A stretch of DNA of 42,919 nt, counting the filler, from Candidatus Desantisbacteria bacterium CG1_02_49_89 (lineage in GTDB: Bacteria > Desantisbacteria > UBA1551), in NCBI GenBank assembly GCA_001871075.1. It is 2 parts of 2 records of this genome, joined end to end, with 100 filler letters (N's around TTAATTAATTAA, not from the genome) between each part and the next. Parts side by side here need not be neighbours in the genome. Positions count along the whole stretch, not along the records: positions 1 to 31,263 come from MNUP01000006.1; 1 more part is not named here. One strand, given 5' to 3'. Shown in pieces: positions 1 to 42,919 of the stretch. Under the pieces are notes generated by a model. The model had not been told where the DNA came from and did no database searches. It worked only from the letters and a program-made list of their open reading frames with translations. The position numbers were made by a program, and so were the translations under genes. Positions within the stretch are counted from its first letter, which is position 1. Each line of letters starts with the position of its first letter.

Positions 1-8
1 CCCACTTG

Positions 9-344
9 TGTTCCGCAACATTCAAAAGCGGACATTTGGGAACCTTAAAACCGAACATTAATTAAAGATGGAACTCTCCAATTTTCTGCTCATCCTTTAA
101 AACAATAATCTTTCTGTTGGGGATAAGACCCACGGTTACTTCCTGTTCTGGAAATCGTCCTACTTTCCAGGTTCTGCCTTCGAGAGTACCCACCCCCCTC
201 ACCCTACCCCTCTCCCTCGAGGGGAGAGGATAAAGGAGAGGGTGATTATTACCTGATTTTTAAACCAGCCAGCCTAAATAATTTTCCCCCGGCTATGTGA
301 CACTTTGATTGTTCCCAATGTGACCTTTTGATTATTTCCGCACA
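9..344. mobile_element. Non-autonomous IS derivative (MITE), IS481/IS1202-like, copy 1
   Basis: TGT...ACA ends with related subterminal motifs (TCAAAAG..ACATT.GGGAAC at both ends). The minus strand retains a transposase-like C-terminal tail (EGRTWKVGRFPEQEVTVGLIPNRKIIVLKDEQKIGEFHL*). Closely related copies at 31364-31628 and 42588-42919. Confidence 0.7.
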
Positions 345-612
345 GGAAAAAACCCACTTGAGAACCCAGAGACGAAGACCCTGGCGTAGCTAGGGGCAAG
401 CTGAGGCGTAGCCTGAGGCGAAGCCGAAGTCCCTCCTGTTTTGTCCCGATTTTATATCGGGACTGGGGGGAGAAAAACCCGCTTGAGGACCCAAAGACGC
501 AGACCCCAGCAGCATGTTCTAATCCCTGCAACCCCTTCGGGGTTCAACGCAGGGACCTACGAGTCAGAATCTTCGATCAATGACTCTGCGGAGAAATTAG
601 CAGGGGTCAAGT
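345..612. repeat. REP-like structured repeat units 1-2
   Basis: Motif GAAAAA.CCCRCTTGAG.ACCCA.AGACG.AGACCC followed by a variable palindromic body; unit 2 closes with AGCAGGGGTCAAG. The same units recur at 1384-1665. Confidence 0.75.
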
Positions 613-679
613 AAAAAAGTTGAAGTGAAAAATACAGGCTCAACAGTATTTTTTTAAATTTAATGCATCAACCCGTTAT

Positions 680-1090
680 TTAAGGTTTTTTAACTTCAAG
701 CCCTTCTATTTTTTTAAAATCTTTTTCATCATAGGTGTATACAGTAGTGAAGCCCCTTTCTAATCCCCAATAACCCATTACCGCGTCAGCAAATTTTATA
801 TTTTTTGTTTCATAGGCTGACAGAGCTTTTCTGAAGACTTCTTCGTTTTCCGTTTTTATTCCCGGCGTGTTTAAAATAGCCCCCACCAGCTCCACTGTGT
901 TTTGCCTGGAGTACTTATAAACTTTTTCCAGCACCCAGACTATTTCAAGAATCGTAACCGGAAGAAGATGAAGCGAGGACTCACGCTCGTTGGCGTTCTT
1001 GATAAGTTCAAGGCAGGACTTGATTTTTACCTCGTCATCCTTTATCAAGAGCCGCAGAATGATATTGGTGTCCAAGAATGCTTTACTCAT
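680..1090 (-). CDS. vapC: PIN-domain (VapC-family) toxin
   Basis: N-terminal FLDTNIILR, E in 'TILEIVWVL', FADA and TYD motifs; 136 aa; overlaps the upstream antitoxin. Confidence 0.9.
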   Translation of the reverse strand: MSKAFLDTNIILRLLIKDDEVKIKSCLELIKNANERESSLHLLPVTILEIVWVLEKVYKYSRQNTVELVGAILNTPGIKTENEEVFRKALSAYETKNIKFADAVMGYWGLERGFTTVYTYDEKDFKKIEGLEVKKP

Positions 1091-1313
1091 CTTTCATTGC
1101 CTCTTGTGTTGCCTTGTTCCTTATTTCTTCAATGCTCATCCCGGTGCCGGGCAGAGTCCCGACATAGTCGTAAATAGTCTTCCCTTTACTGAGGACTATT
1201 TTTTCTTTTTCTTCTACAAGCACAACAGCGTCTCCCAGGTGCAGGTTTAATTTTTTACGAATTAGCTTTGGGATAGTTATTTGATATTTTGGTAAAACTT
1301 TAACGCTTGTCAT
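1083..1313 (-). CDS. vapB: AbrB/MazE/SpoVT-family antitoxin
   Basis: KYQITIPKLIRKKLNLHLGD AbrB motif; AGGAGG RBS; directly upstream of the PIN gene. Confidence 0.88.
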   Translation of the reverse strand: MTSVKVLPKYQITIPKLIRKKLNLHLGDAVVLVEEKEKIVLSKGKTIYDYVGTLPGTGMSIEEIRNKATQEAMKDE

Positions 1314-1355
1314 TTTAAATTCCTCCTGTTGAAATAGTCTATCCTACCATAAATT

Positions 1356-1383
1356 ATTATACTACAAAATTTCAATTTGTCAA
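1356..1383 (-). promoter_or_regulatory. sigma70-type promoter of vapBC
   Basis: TTGACA (1378-1383), 16 bp, TATAAT (1356-1361) on the minus strand. Confidence 0.7.
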
Positions 1384-1665
1384 GGAAAAAACCACACTTA
1401 TGAACCCCGAGACGCAGACCCCAGCAGCTTAATCCCGATTTATCGGGATTAGCAGGGGTCAAGAAAAAAAGCCCACTCATGAACCCAGAGACGAAGACCC
1501 CAGCAGCATGCTCCGATCCCCGTAGTTCAGATAGAACCGGAACTTAACACAGGGACCTACGAGTCAGAACAAAGCTAATGACTCTTCGGTCGGAGCAGCA
1601 GGGGTCAAGAAAAATCGGCTTCCTGGAAAAATATACTCTTCAGACATAGAGACGCAAACCCCGCA
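1384..1665. repeat. REP-like structured repeat units 3-5
   Basis: Units 3 and 4: ...GAACCC.GAGACG.AGACCCCAGCAGC-[hairpins]-AGCAGGGGTCAAGAAAAA; unit 5 is degenerate. Confidence 0.75.
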
Positions 1666-1775
1666 AATGCCAATATTGGCATACTGAACTATTCGCAAGC
1701 TTCCACCTAATAAACTTGGCGGACACGGCAAGTTCAGGGCAGGCCAGGGAATTGCATAAAATGCTTGTCAAATAC

Positions 1776-3779
1776 CTATATCCTTATGGATTTAAAAAAA
1801 TCCCTGACTTCCGATAGGTCCTCCGCGATACGGCATTCGGGCAAAGAGTTTATGAATATCCTGCCGTAATACCTGGTCCGGAGGCGCGGGTCAAGTATCG
1901 CCACCATCCCCTTGTCTTCCTTCGTCCTTATAAGCCTGCCGAACCCCTGCCTGAGCAACACCACAGCCCTGGGTATGTGGTAGTAAACAAACGGGTCCTT
2001 GCCTTCTGCCTGGAGCATTTCTGTCTTCGCCTCTGTCACAGGATCGTCCGGCACAGCGAACGGCAGCTTTGTTATTATAACGCACTCCAGGGCTTTGCCG
2101 GGCACGTCAACCCCCTGCCAGAAGGTCATTGTGCCGAAAAGCGCGAAACCCTTGCCCTCTTTCCTGTGCTTGAGGCCTTTCCGGAACTTTTCAAGCATTT
2201 TATACCTGGGCATTATACCCTGACACAATATTTCAACCGATTCCGTTTCCTTCAGCGACTCATAAACCTTTTCCATCATTTTATAGCTGGTGAAAAGGAC
2301 AAAGGTGCTTCCGCGTGTGATATCCAGTATCTTTTCTATTTCCGAAGTGACCTCAAGGGTATATGCGCCTGTTTCTTTGCCCGGGTCAGGCATGCTCCTG
2401 GGAACGTAGAGAAGGGCGTTCTCAATGAAATTGAAAGGCGAACCAAGCATAAGCTCTTCGGCATTTTCAATCCCCAGGCGTTCCCTGATGAACGCGAAGG
2501 AATTGCCTGCAGAAAGCGTTGCCGAGGTCAACACGACAGGCTTTGACCCGTCAAACACCTTTTCCCGCATCAGCCCGCTTATGTCAACAGGCAAAGCGTG
2601 CACGGAAAAACGCGGGTTCTTTTTCCTCACAGCTTCCGCCCAGAAAACGTATCCTTCCTGCTCCTGGCTTATGACCGCCTGAGCGCCCTTAGCGAAAAAC
2701 ACCGCGCGCATGGAAAGCGCCCCGATCTCTTTCTTATCCTCTGTATCCCTTACGGAATCCGCAAGGCTTTTGAGCGCGGCCGCAAGCTCTGCAAGGGGCT
2801 GGGTAAGGTTGTTGGGAACGAAATTCGGGGCCCTTATCCTGAAAATATTCTCGTCTTCCGGAAATTTATCAGCGACGTTTGAAAAAAAAGCGTCGGCCGC
2901 CTTTCTCGCGGCGGCTGTAAGCATTATGACATCTTCGGCCTTTTCCCCGCCCGGATGCTCAATCCTGGAAATAAACCCCCTGCCCGGCCTTGTCCCTGCT
3001 ATCGAATCAAAAAGGAATTTCAGCGCGGGGCTGGATATTTCTGCGCCAAGGTGGTCTGTGGCAACCTCCTCAACGCTGTGCGCTTCGTCGAAAACAACGG
3101 CGTCGTATTCGGGCAGGATCCTTTCACCCGCTGAAAGGTTGGCAAAGAACATGTGGTGGTTGGTAACAAGGACGCGGGCCGCGAACTCCCGCTTTTTCGC
3201 CCTGCGGTAAAAGCAATCCTCGTTGTGCGCGCATTTGTTTCCCATGCACAGGTCCGACTCCCTGCACACCTTGTACCGCAGAGATTCCGAGATCTCAAAA
3301 TCCATTTCCTGGAAAAGCCCGGTATCCGTCTTCGACGCACTCCATTCAAAGATGTCGTCCAGCTGCTTCTCTTCGGACCCGGAATCGAAAAACCCTCTCT
3401 GCCCCGTCCTTTCGAGCCTGCGCCTGCACAGGTAGTTCTGGCTCCCCACGCATAGCGCGCAGCTGAAATCCAGGCCCAGGGCCTTTTGCAGGAACGGTAT
3501 GTCCTTCTCTGTGAGCTGCTGCTGCAGGGCTTTCGTATACGTGGATATGACAACGCGGGTGTTCTGCTCAACCGCCCAGTATATCAAAGGGACTAAATAA
3601 GCAAGGCTCTTGCCAACGCCTGTGCCGGCTTCGACTATAAGGTTATTCTCTCCGTAGATAGCTTTGCATACCGCGGCTGACATCCGGATCTGCTCCAGAC
3701 GCGGCTCAAAACGCGGCAGGTGTTCTGCAATGGGGCCGTTTTCACCGAAGATCTTTTCAATTATTTCTAAGGTATTCAT
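1776..3779 (-). CDS. dinG: DinG/YoaA-family ATP-dependent DNA helicase
   Basis: EAGTGVGKS Walker A, DEAH, Fe-S cysteines, SATL, FWQGVDVPG, QGFGRLIR. Start taken at ATG 3779 (MNTLE). Confidence 0.93.
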   Translation of the reverse strand: MNTLEIIEKIFGENGPIAEHLPRFEPRLEQIRMSAAVCKAIYGENNLIVEAGTGVGKSLAYLVPLIYWAVEQNTRVVISTYTKALQQQLTEKDIPFLQKALGLDFSCALCVGSQNYLCRRRLERTGQRGFFDSGSEEKQLDDIFEWSASKTDTGLFQEMDFEISESLRYKVCRESDLCMGNKCAHNEDCFYRRAKKREFAARVLVTNHHMFFANLSAGERILPEYDAVVFDEAHSVEEVATDHLGAEISSPALKFLFDSIAGTRPGRGFISRIEHPGGEKAEDVIMLTAAARKAADAFFSNVADKFPEDENIFRIRAPNFVPNNLTQPLAELAAALKSLADSVRDTEDKKEIGALSMRAVFFAKGAQAVISQEQEGYVFWAEAVRKKNPRFSVHALPVDISGLMREKVFDGSKPVVLTSATLSAGNSFAFIRERLGIENAEELMLGSPFNFIENALLYVPRSMPDPGKETGAYTLEVTSEIEKILDITRGSTFVLFTSYKMMEKVYESLKETESVEILCQGIMPRYKMLEKFRKGLKHRKEGKGFALFGTMTFWQGVDVPGKALECVIITKLPFAVPDDPVTEAKTEMLQAEGKDPFVYYHIPRAVVLLRQGFGRLIRTKEDKGMVAILDPRLRTRYYGRIFINSLPECRIAEDLSEVRDFFKSIRI

Positions 3780-4644
3780 CGAAGCGGAATTTCGCGAAGG
3801 CAAAATCAAGCATGCGGGGAGAATCCTTCCATATGTCCTTTGAACCGAGTAGTATGCAAATAACCTCGCGGCCGTCCCTTTTGCAGGTGACGGTTATGCA
3901 TTTGCCCGCCTGCTTGGTGTAACCGGTCTTGACGCCGCTGACGCCGTCATACATGAAAAGCATCCTGTTCACGTTCTTAAGGTGCCTTTTGCGGACATAG
4001 TTTCCCGTCCATTTTATGTCCGCCTCTTTCATCTGCACGATCTCCCTGAAAACCGGGTTCTCAAGGGCGTACCGCGTTATTTTGAGTATGTCATAGGCAG
4101 TGGAGAAATTAGAGCTGTTTACTTCCAGGCCGTGGCAGTTGGTGAACACGGTGTTGTCCGCCCCTAGTTCCTCCGCCTTCCTGTTCATCATTGTGACGAA
4201 TTCATCCTCGCTCTTCTTCACGCTTTCAGCCGCGTAAAGAGCTGCGTCGTTCCTTGACTCAAGCATAAACGCCAGCAGGAGGTCCCTTACGGATATCTTC
4301 TGGTCCTTCCTAAGGTTCAGGAGCCACGAGTTAAGTGTCCTGTCAGTCCTGCGGATCCTCACAACCTCGTCCAGTCCCTTGTTTTCAAGCAGGACCACTG
4401 TTGTCATGATCTTCGCAAGGCTCGCGATCTGGCGTATCACGCCCGCGTCCTTCTCGTATATGATCTTCCCGGTGTTCAGGTCGGCTATGAGCGCGGATTG
4501 CGCGGATATTTCCGGGGGATCTCCGACCGCGGCTGCAAGCATACTTAATTCATCGCCTTCCGGAACGCTCATCATCGACGTTGACCTTGAGCCTGCGGCC
4601 ATTAACCCGGCCAGAATAATAGAAATCAGTATTGCCTTTTTCAT
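3757..4644 (-). CDS. D-alanyl-D-alanine carboxypeptidase (peptidase S11)
   Basis: ASLAK (SxxK), SRN (SxN) and KTG motifs; signal peptide from ATG 4644. Confidence 0.92.
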   Translation of the reverse strand: MKKAILISIILAGLMAAGSRSTSMMSVPEGDELSMLAAAVGDPPEISAQSALIADLNTGKIIYEKDAGVIRQIASLAKIMTTVVLLENKGLDEVVRIRRTDRTLNSWLLNLRKDQKISVRDLLLAFMLESRNDAALYAAESVKKSEDEFVTMMNRKAEELGADNTVFTNCHGLEVNSSNFSTAYDILKITRYALENPVFREIVQMKEADIKWTGNYVRKRHLKNVNRMLFMYDGVSGVKTGYTKQAGKCITVTCKRDGREVICILLGSKDIWKDSPRMLDFAFAKFRFDEYLRNN

Positions 4645-4699
4645 CTTTTCCCACCTAACCAACAAACCAACTAATTAACCAACCAACTAGTTTTTGACG

Positions 4700-5365
4700 T
4701 CAGGATTTTACTATCAGAAGGCGCACGAGGTCTGCCGCGTCCTCCGCCCTGTCACTCACCCCTTCTATGCAGTTTATCAATTCCAGGGCCATAATGAGGG
4801 TCGGGGTGTCAAAGCTTCCCTTCATTAGCATGCCGCGAAGTTCCTGGGTGCAATCATCTCCCTTTTCTTCGAGTGTTTCAACCTCGGTGCAAAGGCTAAG
4901 GACCTTTTTCACGTCTTTCGCCATGTATAAAATCGCCTCGCTTAATTTACTGACAGCCTGGACCCCGATATCGGCGAATTCCACCATTTTCCTGCACATT
5001 TCATCGGAAAATTTCTTATCGAACACTTTCAGCAGTCTTGCCCCGGCGTTCGCCCAGTCCGCTATGTTATCCAGGGCCTTGCCAAGGTGGACCAGGTCTT
5101 CCCTGTCAGGCGGCATGAACATGCCCTCTGAAAGATGGTCCATTACCTCCCTGCGGATCATGTCAGCCTCGTGCTCAGCGACAGACACTTCCTTTATTTT
5201 CTCGTGGCAGGCGGGAATGTTGCCTGTTTCAAAAAGCTCGAACGCCTCTTTCATTTTTGTCACTGTCTCGGAAACTTTTTCGATCTGTTTCTGGGCGTTG
5301 CCCATGGCCTCTTTTTCTTTTTCCATGCCGAACCAGCCCAAGATATTCCTTTGTTCTCCGCGCAT
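4700..5365 (-). CDS. DUF47/PhoU-like phosphate transport regulator
   Basis: EHEAD..RRE, PPDREDL, LD.IAD, LEEKGD, E..SD.AEDAAD; next to pit; GGAGG RBS before ATG 5365. Confidence 0.88.
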   Translation of the reverse strand: MRGEQRNILGWFGMEKEKEAMGNAQKQIEKVSETVTKMKEAFELFETGNIPACHEKIKEVSVAEHEADMIRREVMDHLSEGMFMPPDREDLVHLGKALDNIADWANAGARLLKVFDKKFSDEMCRKMVEFADIGVQAVSKLSEAILYMAKDVKKVLSLCTEVETLEEKGDDCTQELRGMLMKGSFDTPTLIMALELINCIEGVSDRAEDAADLVRLLIVKS

Positions 5366-5435
5366 ATAACCTCCCTTAAAAATTCCTTGTTTTTGCTCTG
5401 ACACGTTGATACGTTGACACGCTGACACGCAGTTA

Positions 5436-6374
5436 TTAAAAAAGGCGCATCAGCACGTAGCTTAATAATCCGGTAAGCACGGGGGTCAGCACCCAGGCGA
5501 AAATTATATCCTTTAGCAGCTTCATATTAACGCCCACGATCCCCCTTGCAAGCCCTACTCCGGCAACCGCCCCCACTATCGCGTGGCTTGTGGACACAGG
5601 CATTTTCATATACGTGAAGAAGTGGACTGTTATGGCTGTACCGAGGTTCGCGTATATCGCCATTATTTTTGTCATGCGCGTGATATTGAACCCCACGTTT
5701 ACCGCGACCCTGGCGCCGAAAGTCATCACGCCCAGGTACATGCTTAAACCCCCGAGCGCGCACGCGGCAAGGATCGGCAATATTTTACTGCCGGATAAAA
5801 GCGCTATGGAATTCCCCACGTCGTTGGCACCCCAGCTGTACGCCACGTAGCAGCTGCTTATTGTCATCAGGACCGCGGTGGCCATGGAGAATCCTTTTTC
5901 CCAGTTGAACTTTGTAAGTATAAACCACAATGCGATAAAGATCAGGAATGAAACAAGGCAGGCGCCAGTGGGAGTGGTAAACCAGCATAAAATTATCTTC
6001 CACATCGAGTTCCAGTTCACAGGAGCCTTTATTGCCAGCCCGACCCCGATGATCGAACCTACCACCGCGTGGCTGCTGCTCACCGGAAGCCCGAAATAAG
6101 AGGCAAAAAACATCCATATCCCCATGCCTATCATCCCTATCGCCGCGGCTTTGGCGCTCAGATAGCTTGCGGGGATAATGCCGCTTCCAAGGGTCTGGCT
6201 GACCTTCCCTCCTTCAAGCAGGGCTCCTGCAAGCGCGCAGGAACCGCACAGGATCATGGCAGTTCCGACCTTGCCGATGCGCGCGCCTATCCACGTTCCG
6301 AATGAATTGGCACCGTCGTTCGCCCCTATCGCCCAGCCGTTAAAAACCGAAACAAGAATCGCGATCATTTCCAT
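5436..6374 (-). CDS. pit: Inorganic phosphate transporter (PiT family)
   Basis: Two GANDxxN and two PVS(S/T)SH signatures; hydrophobic. Confidence 0.93.
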   Translation of the reverse strand: MEMIAILVSVFNGWAIGANDGANSFGTWIGARIGKVGTAMILCGSCALAGALLEGGKVSQTLGSGIIPASYLSAKAAAIGMIGMGIWMFFASYFGLPVSSSHAVVGSIIGVGLAIKAPVNWNSMWKIILCWFTTPTGACLVSFLIFIALWFILTKFNWEKGFSMATAVLMTISSCYVAYSWGANDVGNSIALLSGSKILPILAACALGGLSMYLGVMTFGARVAVNVGFNITRMTKIMAIYANLGTAITVHFFTYMKMPVSTSHAIVGAVAGVGLARGIVGVNMKLLKDIIFAWVLTPVLTGLLSYVLMRLF

Positions 6375-6439
6375 ACTGTATATCCGTGATCCCTTAGAGC
6401 GCAAATGAATAAAGTATATGCTATAAAAAAATAAGTAGG

Positions 6440-6467
6440 ATTATAGCACAAATCACAAAAAAGTCAA
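6440..6467 (-). promoter_or_regulatory. sigma70-type promoter of pit-DUF47
   Basis: TTGACT, 16 bp, TATAAT with a TGn extension. Confidence 0.55.
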
Positions 6468-6482
6468 GTAAGTATCCTGAAT

Positions 6483-7949
6483 TTATTTCTGTATCGTTAT
6501 TTCCACCCTGCGATTTTTAATTCGTCCTTCCTCACTAGTATTGAGCGCAATTGGTTTTTTCTCTCCATATCCTTTCTTTATCAATTTCTCGTCAGGTATA
6601 TCTTGTTTTACAAAATATTGCGCTACATTTTCAGCCCTGTCCTTAGAAAGCTCTAAGTTTGAAGGATATTTCGCTTTCAATCGCGGACTAATTGGCACGT
6701 TATCCGTGTGCCCCTCAATAAGAATAATTGACCCTGGATAAGCTTTTAACGCGTTTGTAATCAGGTCAAGCGCCTCATAACTCTCGGGGAGTATTTCGGC
6801 GCTGCCTGAAGCAAATCTGATCGCGGATTCCTGTGCTACTATAATAATTTTTTCATTATCTTCCGTTAGAATTAATCCTTCCAGTTTTTTCAAATCTTCC
6901 AGTGCTTTTTGATGCTCGCGCAGAAGTTTTTCAAGTTCTTCTTTTGCGCGTTTTTCCTTTTCTCTCTCAAGTCTTTCTTTTTCCCATCTATCCGCATCGC
7001 CAAAGAGGAAAGAAAGCGAAACCCACGCACCGCCCGTAAAGAACTCTGTTGAAGAATGATATGGAAGCGCAAATGCGCAATCTAATTTCCAGTCTGTCTT
7101 TTTAATGTTGTTTGATTTAACGCTTCCTCCAAAAACAAATGAAAAATCTCCATCGCCGCCTATTTTTGTTCCTGCGCGCACTCCCAAAATATTGTCCTGT
7201 ATAATTTTTTTTAAACCTTCTGTTTGTTTAAACCATGTTTCATAACCCAAGTTTAATTTAAAATCGCCGTTTCCTCTTATCGCTATGTCAGTTGAGCCCA
7301 CGATGTTATTAAAAACAGAAAAGCCATCAAATTTATAACCTGCTCCTGCTCTAAAACCCCATATTCCTGTTCCTATCTCAGTGCAAGAAATACCCACGCT
7401 TAATTTTTCAGTCTTTAGAGGCTTAAAAAAACAAGCCAAATCAGCGCTTAAATCTGCCGGAAATCTCTCGTCAAAGAACCTGCTGTCAGAAATTGCGGAA
7501 ATTGTTCTTGTATTATCAGGATAATTCTTAGAACACATTTTTAAAGTAACACCCCAGGATATTTTGGGATTTATTATCCCACAATAAGAAAGTCCCAAAA
7601 TGTTCTCTCTGTAACGAGCGGAAAGATTCACGCCACGGCTGAGGAGAGATATCCCAACATGCCCTATCTCAGAAATGCGGTTTACATAGCCTATGAATCC
7701 ATACAGGCTGTTTCCAGAGAGATGAAATAGATAAGAACCGTTTACTAGTAGTTCCGGGCGAGTAATTTGGAATAAACCTGCGGGGTTGTAGAAAAGAGTG
7801 GATGCGTCATCAGCAACCGCAATAAAAGCTCCCCCCATTCCAATACTGCGGGCACTAATGCTTAGGTCCTCAAAAGCAGCGTAACCGCCAGAGCAAAACG
7901 CAAAATATAAAATGCAGAATGTAAGTAATAAAATTTTGAGCTTCATCAT
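6483..7949 (-). CDS. Outer-membrane beta-barrel (PorV/FadL-like N-terminus) fused to an OmpA-like peptidoglycan-binding domain
   Basis: Signal peptide; SARSIGMGGAFIAVADDASTLFYNPAGL; C-terminal IEGHTD...NLELSKDRA...NRRVEI. Confidence 0.82.
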   Translation of the reverse strand: MMKLKILLLTFCILYFAFCSGGYAAFEDLSISARSIGMGGAFIAVADDASTLFYNPAGLFQITRPELLVNGSYLFHLSGNSLYGFIGYVNRISEIGHVGISLLSRGVNLSARYRENILGLSYCGIINPKISWGVTLKMCSKNYPDNTRTISAISDSRFFDERFPADLSADLACFFKPLKTEKLSVGISCTEIGTGIWGFRAGAGYKFDGFSVFNNIVGSTDIAIRGNGDFKLNLGYETWFKQTEGLKKIIQDNILGVRAGTKIGGDGDFSFVFGGSVKSNNIKKTDWKLDCAFALPYHSSTEFFTGGAWVSLSFLFGDADRWEKERLEREKEKRAKEELEKLLREHQKALEDLKKLEGLILTEDNEKIIIVAQESAIRFASGSAEILPESYEALDLITNALKAYPGSIILIEGHTDNVPISPRLKAKYPSNLELSKDRAENVAQYFVKQDIPDEKLIKKGYGEKKPIALNTSEEGRIKNRRVEITIQK

Positions 7950-7990
7950 ACACCTCCAATAATTTTTTTAATTCTGGCTTTATATCAAAA

Positions 7991-9412
7991 TTACCAGATG
8001 CTCCTGCCGATTACCCGAAGTGCTGAATCGGATGGAAAGAATTTCTTGAAAATTCTGTAATATAAAAGCTCTTCCTTGTTCCTGAGCGTTAACGAATTGT
8101 CTATAATTCTTTCTTTTTCAAATTCCTTATCAGAAATCTGCGTATTTGCTGCTTTCTCCATCATTTCGTAAGAACCTGAACCCTGGGAAAATTTCTGTTT
8201 TTTTCTCCAGACTATCTCTTTGGGCAGAATGCCCTCAAATGATTTTCTCAGGATCCATTTTTCCTGCAGGTTAGCCGCGGTTTTCAAAGCGGGAGAAATC
8301 CTCAAAGCGAACCGGACAAAATCAGTGTCAAAAAAAGGTATCTTTGCCTCTATGCCGCACGCTGAAGGTATCCTGTCGCAGCGCTGGAAGCCGGTATTAT
8401 AAAGCGCAAGCAGCAGATTGGTCATTTTTATCTGCAGCTCCCTGCCTTTCAGGTTTTTCAGGAAATCATAGCCAGCGAATAATTCATCTCCCCCCTCGCC
8501 GATAAAAACGGTGTCAATGCCTTTCTCCTTCGCAAGCCGTGCAACAAGGAAATTCGGTATTGAACTGCGCACAAGCAAAGCGTCAAAAGATTCAAGGCTG
8601 TATATGACTCCGGGCAGGATTTCTTCCATGTCTTTCCTGCCGTATACGATCGTAAAATGCGGCGTCTTGAGATACTCGGCAAGCATGGATGAAAATTTCA
8701 GATCCGGGCTCCCCCTGGTCCCCGCGGACAGAAAAATTACATTCCCGAAATTTTTTTTAACGAGATAAGCGATTATGCTGGAATCTATCCCGCCGCTCAG
8801 GAATATACCAACCCGGGACTTGCCTTCCAGCCTTTTGCGCACCGCTTTTTCAAGATTTTCCCTGAGGAGCGGCATTATTTTCTCAGGCTCAGAAAGCAGC
8901 GGGGCGGCATAATGGGCGGTCCAGTGCCGGTGCAGGCCGCATTCCGAACCGATGAAATGGCCGGGGGGCAGCGAGCTGATTTCTTTGGCGGCTGCCTGCA
9001 ATGACTTTATTTCCGAGGCGAAGTATATCTTATCCCCGCACCTGCTGTAGTAAAGCGGCTTAACGCCCAGTCTGTCCCTGACCAGCATGAGGGATCCCGC
9101 GTCATAAACCGCTATTGCGTATTCCCCGTTAATGCATTTGACGAAATCATTCTTCCTCTCCCGGAACAGGGACAGCAAATCCTCGGAGCTGATCTTTCCC
9201 GCGTTTCTGCCGTAAACTTCCCCGTCGACAAGAATGCAGCCTCTCCTGTCTCTGAAAAAACTTGAATCCGGATGTATCGCAAAGCCAAGCGAGCAGCTGT
9301 CGCCGTAAAAAAACATCGCCCTTCCGCTTAGGCCCCTGTGCTCTATTTTACTGAGCATGGTCCCTAGCAGTTTCCTGCCGCCCGATTTATATATGCCCGC
9401 GATCCCCGACAT
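7991..9412 (-). CDS. Asparagine synthetase B-like ATP-dependent amide ligase (N-terminal Cys replaced by Ser)
   Basis: MSGIAG, HRG, RDRLGVKPLYY, LSGGIDSS PP-loop, GEGGDELFAGY, EKWILR, WRKK. Confidence 0.88.
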   Translation of the reverse strand: MSGIAGIYKSGGRKLLGTMLSKIEHRGLSGRAMFFYGDSCSLGFAIHPDSSFFRDRRGCILVDGEVYGRNAGKISSEDLLSLFRERKNDFVKCINGEYAIAVYDAGSLMLVRDRLGVKPLYYSRCGDKIYFASEIKSLQAAAKEISSLPPGHFIGSECGLHRHWTAHYAAPLLSEPEKIMPLLRENLEKAVRKRLEGKSRVGIFLSGGIDSSIIAYLVKKNFGNVIFLSAGTRGSPDLKFSSMLAEYLKTPHFTIVYGRKDMEEILPGVIYSLESFDALLVRSSIPNFLVARLAKEKGIDTVFIGEGGDELFAGYDFLKNLKGRELQIKMTNLLLALYNTGFQRCDRIPSACGIEAKIPFFDTDFVRFALRISPALKTAANLQEKWILRKSFEGILPKEIVWRKKQKFSQGSGSYEMMEKAANTQISDKEFEKERIIDNSLTLRNKEELLYYRIFKKFFPSDSALRVIGRSIW

Positions 9413-9436
9413 GCTGATTTCCTTTTTGGTTCAGCG

Positions 9437-9571
9437 TTATTTTTGCCGCGCGCGTTTTTTTAACTTTTGCCGCTTCGGTAAAAAACAGGAGGCCCATGTT
9501 TTACGCGTTATGCAAAAGCCTCTTTTAGAAGCAAGCCTGCATTTGACGCCGGTGTATCTGCATGTCCGCAA
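9437..9571 (-). CDS. Small basic four-cysteine protein (44 aa), putative
   Basis: GAGGAGG RBS then TTG at 9571; C-x6-C-x8-C-x8-C; lies between the riboswitch terminator and the asnB-like gene. Confidence 0.5.
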   Translation of the reverse strand: MRTCRYTGVKCRLASKRGFCITRKTWASCFLPKRQKLKKRARQK

Positions 9572-9619
9572 TGTTCCTCCTCTGCTCTTTTTATATTCTA
9601 ACGTCCTTGATATTTGCAA

Positions 9620-9705
9620 TAAAAAAAGCCGCCTGCCTGGATTCCTTTTCCAGGATAGCGGCCCGACTATCGCATTTAACCTCTGGGAATGCTGTTCCCA
9701 GACCC
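9620..9705 (-). ncRNA. Monovalent-cation riboswitch (nhaA-I / Na+-Li+ type) with intrinsic terminator, copy 1
   Basis: Minus strand GGG-TCTGGGAA/TTCCCAGA-GGTTAAAT..GATAG-TCGGGCCG-CTATC, then GCCGC..CCTGGA/TCCAGG..GCGGC-T7 overlapping P2. Class assigned from memory of the GGGU..AGGUU..GUCGGGCCG consensus. Confidence 0.75.
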
Positions 9706-9733
9706 TTGCACCTTAGCTCCAGATTCTAATTAT

Positions 9734-9762
9734 ATTATACCATATCAATTCCCTCTTGTCAA
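9734..9762 (-). promoter_or_regulatory. sigma70 promoter for riboswitch copy 1
   Basis: TTGACA, 17 bp, TATAAT with a TGG extension. Confidence 0.8.
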
Positions 9763-9866
9763 CAAAAATTTCTATTTCTGGTTAAAATTTATTATATTAT
9801 TTTCCCTAAGCTGCATCGAACCAGGTATAATCAGCCGGAAGCAATATAATGGAATCCCCGGCATAC

Positions 9867-11051
9867 CTATTCCTGCTTTGCTCCTATTTCTCCGGCTTTT
9901 TTCAGGGCAAATTTGGTACAAAGGGGGCCGAATAATTCATATATTATGCTGGTAGTCACGATGGTAGTAATAATAATTCCGCCGATTTCCGGGAATGTAG
10001 CTTTTGCGATAAGCGCTGTGCCGAGTGCAACGCCTGCCTGAGGAAGAAGCGCAAGCCCCAGATATTTCCTAACCGAATGCCCTGCGTTTGCGATCTTAGC
10101 CCCGATTGAAGCGCCCCAAATTTTACCCAGAGAACGAAAAACAATATATACCAATCCGATCATCCCCAATTTCGGCAATACGGCAATCTCAAGGCTCGCT
10201 CCCGCGAGCACAAAGAAAATTAAATACAGCGGAGAATCAATCGAATTGAGACTGTTAAAAAACTTCGAACTTTCCCTGTCTATGTTAACGAGGACTCCAC
10301 CCAGAAACATACTTGCCAGAAGAACCGAAAGGTGCAAATAGATTGCAAGCCCTGCATTTAAAAGAATAAAACCGAGGGTATATGTTAAGAGTTCAGCCTG
10401 AGTACGGATATAGCGGGAAAACCGCTTCATTGCCCATGCAATACCGCCCCCGAGGATCAGGGCGCCGAAAATCTCCAGCAGCGATAAAAATACCACCTTA
10501 ACAAGAAACAACGCTGAAAGCATGTGGAAGTGAACTGCTCGCGCGATTGCAAGGGAAATAGCAAAAATAATCAGGCACCACGCATCGTCAATAGCAACAA
10601 CGCCCAGCAGCGTATCCGTAAAGATGCCTTTCGCCCTGTATTCTCTCACCACCATAAGTGTTGCTGCCGGAGCAGTGGCAGATGCTATTGCCCCAAAAAC
10701 CAAAGAAAGATAAAATGGCTGTTTGAGTATGAGCCAGAAAGAAAGGGTAGTAAGCAACCACGATCCACACGCCTCAAGAATTGAAGTCCATAAAACAGGC
10801 CTGCCTATCCTCTTGAACGATTCCCTTGAAAAGCTCTGCCCCAGGGAAAAAGCAATGAAGCTAAGTACGATATTTGATATGAACCCCGAATTATTTATTA
10901 GTGACGGCGAAATAAGGTTAAAAATGGACGGTCCGATAAGGATCCCGATAACCAAATAAGCTGTAACGCTGGGAAATTTCATCCTCCCTATCAGCTTTGC
11001 GCTAAGCAAGCCGACGAGAAGGATAAAACTGAAACTCAGTATCGCGTTCAT
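9867..11051 (-). CDS. Cation:proton antiporter (CPA2/KefB-like)
   Basis: Many TM segments; PSVTAYLVIGILIGP, ATAPAAT, VAIDDA, FFVLAGA, PQAGVALG. Confidence 0.9.
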   Translation of the reverse strand: MNAILSFSFILLVGLLSAKLIGRMKFPSVTAYLVIGILIGPSIFNLISPSLINNSGFISNIVLSFIAFSLGQSFSRESFKRIGRPVLWTSILEACGSWLLTTLSFWLILKQPFYLSLVFGAIASATAPAATLMVVREYRAKGIFTDTLLGVVAIDDAWCLIIFAISLAIARAVHFHMLSALFLVKVVFLSLLEIFGALILGGGIAWAMKRFSRYIRTQAELLTYTLGFILLNAGLAIYLHLSVLLASMFLGGVLVNIDRESSKFFNSLNSIDSPLYLIFFVLAGASLEIAVLPKLGMIGLVYIVFRSLGKIWGASIGAKIANAGHSVRKYLGLALLPQAGVALGTALIAKATFPEIGGIIITTIVTTSIIYELFGPLCTKFALKKAGEIGAKQE

Positions 11052-11536
11052 TTAATAAGTCCCTTCTTTTCAAATATTGCCAAAAGGATATCAAATACTC
11101 CTATTATGCCCGTAAGCCTGCCTTCTTTATCGGTAACCGGCAGCCTGTCCACGGAATTTATCTTCATTGTCGTGTATGCTTTTTCAAGGGGCATATCCTC
11201 ATCCAGATGCAGGAATTTTGCGTCCATTATGTCCTGGGCTATAAAAAGCACCCCCGCGTCTTCGTCTATGTCCAGGTTGAATATGTCCACTTCTTCTTTT
11301 TCAAGGAAAGGCACTCCCTTTATGAGACTGGTCCCTTTTGTCTGAAATATTTCTATAAGGCCCCTGAAAGAAATAGTACCTATCATAATACCTTCTTTGT
11401 TAACAACGGGAACCACGGGAAACGTGTGGAAACCCCTGAATTTCTTAAGCAGTTCCTGGAGGGTTGTTCCGGGGCTTATGAAAATCACCTCTCTGTCCAT
11501 CACGTCACTGACTAAAATAGGATTATCATTATTCAT
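11048..11536 (-). CDS. CBS-domain pair protein
   Basis: VSDVM...VPVVNKEG..IGTIS and IM...RLPVTDKEGRLTGII; coupled to both neighbours. Confidence 0.9.
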   Translation of the reverse strand: MNNDNPILVSDVMDREVIFISPGTTLQELLKKFRGFHTFPVVPVVNKEGIMIGTISFRGLIEIFQTKGTSLIKGVPFLEKEEVDIFNLDIDEDAGVLFIAQDIMDAKFLHLDEDMPLEKAYTTMKINSVDRLPVTDKEGRLTGIIGVFDILLAIFEKKGLIK

Positions 11537-13163
11537 TTATTTTCCCTCTCAGAGAATCCATTCTTGCTTTTTCTGAAATTATTTTTCCCGTCTTTCCGTT
11601 TACCGCGCAGCATTTTCCGTCAATAATCATGGTCGCTATTCCGCCCTTCGCGCAGGGATTTTTTTTCAGGTGGGGCGCGTCTAACAGACCGGTCTCTATC
11701 GCGCGCGCTATGACTTCCGGGTCCGACCACGGGTTCCCGGAGCCCTTCCCCAGTTCCTTCAGCGCGCTGAGGAGTATCCCGGCTTCCTTTACCAGTTCCT
11801 TTTTCCTGCGCTGCACCCTTGAGTCGTTTGTCATATCCGGAAAATCATCAAGCGAATTATGGGCCATACCTCTGATGATCTTGCAGCTTTCTATAAGTTC
11901 CCCCGGGCTCACGATATGATGAGCTTCGCAGTAACCTACCACGTGCAGTATGTGGGGCTTAAGTGCAAGGCTCAGCAATCCGGACGCGGCAAGCTGCCCC
12001 TTCGCGATGTCCATGTCAGGCAGGAAACTTGCAAGCCCTGCGCGCACCTGGCGGAAGGAAGTGAAATTATCGTCGTGCAGCCCTTCTATCAGTTCAATCT
12101 TGGCAAGCATCTTGCCGAGATCCATCGCAGGGGAGGTACCGGGCGGCGTGTTGAACATATACTGCGAAACGTAGTATCTTGCACCGAGCTTCTTCGCGTT
12201 ATAAGCCGCCAAAAAAGCCATTGCGACCGCAAGGGAATCATGGGCGTTCCTCAGGCTCCACTGGTGGGATTCATTCACCTCAACCGGTATTCCCCGGCCT
12301 GCATACCACCTGATCGCTTCCTGATTTTCTTTTATCGCGTCGCGTATCGGCCTGTCCGAGCGTCCGTCAAGCTCGCTGTACCAGCACAGCGGAACCGCTC
12401 CCCAGGCAATGTTTATGGTCTCCTTGAGCATCTCCGCCCATTTTATAAGGTCACGCGTCCCGCTGTAGCATCGCAATAGCGGATAATTACCGCGCCTTGC
12501 CGCGTCATATATAGCGCGAAGGTCTTCGGGTTTCCTTAAAGGCACTCCTCCAGCTCCGTCCTGCCCCGGCTTCATCTCGTCCGGCCGGAAAAAACTTTCC
12601 TGAGCGTTCTGGTCAGGCCCAAGCGAAAGCACGTCCAGGACACCCGATTGCGCGATCAGGCTTGCCCCCTCAACGGTATCCTTCACGGAGGGTAGACCGA
12701 AATGATGGCGCAGGATCGGAAAAGGATAACTCTTGTTGATTCTCGATACAAGGTCCTGCGGAAATGCCTCTTCGCCCTTGTAACTGGTTTCTCCTTTAAG
12801 GTATGCCTTTATCTCGTCCAGCGGTTCGGCTCCCTCGAAAACGCGCTCAAATAATCCGCTTTTTCGCGCGGTCTCTGCGACAGCCGGAGTTCCCCCGAAA
12901 ACAATCCTTGTTCCCGAAATATCATTCTCCCGTATCTTTGCTTTTATCTGTTCAAAAAGCCTGCCCGCGACTTCCGGGTCAAGCCTGTAGCTTATCGCGA
13001 CCAGGTCAGGGCTCTCTTCTTTTATAAACCGCATTAATCCTTCAGGCGATATTGCGGAACCGAGGAATTTCGCTGTATGGCCCTCTGCTTTGCACAGATC
13101 AAGGAAATTCAGCAGTCCGGCGACGTGAATGCAGGTGCCTATGGATGCCCCTATAATCTTCAT
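11529..13163 (-). CDS. Cobalamin-binding-domain protein fused to a large putative catalytic (mutase-like) domain
   Basis: N-terminal B12-binding fold: CIHVAG (DxHxxG variant), LG, AISY, FGG; about 400-aa C-terminal region of unknown specificity. Confidence 0.75.
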   Translation of the reverse strand: MKIIGASIGTCIHVAGLLNFLDLCKAEGHTAKFLGSAISPEGLMRFIKEESPDLVAISYRLDPEVAGRLFEQIKAKIRENDISGTRIVFGGTPAVAETARKSGLFERVFEGAEPLDEIKAYLKGETSYKGEEAFPQDLVSRINKSYPFPILRHHFGLPSVKDTVEGASLIAQSGVLDVLSLGPDQNAQESFFRPDEMKPGQDGAGGVPLRKPEDLRAIYDAARRGNYPLLRCYSGTRDLIKWAEMLKETINIAWGAVPLCWYSELDGRSDRPIRDAIKENQEAIRWYAGRGIPVEVNESHQWSLRNAHDSLAVAMAFLAAYNAKKLGARYYVSQYMFNTPPGTSPAMDLGKMLAKIELIEGLHDDNFTSFRQVRAGLASFLPDMDIAKGQLAASGLLSLALKPHILHVVGYCEAHHIVSPGELIESCKIIRGMAHNSLDDFPDMTNDSRVQRRKKELVKEAGILLSALKELGKGSGNPWSDPEVIARAIETGLLDAPHLKKNPCAKGGIATMIIDGKCCAVNGKTGKIISEKARMDSLRGKINE

Positions 13164-13164
13164 C

Positions 13165-14298
13165 CTAAACGTCCTCCCCTATCGCGTATGCCCTCAGCTC
13201 TTTCACCGTCATACCCGCTATTCCGAGTTTTTCCACAGTCCTGCCTTCTTTCCAATAATCTTTTTTGTGGATGGCTGACGCGAGATATATTACCGACTTT
13301 ATAGCCGGCGTTGGCACACCAAGCATTTCCCCCACGGAAGCTATGGGAACAAGGCTGCATGGAACGTCCTCACTGATGTAGCGGCTGTTCAGCGAGCCGG
13401 GAGACAGGATCCTCTGATAGGCCGGATTTGAATGTATCATTTCGTAAAGGCTGTTTTTCTTTCCGCCGTACGAGAAGTAAAACCAGTCCTTGGCGGACAT
13501 CGCCCTCATGCCGAGAGCCGCCGCTACCGCTACCCTTTCCTCATCGAGCTTTTCCAGGACCGCGGCGACCGAGGGGGAGCAGCCGTCCACGTAAAACCGG
13601 AAACGAGGGGTTTTCAGTCCAGGCAGGCGGATGCCCAGAAATTTAAGGTCAGAAGAATTCTCCACCCATCCGGTGTTCAGGATCGTTATTGCCGGATGGA
13701 ATATCGAACCGATATTATTCAGGCTTGTCTTAAATATATCGTCTCCGGGGACAAACTGAGGAAAGGCTTCCCTGAGCGTATCCACCACTTTTGGTATATT
13801 ATGTGCGCCTATTGAAGCAACCGGGACTTCCTTTTTTATCCCGTAGATCCTAACCTCGCCGAACGCGCTTGCCCGTGAAGCGTAAAGCAGGGTTTCCGCT
13901 TCCGCGATGATTACGTCTGCGCTGCAGCCCTTTTCCTTCAATACCTGCCTGAATTCCAGGGCGCCGAACGTCCTGCCTGGGTTGAGCACGATTATCTGGC
14001 CGTTCTGCAGGTGCGGCGCGCATGCCTCCGCGATAAACCTGTGCGCCGTGGCAGGAGTCACCACCATCAGCACATCGGTGCCTGTTACGGCTTCCCCTGC
14101 GTCTGTGGTGACCATTTTAAGCTTTCCATATCCCTCGACTTTTCCCCTGACCCGTAATCTTTTGATCATTGAAAGGGAGAAGATCCTTTTTTTGCCGCGG
14201 TTGTAAAGATTAACGGGGAAACCCATTATAGCAAGGTGCCCTGCCATGGCAAGGCCGCCGTTACCCGCGCCTAATACGCAGAACTTCAATTTCTCCAC
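13165..14298 (-). CDS. NAD/NADP-dependent opine (octopine/nopaline-family) dehydrogenase
   Basis: GAGNGG Rossmann motif, LNPGRTFGALE, ETLLYASR, N.G.IFHP, FYVDG, D.ER, RYISEDVP; GTG start. Confidence 0.9.
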   Translation of the reverse strand: MEKLKFCVLGAGNGGLAMAGHLAIMGFPVNLYNRGKKRIFSLSMIKRLRVRGKVEGYGKLKMVTTDAGEAVTGTDVLMVVTPATAHRFIAEACAPHLQNGQIIVLNPGRTFGALEFRQVLKEKGCSADVIIAEAETLLYASRASAFGEVRIYGIKKEVPVASIGAHNIPKVVDTLREAFPQFVPGDDIFKTSLNNIGSIFHPAITILNTGWVENSSDLKFLGIRLPGLKTPRFRFYVDGCSPSVAAVLEKLDEERVAVAAALGMRAMSAKDWFYFSYGGKKNSLYEMIHSNPAYQRILSPGSLNSRYISEDVPCSLVPIASVGEMLGVPTPAIKSVIYLASAIHKKDYWKEGRTVEKLGIAGMTVKELRAYAIGEDV

Positions 14299-14315
14299 TT
14301 TTCATCCCCCGCAAT

Positions 14316-14398
14316 AAAAAAAACCGCCCGCCTGGTTTTTTCCAGGATGGCGGCCCGACCATCGCTCATTTAACCTCTGGGATATGGTTCCCAGACCC
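14316..14398 (-). ncRNA. Monovalent-cation riboswitch (nhaA-I / Na+-Li+ type) with intrinsic terminator, copy 2
   Basis: GGG-TCTGGGA/TCCCAGA-GGTTAAAT..GATGG-TCGGGCCG-CCATC, with a compensatory pair change versus copy 1; terminator GCCGCC..CCTGG/CCAGG..GGCGGT plus U-tract. Confidence 0.75.
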
Positions 14399-14426
14399 TC
14401 TTTCACCGCGTCCACTTTCCAATAAT

Positions 14427-14455
14427 ATTATACCACACCTGCCCTGTTTTGTCAA
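14427..14455 (-). promoter_or_regulatory. sigma70 promoter for riboswitch copy 2
   Basis: TTGACA, 17 bp, TATAAT with a TGG extension. Confidence 0.8.
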
Positions 14456-14634
14456 TAAAAAATCAGGCTTAGGCACGAAATATGAAGAGCATGCAGAAGA
14501 TAGAGCTGCCTTTATTTGAATTACCCCATGGCAAGCCGCGGGGAGCTAAATCATACTACTGATTAGAATTTTAAAAAGTGCTCCGAATTCCTTTTATTTT
14601 TCAATGCCTTTAAAAATAGTGCCTGTCCCTGCCT

Positions 14635-15579
14635 TTAAATATATTCAATCGTGCTGGGGGGTTTTGGCGTGACGTCGAAAAGCACCTTTGTCACGTCAGG
14701 AACGCTTCCGGTTATCCTCTTCTGCATTTTCTCAAGCGCGCTGAACGGTATCCTGGTCACCCCTGCCGTGATCGCGTCCCTTGAATCAACTGAGCGCACT
14801 ACCACTATCTGGCCGAAAGTCCTTTTTCCGTTTATGACCCCTGTTGCCCTGTCTTTCAGGAGCACCGCGAAAGCCTGGAACGGCTTTATCCCCGCCTTTT
14901 TGATCTCTTCTTCGACTATGACAGTCGCTTTACGCAGGGTTTCGACTCTTTCAGGCGTTACTTCACCTATAACTCTTGTCGCAAGGCCCGGGCCTGGGAA
15001 CGGCATCCTTTCGCTGTATTCCGGCTGGACACCCAGGGCCCTGGCAACCATCCTTACCTCGAACTTGTAAAGGTCTTTTATCGGCTCAAGGATTGTCAGG
15101 CCGTATTTTCTCGGGCTTATGCCTATCTGCTGCAGGATATTGTGCTGTGTTTTTATGCCCGCCTTTGTTTCCATGATGTCAGCCGCGATCGTGCCCTGTA
15201 TCATGAACGACGCCTTGCTGATCCTTACTGCCCTGCCAAGGGTTTTATAGAACGTGTCCCTGAATGCCTTTCTTTTTATTTCAGGGTCCTCGATCCCCTT
15301 AAGCGCCCTGAAGAAATCAGCCCGGACGTTCAAGATCTTAACATTAACCCCCAGCCTTGCAAGGTCCTTCTTCACCTTCCTGCCCTCATCCTGCCTCATC
15401 AGCCCGTCATCAATGAAAAGTATGACCGCCCTGCTGCCGATCGCTTTGTGCGCGAGCACCGCGCAGGTAACGCTGTCCACCCCGCCTGAAGTCGCGACAA
15501 GCGCCCTTTTGTTTCCGACCCCGGACTTGATCTCCTTTATCCTTTTCCCGATATACGCCTTTACGTTCTTTAGCCCCAT
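14635..15579 (-). CDS. guaA: GMP synthase ATP-pyrophosphatase subunit (no glutaminase domain)
   Basis: SGGVDS, DPEIKRK, QGTI..D, IKTQHN, PFPGPGLATR, DVTPKPPSTIE; 314 aa. Confidence 0.85.
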   Translation of the reverse strand: MGLKNVKAYIGKRIKEIKSGVGNKRALVATSGGVDSVTCAVLAHKAIGSRAVILFIDDGLMRQDEGRKVKKDLARLGVNVKILNVRADFFRALKGIEDPEIKRKAFRDTFYKTLGRAVRISKASFMIQGTIAADIMETKAGIKTQHNILQQIGISPRKYGLTILEPIKDLYKFEVRMVARALGVQPEYSERMPFPGPGLATRVIGEVTPERVETLRKATVIVEEEIKKAGIKPFQAFAVLLKDRATGVINGKRTFGQIVVVRSVDSRDAITAGVTRIPFSALEKMQKRITGSVPDVTKVLFDVTPKPPSTIEYI

Positions 15580-15711
15580 TGCTCCCCCTTTCTCTGCTTC
15601 TTTGCAGTTTGCAGATATTAAATTTACATTTTACATTTTACCCCCGCAGATTTTTTATGAAATCTAAACACGGGGGTCCTTTCGGGACAATTTGACTTTT
15701 GCAATAATATT

Positions 15712-16605
15712 TTATGAAAGCGTTCTACCTGTGATGCGTCTATACGCTTCAAGGTATTTTTCCGAAGTTTTTTTCACCACGTCGTCCGGAAGCCTGGGAG
15801 CCGGGGGCTGTTTGTTCCAGTTTACGCTCTCGAGCCAGTCGCGCACGAACTGCTTGTCGAACGAATCCTGCGATCTTCCGGGAGCGTAACCTTCCTTAGA
15901 CCAGAACCTGGATGAATCAGGCGTCAGGACTTCGTCTATCAGAAGCACGTCGCCGTTGGTTTTGCCGAATTCGAATTTCGTGTCCGCTATTATTATGCCC
16001 CGCTCTTCGGCGTAATCGCACGCGGCCTCGTATATCTTCAGGCTCTTTTCCTTCAGCTCTCTGCCTGCCTTCTCTCCCACTATCTCCATCATCTTTTCCT
16101 CGGCGATGTTCTGGTCGTGGCCTGTGTCCGCCTTGGTTGAGGGAGTAAAGATCGGGAACGGTATGCGCTGGGACTGTTTCATGCCTTCAGGCAGCTTTAT
16201 CCCGCATATGGACCCTTTTTCCCGGTACTCTTTCCAGCCTGAACCCGCAAGGTATCCCCGGACAACGCATTCAACCGGAAGCGGCTTTGTTTTCCTGACA
16301 AGCATGGACCTATTCTTGAGCATATCCTCGTATTCTTTCGGGATATCCGCTTTTGTTATTATCTCTGTGCTCTCCGTGGTTATTATGTGATTCGGCACTA
16401 TTTTTTTCATTAAGTCAAACCAGAAGGACGATATCATATTGAGGACAGAGCCTTTGAACGGAATGCCGTTCGGAAGCACAACGTCAAAAGCGGATATGCG
16501 GTCCGTGGCCACGATGAGAAGCATGTTCCCGGCCTCGTATACGTCCCTCACCTTTCCCTTTTTAAATTTCTTCATCGGCAGTTTCGTTTCCAGCACTATA
16601 CCCAT
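15712..16605 (-). CDS. purC: SAICAR synthetase
   Basis: GKVRDVY, TDRISAFD, ECVVRGYLAGSG, ADTKFEFG, DEVLTPDSSRFW, DKQFVRDWL. Confidence 0.97.
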   Translation of the reverse strand: MGIVLETKLPMKKFKKGKVRDVYEAGNMLLIVATDRISAFDVVLPNGIPFKGSVLNMISSFWFDLMKKIVPNHIITTESTEIITKADIPKEYEDMLKNRSMLVRKTKPLPVECVVRGYLAGSGWKEYREKGSICGIKLPEGMKQSQRIPFPIFTPSTKADTGHDQNIAEEKMMEIVGEKAGRELKEKSLKIYEAACDYAEERGIIIADTKFEFGKTNGDVLLIDEVLTPDSSRFWSKEGYAPGRSQDSFDKQFVRDWLESVNWNKQPPAPRLPDDVVKKTSEKYLEAYRRITGRTLS

Positions 16606-16671
16606 ACAATCTCCTTTTTTGACACAGATTTTCACTGTAAAAAAACTGTGTCAATCTGTGTAAATCAGTGT

Positions 16672-18477
16672 CTAATGCTTCTTTAAAAATATCATCAGAA
16701 CTGAGATGTCTGACGCCGTAACGCCCTGGATACGGGACGCCTGGCCAAGTGAGGCCGGGCGTATCCTTGTGAGTTTCTGCCTTGCTTCTGTTTTCATCCC
16801 GTGTATCTTCATGTAGTCAAAATCTTCCGGGATCCTGTTGTCTTCCAATTTTTTAAATTGTTCCGCTTGTTTCTTCTGTCTTTCCAGGTATCCTTTATAC
16901 TTCAGCTCGATCTCAGCTTCTCGCAGGATGTCTTCGGATATTCTATCCCCGTGTAACGCAGGCTGTTTATTCTCTTTGCGACGTACGACGTACGACCTAC
17001 GACCTACGACGTCATCTACGGCCTCCCACTTTCTCTCAAATCTCCCGTATATTTTCTCAGAGATCAGCCCGAACTCGCGCCCGAACGGCATCATTCTGCG
17101 ATCAGCGTTGTCGCAGCGCAGGAGCAGGCGGTATTCAGCGCGGGAAGTGAACATCCTGTACGGCTCTTCCACCCCTTTTGTAACAAGATCGTCGATCATT
17201 ATACCGATATACGCCTGGGATCTATCGAGAATGAAAGGCGGTTTCCCTTTCAGTTTAAGCGCCGCATTTATGCCCGCGGTTATTCCCTGCGCTGCCGCTT
17301 CCTCATAACCGGTTGTGCCGTTTATCTGGCCGGCGAAATACAGGCCTTCAATAAGCTTTGTTTCAAGCGTGGGCTTCAACTGGGTGGGGTTAAAATAATC
17401 ATATTCTATCGCGTATCCGGGGCAGTTTATCTTTGCTTCTTCAAGGCCTTTTATCGAATGTATATATTCTTCCTGCACTTTTTCAGGCAGGCTTGTTGAA
17501 ATGCCGTTAGGGTAGATCTCATTGCTGTCCCTTCCTTCCGGCTCAAGGAATACCTGGTGCCTTTCCCTGCCAGCGAACCTTACGACCTTGTCCTCAATGG
17601 AGGGGCAGTACCTTACGCCCGTCGCCCTGATCTTCCCGCCGTACATCGCTGAAAGGTGAAGGTTTTTCTTTATTATCTCATGGGTTTTGGGATTTGTGTA
17701 GGTTATGTAACAGGGGATCTGGCCGCAGGATATCTTTTCCGTGAAGAACGAGAAGGGCCTGGGATCTTCGTCTCCGTTCTGGACGATCAGTTTTGAAAAA
17801 TCGATCGTTCTTCTGTCAAGCCGCGCAGGCGTTCCTGTCTTGAGCCTTCCTGCCCTGAAACCGAGTTTTTCAAGGCTTTCGGTCAATCCTTTTGCCGCAG
17901 GCTCCCCGAACCTGCCGCCTTCAAACGATCTGTCCCCGATATGCATCAACCCGTTTAAAAAAGTCCCTGCGGTCAGTATCACCGCTCTTGCTTCGTATTC
18001 TTTCCCATCTTCAGTTCCCACAATTTTGCATTTTGCCCCAAAGGGACTCGTTCGAGCATTTTGCATTTTGCATTGGACAGCGATGCCTTCTTTAACCTCC
18101 AGCCCCTTCTGGTTCTCCACAACATCCCGCATCGCGGTCCGGTATGCCTGCCTGTCACACTGCGCCCTGGGCGCCTGAACCGCAGGGCCTTTTTTAGTAT
18201 TGAGCATCCTGAACTGTATGCCTGTCCTGTCAGTGACCTTCGCCATTTCGCCGCCCAGCGCGTCCACTTCCGCGACAAGGTGGCTCTTGCCGATCCCTCC
18301 TATTGACGGATTACAGGACATCTGCGCTATTGTGCCGCGGCTTATGGTCAGCAAGAGAGTGCGGCATCCCATTCTCGCGGAAGCGAGCGCCGCCTCGCAC
18401 CCCGCATGCCCCGCTCCAACTACAATTACGTCGTACGTCGTACGTCGTACGTCATGCATGGTTTTAAAAACAGTCAT
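16672..18477 (-). CDS. mnmG: tRNA uridine-5-carboxymethylaminomethyl modification enzyme MnmG/GidA
   Basis: [66 protein letters not shown]. The exact start is uncertain because of repeats. Confidence 0.97.
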
Positions 18478-18526
18478 GTGTCATGAGTCATATGTCATGA
18501 GTTGAATTTGTTCTAATCATTATAAC

Positions 18527-18554
18527 ATTATAACAAAAAAGATTTTATTGTCAA
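18527..18554 (-). promoter_or_regulatory. sigma70 promoter of mnmG-purC(-guaA)
   Basis: TTGACA, 16 bp, TATAAT with a TGn extension. Confidence 0.65.
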
Positions 18555-18619
18555 CTTTATACGCCTGCTTTTTCCAAAGGTCAGAACGTTAGAAAAAAAT
18601 AATTGAATAATGATTTTTC

Positions 18620-18648
18620 TTGACAAATATATGAATATCTGATACAAT
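18620..18648 (+). promoter_or_regulatory. sigma70 promoter of mtrB-trp
   Basis: TTGACA 18620-18625, 17 bp, TACAAT 18643-18648 with a TGn extension. Confidence 0.8.
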
Positions 18649-18697
18649 AGTATTTGTTTTGTTCGAAGAAGTAAGGATAGGATAAACAGGTGCAAAT

Positions 18698-18940
18698 ATG
18701 GAAGTTGAATACATTGTAGTAAAAGCTTTGGAAGACGGCGTGTCAATAATGGGAATGACGCGCGGAAAACAGACCTTCATACACCACACGGAAAAACTGA
18801 ACAAGGGTGAGGTTTGGCTGTGCCAGTTCACGGACGACACGTCCGCGATCAAGATACGGGGAAAAGCAAGGGTATTCACAAAACACGGTGAGATAGAGTC
18901 AGGCCAGTCAAAAACCGTGAAAGTAGTAAACAAGCAGTAG
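18698..18940 (+). CDS. mtrB: trp RNA-binding attenuation protein TRAP
   Basis: YIVVKALEDGVSIMGMTRG..T..HHTEKL.KGEV...QFT..TSAIKIRGKA aligns without gaps to Bacillus MtrB as recalled. Confidence 0.93.
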   Translation: MEVEYIVVKALEDGVSIMGMTRGKQTFIHHTEKLNKGEVWLCQFTDDTSAIKIRGKARVFTKHGEIESGQSKTVKVVNKQ

Positions 18941-19024
18941 ATAGAGTCCAGATCAGCGTAAGCCGGGACCAGATAAGAACAGGATACAATTCGTGTATTC
19001 GTTTTTATCTGTTGACCGGGCTTA
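18932..19024 (+). promoter_or_regulatory. TRAP-binding NAG array overlapping an antiterminator hairpin
   Basis: Triplets ending at 18934, 40, 46, 51, 56, 62, (67 GGG), 72, 77, 82. Hairpin: TAAGCC/GGCTTA, CAGATAAGAAC/GTTTTTATCTG, GGATAC/GTATTC. Confidence 0.8.
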
Positions 19025-19042
19025 TTGCCCGGTCTTTTTATT
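19014..19042 (+). terminator. Attenuator terminator of the trp operon
   Basis: GACCGGGC-TTATT-GCCCGGTC-TTTTTATT; its 5' arm overlaps the antiterminator 3' arm. Confidence 0.85.
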
Positions 19043-19171
19043 CCATAAAGAAGAATAGCCACAGAGGATACAGAGAGTCAGCCACTGAGTTCACTGAATT
19101 CTCTGAGTTTTAACCGCGAAACCTTTAAGCCTCGAAACCGCGAAACAAATACAATAAGGAGTAAGCTCAGT

Positions 19172-20194
19172 ATGATACGGGAAGCGATAGCAAAAGTAAT
19201 ACAGAAACAAGACATGGCAGAGGAAGAAGCGGCTCAGGCGATAAATGAGATAATGGACGGGGCAGCCACGCCTTCCCAGATATCCGCCTTGATCACCGCC
19301 CTGCGTATGAAGGGCGAGACCGTTGAGGAGATCACGGGTTTCGCGAAAGTCATGCGCCGGAAAGCTGTCCCTATCGATATCGATAGGGACGGCAAAATAC
19401 TCGCTGATACCTGCGGCACAGGCGGGGACGGGGCAGGCACGTTCAATATATCCACTGCCGTCGCGTTAGTCGCGGCCGGGGCCGGGCTTGCCGTGGCAAA
19501 ACACGGCAACCGCTCGGTCTCAAGCTCATGCGGCAGCGCTGACGTGTTCGCCGCGCTTGGGGTTAATATCGAGATCCCGGCGGAAAAAGTGAAGGAATGC
19601 GTGGAAAAGATCGGGATAGGTTTTTTGTTCGCTCCCCTCTTCCACTCAGCGATGAAACACGCCGGTGCGACGCGCAAAGAAATAGGTATCCGCACGATTT
19701 TTAATATACTCGGGCCCCTTACTAACCCGGCAAACCCCTCTGTCCAGCTTGTTGGAGTCTATGATCCAATGCTGACTGAGATCGTGATCGAAGTCCTGAA
19801 AAACCTCGGCCTTAGATCAGCCATGGTTGTGCACAGCGAAGACGGGCTTGACGAAATAAGCATATCAGCGCCCACCAAGATCACGCATTTCGAAGAAAAC
19901 GCCGACGTCGAAACATACTCCGTAAAACCTGAGGATTTCGGGCTGAGCAGAGCCGCGCTGAAAGAAGTGGCAGGCGGCAGCGCGAAGAAAAACGCGGAAA
20001 TAGTAACAGATATTCTCGCGGGAGAGAAAGGCCCGAAAAGGGATATAGTAATCCTGAACGCGGCAGGCCTTTTTGTCACTGCGGGTATTGCGAAGGATTT
20101 CTTTGAAGGAATAAAAAAGGCTGAGCATTCCATAGATTCAAGCCTCGCACTTAAAAAACTCAATGACCTCATTGAATTCACACAGGGGTTATAA
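19172..20194 (+). CDS. trpD: Anthranilate phosphoribosyltransferase
   Basis: [40 protein letters not shown]. Confidence 0.97.
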
Positions 20195-20196
20195 CA

Positions 20197-21369
20197 ATGA
20201 TGCCTGACAAAAAAGGATATTACGGGATCTTCGGCGGAATGTTTGTGCCCGAGACACTTGTTCCCGCTCTCAAAGAGCTGGAAAAAGTATATAATAAGGA
20301 AAAGAGAAGCCGGAGATTCAGGGATGAGCTGGGCTTTTACCTGAAATATTACGCGGGAAGGCCCACGCCGCTTTATTTCGCGGACAGGCTGAGCGCGCGC
20401 CTTAAGGGCATTGAGGTCTATCTTAAAAGGGAGGACCTCCTGCACACGGGCGCGCACAAGATAAACAACGCGCTGGGCCAGATACTGCTCGCAAAAAGGA
20501 TGGGTAAGAAACGCGTTATAGCTGAGACAGGCGCGGGCCAGCACGGGGTCGCAGTCGCGACAGTCGCGGCGAAATTCGGGTTTGAATGCTGCGTGTATAT
20601 GGGAACGGAAGACATGGAAAGACAGGCGCCGAACGTGCTCCGCATGAAACTTCTGGGCACGAAAGTCATACCGGTAAACTCGGGAAGCAGGACACTTAAA
20701 GACGCGATCAACGAAGCTTTGCGCGACTGGGTCTCAAATGTCGGGACAACCTATTACCTTTTCGGCTCTGTAGCCGGCCCACACCCCTACCCTCTTATCG
20801 TGCGCGATTTCCAGTCCGTAATAGGAAAGGAAACAAGAAAACAGATACTGGACATAAAAGGAAGGCTGCCTGATTACATTTTTGCGTGCGTTGGAGGCGG
20901 AAGCAACTCGATCGGGATATTCCACGCTTTTTTGAAAGACCGCCGGGTAAAACTTATCGGGGTGGAAGCGGCAGGCCTGGGGCTTGGCTCAGGAAAACAC
21001 GCGGCAACCCTTTGCAAGGGTTCACCCGGTGTCCTGCACGGAGCTAAAAGCTACGTCCTTCAGGATAAAGACGGCCAGATACTGGCAACCCATTCTGTCG
21101 CCGCAGGCCTTGATTACCCCGGAGTAGGTCCTGAGCACAGCTTCCTGAAAGAAACAGGGCGCGCTCAATACGCGTCCGTCACGGATAAAGAAGCTCTTGA
21201 AGCGTTCAATCTTCTGAGCAGGCTTGAAGGAATAATACCCGCGTTTGAATCATCGCACGCGCTTGCCTATCTGGTAAAGATCTCAAAAAAACTAAAAAAA
21301 GGAACCGTCGCAGTCGTAAACCTGTCGGGCAGAGGGGATAAGGACCTGGGAAATCTGGTTGAAAGTTAA
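20197..21369 (+). CDS. trpB: Tryptophan synthase beta chain (TrpB1)
   Basis: [47 protein letters not shown]. Confidence 0.98.
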
Positions 21370-21417
21370 AAGTTGAAGGTTAAAAGTTCAAGGATTTCAA
21401 ATATACAATTTCAAATC

Positions 21418-21550
21418 TTCTTCTGCCGCGAGGTGCTTTCCCGTAGCGGGCTTTAAAGATTTTTTCACAGGACCCTACGGAAAAAATTTTAGAGCGAGCA
21501 GTCAGATGCGAGCGACCCGCCGAGGGAAACACCGAGAAAAGACAGAAGAA
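21418..21550. repeat. Long imperfect inverted repeat between trpB and trpA
   Basis: TTCTTCTG/CAGAAGAA, GGTG.TTTCCC/GGGAAA.CACC, GCGGG/CCCGC, CTTTAAAGATTTTTTC/GAAAAAATTTTAGAG. Confidence 0.7.
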
Positions 21551-21568
21551 ACATAAATTCAAACTAAT

Positions 21569-22390
21569 ATGAATAGGATAGAGGAAAAGTTCAGACAATT
21601 GAAAAGAAACGGAAAGAAAGCCTTCATACCGTATATCACATGCGGCTTTCCCGACCTGCGGACCACTGAAAAGCTCATCCCGGCAATGGAAAAAGCCGGA
21701 GCTGACATCATTGAGCTGGGCGTGCCGTTCTCTGACCCCATAGCCGACGGGCCCGTGATCCAGTTCTCCTCGCAGGAAGCGCTGAAGAAAAAAGTAAATC
21801 TTCGAAAGATCCTGAAAATGGTGTCCGGCCTGCGCCGCCGCAGGACCCAGGTCCCGGTGGTGCTTATGGGATATTACAACAGCATCTGCGCTTACGGGGA
21901 GAAAAAATTTCTCAGAGACGCGGCAAAAGCAGGGATAGACGGGCTTATTATCGCGGACCTTCCAGCGGATGAGGGAAAGGCATTCAGCAGGCAGGCCGCG
22001 GAACGCGGTATTGACGTCATTTTTCTCGCTGCTCCCACAAGCGGGGCGCAAAGGCTTAAAAAGATAGCGCGCCTCAGCAGGGGTTACGTATATTACGTTT
22101 CCCTGACAGGCGTTACAGGAGCCAGAAAAGAACTGCCTCCCGGGCTAAGGGAAAAGATCAGGTCTGTGTGCCGCCTGACCTCAACGCCGGTATGCGTGGG
22201 GTTCGGCATTTCAAAACCCGGGCATATAAGGTCCCTCGAAGATGCCGGTGACGGCATTATCGTGGGAAGCGCCATAATAAACATAATGAAAAAGAACGCG
22301 GGCCGCCGTCGTAGGGACCTGGTCCGGAAAACCGCGGAATTTGTTGGGAAGCTTGCCGGGGCACTTACCGGGGCATGCGGAGAAAGATAA
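21569..22390 (+). CDS. trpA: Tryptophan synthase alpha chain
   Basis: IELGVPFSDPIADGPVIQ, MGYYN, YYVSLTGVTG, VGFGIS, DGIIVGSA. Confidence 0.98.
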   Translation: MNRIEEKFRQLKRNGKKAFIPYITCGFPDLRTTEKLIPAMEKAGADIIELGVPFSDPIADGPVIQFSSQEALKKKVNLRKILKMVSGLRRRRTQVPVVLMGYYNSICAYGEKKFLRDAAKAGIDGLIIADLPADEGKAFSRQAAERGIDVIFLAAPTSGAQRLKKIARLSRGYVYYVSLTGVTGARKELPPGLREKIRSVCRLTSTPVCVGFGISKPGHIRSLEDAGDGIIVGSAIINIMKKNAGRRRRDLVRKTAEFVGKLAGALTGACGER

Positions 22391-22392
22391 AA

Positions 22393-23160
22393 ATGTACCT
22401 TGACAGGATAATCGAAAATAAGAAAATTGAGATCAAGAAGAACAGGAAGGCGTACGAAAAACTCGCAGGCAGATCCGGTAAAAAAAAGAACACCAGAGAT
22501 TTTTTAAAGGCGCTTTCAAAGCCCGGGCTGAACGTGATCGGCGAGGTTAAAAGGTTTTCGCCCACAAATCCCCTGCCCCTTCGGAAGTTCGACCCCGGCG
22601 CAATAGCCAGGAAATACGAACAAGGCGGGGTTTCAGCCGTGTCCGTGATAACGGACAGGAAATTTTTCGGCGGAAGCTTTGAGATCCTTAAAGAAGTAAG
22701 TGAAAACATCGGCATCCCGGTGCTTTGCAAGGAATTCGTGATAGACGAGATCCAGATAAGGATGGCGCGCGCAAGCGGGGCGGATGCCGTCCTGCTCATA
22801 GCCAGGATCCTGGACGAAGAAAAGCTCAGGTCTTTCCTGTTAAGCGCACGCTCCCTGGATATGCGCGCGCTGGTCGAGATACACGACGAAGATGACCTGA
22901 TAAAAGCGGTCGGATGCGGGGCGAAGATCATCGGCATCAACAACCGCGACCTTGACACCCTGAAAACAGACCTTGGCGTCACCGTAAGGCTTGCCGGGTT
23001 GGTCCCTGATGACAAGATCATTGTGAGCGAAAGCGGGATTAAAACATATAAAGATATCCTGAGAGTGCGCGGGGCCGAAGTTGACGCGGTCCTTATAGGG
23101 GCCGGGCTTCTGACGAGATCTGAGATCGCGGACAGGATCCATGAATTCAGGGGGATATAA
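22393..23160 (+). CDS. trpC: Indole-3-glycerol phosphate synthase
   Basis: IGEVKRFSP, SVITD..FFGGS, GADAVLLI, LVEIH, IGINNRDL, VSESGI. Confidence 0.96.
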   Translation: MYLDRIIENKKIEIKKNRKAYEKLAGRSGKKKNTRDFLKALSKPGLNVIGEVKRFSPTNPLPLRKFDPGAIARKYEQGGVSAVSVITDRKFFGGSFEILKEVSENIGIPVLCKEFVIDEIQIRMARASGADAVLLIARILDEEKLRSFLLSARSLDMRALVEIHDEDDLIKAVGCGAKIIGINNRDLDTLKTDLGVTVRLAGLVPDDKIIVSESGIKTYKDILRVRGAEVDAVLIGAGLLTRSEIADRIHEFRGI

Positions 23161-24650
23161 TGCTCTGCCCGGACCTGAAAAGTTTCTGCAGGCTTGCGAA
23201 AAAAGCGAATATCGTCCCGGTATACAAGGAAGTCCTCGCGGACCTTGAAACGCCCGTATCCGCTTTCCTGAAGATCTCAGGGAATTCAAGCCACGCGTTC
23301 CTGCTTGAAAGCGTTGAAGGGCAGGAAAAAATAGGCCGGTATTCGTTCATCGGCGCGGACTTTTTCCTTACCTTCAAAAGCAAGGGGAACAAGGTCCGGA
23401 TCTGCGAACGCGGCAGGGAAAAAGAATGCGCTGTCGGAAAGGGGGACCCGCTTGAGAACCTGAAAGAGATAATGCGGGAATACAGGCCGCCAAGCACAAG
23501 CGCCCTTCCGATATTCGCCGGAGGAGCGGTCGGGTACCTTTCCTACGACCTTGTAAGGTTCTTTGAAAAACTGCCTGACAAAAATCCGGACGCGCTGGGG
23601 CTTCCGGACGCTTACTTCCTGCTCACGGACACGTTCCTGATATTTGACCACATAGAGCACTCCATAAAGATCGTGTGCAACGCCCGGGTCGCGGACGGCA
23701 ATCCCGCTTCTGCTTACGCATCCGCCCGCAGGAAGATCGAGGGCATAGAGCGCAGGTTGAAAACAGGCAGGGTTTCGCACATCGATTATTCCCCTAACAA
23801 CAAGGAAATCCTTTTTAACTCAAATTTCACTAAAGCGGAATTCACGGAAGCGGTCAGAAAAATAAAGGCTTACGTGCGCGGCGGGGATATCATACAGGCA
23901 GTGCTTTCCCAGCGGTTCAGCGCAAAGATAGACATAGAGCCCTTTAACCTGTACCGCGCCCTGCGCGTGGTCAACCCCTCGCCATATATGTTCTACTTCA
24001 AACTGCCGGAATGCAGCATCATAGGTTCTTCCCCGGAGATATTCCTGCGCATAGAGAACGGCAGGGCGATACTGCGGCCGATAGCGGGCACAAGGCCGCG
24101 GGGAAAAACCCCGGACGAGGACAGGAAACTGGAAAAAGAACTTTTAAAGGATAAAAAGGAAAAAGCCGAGCACCTGATGCTGGTTGACCTGGGCAGGAAC
24201 GACCTGGGAAGGATATGCGAATACGGCAGCGTTCGCCCCAGTGATTTCATGAACGTGGAAAGGTACTCACACGTGATGCACATAGTTTCCGAGGTTACGG
24301 GCAAAATGAAGCGCGGCAAAGACTGTTTTGACGCCGTGCGCGCCTGCTTTCCCGCGGGCACGGTGAGCGGGGCGCCGAAGATCAGGGCGATGGAGATCAT
24401 AGAAGAGACCGAAAAAGAAAAACGCGGGATCTACGCGGGCGCGATCGGGTATTTCTCCTACAACGGCAACATGGACACCGCGATAACCATCCGCACGATA
24501 CTTATGCTCGACAGCCGCTGCTGCATACAGTCAGGCGCCGGCATAGTCGCTGATTCGGTGCCTGAAAAGGAATATTCGGAAACGCTCAACAAGGCAAAAG
24601 CCATGCTGAAGGCGATCTCGGTGACAAGCGGTCTTCGAAAAAAGAAATAA
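23160..24650 (+). CDS. trpE: Anthranilate synthase component I
   Basis: [55 protein letters not shown]. Confidence 0.97.
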
Positions 24651-24661
24651 AAGGAAAAAAC

Positions 24662-25495
24662 ATGATCCTTATGATCGATAACTATGACTCTTTCACCTAC
24701 AACCTTGTCCAGTACCTGGGGGAACTCGGGCAGGACGTAAAGGTCTGCAGGAATAACAGGATATCCCTGAAAAAAATATCTTCGCTCAAACCGCAAGGCA
24801 TAATAATATCTCCGGGCCCCGGTACGCCTGACGATGCGGGCATCTCCAGGGAAACGATCAGGGCGTTTGCGGGCAGGATACCGATACTGGGCGTGTGCCT
24901 GGGGCACCAGTGCATAGGAGACGTTTTCGGAGGCAGGATAGTGCAGGCAGGAAGGCTTATGCACGGCAAAACATCCCTTGTCTACCATGACGGCAGGACC
25001 ATATTCAGGGGCCTTTCCAATCCCTTTGAGGCAACCAGGTACCACTCGCTCATCATTGAAAGAAGATCGATCCCGGACGCGCTTGAAATTTCCGCCTGGA
25101 CCAAGGAAGGCGAAATAATGGGAGTGCGCCTTAAGAAAAAAGCGTGTCCCGCCCAGCAAGCGTTGGCGGGCAAGCGCCGTATCAACGTGTCAGCGTGTCA
25201 GAGTTCAAAACGCACGACCTGGGACGTACAACGCACGACGCACAGCTTGCCCGCCAATCTTGCTGGGCGGGACGCACGACGCACGACCCGCAACGTACGA
25301 CGTACGACGTTCGACGTTCGACGTATGACGTGTATTGTAGAGGGTGTTCAGTTCCACCCGGAATCCATCCTTACGGCAGAAGGCAAAAAATTGCTTAAAA
25401 ATTTCCTTAATATAAGTCGTGCTACTCACCCTCACCTTTATCCTCTCCCCTCGAGGGAGAGGGATGGAGTGAGGGGCAAGGAGAAAAAATGGTAA
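24662..25495 (+). CDS. trpG: Anthranilate synthase component II with an in-frame insertion of about 64 aa and a C-terminal extension
   Basis: [27 protein letters not shown] and QFHPES are all intact; insertion at 25142-25333. Confidence 0.93.
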
Positions 25496-26139
25496 AAGTA
25501 AAGATCTGCGGTATCGTGAAGGACAAGGACGCGCATTTCGCCGAGGGTTTCGGCGCGGATATACTGGGCTTCAATTTCTTCAAAGGTTCGCCGAGGCGCA
25601 TAAGCTGCAAGGCTGCAAAGGAGATCGTAAAGGGCCTGCGGTATTCCACGAAATCCGTGGGCGTCTTCGTTGACGAGAAATTGGAAAAGATCGCCGAGAT
25701 CATAGATTTCTGCGGCATCAAGCTCATCCAGCTGCACGGCGGCGAAACCCCGGAGTTCTGCGCCGAGCTGAAAATGAAGTACCCGTGGATCCAGGTGATA
25801 AAGGCTTTCAGGATAAAGAAAGCGGTCGACTTCAAGCAGATATACACGTTCTTAGCCCCCCAGAGGGTCATTGATTTCATACTGCTGGACACCCATAAGA
25901 AAGGGATCCCGGGCGGAACCGGCAAAAAGTTCAACTGGGGTCTCGCGCTGAAAGTTAAAAGGTACGCTCCCGTAATTCTTGCAGGGGGCCTTAATCCGGA
26001 AAATGTCAGGGAAGCAGTGTCAAAAATACATCCCTACGCCGTTGACGTTGCAAGCGGCGTAGAGAAAGGGGGAAGTAAAAGAGGAGAGAAGGATTACGAC
26101 AAGATGAGCCTGTTCATAAGGAACGCCAAATCAGTTTAG
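25489..26139 (+). CDS. trpF: Phosphoribosylanthranilate isomerase
   Basis: [43 protein letters not shown]. Confidence 0.96.
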
Positions 26140-26146
26140 AAAAATT

Positions 26147-26312
26147 GATTACACCGATTTTTTTAAGACGATTACACCGATTACCACGCGGTCATTGCGA
26201 GCGTCAGCGAAGCAATCCCATGTATTTAGATTGCTTTGTCGCTTTGCTCCTCGCAATGACAGCTTCAAATCTTGTAATCTGAGTAATCATTGTTTAAGAA
26301 ATCTGTGTAATC
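26147..26312. repeat. Nested palindromic element (GTCATTGCGAG...CTCGCAATGAC) inside GATTACACCGAT / ATCTG.GTAATC repeats
   Basis: Inner inverted repeat 26191-26260; half copy at 27714-27748; elaborated copy at 35910-36067. Confidence 0.75.
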
Positions 26313-26336
26313 ATCTTCAAGAAAAAGGAGGAGAGC

Positions 26337-27692
26337 ATGGATCAGAACAAGATCATTTTAAGCGAGAAGGATATGCCGCAGGCCTGGTATAATATCCTTC
26401 CGGACCTGCCTGCGCCGTTCCCGCCGCACCTGCACCCGGGGACCATGAAACCGCTGGGGCCGGCGGACCTGGCGCCGCTGTTCCCGATGGAGCTGATAAA
26501 GCAGGAAGTCAGCATGGAACGGTTCATACCGATCCCGGATGACATCCAGAGGATCTACAAACTCTGGAGGCCGTCACCCCTGCACAGGGCGTACAGGCTT
26601 GAAAAGGCGCTTGGGACACCCGCAAGGATCTATTACAAGAACGAAAGCGTAAGCCCCGCGGGCAGCCACAAGCCGAACACGGCGGTCGCGCAGGCGTATT
26701 ACAACAAGAAGGAAGGCGTCACGCGGCTTGCCACGGAAACCGGAGCCGGCCAGTGGGGAAGCGCGCTTGCTTTCGCGTGCAACCTGTTCGGGCTTAAGTG
26801 CACGGTTTATATGGTAAAAGTGAGCTACGAGCAGAAGCCGTACAGAAAGATAATGATGCAAACATGGGGAGCAGAGGTTCACCCGTCCCCCACAACGCTG
26901 ACTAACTCCGGCAAGGCAGCGCTTCAGAAAGACCCGAACTGCCCCGGAAGCCTGGGGCTTGCGATCTCAGAGGCTGTTGAAGACGCGGCAACCCATGATG
27001 ACACAAAATATTCGCTGGGAAGCGTGCTCAACCACGTGCTCATGCACCAGACGATCGTCGGGCTTGAAGTTGAAAAGCAGCTGAAGATAGCGAAGGAAAA
27101 ACCGGATATAATGATCGGCTGTGTCGGCGGCGGAAGTAATTTCGGCGGGTTCATGATGCCGTTCGTCAGGGAAAAAATGAAGGGAAGGAACATCAGGTTC
27201 ATCGCGGTAGAGCCGACATCCTGCCCCTCACTCACAAAAGGGCCGTACATCTACGATTACGGCGACGTCGCTAAACTGGCACCCATCGCGAAAATGTACA
27301 CGCTGGGGCATGGTTTTATCCCGCCTGCGATACACGCGGGAGGACTGCGCTACCACGGGGACGCCCCTATTCTCTGCCTGCTTGTGAACAAAAAGCTCAT
27401 AGAAGCGGTCGCGTATGACCAGAAGCCGGTATTTGAAGCAGCCCTGATGTTCGCGCGCACAGAGGGCATCATTCCCGCTCCTGAAACCGCGCACGCGATA
27501 AAAGCGGTGATAGACGAAGCCCTGAAATGCAAGGCATCTAACGAAGCCAAGTGTATCGTGTTCAACTTCAGCGGTCACGGGCACTTTGACCTGGCAGCGT
27601 ATGATGCCTATTTATCGGGAAAGCTTGAGGACTTTCCTCTGCCCGAGGAAAAGATCAAGGAAGCCCTTAAGGACGTCCCTAAAGTGGACTAG
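26337..27692 (+). CDS. trpB2: TrpB2 (TrpB-like PLP enzyme)
   Basis: [63 protein letters not shown]. Confidence 0.95.
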
Positions 27693-27763
27693 CCTACCCT
27701 GATTTTTACGACTGTCATTGCGAGTCCCGATTCGGGACGAAGCAATCTCTTGGGAAAGAACAA

Positions 27764-27801
27764 ACAAAAAGCCGCGGTTTTTCTGCCGCGGCTTTTTTGT
27801 T
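27764..27801. terminator. Bidirectional intrinsic terminator, copy 1
   Basis: AAAAAGCCGCGG-TTTTTCTG-CCGCGGCTTTTTT; identical 38 bp at 30101-30138. Confidence 0.85.
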
Positions 27802-27845
27802 CTTCTGCCTTTTAACTTGCCTTTATTCAACCAACTGCTCTTTCT

Positions 27846-28589
27846 TCATTCTCTGAAGCGATTAAGGTCTGACTTAATTGCTTTATAAAGCTCGGTTGTC
27901 CAGATCGGGTCATATCTCAGTTTTAATTTTTCGTTTAAACGGAATTTTCTGAAATCAACGGGGCTAATGGTAATACTGGTATTTTCTATGCCTGCCTTCG
28001 CGGCAATAACAAACAATTCCTCGATCGCCTGATCGCCAACCGCCAGACATCCTGCTGAAACCTCGCCGCCGTGTACGAAAATATCTTTTCCTAAATTAAG
28101 GCGTTTATCCTTAATTCCCATCTTCCTGTCAAATTCGTTTGGGTACCCGATTTTCATGGACAAATGAAATGCGCTGTTGGGATTCAACCCGGTTATCCTA
28201 TACATACCTTCGGGAACCTGGAAGTCCCCTTCTGCCAGCTTCGGGCCCAATCCGCCGCTTAGGCAGAGAATCGGGTAAACTCTGACCTTAACCCATTCGC
28301 CGTCTTTTTGCGGAACCCAGACCTCAATAATCTTCTCCTGTTTGAATGCGAGGAATTTCATCTTTTCAGGCGGATAAACAGCCTGTTTTTTGTCAAAATC
28401 TTTCAGGAGCCTTTTGCAAACCGTTTCTCCTATTTGAGATGTAACATCGTTTACCGTTTTTTTGCCTTTCAATCTGAGTATAACAGGACTAGAGCCAAAA
28501 ATATCCTGCCTATAACGAAATGCGATCTTGTAAGCTAAAACAAGCGTGCAGGATATCAGCAAAATAGTTAAAATCTCTTTTTTGGTCAT
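27846..28589 (-). CDS. YkuD-fold L,D-transpeptidase-family protein (YafK/DpaA-like)
   Basis: GPK..EGD.QVPEG.Y, NPNSAFHLS..IGYPN, IFVHGGEVSAGC. Confidence 0.87.
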   Translation of the reverse strand: MTKKEILTILLISCTLVLAYKIAFRYRQDIFGSSPVILRLKGKKTVNDVTSQIGETVCKRLLKDFDKKQAVYPPEKMKFLAFKQEKIIEVWVPQKDGEWVKVRVYPILCLSGGLGPKLAEGDFQVPEGMYRITGLNPNSAFHLSMKIGYPNEFDRKMGIKDKRLNLGKDIFVHGGEVSAGCLAVGDQAIEELFVIAAKAGIENTSITISPVDFRKFRLNEKLKLRYDPIWTTELYKAIKSDLNRFRE

Positions 28590-28631
28590 TTTTTTTAGGT
28601 TTTGCTAATGAACAAGTATTGCCTGCTTTTC

Positions 28632-29411
28632 CTAGCCCGCATTTAGGCTTTCCAAATATTCCCGGAAAAACAAAATCTTCTTTACATCTTCCCGGACAAA
28701 CAAAAAGGGTTCTGCGTCCTTAGCCAGCCGGCGGAAATCAAGGCCCTTGCACTTTAAAAGTAGTTTTTCTTTCAGATCAGGCATATCTTTAATCTTCAGT
28801 TTTGAATCAAGGTATTCAAAATTCGCCTTTGTTCTTCCGAACAGATAAACCGCATCATAGAAATCCCTGCCCATCGGCCGCCTGCGGTTGAAAATGGAGA
28901 ATATTTTCTGAGCCAGCAGAATATCGGCGGGCACGGTGTTGATCTGCAGAAAGACGTCAAACTTATTTAAAATGACCCTTTGCGGGTTATATTCAAATTG
29001 CTGGGGCTCGGTATCGATCTGTATCAAAAGTTTTTCTTCCTTGTGTTTTGATATGCCGTATTCAAAAAGAACGTCTGCTATCCTCAAATAACACCTGTAT
29101 GCGTTTTTAAAAACATTTTTAATGTCCGTCCTGTATCCCTCTAGACTCAGCTTCCGGTCTATAATGCCGATCAATTGCTGAAAATCCTTTTTTTGCAGGC
29201 CCATGTTGTCAAAATCCAGGTCTTCCGAGAAACGCGCGTTCTGGTGTATTATGTGTATGGCGGTGCCACCCATAAAACATAGCTTTTGGCCGAGAGGCGC
29301 ATCGAATATCGCTTCCAGGATTTTATACTGCAGATATTCGGTCAGGAGATTCTTCTTAAAAACGCGCAGGTTTTGCGGATAAAAGGATTGTATTGTTTCA
29401 ATATCGATCAT
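28632..29411 (-). CDS. abiEii: AbiEii/AbiGii-family nucleotidyltransferase toxin
   Basis: FMGGTAI...RFSEDLDF, K in LAQKI, RDFYD. Confidence 0.9.
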   Translation of the reverse strand: MIDIETIQSFYPQNLRVFKKNLLTEYLQYKILEAIFDAPLGQKLCFMGGTAIHIIHQNARFSEDLDFDNMGLQKKDFQQLIGIIDRKLSLEGYRTDIKNVFKNAYRCYLRIADVLFEYGISKHKEEKLLIQIDTEPQQFEYNPQRVILNKFDVFLQINTVPADILLAQKIFSIFNRRRPMGRDFYDAVYLFGRTKANFEYLDSKLKIKDMPDLKEKLLLKCKGLDFRRLAKDAEPFLFVREDVKKILFFREYLESLNAG

Positions 29412-30021
29412 TTTTCAGGAACTCCATGAATGAATTTACCCTCTTTTTAAGCCTTTTCTGGCCCAGCTTGTTAAGAAGACCGAACAGTTTTTTCATATCA
29501 ACCTTATTTAAAAATACCTCCCTGTTGATCCTTAAGCTCGCAAAATCATCTTTGTTCTTTAAAGAAGGATTTATATAAAGATAATCCAGTATCGCTTTTT
29601 CTATACAGGCTATTTTAAAACTTTTTGTCCCGTCTGTGATTATTGAATACCCAAAAAACGCGCCGGGCTTTATCGTTCTATATATAAACCGGGCTGTTTT
29701 TGTTTCGAAGGCGTAGGTCCGCCGGGTTGCGGCGGAAGTTATCGCGTAGACCTTCTCGGGTATTAATCCGTGGTGGGACAGAGCCGATTCAAAAGAAACA
29801 TAGGACGGGCTGTATATCCTGTTGGCTATGCAAAATAACATGCTCTCGCCAAGGTTCAGATCCGAAAAAATATAATAGCCCCTTATGACCTTCCTTATGT
29901 AATCCTTATCCTGCCATTCGTTCAGCCTTCTCCTGTCAAAACCGCTGTCTATCTTTCTTATATCCAGAAGAGAAAAGACTGTAAAATTTCTTAAGGACTG
30001 CCTTAACTCTATATACTGCAT
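29398..30021 (-). CDS. abiEi: AbiEi-family antitoxin/transcriptional regulator
   Basis: RGYY, IYSPSYVSFESALSHHGLIPE, EKAILD; overlaps abiEii; ATG 30021 with GGAG RBS; TTGACT-17-TATAAT promoter at 30063-30091. Confidence 0.87.
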   Translation of the reverse strand: MQYIELRQSLRNFTVFSLLDIRKIDSGFDRRRLNEWQDKDYIRKVIRGYYIFSDLNLGESMLFCIANRIYSPSYVSFESALSHHGLIPEKVYAITSAATRRTYAFETKTARFIYRTIKPGAFFGYSIITDGTKSFKIACIEKAILDYLYINPSLKNKDDFASLRINREVFLNKVDMKKLFGLLNKLGQKRLKKRVNSFMEFLKNDRY

Positions 30022-30100
30022 AGTATTTCTCCAAAATGTTATTTTTAACACTTTCACGAAATATTATATCACATTTATCGGAGAAAGTCAAGGAAAAAGC

Positions 30101-30138
30101 ACAAAAAGCCGCGGTTTTTCTGCCGCGGCTTTTTTGTT
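30101..30138. terminator. Intrinsic terminator after smc, copy 2 of the 38-bp repeat
   Basis: Identical to 27764-27801. Confidence 0.85.
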
Positions 30139-30183
30139 TTCTTCCTTCACTGACATCTGACCACTGAACACTGACCACTGTTT

Positions 30184-31263
30184 CTAAACAGGCACCGGCT
30201 CTCCCATTTTCACTGACACTATCTTCGACACCCCCACCTCTTCCATCGTGATGCCGTACAGGATGTTTGCCGCTTCCATAGTGCGCTTGTTATGTGTTAT
30301 CACGATGAACTGCGAAAGGCGCGAGAATTCCTTCAGCAGCTTCGTGAATTTCAGTATGTTCGTTTCGTCCAGGGGAGCGTCAATTTCGTCCATAAAGCAG
30401 AACGGGCTGGGCTTCGCGAGGAATATCGCGAACAGGAGGGATATGGCCGTGAGGCATCTTTCTCCGTCAGAAAGCTGCATTATGTTCCTCAGGGTCTTTC
30501 CCGGAGGCTGCGCCTCTATCTCGATGCCGGTCTCAAGCGGGTTGTCGGGGTTTGTCAGGAATATCCTTGCCGAACCTCCCTCAAAAAGCTTCTGGTAGAT
30601 GCTCTCGAAATTTTCCTTGATCTTTTCAAATGCCTGGGTAAAGCGCGACTTGCACTCTTTCTCTATTTCCTCCACTATCCTGTTCAGGTTTGTCTCCGCT
30701 CCCGAAAGGTCTTCTGTCTGATCTTTGAGGAACAGGTACCTTTCCTTCAGCCTCTGGTACTCGTCAACAGCGACAAGGTTGACCTCTCCTATCCTCTCGA
30801 TCCTCTCGCGCAGCAGCATTGCCTGCTCTTCGGCGGCTTCCGGCACGAAATCCTGCGGCACAGCTCCGGCTTCCTGGCCTTCGCTCTGCACAACGGCAGC
30901 CGGGTCAAAATTGTAGTCCTGCCTCAGCTTCTGCATTATGTTCTCCGTCTCAAGCCTGAACTCTATCTCTTTGACTTCCAGCTGGCGCAGGTTCTCCTCG
31001 TTCCCTTTTGTCCTGCGCATTTCCCTCAGTTTTTCCTCTTCCTTCATAAGTGCGTCCCTTGTTCCGGTGTACGCCTCCTCGTATTTCTGGATCTCCTGCT
31101 TGCCTGAGTCCGCCTCTTTCAGCAGCCTTTCTATCTGCGCCTTTACCTCTTTAAGCTCAGAGTCCAGGCCTGACGAGGTCTCAGGGATGCTGTCGCTTTC
31201 CTTTTTCCATTCATCCCCTGCGTGTGCAAACTCTTTCTTTTCCTCGTTAAGCCTTGCTTCCTC
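30184..31263 (-). CDS. smc: Chromosome segregation protein SMC, C-terminal part (cut by the assembly gap)
   Basis: Coiled coil, GEVNLVA, LFEGG.A, PPGK, LSDGE signature, PFCFMDEIDAPLD, QFIVITH, GVSKIVSV. Confidence 0.93.
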   Translation of the reverse strand, partial: EEARLNEEKKEFAHAGDEWKKESDSIPETSSGLDSELKEVKAQIERLLKEADSGKQEIQKYEEAYTGTRDALMKEEEKLREMRRTKGNEENLRQLEVKEIEFRLETENIMQKLRQDYNFDPAAVVQSEGQEAGAVPQDFVPEAAEEQAMLLRERIERIGEVNLVAVDEYQRLKERYLFLKDQTEDLSGAETNLNRIVEEIEKECKSRFTQAFEKIKENFESIYQKLFEGGSARIFLTNPDNPLETGIEIEAQPPGKTLRNIMQLSDGERCLTAISLLFAIFLAKPSPFCFMDEIDAPLDETNILKFTKLLKEFSRLSQFIVITHNKRTMEAANILYGITMEEVGVSKIVSVKMGEPVPV

Positions 31264-31363
31264 NNNNNNNNNNNNNNNNNNNNNNNNNNNNNNNNNNNNN
31301 NNNNNNNTTAATTAATTAANNNNNNNNNNNNNNNNNNNNNNNNNNNNNNNNNNNNNNNNNNNN
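31264..31363. other. Artificial contig linker
   Basis: 44 N + TTAATTAATTAA (stops in all six frames) + 44 N = 100 bp. Confidence 0.95.
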
Positions 31364-31628
31364 GATTTTCTGCTCATCTTTTAACACAATAATCTTTTTG
31401 TTGGGGATAAGACACACGGTTACTTCTTGCTCCGGAAATCGACCTACCTTCCAGATTCTGCCTTCGAGAGTACCCACCCCCCTCACCCTACCCCTCTCCC
31501 TCGAGGGGAGAGGATAAAGGAGAGGGTGATTATTACCTGATTTTTAAACCAGCCAGCCTAAATCAATTTCCCCCAGATAGGTATACTTCTGATTGTTCCC
31601 CAGGTATACTTTTGATTATTTCCGCACA
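31364..31628. mobile_element. MITE copy 2 (left end lost at the contig edge)
   Basis: Near-identical to 42659-42919 and similar to about 81-344; ends ...TTATTTCCGCACA. Confidence 0.75.
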
Positions 31629-31796
31629 GTTAAAAAGTATTTAGTTAAAAAGTATTTAGGACATTTGAGACATTAAGTACATCAAAAACATTAAATTCAT
31701 TAACTTCATTAAACACATTATCTATACATTATAATCATTTAAAAATGCTTTCAATGGTTTCAATGTCTCTAATGTTTTTAATGTTTTCAATATTTT

Positions 31797-32573
31797 TCAA
31801 TCCAGATACCGGGCAACCGCCGCTATTGTCAGCGGGTTCGGGTCGTCTATGTCCACGCTGGACCACGCGTCCATCATATAATCATTAATGTATTTATACG
31901 GAAGGAAACCGTATCCCCCATCGCCCCAATCCGCAGACCAGCTGTTCTTGAATTTAACCAGTTCTTTCCTGTCATCATAACCCACCGGGCAGATAGCGTG
32001 ACCGCCTAACGGCCGTTCTCCCGTTGCAGGCATAGGCACAACACCGCTGAGCGTGTTCATCATTCCGCTGAAAACCATTACCCCTATCACACAGGGACCT
32101 TTGGCTGAAAGCGACATCCGCAGTTCGTCCAGGTCCAGTATCCTGGCATAGGTAAGCTGCCTGAACTTTGCAGCGTCTTCTTTCGCGCCTTTTTTAGCCC
32201 TGTTTTTCTGAAGCGGCATGTAAGGCCAGAACTTTTCCCTGCACACGCCCTTTTTCTTCAGGACCTTCATTGCCACCCTTATGGACGTGCCTTCTGAATC
32301 CGGCGCCCCGTCTATTTTCTTGCATTCGCTGTAAACAAACCTGGGTGACAGATCAATTATCTTCGCGTAGTCAACCCGTTCCTGGTATTCCTTCATTCCA
32401 GCAACGGAAGCGAATCCCACGCAGGTGCCTTCATCGCCCTGGTCCCGGATCGCGGTCATTTTTCCGGTATAATCCACCCGCATCGGCAGTTTCACCGCGG
32501 GAAGGTAAGCCCTCATTAAGTAATCCCTGTTGTCTTTCTTGTCCCTTCTGCATCCTAATTTATGCATATCCAT
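31797..32573 (-). CDS. Papain-like C1-family cysteine peptidase
   Basis: DQGDEGTCVGFA, LSPRFVY, GGHAI..VGYDD, KNSW..DWGDGGY. Confidence 0.92.
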   Translation of the reverse strand: MDMHKLGCRRDKKDNRDYLMRAYLPAVKLPMRVDYTGKMTAIRDQGDEGTCVGFASVAGMKEYQERVDYAKIIDLSPRFVYSECKKIDGAPDSEGTSIRVAMKVLKKKGVCREKFWPYMPLQKNRAKKGAKEDAAKFRQLTYARILDLDELRMSLSAKGPCVIGVMVFSGMMNTLSGVVPMPATGERPLGGHAICPVGYDDRKELVKFKNSWSADWGDGGYGFLPYKYINDYMMDAWSSVDIDDPNPLTIAAVARYLD

Positions 32574-32600
32574 CCCCGATCGAAAATTGACCCACCCCGC

Positions 32601-32876
32601 TTAATCTAATTTTTTGTACACATCTCCGCGCGGAAGGATCAGTATCACATGGACTATTTTTTCTTTTGGGTCTATCCAATAAACAGATCTTAGACAGGCA
32701 TTCTCAATCCTGTATAAACCGGCGTGTCCCTTTAATTGTTTTATCTTCCCCGGGTAATAGAATGGATTGTCTTCTAAAAGCGTAAAGTCTTCTGTCAGCG
32801 CCTTCCTCGTTTTTTCTACGGATTTTCTATAATACTTGAGCGCCCTTTTGTGCAGCCGGACCTCAAACTTTGCCAT
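32601..32876 (-). CDS. RelE/ParE-family toxin
   Basis: L..NP....KIKQLKG..GLYRI....LRSVY.ID....V.V..I.PRGDVYK. Confidence 0.85.
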   Translation of the reverse strand: MAKFEVRLHKRALKYYRKSVEKTRKALTEDFTLLEDNPFYYPGKIKQLKGHAGLYRIENACLRSVYWIDPKEKIVHVILILPRGDVYKKLD

Positions 32877-32877
32877 A

Positions 32878-33111
32878 TTACGCTTTTCTCCAGCTGGTCC
32901 CTTTTTCTTTATAGGACTCTGCCAGCGCCTGTTCTATCATTGCCCACTCTTTAATGGTGAATTCGTCTTCTATTTTCTCAACAACGGTCTGCCTTATTAC
33001 TTCGGAAACGCTTTTGTATTGCCTGCGGGCAAGATTGTTAAGATAATCATAAAGCACGGCAGGGACTCTTACCCCGATCGTTCTTTCCTTATTTTTAATT
33101 TTAGTTTCCAT
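32878..33111 (-). CDS. Ribbon-helix-helix antitoxin
   Basis: TIGVRVP..LY..L..LA.....SVSEVIRQ; GGAGG RBS; 1 bp from the toxin. Confidence 0.82.
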   Translation of the reverse strand: METKIKNKERTIGVRVPAVLYDYLNNLARRQYKSVSEVIRQTVVEKIEDEFTIKEWAMIEQALAESYKEKGTSWRKA

Positions 33112-33130
33112 GCCTGACCTCCGTCTATCG

Positions 33131-33172
33131 CTATGTTAAACATATTATAACATAGTTTTACATGCTTGTCAA
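33131..33172 (-). promoter_or_regulatory. TA promoter with overlapping operator palindrome
   Basis: TTGACA-17-TATAAT; CTATGTTA...TAACATAG inverted repeat (33131-33155) over the -10. Confidence 0.75.
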
Positions 33173-33220
33173 GAGAAAAATAAAAACCGCGTGATTTGTG
33201 CGATTTTTCAAAATAGGTTT

Positions 33221-33700
33221 CTAGGGCAGGCGTATTGCAGACCTAAGGTGTTTTGGAAGACGCCGTGATTGCCAATCCTGCCATTCCTGCCTCAGATCTT
33301 TTGGAAGACGCCGTGACAGCCGGTTAAGTTCCCTGGCAATTTTAACCCTGGCATTGGCAGGATCAGCTGCCGCAGCGGCTTTAAGAACATAGCAGGCGGC
33401 GCCGAAGGCGTGTTGGGCAACATGCGCGGTTGCCGCTGCCTGGCCTGCAGCGCGCGCGGCAAAACAAGCCGCGTCATTTTCTTTCACTTCGCGGGCTGCC
33501 GCGTGAGCAGCGAGCGAAACTTTGCGTATATCAACCATCCTGAACACGCCTGTGCGGGCCCATGCCCTGCATGCTTCTATGGCTTTGCAGGGCCGGTCGT
33601 CCTCCGGGTACGCCTTCTCAAAAAATGGAAGCACCCGTTCTGCGCTTTCCGCGGCCCAGGTCGCAAGCGCTCTCTGATCCTGTTTGTTGAATTTCTTCAT
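33221..33700 (-). CDS. Imm5-like putative immunity-domain protein
   Basis: LATWAAESAERVLPFFE..YPEDDRP..AIEA.RAW and AARAAGQAAATAHVAQHA. Confidence 0.7.
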   Translation of the reverse strand: MKKFNKQDQRALATWAAESAERVLPFFEKAYPEDDRPCKAIEACRAWARTGVFRMVDIRKVSLAAHAAAREVKENDAACFAARAAGQAAATAHVAQHAFGAACYVLKAAAAADPANARVKIARELNRLSRRLPKDLRQEWQDWQSRRLPKHLRSAIRLP

Positions 33701-33729
33701 GAATTATCTTACTGATTTCCAAGCCACAT

Positions 33730-34305
33730 TTAGTGCCAAAAGTAGGCAAAAATGGCGCTAAATCCAATAACCAAATCCGCCTTATGCGCTATTTTGGCAG
33801 GGAGAGCTCTTGCAAAATTATGGGTCTTTTTCTCGCTCATGTATCTGTCGAAAGAACGGGATTCTATCTGGTGAATCAGAATATTACGGCTCCATCCGTA
33901 TTTAATTGTCATTCTAAGGTAATATTCCCGGCGATACGTATCACTGCATTTTTCTATTATAACAACATTCTGTCCCCAGGGAATTTCTCGCACAACCTGT
34001 GCGAGTTTTGGGCTGTCTACGTAGGTAATATAGAATTTTCTCATTCTGTCTAAATTGGCATAGGAAAAGCCTATGGTCCTGGGGATCTCTTTCTGCAGAT
34101 CGTCGGCAAGCCGCTGTATTATCTTTTGTCCCCAGCCCAATTTTTTTTGCTTCTCAACTATGGACTTTCCTATCTTCCAGTAAAGATCTATGAGTTCTTT
34201 GTTAACCGAACGGTAGGCAGATATCCGCGCCTGCTTAATTCTCGTTTTTAAGTCATTGAGAAACTTAAGATACTCACCATTTTCTGAAATCAATTTTTTA
34301 TCCAT
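33730..34305 (-). pseudogene. Truncated YhcG/DUF1016 protein (N-terminal domain only)
   Basis: VNKELIDLYWKIG..I, WG...I..LA.DL, GFS..NL..MRKFY, IPW, REYY......GWSR..L..QI. Ends before the C-terminal nuclease domain, at a 28-bp repeat. Confidence 0.75.
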
Positions 34306-34414
34306 TTGCTACTCCCCAATCCTCCTGTCCACAGTTCTACTTATTCAGGTCTAAACAATCAAGATGTATTATACCACATTTCTACGATAAAATCAAAATA
34401 AAAGGGTTTTATCC

Positions 34415-34939
34415 TCAGAAGCATTCCTTGTTCAGCTCCACCTGCCTGATGCAGTCGTCTATCGTGCGGACAGGATGCCTTGGGAACGGCCACCACTTGC
34501 CTGATGCCCTTCTCCAGTACAGGTGCCATCTCTTGTCATAGCCGGTATAGCGGATATGGAACACGGATGAACGACACCAGCGGGACGGGTCTGAGAAAAC
34601 AGGCCTTCTTTCATAGACGGTAATCCTGTTGCCCCGAACATCGGCGGCAAAGCCGATCTTGTGTTTATGCATCTCCGGAATACTGTCACATTTGTCGCGC
34701 AGGTATGTGGATATCCTGCCTAATGCCTCCAGACGTATATCGTCAGGCAGTTTCTTGTTATACGTAAGCGCCTTGATGCCGGATTCGCCTGCCGCCTCAT
34801 AAGCGTTCAGGTAATAGGCGAGCTGATTTACGCTGAGCTTGCTCTCCCTGGCTAAATCATAGAAGTCATCGTCGGAAACTGCCTTAAGCGCTTTCTTTGC
34901 CCAGCAGCACTTCTTCTGAAAGGTAATGTTGGTTTTCAT
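34415..34939 (-). CDS. DUF3024-like domain protein with N-terminal HTH-like segment
   Basis: RGNRITVYERRP.....W....V..IRY......WHLYWRRASGKW. Confidence 0.6.
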   Translation of the reverse strand: MKTNITFQKKCCWAKKALKAVSDDDFYDLARESKLSVNQLAYYLNAYEAAGESGIKALTYNKKLPDDIRLEALGRISTYLRDKCDSIPEMHKHKIGFAADVRGNRITVYERRPVFSDPSRWCRSSVFHIRYTGYDKRWHLYWRRASGKWWPFPRHPVRTIDDCIRQVELNKECF

Positions 34940-34944
34940 CGCGG

Positions 34945-35658
34945 TTATTTCTTTTGTCTATATTTTACCAGGTTTCTAATGTCCGGCATGAATTCATCTG
35001 TTTTATGGACGAAACACATATATTCCATTACGACCCTGAATACTTTTTCTTCCTTTTCTGCTGCGTCTTTCTTAAGCTTTTCCAGCGTATCCCAGAGGAG
35101 CTGCTGCGTTTTATCACTAAAGGTGCATTTCTGGATAATGAAAAACCACTTTTCCTTTTCAGCTGCGGATTCAGCGGAATCCTGATAATGCCAGGCCGAC
35201 TGGTCGATATGGCCAAACAACTTCTTTCTCATCTCCCTTATTTCATCCGCAAGCCTTTTTCTTTCCTCAGAGGCGCCTGGACCTGATAGGTGTGCCAGGG
35301 CATTGGCTATGGCTTGCCTCAGCTCCTTTTTCTCCTTTTCTGTCTGGTCGTTTATCACTCCGCTGGCCTTAAGCTCCTGCTCTATGGCACTCTTTGTCTT
35401 CATGCCGCTCTTAACGAATCTGTCAAAGCTGGAGCGATAGAAGTCATCGGCTTCCTTTTCGATCTTCTCTGTAGGCCTGTAAAATTTCACTCTCCCTACC
35501 CCTTCGATTGTCATAGTCTTTTCAGTCCACACCACTTCTTTCTTCTCTTCATCAGGCTGAGCTTCAGGCTCAGGTTCCTTTTCCTGGTTCTTTTTCTCCA
35601 ATTCCTCTAAAAGCGCGGAGGCAAGCAGACCGGAGATAGACAGACCGAGAATATCCAT
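34945..35658 (-). CDS. Hypothetical protein
   Basis: 237-aa ORF with GAGG RBS, 5 bp from the next gene; no recognised motif. Confidence 0.65.
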   Translation of the reverse strand: MDILGLSISGLLASALLEELEKKNQEKEPEPEAQPDEEKKEVVWTEKTMTIEGVGRVKFYRPTEKIEKEADDFYRSSFDRFVKSGMKTKSAIEQELKASGVINDQTEKEKKELRQAIANALAHLSGPGASEERKRLADEIREMRKKLFGHIDQSAWHYQDSAESAAEKEKWFFIIQKCTFSDKTQQLLWDTLEKLKKDAAEKEEKVFRVVMEYMCFVHKTDEFMPDIRNLVKYRQKK

Positions 35659-35875
35659 TTGAAACCTCTTCTATAAAGTGTTGCTGTATTATGTTCAACA
35701 GGATACGTTAAATGACGAATTTGACGAGAAATTTAGAATTATTAAGGGAGCAAAGGATACTTGCGGATAATTCCAAATACTACACGAGCATTTTTCAAAA
35801 TCAAATTATTTTTCAGGATTCCCCAAAGTTTTTCTCTGTCAGGGCATTCCGTTAGTAATTTATTCTTGATTGTCT

Positions 35876-36101
35876 CTAGTACTCTGTAACACAAATCATT
35901 GACTAATTTGTCTTTGCGAGGTCCGATGGACTCTCCGAAGAGTCCGTATACTCCGTCCTTTCGGAGTCATCGGACCGAAGAGTCATACGGACTCCTTCGG
36001 AGAACGGCAGTGACGAAGCAATCTCGTATACAGATTGCCGCGCCCTTCGGGTCCAATGGACAATGACAAGCGGGTTAAAAATTAATGTTACAATGCACTA
36101 G
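35876..36101. mobile_element. Putative MITE with CTAG-ended inverted repeats
   Basis: CTAGTACTCTGTAACA ... TGTTACAATGCACTAG (13/16 match); the interior is nested palindromes. Confidence 0.5.
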
Positions 36102-36219
36102 TCTGCTATCTTTAACACTCGACAATTTTGCTTTATTGAGGATTAGCCAAAAGTAGGCAAAAATGGCACTAAAATGGGGTATTTGGGCTAAATTGCATAA
36201 CTCGACTTAAATCTCTACA

Positions 36220-36305
36220 GAGAATGGAAAATGGAGCAATAGACCGCTCCGATGTAACATCGGAGCTCTAATTTTTCGCGCAGCGAAAAAAATGCCGGAG
36301 GAGAG
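36220..36305 (-). repeat. Duplication of the tRNA-Leu 3' end plus downstream flank (att-like)
   Basis: Matches 36398-36482, including 13 nt of the tRNA 3' end. Confidence 0.85.
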
Positions 36306-36469
36306 CTGACTACGCTAAGGTTTACACTTCGTAGCTTTAGCGTAGTAGTGCTTCGTCAGCCATGGATTTGTTCCTTTGTGAGACCTTGCCAAAAGCCGAG
36401 AATGGAAAATGGAGCAATAGACCGCTCCGATGTTACATCGGAGCTCTAATTTTTCGCTGCGCGAAAAAT

Positions 36470-36552
36470 TGCCGGAGGAGAGATTTGAACTCTCAAGACC
36501 TTTCGGACAGTGGATTTTGAGTCCACCGCGTATACCATTCCGCCACTCCGGC
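36470..36552 (-). tRNA. tRNA-Leu(CAA), CCA not encoded
   Basis: GCCGGAG acceptor stem, TGGCGGAATGGTATACGC D arm, GTGGA-CTCAAAA-TCCAC anticodon arm, long variable arm, GAGAG-TTCAAAT-CTCTC T arm, discriminator A. Confidence 0.96.
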
Positions 36553-36684
36553 TAATAATCTATTGCTCTATTCTCTATTTTCAGCTTTTAGATCTATTTT
36601 CTATTGCTCTATTCTCATTTTATAATCTATTATTCAATTGCTCCATTTTCGGATTTTGAGTTTATTGTTCCATTCTCTATTTTC

Positions 36685-36924
36685 TTAGCTTATAGGTCGT
36701 GCGTAATGATCGACATAGCTGTCAACCAGTTCGCGGATTATTTTCTGGTATTTCGCGTGGGATTGTTTCGCTATGTTTTTCAGGGTGTCTATGTTCGCCT
36801 TTTTCAGATAAAGCGTGACCTTTACTTTCTCTCCCCTCGCCATGAGCTCTTCGGGAGGTGGAAGAAAATCCTTTATCTTGACAAGTTCCCCGATAGGCAT
36901 ATTCAGATCAATTTTTTTCTTCAT
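36685..36924 (-). CDS. CopG/BrnA-like antitoxin-type protein (no adjacent BrnT)
   Basis: DFLPPPEEL....KVKVTLYL....ID..K..A......YQKIIR.LVD.Y. Confidence 0.72.
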   Translation of the reverse strand: MKKKIDLNMPIGELVKIKDFLPPPEELMARGEKVKVTLYLKKANIDTLKNIAKQSHAKYQKIIRELVDSYVDHYARPIS

Positions 36925-36968
36925 AGTAATTCCTTTTTTCAATACCTTGTTTTAAATCTTCACCGATG

Positions 36969-37268
36969 TTAAGTCAAGGTTATAAGAACCTTCTTGCCGA
37001 GAGCGTCTGCCACTTTTTCAAGCACTGACAGCGAGTATCCGCGGTAGTCCAGGGACTCCATTCTGGAAATTGCTTCCTGAGAGGTTTTTGCCAGCTTCGC
37101 AAGCTGGGATTGCGTGAGATTTTTTTTCTTTCTTGCCCTGATAAGCTGGAGCGCTGTCGCGACAAAGGGATCGTCGTCCGCCTGCCGGGCGTATTTTCTG
37201 AATTCAGGGTTCTTAAGTTTCTTTTTCTCCCATTCCTCAAAACTCATCAGCTTTATTTTTTTCATCAT
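36969..37268 (-). CDS. XRE-family HTH antitoxin (HigA-like)
   Basis: ARKKKNLTQSQLAKLAKTSQEAISRMES...SLSVLEKVADALG. Confidence 0.88.
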   Translation of the reverse strand: MMKKIKLMSFEEWEKKKLKNPEFRKYARQADDDPFVATALQLIRARKKKNLTQSQLAKLAKTSQEAISRMESLDYRGYSLSVLEKVADALGKKVLITLT

Positions 37269-37627
37269 AGCTTATACTCTCCCCGGGCGAACCTTGTTTC
37301 AAAATCCTTTTTAATTCTCAGCGCCCTTTCTATTTCTTCTTGCGGCACCCTGTCTGTCTTTTTGGTAAAGCCATGAGTGCATATTATGTGATTTTTCATA
37401 AAAAAGAAGTGTAAAACCCTGTGCTGATTGCCGCTGGATATCGCTCTCAATTCTCTTATGCCCTGGTCCAGATAATCCACATAGGGTCTTTTAAGCTCGT
37501 AGCCCATTTCCCGCAGAAGTTTTAACAGATTACTGATTTTAACCTGCGCCTTTACCGGCAGACTATCCAGATATTCTTCAACCGGGCAGCCGCCGTCAGC
37601 AGACCTGTAGTATCTTATTTTCCACAT
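37265..37627 (-). CDS. RelE-superfamily toxin (HigB/Gp49-like)
   Basis: YY....G.CPVEEYL, P.V..L..GIRELR, RVL.FF, HGFTKKT...P..EI..A; toxin-first order. Confidence 0.88.
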   Translation of the reverse strand: MWKIRYYRSADGGCPVEEYLDSLPVKAQVKISNLLKLLREMGYELKRPYVDYLDQGIRELRAISSGNQHRVLHFFFMKNHIICTHGFTKKTDRVPQEEIERALRIKKDFETRFARGEYKL

Positions 37628-37643
37628 TCATGCTCCGTAATAT

Positions 37644-37672
37644 ATTATATATCAAAATTGATATAATGTCAA
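37644..37672 (-). promoter_or_regulatory. higBA promoter with operator palindrome in the spacer
   Basis: TTGACA-17-TATAAT; TATATCAA-AA-TTGATATA at 37648-37665. Confidence 0.78.
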
Positions 37673-37764
37673 GAAAAATATAAAAATTCAATTATTTTTT
37701 AAATAACCGGCTAAACTTTCATTATTATTATACTCTTTCCCCCGTAACATCTACCCCTACTCGG

Positions 37765-39656
37765 TTATTCGACCTTTGATATTTTCATTGAGGCAACGGC
37801 GGGGCATTCTTCAGGAACAATATTCAGGCGGAGGTCGGCGCCGTTGCACCGCCCGCTGAAAAGCGCGTCCTTTACCGTGCATTCGACGGTCTTCCACGTT
37901 TTTGAATCGGTAAGCTTGAATACCTTAGCCAGTTTCCAGGAACCGGGTCCGTTCGGTCCCTTGACCAGTTCGTCGCTTGAATCATAGACGATCTCGGCAT
38001 AACCCGCGCCTTCATCAAAATAATCAACGCTGATAGCCACGCTGGGCGCCTTGCCGTCCTTGAATTCGGGGTAATCAATATAAAAATACATATAGTATCC
38101 TTTTCGTTTTATATCTGGCTCCTTTACGCCCACCCATGCCGCCCGGCCGTCTTTCACTACCGGCACATTCTTAGAAAAATCCGCTGATTCGCCCAGGTAG
38201 ATTCCGGCCTTTTTCTGTATCCTGTCCAGTGTCACGGAAATTTCTTTCAGGCCTTCAGGCAGGGGAAAACCGTAATGCGCGTCGAAACGGGAATCCACCT
38301 TCCCGCCGGAAACGCGTGTTCCGAACAACTGGCATCCGGTGGTCTGAATGCTTCCGCCGTTCTCGATAACAAATTCCGTGTCGCCGTAATGGCTCTTGTT
38401 AAGGTACACGTTCACCAGCTCGATACGTCCGCCTTCAGCGCGGATCTGGCCATACTGGTTGAAATGCGCGAGCTCAAAGCGCAGCGTCCCGGACTGCGCC
38501 TTCACCGAGAACCTCGGCTTTCCCCACCAGAACATCGTGTTATATAAGGTAACGGCTGACTTGAATCCTTTGCCGGCCATAAAACATCCCGGTTCATCCG
38601 CGCTCTGCCCGGGCTCGTCGACGTCGCACTCGGTATTCACAAGCACAAGGCCGTTCTTTCCAACGCCATCGAACACAACGCCCATTTTCGTGTAGTCTGA
38701 GCCGTGGCCGAGTACGAATCCGCTTGCGCCGTTGCCGCCTTCGGTTATGAAGTGAAGCCCTATGCGCGAGTTAAAATTGAAATTCTCGAACTGGAGCTCG
38801 TTTTCGCAATAGCCGAAAACAAACGCTTCAAGATTTTCATTCTGGTATTTCAGCAGGGAAGCCAGGCCTGAACCGCCTTTTCCCTCTGTAAAATTCTTAT
38901 CCTGGTACGGCGCGCGGCACCAGTAATGCCCATTGAACATAGCATTGCGCACCTCGCCGTTCTTTGAGCCTTTCCCGACACTGATACCGGTCCTCAGCGG
39001 CGCCCCGGCAACATAGTCAAGATAGTGGTCATCGCAGCGGTAAGAGGAAAAGTCCGCCAGGTAATACGGGTTGAGGAATGTGGAGTTTATAACGTATATA
39101 CCGGCGCCGCGCACAAAAACTTTTTTTCCTTTGAAGCGATCTTTATGCACGCTATCTCGCATTTCGGCTTGCCGTCGTTGGGCGGGTCTATCCTGAAACC
39201 GGTCACCTTTCCCTTCCAGTACTTGCTGCCCGACATGTCTATCTTGTACTCGTGCCATGCGCCGTCACCCGAAAAACCCGCCTGGGCCTTCTTGTTCTCA
39301 TCCCACTTCTGGTCGTCCTCGGTGATGAAGAATATCGCGTCGCCCGCCCCGGTGCTCATTTTCATTTTTATTATAATATCCGTAAATCTCGAAGCGTCTA
39401 TGTCGACCGCGGGTGAAAAAATATAGGGGTCGTAGCCGTTGCATTCAAGAACAAGGGCGCCGGCGGCTATTTCCGCCTTCCCTATATTGCTCACCGGGCA
39501 ACTCACCCAGTCTTCCCCGCCTTTGGAGAAATCCCAGTTGTAAAGCACGTCTACCCCGCCCTCTTTCGTCACTTCAGCCGCAGAAATACGGTTGAAGGTT
39601 AAAGGTTGAAGGTTAAAGGTTAAAACAAGAATCAGTAATAAAGAAATTCTGCGCAT
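37765..39656 (-). pseudogene. Secreted carbohydrate-active-like protein (CBM-like + beta-helix-like + CBM-like) split across two frames
   Basis: ORF 39087-39656 has a signal peptide and a jelly-roll-like domain. A protein-like sequence continues in the -1 frame from about 39125 to 37765. The junction is GAA AAA AAG. Confidence 0.6.
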
Positions 39657-39954
39657 AAAACCCCCTTTCCTTATCAGTGGCCAGTGTCCAGTTTAAAAAT
39701 TAAAGATTGCAGATTGTAGATTGAAGGAATTTCATTTAATTAATTCCTTGTTGTTGCTCTGACACGCTGACACGCTGATGCGTTGACACGCCTTAAATCA
39801 AGGACACTGGTCGCCTCATCGGCGGGTCGCCGAAGTGGCGACAAGTGTCAAGAGTCAAGTTAAAAACAAATTCCGGACACCAGACGTTAAATTTAAAACT
39901 TTAAATAGAAATCCTTGTTGTTGATTCATAATTTATAATTCATAATTCATAATT

Positions 39955-40293
39955 TCAGTAGGTTATCTTGTCTTCGGGAAGGAACGGGCATTTGATAAAA
40001 ATATACCTTACCGGGGCGCTTGTGTCGTTAACGATATCGTGTTTTTCCTTCGCTTCCAGGCGGAACACGTCCCCCTGCTTTACCCGGTGTTCCTTATCGT
40101 TCACCAGGATCTTCGGTTCGCCCTCGAAGAAATAAAACACCTCCTCGACCTCGTTATGGCCGTGCGCCCCCATCGCCTCGCCGGGTTCAAGCCGTATTAT
40201 GCCCCATTCAAGTTTCGGTCCCCGCATCAGGTATTTCGGCCCCGACTTGTTGCCTTTCCTGTATTCTTTTTCATTTTCATTTACTTTTTCCAT
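39955..40293 (-). CDS. Cupin-domain protein
   Basis: PGEAMGAHGHNEVEEVFYFFEG and GDVFRLEAKEKHDIVN. Confidence 0.88.
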   Translation of the reverse strand: MEKVNENEKEYRKGNKSGPKYLMRGPKLEWGIIRLEPGEAMGAHGHNEVEEVFYFFEGEPKILVNDKEHRVKQGDVFRLEAKEKHDIVNDTSAPVRYIFIKCPFLPEDKITY

Positions 40294-40403
40294 CTTTTTC
40301 CCCTTGGATTTTTTAAGTGCAGTTTGCAAAGTTTATATAGTTTACAGAGTGAAAATCCGTGGAAATTCGTGTTAATTCGTGGTTACGGATATTTTTGTGA
40401 AGT

Positions 40404-42458
40404 TTATCTAACGCGCACGCTGAACCTTATCTCCCTTTCCTCTTCCGCTCCCAGCATCGCTATCTTCCACCGCAGGCCTTTCACGTCTTCCTGCCCGAAA
40501 TACGGAACGCTTCCCCAGGAATGCCACGCGCCAAGCCCGGGGTCAGAAGTATACGCCCAGGAATCCGCCGGCGGGAACGTGTCCATCCCGATGAAGGAAA
40601 CCGGGTTGTTTGAACAGGTATCGAATGCTTTCGCGTCAAGGATAACGATCTCCGTTGCTGTCTCTGTCCCGTTGTTCTTCACGGTTATGGTATATTCAAG
40701 CGCATCGCCTGCCGAGACCGGTATTGCCGCTGTGCCCGGCGTGTCAGAACCTGAATTCCTGTGGCTTTTTACAATTGAAATAACCGGCTGAACAACCGCC
40801 CAGGCCTGGGTATCGCAGAGTTCAAGGTCAGGCCGCGAAACCGTGATGACCGGAAAGCCTCCTATCCTGTCCCTGTAGTAAAAAACAGCTGTTCCTGAAA
40901 CCAGGCTTGCCGCGTCTATATTATTCCATTCAGTGCTGCTTACCGAGAAACTGCCTGCGGGTGACGCGGTAACCAGGGATACCGTCCCGCCGAAGGTACC
41001 ATCAATGCTGCCTGCCCCGTCCTGCGCTTCCACTGTGATCGCGGGCGAAGTCTCAACACAGCTGATGGAAAAAGGCAGGGATGTTATTCTTATCTGCGCC
41101 GGTCCTGTCTTTATTACCGCTAACGTAACAGTGGCGTCCGATGCTCCGGCCTGCGGTATATTGACCCTTGCCAGCACGGCTGTTTTTGTCCCGCCCGCGT
41201 ATCCGTATTCCGCTATTTTTTCACCGCCGTTCACCGCGTATCTGCCCGAAGCCAGAAGGAACCTGACGCGCCCGTCATAGAAATTCCTCTGGATCTTATT
41301 CAAGACCGTTATGGTATTCGCTGTCTGCGTGCCGTCGTCAGGCAGAGCGTGCGCCGCGGAAACCCTCGCAGCCCCCCAGTCACCCACAAGCTGGATGTTA
41401 TCAGAACCTCCGGCATGGCCTGAAAGCGGCGAGGAGCATGACCATCCGGAACCGGATTTCACGAACTCAAAAAAACCGCCGTTCGCGTAATTCTCGGCGC
41501 TCTGCGTGTAGACCGCGTAATAAGGGTTTGACTGCTTTATACCGTTGGCATGGGTATGTCCCATAAGCATCAGATCGCAGGGCTTGTCTGTATCCGGAAT
41601 AAACGCCGAAGGATTGGCATCAGTCCAGGCATGCTGGGCTATCAGCCTGTATTTTATGGAAGGATCGTTCCAGTTCGTATTGTAATCGGACGCGGCCCAT
41701 GTCTTCAGGGTTCCGTCGGTAAAATCATGCGCCAGCACGTAGAACGAGCCCATTATGAAGGAAAAACTTCGCTGGCCGAAACACGATTCCCATTTCGCGT
41801 TGACCCCGTCATCGTTATTGCCCTTTACCGTAACGCAGGGAACCCTGTATACTGTTTTCGCGGTTGTGTACCACGTAAATTTATTGTCCGTGTTCGTCCA
41901 GGCGTCGTCCACCTCGTCTCCCGTATTCAGCACAAGCCTCGGATTTATAAGATTGACAACAGGCGCAGCCCACCCTATAAGGCCCGCGCTCCTGTGTCCG
42001 TTCGCCTCAACGGCCGCGTCCTTGTCTATCTGCTCATCAGTAAGCTGTATTATGTAGAAGCTCGTTTCAAAGTCCCGGACAACGCTGACTGAATTTATCC
42101 AGCTCGCGCTTCCGCCGGCAGTGTGGGAAATATTCAACTTGAACAGCTCAGGCGGCGCGTCAGCCGGAACTCTGACCGTCAGGTTCCATCCGTTCTCCGT
42201 GCCGCGGTTTATTATGCCATAGGCAACATATGTCACGCTGCAGTTCCATGTCCTAAGGTCATTCTCCAGGGAAGCGCTCCACAAAGAAGCGGACAGGCCC
42301 GCGTCTCCCCTTATCTCAGCGATAATATCTTTGCCCGGCTCAGCGAAAGCGGGATTTGCCTGCCTGGGCGCCCATATTTCGATCGCCGCGCCCGCGCATT
42401 TTGCAGTCATTATCCCGCATATTAATACAATGATCCCTGCTTTGTTTTTACTGTTCAT
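40404..42458 (-). CDS. Secreted calcineurin-like metallophosphoesterase with C-terminal Ig/DUF11-like domains
   Basis: Signal peptide; QLTDEQ, NTGDEVD, GNND, QH, GHTH; C-terminal GDALEYTITVKNNG...A..IVILD. Confidence 0.72.
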   Translation of the reverse strand: MNSKNKAGIIVLICGIMTAKCAGAAIEIWAPRQANPAFAEPGKDIIAEIRGDAGLSASLWSASLENDLRTWNCSVTYVAYGIINRGTENGWNLTVRVPADAPPELFKLNISHTAGGSASWINSVSVVRDFETSFYIIQLTDEQIDKDAAVEANGHRSAGLIGWAAPVVNLINPRLVLNTGDEVDDAWTNTDNKFTWYTTAKTVYRVPCVTVKGNNDDGVNAKWESCFGQRSFSFIMGSFYVLAHDFTDGTLKTWAASDYNTNWNDPSIKYRLIAQHAWTDANPSAFIPDTDKPCDLMLMGHTHANGIKQSNPYYAVYTQSAENYANGGFFEFVKSGSGWSCSSPLSGHAGGSDNIQLVGDWGAARVSAAHALPDDGTQTANTITVLNKIQRNFYDGRVRFLLASGRYAVNGGEKIAEYGYAGGTKTAVLARVNIPQAGASDATVTLAVIKTGPAQIRITSLPFSISCVETSPAITVEAQDGAGSIDGTFGGTVSLVTASPAGSFSVSSTEWNNIDAASLVSGTAVFYYRDRIGGFPVITVSRPDLELCDTQAWAVVQPVISIVKSHRNSGSDTPGTAAIPVSAGDALEYTITVKNNGTETATEIVILDAKAFDTCSNNPVSFIGMDTFPPADSWAYTSDPGLGAWHSWGSVPYFGQEDVKGLRWKIAMLGAEEEREIRFSVRVR

Positions 42459-42543
42459 TTTTTAAGGTTTCCGGGAAGGAGTCCGTCATATTTATCCGTC
42501 TACATCCGTTCTTTTGATCCGTCTGAATCTGCGCCCAACTTTT

Positions 42544-42571
42544 ATTATACTACTTAAAGATAAAAAGTCAA
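42544..42571 (-). promoter_or_regulatory. sigma70-type promoter
   Basis: TTGACT, 16 bp, TATAAT upstream of the phosphoesterase. Confidence 0.55.
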
Positions 42572-42587
42572 GCAATTTAATAAAGTA

Positions 42588-42919
42588 TGTTCCGCAACAT
42601 TCAAAAGTATACTTTTGGGAACCTTAAAAGTATACTTTCTCATAAATGATATTCCCCGATTTTCTGCTCATCTTTTAACACAATAATCTTTTTGTTGGGG
42701 ATAAGACACACGGTTACTTCTTGCTCCGGAAATCGACCTACCTTCCAGATTCTGCCTTCGAGAGTACCCACCCCCCTCACCCTACCCCTCTCCCTCGAGG
42801 GGAGAGGATAAAGGAGAGGGTGATTATTACCTGATTTTTAAACCAGCCAGCCTAAATAATTTTCCCCCAGATATATTCACTTTTAATTGTTCCCTATGTC
42901 CGCTTTTGATTATTTCCGC
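42588..42919. mobile_element. MITE copy 3 (runs to the window end)
   Basis: Begins TGTTCCGCAACATTCAAAAG as copy 1 does and is colinear with it. Confidence 0.75.

Follow-up and report, generated by a model that had tools for sequence, protein, structure and literature searches.

The window, the whole stretch of 42,919 nucleotides analysed here from Candidatus Desantisbacteria bacterium CG1_02_49_89, harbours two adjacent units whose features all lie on the minus strand. Unit A opens with a promoter (14427-14455) composed of TTGACA, 17 nt and TG-TATAAT, which agrees with the consensus at 12/12 positions. An nhaA-I aptamer (14345-14398) and an intrinsic terminator (14313-14356) follow, and four genes come after them: odh (13165-14298), for a 377-aa enzyme of the opine dehydrogenase family (PF02317, E 2.9e-46); a gene for a 544-aa protein with a CxHxxG motif, in which a B12-binding domain (PF02310) is fused to a glutamate-mutase-epsilon-like barrel (11529-13163); a gene for a 162-aa CBS-pair protein with two copies of PF00571 (11048-11536); and a gene for a 394-aa cation/proton antiporter of the Na_H_Exchanger type (9867-11051; PF00999, E 3.8e-35). 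The gap between odh and the B12 gene is 1 nt, and the CBS gene overlaps both its neighbours, the B12 gene by 8 nt and the antiporter gene by 4 nt. The unit therefore has the composition, order and close junctions that had been claimed for it in the initial annotation. The antiporter reaches 121.9 bits with PF00999, above the cut-off, and 57.7 bits with the CPA2 model TIGR00932, the cut-off of which is 238.3 bits.

Unit B starts with a promoter (9734-9762) that likewise shows a 12/12 consensus with TG, and continues with an aptamer (9653-9705), a terminator (9619-9664) and a gene for an AsnB-like protein (7991-9412; PF00733, E 9e-62) that begins with MSGIAG and is devoid of the glutaminase nucleophile. 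Between the leader and this gene lies a putative basic frame of 44 codons with a TTG start and four Cys (9437-9571), read from the translation. It has no Pfam match, and no counterpart was found at L076, the other nhaA-I-bearing locus; of the unit B originally outlined, the promoter, riboswitch and AsnB-like gene stand and the four-Cys mini-ORF is unsupported. An OmpA-family gene (6483-7949; PF00691) is located 41 nt past the AsnB-like gene. The gap holds a Shine-Dalgarno site, no terminator was seen in it, and unit B probably extends into the OmpA-family gene, which is possibly co-transcribed.

A cmscan search with Rfam detected exactly two nhaA-I RNAs above the RF03057 gathering score of 37 bits, aptamer A with 44.2 bits and aptamer B with 45.7 bits, both covering the full model (1-55); they are the sole two in the 2.48-Mb assembly and bear out the idea of twin units sharing one RNA motif. 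Only two sigma-70 promoters of the 12/12 TTGACA-17-TATAAT type with TG occur within 7800-14700, one ahead of each RNA. The minimum-free-energy fold, which supplies the terminator coordinates in leader A, places there a hairpin with a U8 run (z -3.5), and the fold of leader B (z -4.18) gives a hairpin with a U7 run. In both folds the GC-rich terminator hairpin recruits the 3' side of stem P2 of the aptamer. Over about 190 nt, promoter and terminator included, the identity between the leaders is 82%, and a compensatory A-U to G-C change distinguishes their P2 stems.

The sections of White et al. 2022 (PMC9646797) drawn on here describe a Na+-responsive nhaA-I variant upstream of genes of unknown function. 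In this Na+-II riboswitch an intrinsic terminator serves as the expression platform of the aptamer, the diagnostic nucleotide being C54 (numbering of the D. propionicus construct) instead of U, and Deltaproteobacteria are the only group in which those sections place terminator-bearing variants. Judged from sequence, the terminator design of both window leaders matches the Na+-II variant, the assignment being made by terminator coupling, and Na+ is the presumed ligand of both.

The opine dehydrogenase assignment of the first enzyme is supported by 157.7 bits with PF02317 (cut-off 30), by the GAGNGG motif of an N-terminal NAD(P) Rossmann fold and by a match to N-(1-D-carboxyethyl)-L-norvaline dehydrogenase (1bg6; E 3e-70, residues 3-370). 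In the second enzyme the B12-binding Rossmann domain spans residues 2-117 (PF02310, E 8.8e-11). At the level of sequence this protein matched no solved barrel, and PF06368 gave no match to it. Structure prediction, proposed earlier as a check, produced an AF2 model with a pLDDT of 89.8 and a GlmE-type fold at E about 1e-17: the best Foldseek hits are 6h9e_B (E 1.3e-17) and 1cb7_B (E 3.3e-17), with target-normalised TM-scores of 0.65-0.66, and ornithine 4,5-aminomutase and lysine 5,6-aminomutase come next. By this model the protein folds like glutamate mutase, and it may be an adenosylcobalamin-type mutase of fused GlmS-GlmE build. The DxHxxG base-off/His-on motif is altered, with His and Gly kept and Asp exchanged for Cys, and C11, H13 and G16 of the resulting CxHxxG are invariant in 32/32 aligned sequences. 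In a weak hhalign profile alignment (probability 0.58) the GlmE segments QPRAG, TRQN and RHGTPD align with RHHFG, PDQN and YSGTRD, and the GlmE arginines sit opposite His, Tyr or a gap. We take this arginine claw to be what binds the substrate, glutamate, in GlmE; as this alignment does not retain the arginines, glutamate is doubtful as the substrate here. A search for a PduO- or CobA-type adenosyltransferase found none in this 93.5%-complete assembly; one is present in each of five other module genomes tested. The B12 family is very widespread: at about 60% identity it has >4,500 relatives in various phyla, and the closest named relative of the window protein belongs to a MAG of Candidatus Desantisbacteria, a phylum of two genomes in the collection.

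The AsnB-like protein has E. coli AsnB (1ct9) as its best match (E 1.8e-60, residues 75-467), starting at AsnB residue 98. Its PP-loop reads SGGIDSS, and SGG[LI]DS is kept in 45/45 module-linked relatives. Ser stands in place of the Cys nucleophile, the N-domain is shortened, and the scores fall below the AsnB cut-offs (352.1 against 499 for NF006949; 234.4 against 267.1 for TIGR01536): on these grounds the protein is not a plain asparagine synthetase, an identity that would have undermined the pathway first proposed. Cys2 is absent in 38 of the 44 module-linked AsnB-like proteins and kept in the other 6, a pattern that argues for ammonia transfer over cyclisation.

The association of these enzymes extends far beyond the window. 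The initial annotation had suggested a survey of co-occurrence, and across 99 non-redundant loci of Bacteria and Archaea the three enzymes do occur together widely. The odh gene adjoins the B12 gene in 94 loci, and the five without odh are cut by a contig end less than 80 nt upstream of the B12 gene. An AsnB-like gene is found on the same strand in 46/99 loci, and in 33/59 where both sides have room. Carriers include Bacteroidales, Rikenellaceae, Acidobacteriota, Tissierellia, Thermaerobacter, Methanomicrobia and Thermoplasmatota. In G001, a sister genome that is 87% complete, one row of genes comprises odh, the B12 gene, the CBS and antiporter genes and an MscS gene, so that CBS and antiporter are kept together; these two genes are lineage-specific additions outside the conserved core. 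Neither an AsnB-like orthologue nor, at E<=1, an nhaA-I RNA was found in that genome, and no AsnB-like gene was found at E<=1e-30 in the whole genomes G002 and G005. The pairing itself has been anticipated: the part of Zhang et al. 2009 (PMC2667541) used here predicts the B12 family, always adjacent to octopine/nopaline dehydrogenase, and places asparagine synthase and D-Ala-D-Ala ligase near it. With the gene set predicted there and the riboswitch class published (PMC9646797), at least in the parts of both papers considered, the label 'undescribed' was an overstatement.

An Rfam scan of the module surroundings in 85 loci revealed a second, independent riboswitch class and so strengthened the salt and osmotic link originally put forward. 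In 15/85 loci the module has a c-di-AMP riboswitch ahead of it on its own strand; at L119, one of these, the riboswitch is followed by AsnB-like, odh and B12 genes. Another nhaA-I RNA precedes the module in one of the 85 loci, L076, with a terminator and then MscS, AsnB-like, B12 and odh genes. At L030 a fluoride riboswitch, not an osmotic one, is located upstream of odh, and no recognised riboswitch was found beside the module in 68 of the 85 scanned loci. Further Na_H_Exchanger genes neighbour the module at L046, L066/L067 and L095, and a NAAT-family transporter gene follows the AsnB-like gene in eight loci. The c-di-AMP riboswitches and the recurring MscS, antiporter and NAAT genes independently back an osmotic or salt role. 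The DNA runs that contain the stretch are metagenomes from groundwater and aquifers, with no saline source among them, and a search of RNA runs found it in none.

Since Na+-type switches drive both an enzyme set and a cation pump, a small protective molecule is probably made as salt rises. In the mechanism that we propose, the terminator would form in both nhaA-I leaders when the cation is absent; bound Na+ would hold stem P2, block the terminator and let transcription read through. Unit A would then yield the opine dehydrogenase, the GlmS-GlmE-like fused mutase and a CBS-regulated cation/H+ antiporter, and unit B a glutaminase-dead AsnB paralogue. Starting from a common amino acid or oxo acid, Odh and the mutase would build an N-carboxyalkyl (imino-diacid) amino acid in rearranged form, of which the AsnB-like enzyme would adenylate one carboxylate and amidate it with ammonia, lowering the net charge. 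The product would be a solute for salt or osmotic stress, or else a counter-ion of K+, and the antiporter would expel Na+. To this mechanism as a whole, from Na+-II switches through the rearranged and amidated N-carboxyalkyl amino acid to the solute or counter-ion, we assign an even chance; its biosynthetic direction, substrate, step order, amidation and solute role are what we infer. Counting against it are the many loci lacking a recognised riboswitch and the fluoride RNA at L030, the two elements not found in G001, the non-saline source of the DNA runs, the Cys for Asp in the B12 loop, the adenosyltransferase not found in the assembly, the GlmE arginines not retained and the place of the AsnB-like protein in the quick tree described below. 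A wider and more tentative proposal, which may well prove incorrect, is that Odh and the CxHxxG enzyme perform a novel cobamide-dependent N-carboxyalkyl rearrangement and, with the Cys-less AsnB (a Ddl-like enzyme in Firmicutes), produce a new class of compatible solute, which numerous anaerobes among the Bacteria and Archaea would use in response to Na+ or low c-di-AMP.

The module might instead be catabolic or serve salvage, with Odh oxidatively splitting an imported opine-like or osmolyte-derived compound and the mutase and amide enzyme feeding central metabolism. Opine dehydrogenases catalyse reversible reactions, which is compatible with such a direction; 1bg6, the closest solved Odh relative, comes from a soil Arthrobacter, amino-acid-fermenting Tissierellia are among the carriers, and the NAAT-family transporters could be read in the same sense. 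However, a Na+ ON switch and c-di-AMP repression suit hyperosmotic stress, and breakdown of a solute would be expected afterwards. ATP-consuming ligases (AsnB-like in 46 loci, Ddl-like in 6) are moreover typical of synthesis and the MscS channels by the module fit the release of an accumulated solute, so that degradation appears unlikely.

Another view would make the AsnB-like protein functionally separate, an ammonia-dependent synthetase of asparagine or another product that merely belongs to the same Na+ regulon. Its own promoter, riboswitch and terminator, E. coli AsnB as its best match and the absence of AsnB-like genes from G001, G002, G005 and 53/99 loci all agree with this. So does a quick tree, in which the window protein falls outside the main Cys-less module clade of 28 rows and groups with the L119 protein and Cys-bearing forms; long paralogues taken as outgroups nest in this same group. 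Against such independence, the two leaders are near copies of each other, the AsnB-like gene lies directly beside the pair in 46 loci, and at L119 and L076 it shares one riboswitch-controlled operon with the pair. The L119 protein is also the nearest relative of the window protein (43% identity), and at the site where E. coli AsnB reads ETYDVTTIRA the window protein has ESFDALLVRS, a motif of the subfamily. In addition, a fragment of gatB is present in the assembly and no AsnRS hit exceeds the cut-off, so that Asn is likely formed on tRNA here and translation can probably do without free asparagine. A separate function is accordingly rather improbable.

AsnB paralogues amidate peptidoglycan in some Firmicutes, and the product could be a cell-envelope block, an unusual (D-)amino acid or amide destined for peptidoglycan under salt stress. 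This would accommodate the Ddl-like ligase genes, which lie in the operon in six loci and never together with an AsnB-like gene, the D-glutamate-cyclase-like gene at L102, the OmpA-family gene downstream of the AsnB-like gene in the window and the rare peptidoglycan-related genes reported downstream of nhaA-I (Weinberg 2017, PMC5737381). Yet the Ddl-like protein encoded in the operon reaches the cut-off of no Ddl model, and the module occurs in Archaea without peptidoglycan, namely Thermoplasmatota (L008, including the AsnB-like gene) and Methanomicrobia (L003, the pair only), which renders an envelope role very unlikely. Opine dehydrogenases finish pathways of the staphylopine and pseudopaline type and PF02317 is present, but an opine-type metallophore is scarcely credible given that neither a nicotianamine-synthase-like nor a racemase partner was seen among the conserved neighbours, control is by Na+, c-di-AMP and fluoride RNAs rather than by metal regulators, and Odh is closest to 1bg6.

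What the window adds is regulon-type evidence: two near-identical Na+-type leaders tie a separately transcribed AsnB-like gene to odh, the B12 gene and the antiporter. If the reading as a salt-induced solute pathway is true, a very widespread B12 family predicted in 2009 would gain a physiological role, and through the odh/B12 pair both a novel B12-dependent reaction and a novel solute for stress in anaerobes would be defined. Cultured carriers of the module, for example Clostridium ultunense DSM 10521 (locus L005), make the question directly testable.

Each component has a known counterpart from which it departs. The window RNAs resemble Na+-II in exceeding the RF03057 gathering score, in a terminator that competes with the aptamer and in the ON logic expected, but they occur in Candidatus Desantisbacteria, not Deltaproteobacteria, and two copies would steer two adjacent units. 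Odh shares the conserved His-Pro and Arg-Tyr..Glu-Asp segments with 1bg6 from Arthrobacter and octopine dehydrogenase 3c7a, whereas in the enzymes of the window and the sister genome 14 residues are inserted past the HP..LN loop and module Odh always has the B12 enzyme as its partner. This B12 enzyme recalls GlmS/GlmE (EC 5.4.99.1; 1cb7, 6h9e) in its B12-binding Rossmann domain and GlmE-type barrel, and differs in being one polypeptide with the B12 domain first and CxHxxG in place of DxHxxG. The AsnB-like protein has the PP-loop synthetase domain of AsnB (1ct9) and, like beta-lactam synthetase (1jgt) and carbapenam synthetase CarA (1q15), no N-terminal Cys, although its similarity to these two is far lower (E 1e-17 and 1e-15). 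A parallel in overall design is kamA, which the consulted portion of PMC9337991 places behind tandem Na+-I and c-di-AMP riboswitches for N-epsilon-acetyl-beta-lysine: in that case both riboswitch types control a radical enzyme that rearranges an amino acid on the way to a stress solute, a logic that the module would share, and the window would use an AdoCbl-type mutase and an opine dehydrogenase instead of a radical-SAM aminomutase and an acetyltransferase.

Positions 6483-14455 of the window form a single block of genes, all on the minus strand. Unit A opens with odh (13165-14298), which is followed after a 1-nt gap by the B12 protein gene (11529-13163), by the gene of a CBS-pair protein (11048-11536; 8-nt overlap) and by a Na_H_Exchanger antiporter gene (9867-11051; 4-nt overlap). 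Unit B contains the AsnB-like gene (7991-9412) and, 41 nt past it, an OmpA-family gene with a good Shine-Dalgarno site (6483-7949) probably also belongs to this unit and may be Na+-switched with it, as the gap is short and no terminator is seen in it. The OmpA-family protein has a barrel-like N-terminal part, then a coiled stretch rich in Glu and Lys, and its OmpA domain lies at the C-terminus. Beyond unit B, genes for a PiT (PHO4) phosphate transporter and a PhoU_div (DUF47) protein (4700-6404, minus strand) have their own promoter, TTGACT-17-TATAAT, at ~6445-6473. At 14635-15579, also on the minus strand, a 314-aa protein has just two GMP synthase domains, the PP-loop and the C-terminal one (PF00958 plus PP-loop), and is thus encoded by a split guaA, an arrangement usual in Archaea. 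Contig C149 covers window positions 1-31263, positions 31264-42919 being N or off this contig.

Each unit is preceded by an nhaA-I RNA (RF03057; 14345-14398 and 9653-9705), and both RNAs exceed the gathering score in cmscan; the 2.48-Mb, 93.5%-complete assembly has no others. A perfect promoter, TTGACA-17-(TG)TATAAT, stands ~25 nt upstream of each RNA, and these are the only two 12/12 promoter matches within 7800-14700. The 3' side of each aptamer carries a GC-rich hairpin and a run of U7 or U8 (fold z -4.2 and -3.5), and in both leaders the 3' strand of aptamer stem P2 doubles as the 5' arm of this terminator hairpin. The two leaders share 82% identity between the -35 box and the U-run, with a compensatory A-U to G-C change in P2. 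The initial annotation had also placed a four-cysteine mini-ORF in the leader of unit B. A basic frame of 44 codons, four of them for Cys, is present at 9437-9571 (minus strand), but its status as a gene is unsupported and it was not counted as one: a Pfam search gave no family match and L076, the other locus controlled by an nhaA-I RNA, has no counterpart. The leader between terminator and AsnB-like gene folds no better than shuffled sequences (z -1.65).

The module, that is the odh/B12 pair with or without the AsnB-like gene, was compared across 12 genome loci, 11 from a census of the class to which Clostridium ultunense belongs (orthologue in 12/300 genomes) and 80 metagenome loci; removal of five duplicates (L027, L065, L084, L092, L103) left 99. 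The proposed co-occurrence of the enzymes holds: odh adjoins the B12 gene on the same strand in 94 of these loci, and in the five others less than 80 nt of sequence is available 5' of the B12 gene. An AsnB-like gene occurs in 46 of the 99, or in 33 of the 59 where both sides have room. The distribution of the module is patchy, since a sample of 301 Bacteroidia genomes returned only the seed genome and no new loci. The gene set had been presented as a candidate undescribed system, but as a set it is not new: Zhang, Rodionov, Gelfand and Gladyshev 2009 (PMC2667541) predicted the B12 family in 11 genomes, 'always adjacent' to a pfam02317 octopine/nopaline dehydrogenase, and noted genes of asparagine synthase and D-Ala-D-Ala ligase in the vicinity. 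Full-text literature searches turned up no later functional work on the pair and no paper that links it to c-di-AMP or Na+ riboswitches; the gene-association table of PMC9646797 may already include these genes.

Odh is closely related by sequence to a genuine opine dehydrogenase, the Arthrobacter N-(1-D-carboxyethyl)-L-norvaline dehydrogenase 1bg6, which it matches over its whole length (E 3e-70). Among six aligned orthologues, a 14-residue insertion around DLKFLGIRLPGLKT (residues ~216-230), directly after the conserved HP..LN loop, is common only to the window and its sister genome (L016:4972-6093). The B12 protein (544 aa) contains PF02310 at residues 2-117 and no further family, NCBIfam included; a sequence search against PDB chains gave no match and a profile search of solved structures reached B12-binding domains only. 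Its AF2 model is confident (pLDDT 89.8), and the structural matches of this model, led by the glutamate mutase epsilon subunit (GlmE; E ~1e-17) and followed by ornithine 4,5-aminomutase and lysine 5,6-aminomutase, suggest a mutase-like fold. The cofactor loop C-x-H-x-x-G is invariant in all 32 bacterial and archaeal relatives compared. In hhalign the family and ten GlmE sequences are collinear without reaching significance (probability 0.58), and this alignment serves as a tentative residue map only. On this map QPRAG, TRQN and RHGTPD of GlmE fall opposite RHHFG, PDQN and YSGTRD. The glutamate-binding arginines of GlmE are thus probably not kept in the B12 family, which makes glutamate itself doubtful as the substrate. 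An adenosylcobalamin-type cofactor is plausible; all five other module genomes tested encode a PduO- or CobA-type adenosyltransferase. The assembly of the window (93.5% complete) encodes other B12-binding proteins; neither an adenosyltransferase nor a cobalamin riboswitch was found in it. A second B12 family, of ~650 aa and with the canonical DAHTLG motif, occurs in 6/300 genomes of the Clostridia-class set (L037-L041 and, in genome G002, L042:823-2766). Its barrel is 37-40% identical to that of the window protein (residues ~150-500), and in L042 its gene has as neighbours an M20 peptidase gene and one for a membrane protein with a Gate domain.

The AsnB-like protein begins MSGIAG and scores below both AsnB cut-offs, and its alignment with E. 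coli AsnB does not start until residue 75; it keeps the PP-loop and reads ESFDALLVRS where AsnB has ETYDVTTIRA. Other AsnB-family genes of this genome encode ~650-aa proteins of another subfamily. As a gatB fragment is present in the genome and no AsnRS exceeds the cut-off, Asn-tRNA is probably made via transamidation. A housekeeping role for the AsnB-like gene is unlikely. In 44 module-linked AsnB-like proteins that align from their first residue, position 2 is occupied by Ala in 27, by Ser in eight and by Cys in six, with Pro, Glu and Gln once each. Retention of the glutaminase nucleophile in some orthologues makes ammonia transfer to an adenylated carboxylate more likely, as the chemistry they all share, than closure of a lactam. 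None of the 11 loci of the Clostridia-class set has an AsnB-like gene, and in five of them a Ddl-family ATP-grasp ligase, scoring below every Ddl cut-off, precedes odh; the two ligases occur together in no locus.

Links to salt and osmotic stress extend to other loci. A search of 85 loci against the whole of Rfam at its gathering thresholds, five of them also 3 kb further upstream, placed a c-di-AMP riboswitch just upstream of the module and on its strand in 15 (L005, from Clostridium ultunense DSM 10521, and L009, L010, L028, L029, L031, L033, L088, L101, L108, L109, L110, L112, L116 and L119). This riboswitch precedes a Ddl-like gene in L116, L028, L029 and L031, and in L119 it heads the AsnB-like, odh and B12 genes, in that order. 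In L076 an nhaA-I RNA is followed by MscS, AsnB-like, B12 and odh, and in L030 a fluoride riboswitch (179-240) lies 140 nt directly upstream of odh. At these thresholds the other 68 loci showed no recognised RNA adjoining the module. In L045 a fluoride riboswitch (5743-5813) directly follows the B12 gene and precedes a histidine-phosphatase-like gene. The sister genome retains odh, B12, CBS and antiporter genes and adds an MscS gene; it lacks the AsnB-like gene and, at E<=1, any nhaA-I RNA. Its MscS gene, after the antiporter (L016:671-1680, minus strand), is read in two frames of 204 and 120 aa, a split that may reflect a frameshift or an assembly error. Elsewhere, a NAAT-family transporter gene follows the AsnB-like gene in eight loci, further Na_H_Exchanger genes lie near the module in L046, L066/L067 and L095, and TldD/PmbA genes in five loci. 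In one metagenome locus a D-glutamate-cyclase-like gene (PF14336; L102:5694-6758) sits between the B12 and AsnB-like genes, which may hint at a glutamate-like or cyclic intermediate.

The odh/B12 pair is where two stress-sensing RNA classes converge that are unrelated to each other and occur in unrelated phyla; channels and antiporters adjoin the pair. The genes are best read as a module, induced by stress, for the biosynthesis of a small solute derived from an amino acid, in which ATP-dependent ligases would trim the charge of the product and, in the window, the Na+ switch would also co-express a Na+(Li+)/H+ antiporter. The groundwater habitat of this DNA is a weak point for the salt reading, as is the fact that no riboswitch accompanies the module in most loci; none of the sequencing runs listed for the stretch is an RNA run. 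Readings in which the product is an opine-type metallophore or a peptidoglycan building block rank low. The pattern on which the initial annotation drew is real and non-random, and its interpretation as a salt-responsive biosynthetic system is reasonable. The window contributes a twin-leader regulon that ties a separately transcribed AsnB-like gene to the odh/B12 pair, a new association of antiporter and CBS genes with the module and, with the Na+-II assignment based on terminator architecture, a host beyond the reported range of Na+-II riboswitches.

The nhaA-I RNA of the window belongs to a known class, described by Weinberg et al. 2017 (PMC5737381). According to White et al. 2022 (PMC9646797), most members sense Li+, and rare variants with an intrinsic terminator, named Na+-II, respond to Na+, stand before genes of unknown function and were found in Deltaproteobacteria only. 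Among named relatives of the B12 protein the closest is from a Candidatus Desantisbacteria MAG (76% identity), a phylum represented by two genomes only in the genome collection, and the host would therefore fall outside the range reported there for Na+-II. The terminator architecture described by White et al. for Na+-II is also present in both window leaders, and the L076 leader, in front of the same enzymes, is likewise of the terminator type.

Follow-up and report, generated by a model that had tools for sequence, protein, structure and literature searches.

Two RNA elements in the 42,919-nucleotide stretch of Candidatus Desantisbacteria DNA analysed here (the window; filler included) are members of the described nhaA-I class, and each lies in the 5' leader of a gene on the same strand. 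While the riboswitch class itself is already known, the arrangement of its two members points to a shared task. We put at roughly 0.78 the probability that both elements are working monovalent-cation riboswitches which, as transcriptional ON switches, co-induce two halves of a pathway.

The original prediction had named nhaA-I, and an Infernal search with the Rfam models agreed with it. In the cmscan of the window, model RF03057 (nhaA-I) matched the minus strand at 9653-9705 (copy 1; 45.7 bits, E 4.9e-6) and at 14345-14398 (copy 2; 44.2 bits, E 1.1e-5). Both scores exceed the gathering cut-off of 37 bits, and both copies span model positions 1-55 of 55. Together with one tRNA they were the only three matches in the whole window at gathering score. 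No nhaA-I copy other than these two was found genome-wide, and RF03071, the different covariance model that describes Na+-I (DUF1646 motif) RNAs, had no match in the window or in its genome.

The minus strand reads as had been described, both copies following the pattern GGG-UCUGGGA..UCCCAGA-GGUUAAAU-..-GAU(A/G)G-UCGGGCCG-C(U/C)AUC. In copy 2, P1 is joined by the linker AGGUUAAAU to a P2 with a CGGGCC loop. Comparison of the two copies also revealed the covariation noted before: P2 differs by a compensatory exchange (A-U versus G-C), and the P1 loops are different. Over approximately 200 nt, promoter and terminator counted in, the two modules are 82% identical. Each copy folds alone into P1 and P2, as do 11 of 14 aptamers in total, with differing P1 sequences. 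The conserved GGGU, AGG and CGGGCC loop form invariant columns in the alignment of these 14 aptamers, and the invariant nucleotides are intact in both window copies. As P1 was placed out of register among the sequences by MAFFT, pair counting was restricted to P2. There, 97.6% of the cells were paired and 13 cells had changed on both sides, values reached by none of 500 shuffles. No variant inside either element was listed in the contigs of four DNA runs (positions 9400-14500); hence, no within-population covariation was usable. A shared upstream segment had been predicted as well, and the words TGGA and GGUG are indeed present in both copies. Since the two words are not equally far apart in the two copies (5 versus 3 nt) and all four other leaders with upstream sequence examined lack them, they are taken as a trace of shared descent of the two copies and not as a separate element.

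A promoter scan recovered the consensus TTGACA-17 promoters expected ahead of each copy. They are located on the minus strand at 9734-9762 (unit 1) and 14427-14455 (unit 2), consist of TTGACA, 17 nt and TG-TATAAT (12 of 12 matches to the sigma-70 consensus, with TG extension), and stand 22 nt upstream of the aptamers. Downstream, minimum-energy folds placed the segment GGGCCGC(U/C) within a long hairpin followed by a run of 7-8 U. The intrinsic terminators predicted in this way extend over 9621-9664 in copy 1 (minus strand; 5' arm GGGCCGCU, 7-U run) and over 14316-14356 in copy 2 (minus strand; 5' arm GGGCCGCC, 8-U run). A simple terminator scan listed neither of them, so they are drawn from the folds. 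With respect to the enforced P1+P2 state, the terminator state is more stable by 16.6 kcal/mol in copy 1 and by 11.4 kcal/mol in copy 2. In both copies the 5' arm of the terminator reuses the P2 loop and the P2 3' arm; GCCGC thus doubles as claimed, and P2 and terminator pairings are mutually exclusive. This design argues for ON switches that act by anti-termination, as had been proposed, and it fits the terminator-type nhaA-I representative described in the available part of PMC9646797.

In the mechanism that we propose, the nascent RNA would in the absence of ligand fold the terminator, the stabler of the two structures, and transcription would halt at the U run. With a cation bound, the aptamer (P1, linker, P2 and CGGGCC loop) would sequester the GGGCCGC(U/C) segment needed by the terminator, and polymerase would read through the blocked terminator. 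Raised cytoplasmic Na+ is the most likely trigger, and Li+ is probably also active. The two switches would co-induce unit 2 and unit 1 as halves of one pathway, with cation export and the synthesis of a small solute as the expected output.

Unit 2 comprises four genes on the minus strand. The first (13165-14298) starts with GTG 18 nt past the U run of copy 2 and encodes a 377-aa protein of the opine dehydrogenase family (PF02317, 2.9e-46) which matches N-(1-D-carboxylethyl)-L-norvaline dehydrogenase (PDB 1bg6, 2.6e-70). It is followed by a gene (11529-13163) for a 544-aa protein in which a B12-binding domain (PF02310, 8.8e-11) is fused to a barrel resembling glutamate mutase subunit E; its best named homologue, with 76% identity, is from Candidatus Desantisbacteria. 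The predicted model of this protein has a pLDDT of 88, and its best PDB fold matches in Foldseek were 6h9e_B (E 5.9e-16) and 1cb7_B (E 1.3e-15), with TM scores of 0.64-0.65 by target. PF06368 did not match the window protein itself; the cut-off of this model was passed by a homologue (P0098). Searched against the PDB, a profile built from mutase-family sequences found B12-binding domains only, GlmE not being among the matches; what ties the protein to GlmE is the fold search, together with Pfam matches of homologues. The 544-aa protein shares with glutamate mutase GlmS/GlmE (PDB 1cb7, 6h9e) the combination of B12-binding domain and barrel. It differs in being a single chain with 18% identity to GlmE and in carrying CxHxxG instead of DxHxxG, residues C11, H13 and G16 being invariant in 18 sequences. 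The two remaining genes encode a 162-aa CBS-pair protein (11048-11536; PF00571, 3e-25) and a 394-aa Na+/H+ exchanger family protein (9867-11051; PF00999, 3.8e-35), which is of the CPA type, with a weak CPA2 match, and not NhaA. No convincing terminator was found between the exchanger gene and the unit 1 promoter (fold z-score 0.36), so transcription of unit 2 may run on into unit 1.

Unit 1 begins with a gene for a 473-aa AsnB-like, amide-forming enzyme (7991-9412, minus strand; PF00733, 9.3e-62; PDB 1ct9, 1.8e-60). In contrast to glutamine-hydrolysing asparagine synthetase B, which has an N-terminal Cys nucleophile, this enzyme starts with MSGIAGI and thus has Ser in its place. Cys occupies the nucleophile position in seven of 19 rows of cassette-linked AsnB-like homologues. 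Enzymes lacking this residue would depend on a supply of free ammonia or of some other amine. A gene for a 488-aa envelope protein with an OmpA-type C-terminal domain (6483-7949, minus strand) follows 42 nt past the AsnB-like gene and is probably co-transcribed with it; proceeding along the strand, a strong promoter-like site is not encountered again until 6467. A second regulatory element was considered for the 200-nt spacer preceding the AsnB-like gene, but it was not supported by the fold z-score (-1.74). Rfam models gave nothing in this spacer up to an E of 1, and no second copy of it was detected in the window genome.

The same enzymes are encoded together elsewhere. Opine dehydrogenase and mutase genes adjoin in all 16 genome loci. 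In metagenomes, the gene immediately upstream of the mutase gene is that of the dehydrogenase in 20 of 21 loci, and the gene immediately downstream is AsnB-like in 14 of 21. Such a B12 family had been predicted to stand always beside pfam02317, with Asn synthase nearby (Zhang et al. 2009, in the available part of PMC2667541). In two loci (L139 and L150) and in a genome of a sister order (G001), the cassette is flanked by a CBS protein together with a Na_H_Exchanger; in G001 the same four-gene operon occurs with 65-79% identity and no riboswitch upstream. While the three enzymes form one contiguous cassette elsewhere, the window genome splits them into two transcription units, and each separated part has retained or acquired a copy of one and the same cation switch. 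The presence of this switch on both parts argues that the three enzymes cooperate and are needed at elevated cation levels. In a scan of 32 other cassette loci, nhaA-I was not found in any. In three of them (L143, L176 and L177), a c-di-AMP riboswitch (ydaO type, RF00379) precedes the dehydrogenase gene. This is an unrelated RNA with another ligand, and none was found in the window genome; its position before the cassette points to a salt-induced product. Literature searches retrieved no work joining c-di-AMP riboswitches with opine dehydrogenase, seemingly nothing related on riboswitches with octopine and osmo terms as judged by title, and nothing relevant by title on a gene cluster of opine dehydrogenase, asparagine synthetase and cobalamin.

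Further nhaA-I RNAs were collected for comparison, namely 16 matches in 13 other genomes (18 aptamers with the window copies). All ten terminator-bearing matches elsewhere start P1 with a pyrimidine, as is also the case in the Na+-II construct and in both window copies, and nine of the ten have U before CGGGCC. Three gammaproteobacterial matches read GGGUG..CAGG, have no terminator and are followed by NhaA 16 nt downstream. Orthologous small membrane proteins (55-61% identity) are encoded behind two U-type aptamers (G008 and G177) and one C-type aptamer (G401). A DNA-pattern scan of genome contigs yielded two real aptamers (L033 and L059) among the matches listed; most of the others listed were stretches of GC-rich coding sequence that matched by chance. 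At phylum level, the searches centred on G014 and G143 covered two genomes and one genome, respectively. Because nine of the ten sampled terminator-bearing RNAs carry U, the published single-nucleotide rule for Li+-I versus Na+-II does not describe the terminator-bearing RNAs of this sample. The U-type terminator RNAs are natural test cases for how aptamers discriminate Na+ from Li+.

In both window copies the base 5' of CGGGCC ('position 54') is U (AGUCGGGCC and GGUCGGGCC). The caution with which the exact class had originally been named was well placed, as a Na+-II architecture is combined here with the U typical of Li+-I. Judged by sequence, the ligand is most likely Na+ and/or Li+, because the copies are of the terminator subtype of Na+-II yet have U, not C, at the specificity position. 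According to the available part of PMC9646797, Na+ gave read-through on the Na+-II template of D. propionicus, and a C54U mutant of a Na+-II RNA broadened its response to Li+, Na+ and NH4+.

An unlikely, though not negligible, alternative is that the RNAs are Li+-selective (Li+-I) and that the operons serve lithium detoxification, with the exchanger exporting Li+. It would account for a U, as in Li+-I RNAs, in place of the C of the Na+-II RNA, for the full-length matches to an Rfam model derived largely from Li+-I RNAs, and for a cation/H+ exchanger among the targets. However, in their P1 base and terminator platform the copies follow the Na+-II type and not the NhaA-linked one, and no NhaA gene (PF06965) was found in the 93.5%-complete window genome. 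Moreover, the co-regulated enzymes are elsewhere tied to c-di-AMP riboswitches, which have been published as accompanying osmotic-stress genes. Sensing of ammonium, or of Na+, Li+ and NH4+ broadly, with induction of ammonia-dependent amidation at high NH4+, is very improbable. The C54U mutant, whose nucleotide and platform correspond to those of the window copies, did respond to NH4+, and the glutaminase Cys is missing from the AsnB-like enzyme and from 12 of 19 rows of its cassette-linked homologues; but the published NH4+ affinity of the Li+-I aptamer is only poor, and Na+/H+ exchangers, CBS proteins and c-di-AMP riboswitches point away from nitrogen status and towards ion or osmotic stress. 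Least credible of all are decayed, non-sensing copies that persist as constitutive attenuators or as terminators left from duplication: the copies are paralogues, promoter included, and the sister-order operon does without a riboswitch, but all family-invariant nucleotides are intact, the sole P2 difference is compensatory, and the contigs of the four DNA runs list no variant within either element.

Two functional cation-responsive ON switches, the reading that we prefer, suggest a B12-enzyme pathway switched on by salt. More speculatively, and with the odds somewhat against it, the cassette could be a salt-induced route to a new type of compatible solute via an adenosylcobalamin radical enzyme, its U-type nhaA-I gates being natural counterparts of the C54U mutant; they would in that case sense Na+ and Li+ broadly and be the usual form outside Proteobacteria. 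The glutamate-mutase-like enzyme may instead have a catabolic role. Window DNA is present in sequencing runs from groundwater and aquifer metagenomes, settings that do not obviously impose salt stress; among the 24 runs listed, none is on record as RNA. Control of biosynthetic enzymes had been singled out as the unusual feature. That assessment is only partly correct: of 944 nhaA-I RNAs, 16 had already been tabulated with trehalose-6-phosphate synthase, and the table does not name the enzymes of the window. The switches put a regulatory label on an enzyme family to which no function has been assigned since its prediction in 2009, and they provide concrete conditions for a product search (salt, Li+ and c-di-AMP status).

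Among known systems, Na+-II of Desulfobulbus propionicus (White et al. 2022; available part of PMC9646797) resembles the window copies in (i) the two-hairpin aptamer; (ii) the pyrimidine that opens P1 after GGGU; (iii) the layout of the terminator, whose 5' arm GGCCGCU shares bases with the loop and the 3' arm of P2; and (iv) the ON-switch design upstream of genes other than nhaA. It differs in having C at 'position 54', and in that source it is published as confined to Deltaproteobacteria, to which the window host does not belong. With Li+-I/nhaA-I RNAs (RF03057; Weinberg et al. 2017, PMC5737381) the window copies share the U before CGGGCC, GGGU and AGG. Canonical Li+-I members sampled are nhaA-associated and terminator-free, with GGGUG..CAGG, whereas the window copies have terminators and are followed by genes for the opine dehydrogenase and the AsnB-like enzyme. 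Functionally, the window switches would be similar to Na+-I (DUF1646 motif), described in the available part of PMC9337991 as a cation-triggered anti-terminator for osmolyte synthesis that also occurs in tandem with a c-di-AMP riboswitch before a gene for the precursor of N-epsilon-acetyl-beta-lysine.

The whole window was scanned against Rfam at gathering thresholds with cmscan, which returned three matches, namely one tRNA and two nhaA-I RNAs (RF03057). Copy 1 (9653-9705, minus strand; 45.7 bits, E 4.9e-6) and copy 2 (14345-14398, minus strand; 44.2 bits, E 1.1e-5) each align to the full model (positions 1-55 of 55) and score above the cut-off of 37 bits, which confirms the family named in the original prediction; its description of both stretches likewise matches the sequence. 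No further nhaA-I copy was found in the 2.48-Mb assembly of 150 contigs (93.5% complete), and RF03071 (Na+-I/DUF1646) gave no match anywhere in the genome. As had been claimed, each aptamer is preceded at a distance of about 22 nt by a consensus promoter (TTGACA-17-TATAAT plus TG extension; 12 of 12 matches in a promoter scan), the P1 loops of the two copies differ, and P2 shows one compensatory change from A-U to G-C. Including promoter and terminator, the two modules share 82% identity across approximately 200 nt. The upstream words TGGA and GGUG, which had been proposed as a shared segment, do occur in both copies, but their spacing is unequal and none was seen in four other leaders read upstream; they are treated here as a sign of common descent of the two copies. 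Other DNA contigs match the window at the unit-1 promoter (9724-9762) and just upstream of it (9768-9803) and diverge outside these stretches, which may thus recur in other surroundings or other organisms.

The fold was assessed in an alignment of 14 aptamers (the two window copies and 12 from other genomes). In P2, 97.6% of the cells were paired, 13 cells were changed on both sides, and the observed covariation score was reached by none of 500 shuffles. P1 pairs were left uncounted because MAFFT misaligned this hairpin; when folded alone, 11 of the 14 aptamers formed P1 and P2 despite quite different P1 sequences. In the minimum-energy structure of the full leaders P1 was kept, and GGGCCGC(U/C), which comprises the conserved P2 loop and the start of the P2 3' arm, paired with GGCGG(C/U)U just 5' of seven to eight U. 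Enforcing P1 and P2 cost 16.6 kcal/mol (copy 1) or 11.4 kcal/mol (copy 2) and abolished the terminator stem, so that, judged from these folds, termination would be the default state without ligand. A ligand-stabilised aptamer would then act as anti-terminator and allow read-through.

Most nhaA-I RNAs are Li+-I riboswitches preceding nhaA (White et al. 2022, PMC9646797). The same study describes rare variants with intrinsic terminators, found only in Deltaproteobacteria before genes of unknown function, which respond to Na+ and were named Na+-II. It reports C at position 54 in the D. propionicus representative and U in most nhaA-I RNAs, and a response of the C54U mutant of the D. propionicus RNA to Li+, Na+ and NH4+. 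In the constructs printed in supplement 1 of that paper, CGGGCC is directly preceded by position 54, and both window copies carry U there. With this base and their terminators they thus join a Na+-II platform to the nucleotide of Li+-I: the terminator platform is common to them and the D. propionicus RNA, whereas position 54 differs. Like the published Na+-II construct, both window copies open P1 with a pyrimidine, in contrast to the three Li+-I constructs of the supplement, which read GGGUG...CAGG.

Further nhaA-I RNAs were sought in other genomes. They were present in seven of 151 genomes sampled around the window's lineage (its own genome included), in five of six genomes from the phylum of G008, in three of 151 genomes from the class of a Phytopseudomonas genome, and in two genomes reached via loci from the DNA scan; in total, 16 hits in 13 genomes were collected outside the window. 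A hairpin overlapping P2 is followed within 40 nt by a run of at least five T in ten of the 16 hits; an eleventh (G405) has the hairpin but, by eye, a weak U tract. All ten terminator-type hits open P1 with a pyrimidine (GGGU-Y...R-AGG), and position 54 is U in nine of them and C in one (G401). In the three gammaproteobacterial hits the sequence is GGGUG...CAGG, as in the Rfam consensus; all three are without a terminator and are followed 16 nt downstream by an NhaA start. Two others are also without terminator, G143 with the P1 base of the gammaproteobacterial hits and G023 with U-G as first pair. Membrane proteins of 111-115 aa without Pfam family (55-61% identity) are encoded behind U-type aptamers in G008 and G177 and behind the C-type aptamer in G401. 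We infer that terminator-bearing nhaA-I RNAs form one subtype, variable at position 54, to which the window copies belong. Na+ is the more likely natural trigger, and Li+ is probably also effective, an argument based on 18 aptamers and one published assay.

The small membrane protein (L007 17919-18266, L187 1628-1969, L189 1088-1423) is a recurrent first gene after terminator-type nhaA-I in one small phylum. At L191/L194 (G096:C235:6526-6784, minus strand) two aptamers in tandem at a distance of 197 nt, each with a terminator of its own, precede a 180-aa ORF without Pfam family. An nhaA-I riboswitch also leads a long operon in G008 (L007 5944-14121), encoding a GT20 trehalose-phosphate synthase with N-terminal extension, trehalose phosphatase, DUF5752, a TreT-like synthase, MscS and a patatin-like protein.

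Unit 2, led by copy 2, encodes an opine dehydrogenase family protein (PF02317; PDB 1bg6, E 2.6e-70), a 544-aa protein with a B12-binding domain, a CBS-pair protein and a Na_H_Exchanger family protein. The AlphaFold model of the 544-aa protein (pLDDT 88.1, pTM 0.75) best matched the E chain of glutamate mutase (6h9e_B, E 5.9e-16; 1cb7_B, E 1.3e-15) with TM 0.64-0.65 by target at 18% identity, followed by lysine and ornithine aminomutases and methylmalonyl-CoA mutase; ESM Atlas gave the same relations. The Pfam cut-off for Met_asp_mut_E was passed by its 57%-identical homologue P0098, not by the window protein. All 18 sequences compared share the cofactor loop CxHxxG. The gene immediately upstream of unit 2 (14635-15579, minus strand) encodes a stand-alone 314-aa protein; of GMP synthase it matches just the C-terminal ATP-pyrophosphatase portion, a sign that guaA may be split.

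Unit 1, led by copy 1, encodes an AsnB-like protein, which lacks the glutaminase Cys as its N-terminus is MSGIAGI, and, 42 nt after this gene, an envelope protein with an OmpA-type C-terminal domain (6483-7949, minus strand). The latter consists of a signal peptide, roughly 300 residues that faintly match UPF0164, a stretch rich in Glu and Lys resembling a coiled coil, and the OmpA domain; tblastn at 1e-8 against 37 other cassette loci gave no match to it. A spacer of 200 nt separates the copy-1 terminator from the AsnB-like start codon (9413-9620, minus strand); it contains a long imperfect hairpin with a U run at its end and a 12-codon mini-ORF (9525-9563) behind GGAGG. Its fold z-score is -1.74, and neither an Rfam match nor a second copy in the genome was found.

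A search with the mutase-like 544-aa protein yielded 22 metagenome loci, one identical to the window. In 20 of the other 21 the opine dehydrogenase gene lies directly upstream of the mutase gene on the same strand; in the exception, L146, a 30%-identical dehydrogenase is placed downstream. An AsnB-like gene directly follows the mutase gene in 14 of the 21, which include near-identical pairs and collapse by eye to about 14 distinct loci, eight with the AsnB-like gene. A mutase match at E up to 1e-60 occurred in 18 of 401 sampled genomes, the window's own among them. Of the other 17, 16 were compared, omitting a partial match in G396, and the dehydrogenase gene adjoins the mutase gene in all 16, the AsnB-like gene in three. 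At residue 2, seven of the 19 rows of cassette-linked AsnB-like proteins have Cys; the other 12 have Ser, Ala, Glu or Gln. The trio that is contiguous elsewhere is divided in the window into two units, with one switch copy per part. CBS and Na_H_Exchanger genes lie divergently beside the cassette at L139 and L150; other neighbours are a CBS protein alone (L141), a CLC channel (L137) and an amino-acid permease (L133). With the window proteins as queries, tblastn at 1e-8 did not detect these CBS and exchanger genes, so that they resemble those of the window only as members of the same families.

Regulation of the cassette was examined by an Rfam scan at gathering thresholds of 32 loci (near-duplicates L132, L135, L138, L140 and L142 left out), none of which contained nhaA-I. 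In three (L143, L176, L177) a c-di-AMP riboswitch (100-107 bits) lies directly upstream of the dehydrogenase gene; neither this riboswitch nor NhaA was found in the window's own genome. A tandem of Na+ and c-di-AMP riboswitches preceding an osmolyte gene is described in the Na+-I paper (PMC9337991). The only relative of the same order, G001 (87% complete), possesses the same dehydrogenase-mutase-CBS-exchanger operon (65-79% identity) with no riboswitch upstream, and the AsnB-like gene was not found with the query used; the switches thus represent a lineage-specific addition or loss. At L131 a fluoride riboswitch (RF01734, 42 bits; 7487-7557, plus strand) directly follows the mutase gene and precedes a His_Phos_1 and a DUF6062 gene.

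The window RNAs are riboswitches of a known class, of the terminator subtype. Most likely, a rise in Na+ (and/or Li+) would switch on cation export together with the three-enzyme pathway. Solute synthesis appears to fit this pathway best because of its neighbours and its association with two unrelated stress-linked riboswitch classes; a catabolic role is a less likely alternative.

A predicted B12 family that always adjoins pfam02317 was described by Zhang et al. 2009 (PMC2667541), who in several organisms also noted Asn synthase and D-Ala-D-Ala ligase in its vicinity. Control of biosynthetic enzymes, which the original prediction had singled out, is already known for nhaA-I: otsA accounts for 16 of 944 RNAs in Supplementary Table I of PMC9646797, and GT20 genes were seen behind three nhaA-I hits. 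What stands is that the table, in which 171 targets appear as 'hypothetical' and 52 as 'other', does not list the present enzyme set by name; a literature search turned up no paper that connects this set with a riboswitch. To these known systems the window adds a cassette divided between two units under duplicate switches, as against a sister genome in which the switches are missing.

Follow-up and report, generated by a model that had tools for sequence, protein, structure and literature searches.

TRAP is a textbook RNA-binding switch that has been studied almost only in Bacilli, with its gene apart from its targets; the B. subtilis mtrB belongs to a different operon from trp. In the genome of Candidatus Desantisbacteria bacterium CG1_02_49_89, the TRAP gene is the first gene of a trp operon, and the original prediction placed a complete attenuator right after its stop codon. 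This raises the question of whether TRAP in these bacteria controls the genes that follow it, via an RNA switch carried on its own message. We addressed this question using a stretch of 42,919 nucleotides (the window). A TRAP-dependent attenuator, as first proposed, is probable, judging from the sequence and from modelled RNA folds. The mechanism is a known one; it is the layout, the host and the sequence variant that are unusual.

The transcription unit and its first gene

The features of the region are as follows.

16672..18477, minus strand: mnmG, divergent neighbour and synteny anchor for contigs L084 and L085 (Pfam GIDA, E 1.5e-168)
18620..18648, plus strand: promoter of the whole unit, TTGACA-17-TACAAT with TG before the -10 (11/12 consensus matches)
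18698..18940, plus strand: mtrB, encoding an 80-aa TRAP (PF02081 profile match)
18932..18982, plus strand: putative TRAP-binding array, nine NAG triplets in ten slots with a period of 5-6 nt (chain search)
18956..18967, plus strand: 5' arm of the predicted antiterminator extension, holding the AAG triplet at 18960 (minimum free energy folds of truncated transcripts)
18970..19011, plus strand: long hairpin, -18.6 kcal/mol, with the last three triplets in its 5' arm (RNA fold)
19014..19042, plus strand: intrinsic terminator (attenuator), with an 8-bp stem (19014-19034; 7 GC), a 5-nt loop and a T-run
19043..19171, plus strand: spacer before trpD, 129 nt, with short dispersed repeats (promoter scan, Rfam, sequence)
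19172-20194, plus strand: trpD
20197-21369, plus strand: trpB
21569-22390, plus strand: trpA
22375-23160, plus strand: trpC
23160-24650, plus strand: trpE
24662-25495, plus strand: trpG
25489-26139, plus strand: trpF
26337-27692, plus strand: trpB-like gene (PALP), the second trpB of the operon (B2)
27766..27797, plus strand: strong bidirectional terminator at the operon end

The product of mtrB is, by its sequence, a full-length TRAP/MtrB. It matches the PF02081 profile, as expected from its initial identification as a TRAP gene, with an E-value of 5.9e-35 and a score of 119.4 bits (cut-off 21.3), and the match covers residues 3-68 of 69. TRAP chains from the PDB align to it at E-values of 1e-24 to 3e-42.

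The consensus promoter that had been predicted ahead of mtrB was found at 18620-18648. It is the sole plus-strand promoter-like site in the interval 18300-19400, as is the stem at 19014-19034 with its T-run the sole terminator-like site. TTGACA and TATAAT also occur upstream of mtrB in the metagenome contigs L084 and L085. Comparison of the contigs of four DNA runs with the window revealed only three SNPs (18631, 18645 and 18934) and nothing on structure. The C to T change at 18645, present in population variants and in a third contig (L083), converts the -10 element from TACAAT to the consensus TATAAT. The G to A change at 18934, found in natural variants, abolishes the first triplet of the array.

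The next gene after the attenuator is trpD, as first described, with its start at 19172. A separate trpD promoter was looked for in 19043-19171, and no sigma-70-like site was found there in a scan that covers sigma-70-type sites only. TGG codons are absent from the same 129 nt, so a leader peptide with Trp codons is not encoded in them. An Rfam scan of 18000-20000 identified no family at gathering score (best 29.9 bits vs 45), and thus there is no indication of a T-box. The weak Rfam matches (ar9, SorX, Hrs12, L20 leader and SorY) overlie the hairpin and terminator and, being below gathering score, were treated as chance.

Short tandem or dispersed word repeats occur in several intergenic spacers of the region (18425-18455, 18470-18500, 19078-19153, 21370-21400 and 26150-26185). 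Two pieces of the spacer before trpD (19078-19109 and 19108-19153) recur on many other contigs (32 further blastn-short matches), and these repeats lift the contig depth three- to four-fold. Also present are a long imperfect inverted repeat (26190-26262) in the 198-nt spacer between trpF and the trpB-like gene, and a weak promoter-like site (21380-21409) in the trpB-trpA spacer (21370-21568, 200 nt).

The genome encodes BamA and LpxC. Thus, by gene content, the host is a diderm, in keeping with the earlier view that it was probably diderm. Its phylum, which is not the Bacillota, has only two species representatives in GTDB; in the other, we identified no TRAP and no convincing TrpA. The closest named match of the host MnmG is from one Candidatus Desantisbacteria (72% identity), and the next named matches are at most 60% identical. 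The runs identified as containing 18500-19600 are DNA from groundwater or aquifer metagenomes, with no RNA run among them.

The triplet array and the competing RNA folds

Putative TRAP-binding sites were located using a chain search, which requires NAG triplets to start every 5-6 nt and tolerates one skipped slot. The best chain occupies 18932-18982 and reads AAG UAG GAG CAG CAG AAG (GGG) CAG AAG CAG. The interval and the 5-6 nt spacing are those of the original prediction; the count, given there as about 10, is nine in ten slots. Only two of the nine triplets are of the canonical (G/U)AG form (UAG and GAG), the others being four CAG and three AAG. AAG and CAG repeats are bound poorly by B. 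subtilis TRAP. The first triplet of the array coincides with the penultimate mtrB codon, and the second with the stop codon. From this geometry, ribosomes finishing mtrB may occlude the first triplets.

The array is beyond chance. In the whole genome (2.48 Mb; 4.96 Mb for both strands), only two chains reach nine triplets, and the other is a coding CAG repeat. The remaining chains of at least eight NAG triplets are inside coding sequence or lack leader context, and no TRAP regulon could be proposed from them. Nine triplets were attained by 28 of 20,000 dinucleotide-preserving shuffles of 18925-18990, and by 4 of 20,000 such shuffles of 18900-19013. Because these shuffles keep the AG richness and rarely match the array, its periodicity is real. 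Two other candidate sites in the window were rejected. Autoregulation at the mtrB Shine-Dalgarno (SD) sequence was set aside as 18660-18690 contains few, irregular NAG triplets, and a second triplet cluster (19051-19089) is irregular and not conserved in L084.

The GC-rich terminator at 19014-19042 was identified as predicted, and the overlap of its stem with the 3' arm of an antiterminator holds. Alone, it has a folding energy of -17.9 kcal/mol. The minimum free energy fold of the full-length transcript (18925-19050) consists of the hairpin at 18970-19011 plus the terminator (-42.2 kcal/mol, z -5.2). The antiterminator is absent from this fold. For transcripts cut at 19024 or 19028, in contrast, the minimum free energy fold is the antiterminator, with 18956/18959-18967 paired with 19016-19028 and stacked on the hairpin. 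The antiterminator first placed at 18959-19024, under the array, is thus recovered in truncated transcripts and not in the full-length one. Within the terminator, the segment 19016-19028 takes in the 5' arm, the loop and the beginning of the 3' arm, and it doubles as the antiterminator 3' arm.

When the antiterminator is forced in the full transcript, the energy is -39.8 rather than -42.2 kcal/mol, a cost of 2.4 kcal/mol, and the terminator has an equilibrium probability of 0.98. The terminator fold at transcript end 19034 is at -40.4 kcal/mol and the antiterminator fold at end 19028 is at -32.7 kcal/mol. Since the terminator is dominant at equilibrium, any read-through would be kinetic or partial. 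Masking of 18932-18982, as a mimic of bound TRAP, leaves only the terminator and a small hairpin. Thus, judging from the truncated and masked folds, the array lies across the 5' strand of an antiterminator in competition with an intrinsic terminator, the latter being the more stable.

From these elements, we propose that transcription from the single promoter at 18620-18648 would produce one unit, with mtrB first and a TRAP-type attenuator directly after it. When tryptophan is scarce, TRAP would be inactive and the nascent RNA would fold into the hairpin (18970-19011) and its extension (18956-18967 with 19016-19028). With the terminator's loop and 5' arm sequestered in this antiterminator, part of the polymerases would reach trpD-B-A-C-E-G-F-B2. 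With tryptophan in good supply, a ring of Trp-bound TRAP would wrap the nine NAG triplets at 18932-18982. The 5' strand of the antiterminator would then be held single-stranded, the terminator (19014-19034) with its U-run would form, and transcription would stop. As the terminator lies 3' of mtrB, the short transcript would be the TRAP mRNA itself; TRAP would therefore be made constitutively, and the trp enzymes only conditionally, by read-through. Binding of TRAP to triplets that begin with A or C, the dependence on tryptophan, and a useful level of kinetic read-through from the weaker antiterminator are the parts of this scheme that we infer.

Syntenic relatives and alternative explanations

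The divergent mnmG-mtrB arrangement is common to three metagenome contigs. L083, which shows 7 differences over 5240 nt, is from the same organism. L084 encodes a TRAP 94% and an MnmG 84% identical to those of the window, and L085 encodes a TRAP 71% and an MnmG 70% identical (MnmG by tblastn in both cases). In L084, the hairpin, the antiterminator arm and the terminator are nearly unchanged, and the same antiterminator pairing is predicted. Three changes fall in the long helices, all of them to G-U pairs, and a fourth opens the pair that closes the apical loop; in the 11-bp helix at the base of the hairpin, the only change is to a G-U pair. Ahead of this conserved hairpin, the L084 triplets are spaced irregularly, at 7, 14 and 10 nt.

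The array of L085 is GAG AAG CAG UAG AAG AAG AAG AAG. It has eight NAG triplets, the first seven at an exact 5-nt period, and the predicted antiterminator arm is within the array. The T-run of the L085 terminator abuts the SD and start of a trpB-like gene. This leaves no room for a second promoter, so that read-through would be the sole route to that gene. The design of promoter, mtrB, array and terminator is thus kept, as judged by sequence comparison, in two syntenic relatives (L084 and L085).

In a TRAP tree, the window, L084 and L085 form a clade (SH-aLRT 96), and this clade is nested in a group that also holds the Aerophobetes TRAPs (support 91) and is separate from the Bacillota sequences. 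The tree is quick and weakly resolved (68 columns), and we used it for grouping only. One further TRAP gene, from a Bacteroidota-binned contig of a MAG labelled Chitinophagales, is placed among Bacillota sequences with a long branch, which mis-binning or gene transfer could explain.

Conservation in the relatives bears on the alternatives. One is that the terminator is constitutive and partial, imposing a fixed reduction of the trp enzymes relative to TRAP with no sensing of tryptophan, while TRAP acts elsewhere or on translation only. This would be consistent with a terminator that is stabler than the competing fold, with the non-canonical form of most triplets, and with the presence of a few NAG triplets around the trpD SD (19156-19170). 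However, the latter number only about four and are irregular, the array coincides exactly with the competing strand, and the same geometry is found in L085 and in many loci with GAG or UAG arrays. We consider a constitutive terminator unlikely.

Somewhat less likely again is that this is a plain gene end, where the terminator closes a monocistronic mtrB, the trp genes are expressed from an unrecognised promoter in 19043-19171, and the triplets are a by-product of AG-rich sequence. The strength of the terminator and its predominance over the antiterminator would suit this explanation, as would the 129-nt spacer, given the sigma-70-type scope of the promoter scan. TACAAT is present in the spacer at 19150-19155, but it has no -35 element and a start there would exclude the trpD SD; no promoter-like site was otherwise found in the spacer. 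Against a plain gene end are also the L085 terminator, which abuts the next SD, and the periodic array, which beats the dinucleotide shuffles and recurs after mtrB almost only where trp genes follow.

Termination in which bound TRAP pushes a paused polymerase forward, with the hairpin serving in pausing or RNA stability and no antiterminator competition, finds a precedent in B. subtilis, for which it has been proposed and where TRAP is reported to induce termination without need of the attenuator RNA, but is very unlikely here, as excerpts of the same source propose this model for weak, GC-poor attenuators (PMC3913778), whereas the terminator of the window is GC-rich and self-sufficient, so that read-through is what needs regulating and an antiterminator is called for.

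TRAP-dependent attenuation by competition with an antiterminator is thus the preferred reading. Counting against it are the seven non-canonical triplets, the greater stability of the terminator fold, the irregular triplets of L084 and the loss of the first triplet in natural variants. The original prediction of a self-contained module, in which the TRAP mRNA is attenuated and the trp genes are expressed by read-through, is supported by the non-random array, the competing folds, the lack of another promoter or leader element in the intervals scanned, and the retention of the design in relatives.

A TRAP variant and the recurrent mtrB-first layout

To compare RNA contacts, we numbered residues according to B. 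subtilis (query position + 4). In alignments, the equivalents of Glu36, Lys37, Glu42, Lys56 and Arg58 are present in the TRAP of the window as E32, K33, E38, K52 and R54. In passages of PMC4854314 and PMC1474065, these B. subtilis residues are assigned RNA-contact roles that include A2 and G3 of the triplet. The equivalent of Thr30, which sits in the tryptophan pocket according to an excerpt of PMC1474065, is T26 and is invariant in the TRAP alignment. Two contact positions differ, with Asn35 in place of Asp39 and Ile28 in place of Phe32. As described in parts of PMC1474065 and PMC4854314, the first G or U of each triplet receives a hydrogen bond from Asp39 and is stacked on by Lys37, Phe32 stacks on G3, and the first base gives little affinity.

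Phe and Asp occur at positions 32 and 39 in 136 of the 157 loci typed. Ile and Asn occur in only four (the window, L083, L084 and L085). Triplets beginning with A or C account for 13 of 17 in the window and L085, vs 28 of 131 across the arrays of Asp-type TRAPs; as only one clade shows this association, we treat covariation as a hypothesis rather than as demonstrated. Two TRAP-like proteins of gut Clostridia MAGs (loci L005 and L006, genomes G041 and G042) have Asn at both the Asp39 and Arg58 positions. We tried them as an independent test of Asn39, and identified no array near mtrB and no TrpE or TrpA match in their genomes. They are uninformative on Asn39, because Arg58 is also replaced by Asn and because array and TrpE/TrpA matches are lacking. 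These proteins may be TRAP homologues with another role.

Adjacency of mtrB and trp was surveyed in other genomes, as the original prediction had suggested. It was found outside the Firmicutes (Aerophobetes and the window), but the layout is a recurrent one that also occurs in Halanaerobiales and in Bacillota MAGs. Of the 80 loci taken from species genomes, 6 have a trp gene 3' of mtrB on the same strand; the same holds for 10 of the 80 taken from metagenomes, and for genome G038. The mtrB-first loci include those of Halanaerobiaceae (L009), Halanaerobacter (L076), Aerophobetes (L007 and L089), Bacillota MAGs (L004, L014 and L063) and G038 (L002). The trp-linked mtrB loci (18 of 156) have arrays of 6-11 triplets just after mtrB, and 133 of the 138 loci without a downstream trp gene have at most five triplets. 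In 14 of the 16 loci examined, the array precedes a hairpin with a perfect stem and a T-run, although one of these (L004) was discounted as spurious. Because the layout recurs across lineages, the regulator-first cassette is not peculiar to this genome; it is a recurrent type.

In a full-text literature search, we found neither an mtrB-first trp operon nor TRAP outside the Firmicutes described; as such a search may miss the likeliest reviews, we do not claim that the layout is not in print. The search also found no publication on the mtrB-first loci of Halanaerobiales, Aerophobetes or others.

Several of these loci have additional features. In L087 (1599-4035), mtrB and an eight-triplet array are followed by genes for an ABC-transporter substrate-binding protein (PF04392) and a permease, with no trp genes; this is a putative regulator-first cassette on a putative uptake system. 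In L004 (3207-4270), and likewise in L014 and L063, the order is mtrB, array, terminator, DAHP synthase (PF00793) and trpE, and a second GAG run occurs in the start region of the DAHP synthase gene. In the Halanaerobacter MAG (L076), which also has an array and terminator 3' of mtrB, a GAG run (1815-1850) covers the mtrB SD and start codon, suggesting that TRAP regulates its own translation.

The other mtrB-first loci resemble the window in having a promoter, mtrB, an array and a terminator, followed by trpE, trpB, a trpB-like gene, DAHP synthase or an ABC transporter. Unlike in the window, Asp39 is retained in their TRAPs, and GAG or UAG triplets predominate in their arrays.

Another close parallel is PyrR and the B. 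subtilis pyr operon, in which the gene for an RNA-binding attenuation protein comes first and an attenuator follows directly in the intercistronic region; that operon has a further attenuator in its 5' leader. The protein family, the ligand and the RNA site differ, and the window has no 5' leader attenuator. The trpR-IGR-trpBA arrangement of Chlamydia trachomatis is similar in its order, with the gene for a regulator at the front, an intergenic regulatory region behind it and the trp structural genes last. However, according to the portion of the source consulted, TrpR is a DNA-binding repressor and the intergenic region holds a promoter and operator, with no RNA attenuator (PMC7755916).

In excerpts describing the trp leader of B. 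subtilis, binding of Trp-TRAP leads to termination and the xAG triplets lie over the antiterminator 5' strand (PMC3064811, PMC4027176, PMC3913778). The window shares with the trpEDCFBA leader the TRAP family, a periodic row of xAG with 2-3 nt spacers over the antiterminator 5' strand, and the overlap with a terminator; the expected logic, in which Trp-TRAP would cause termination, is also alike. In the window, however, mtrB heads the operon, and the attenuator, which begins within the last mtrB codons, is intercistronic. Compared with about 9-11 (G/U)AG triplets in B. subtilis, the number and spacing fit, but seven of the nine triplets begin with A or C. In addition, the TRAP itself differs by Asn for Asp39 and Ile for Phe32, and the host is a diderm outside the Bacillota. 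Finally, Bacillus attenuators are weak, as stated in part of PMC3913778, whereas the terminator of the window is strong and GC-rich.

In summary, what is unusual here is a diderm, non-Bacillota host, an array of mostly non-canonical triplets, and Asn at the position where Asp39 reads the first base. A broader reading, possible but tentative, is that the RNA specificity of this TRAP has shifted (Asn for Asp39, Ile for Phe32), that the arrays have co-evolved towards triplets beginning with A or C, and that the regulator-first unit is a portable cassette, able to bring whichever gene lies downstream under the control of tryptophan. The natural Asp39-to-Asn variant with its A/C-first array offers a direct test of first-base reading by TRAP, and where TRAP is used in engineering, the variant and its array could supply an orthogonal protein-RNA pair. 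The cassette is also a simple model of regulation, as the terminated transcript would double as the mRNA of the regulator. The window and its relatives point to a compact regulator-plus-switch cassette in diderm candidate phyla, one that would work wherever it is placed; if true, such portability would account for its spread into these phyla.
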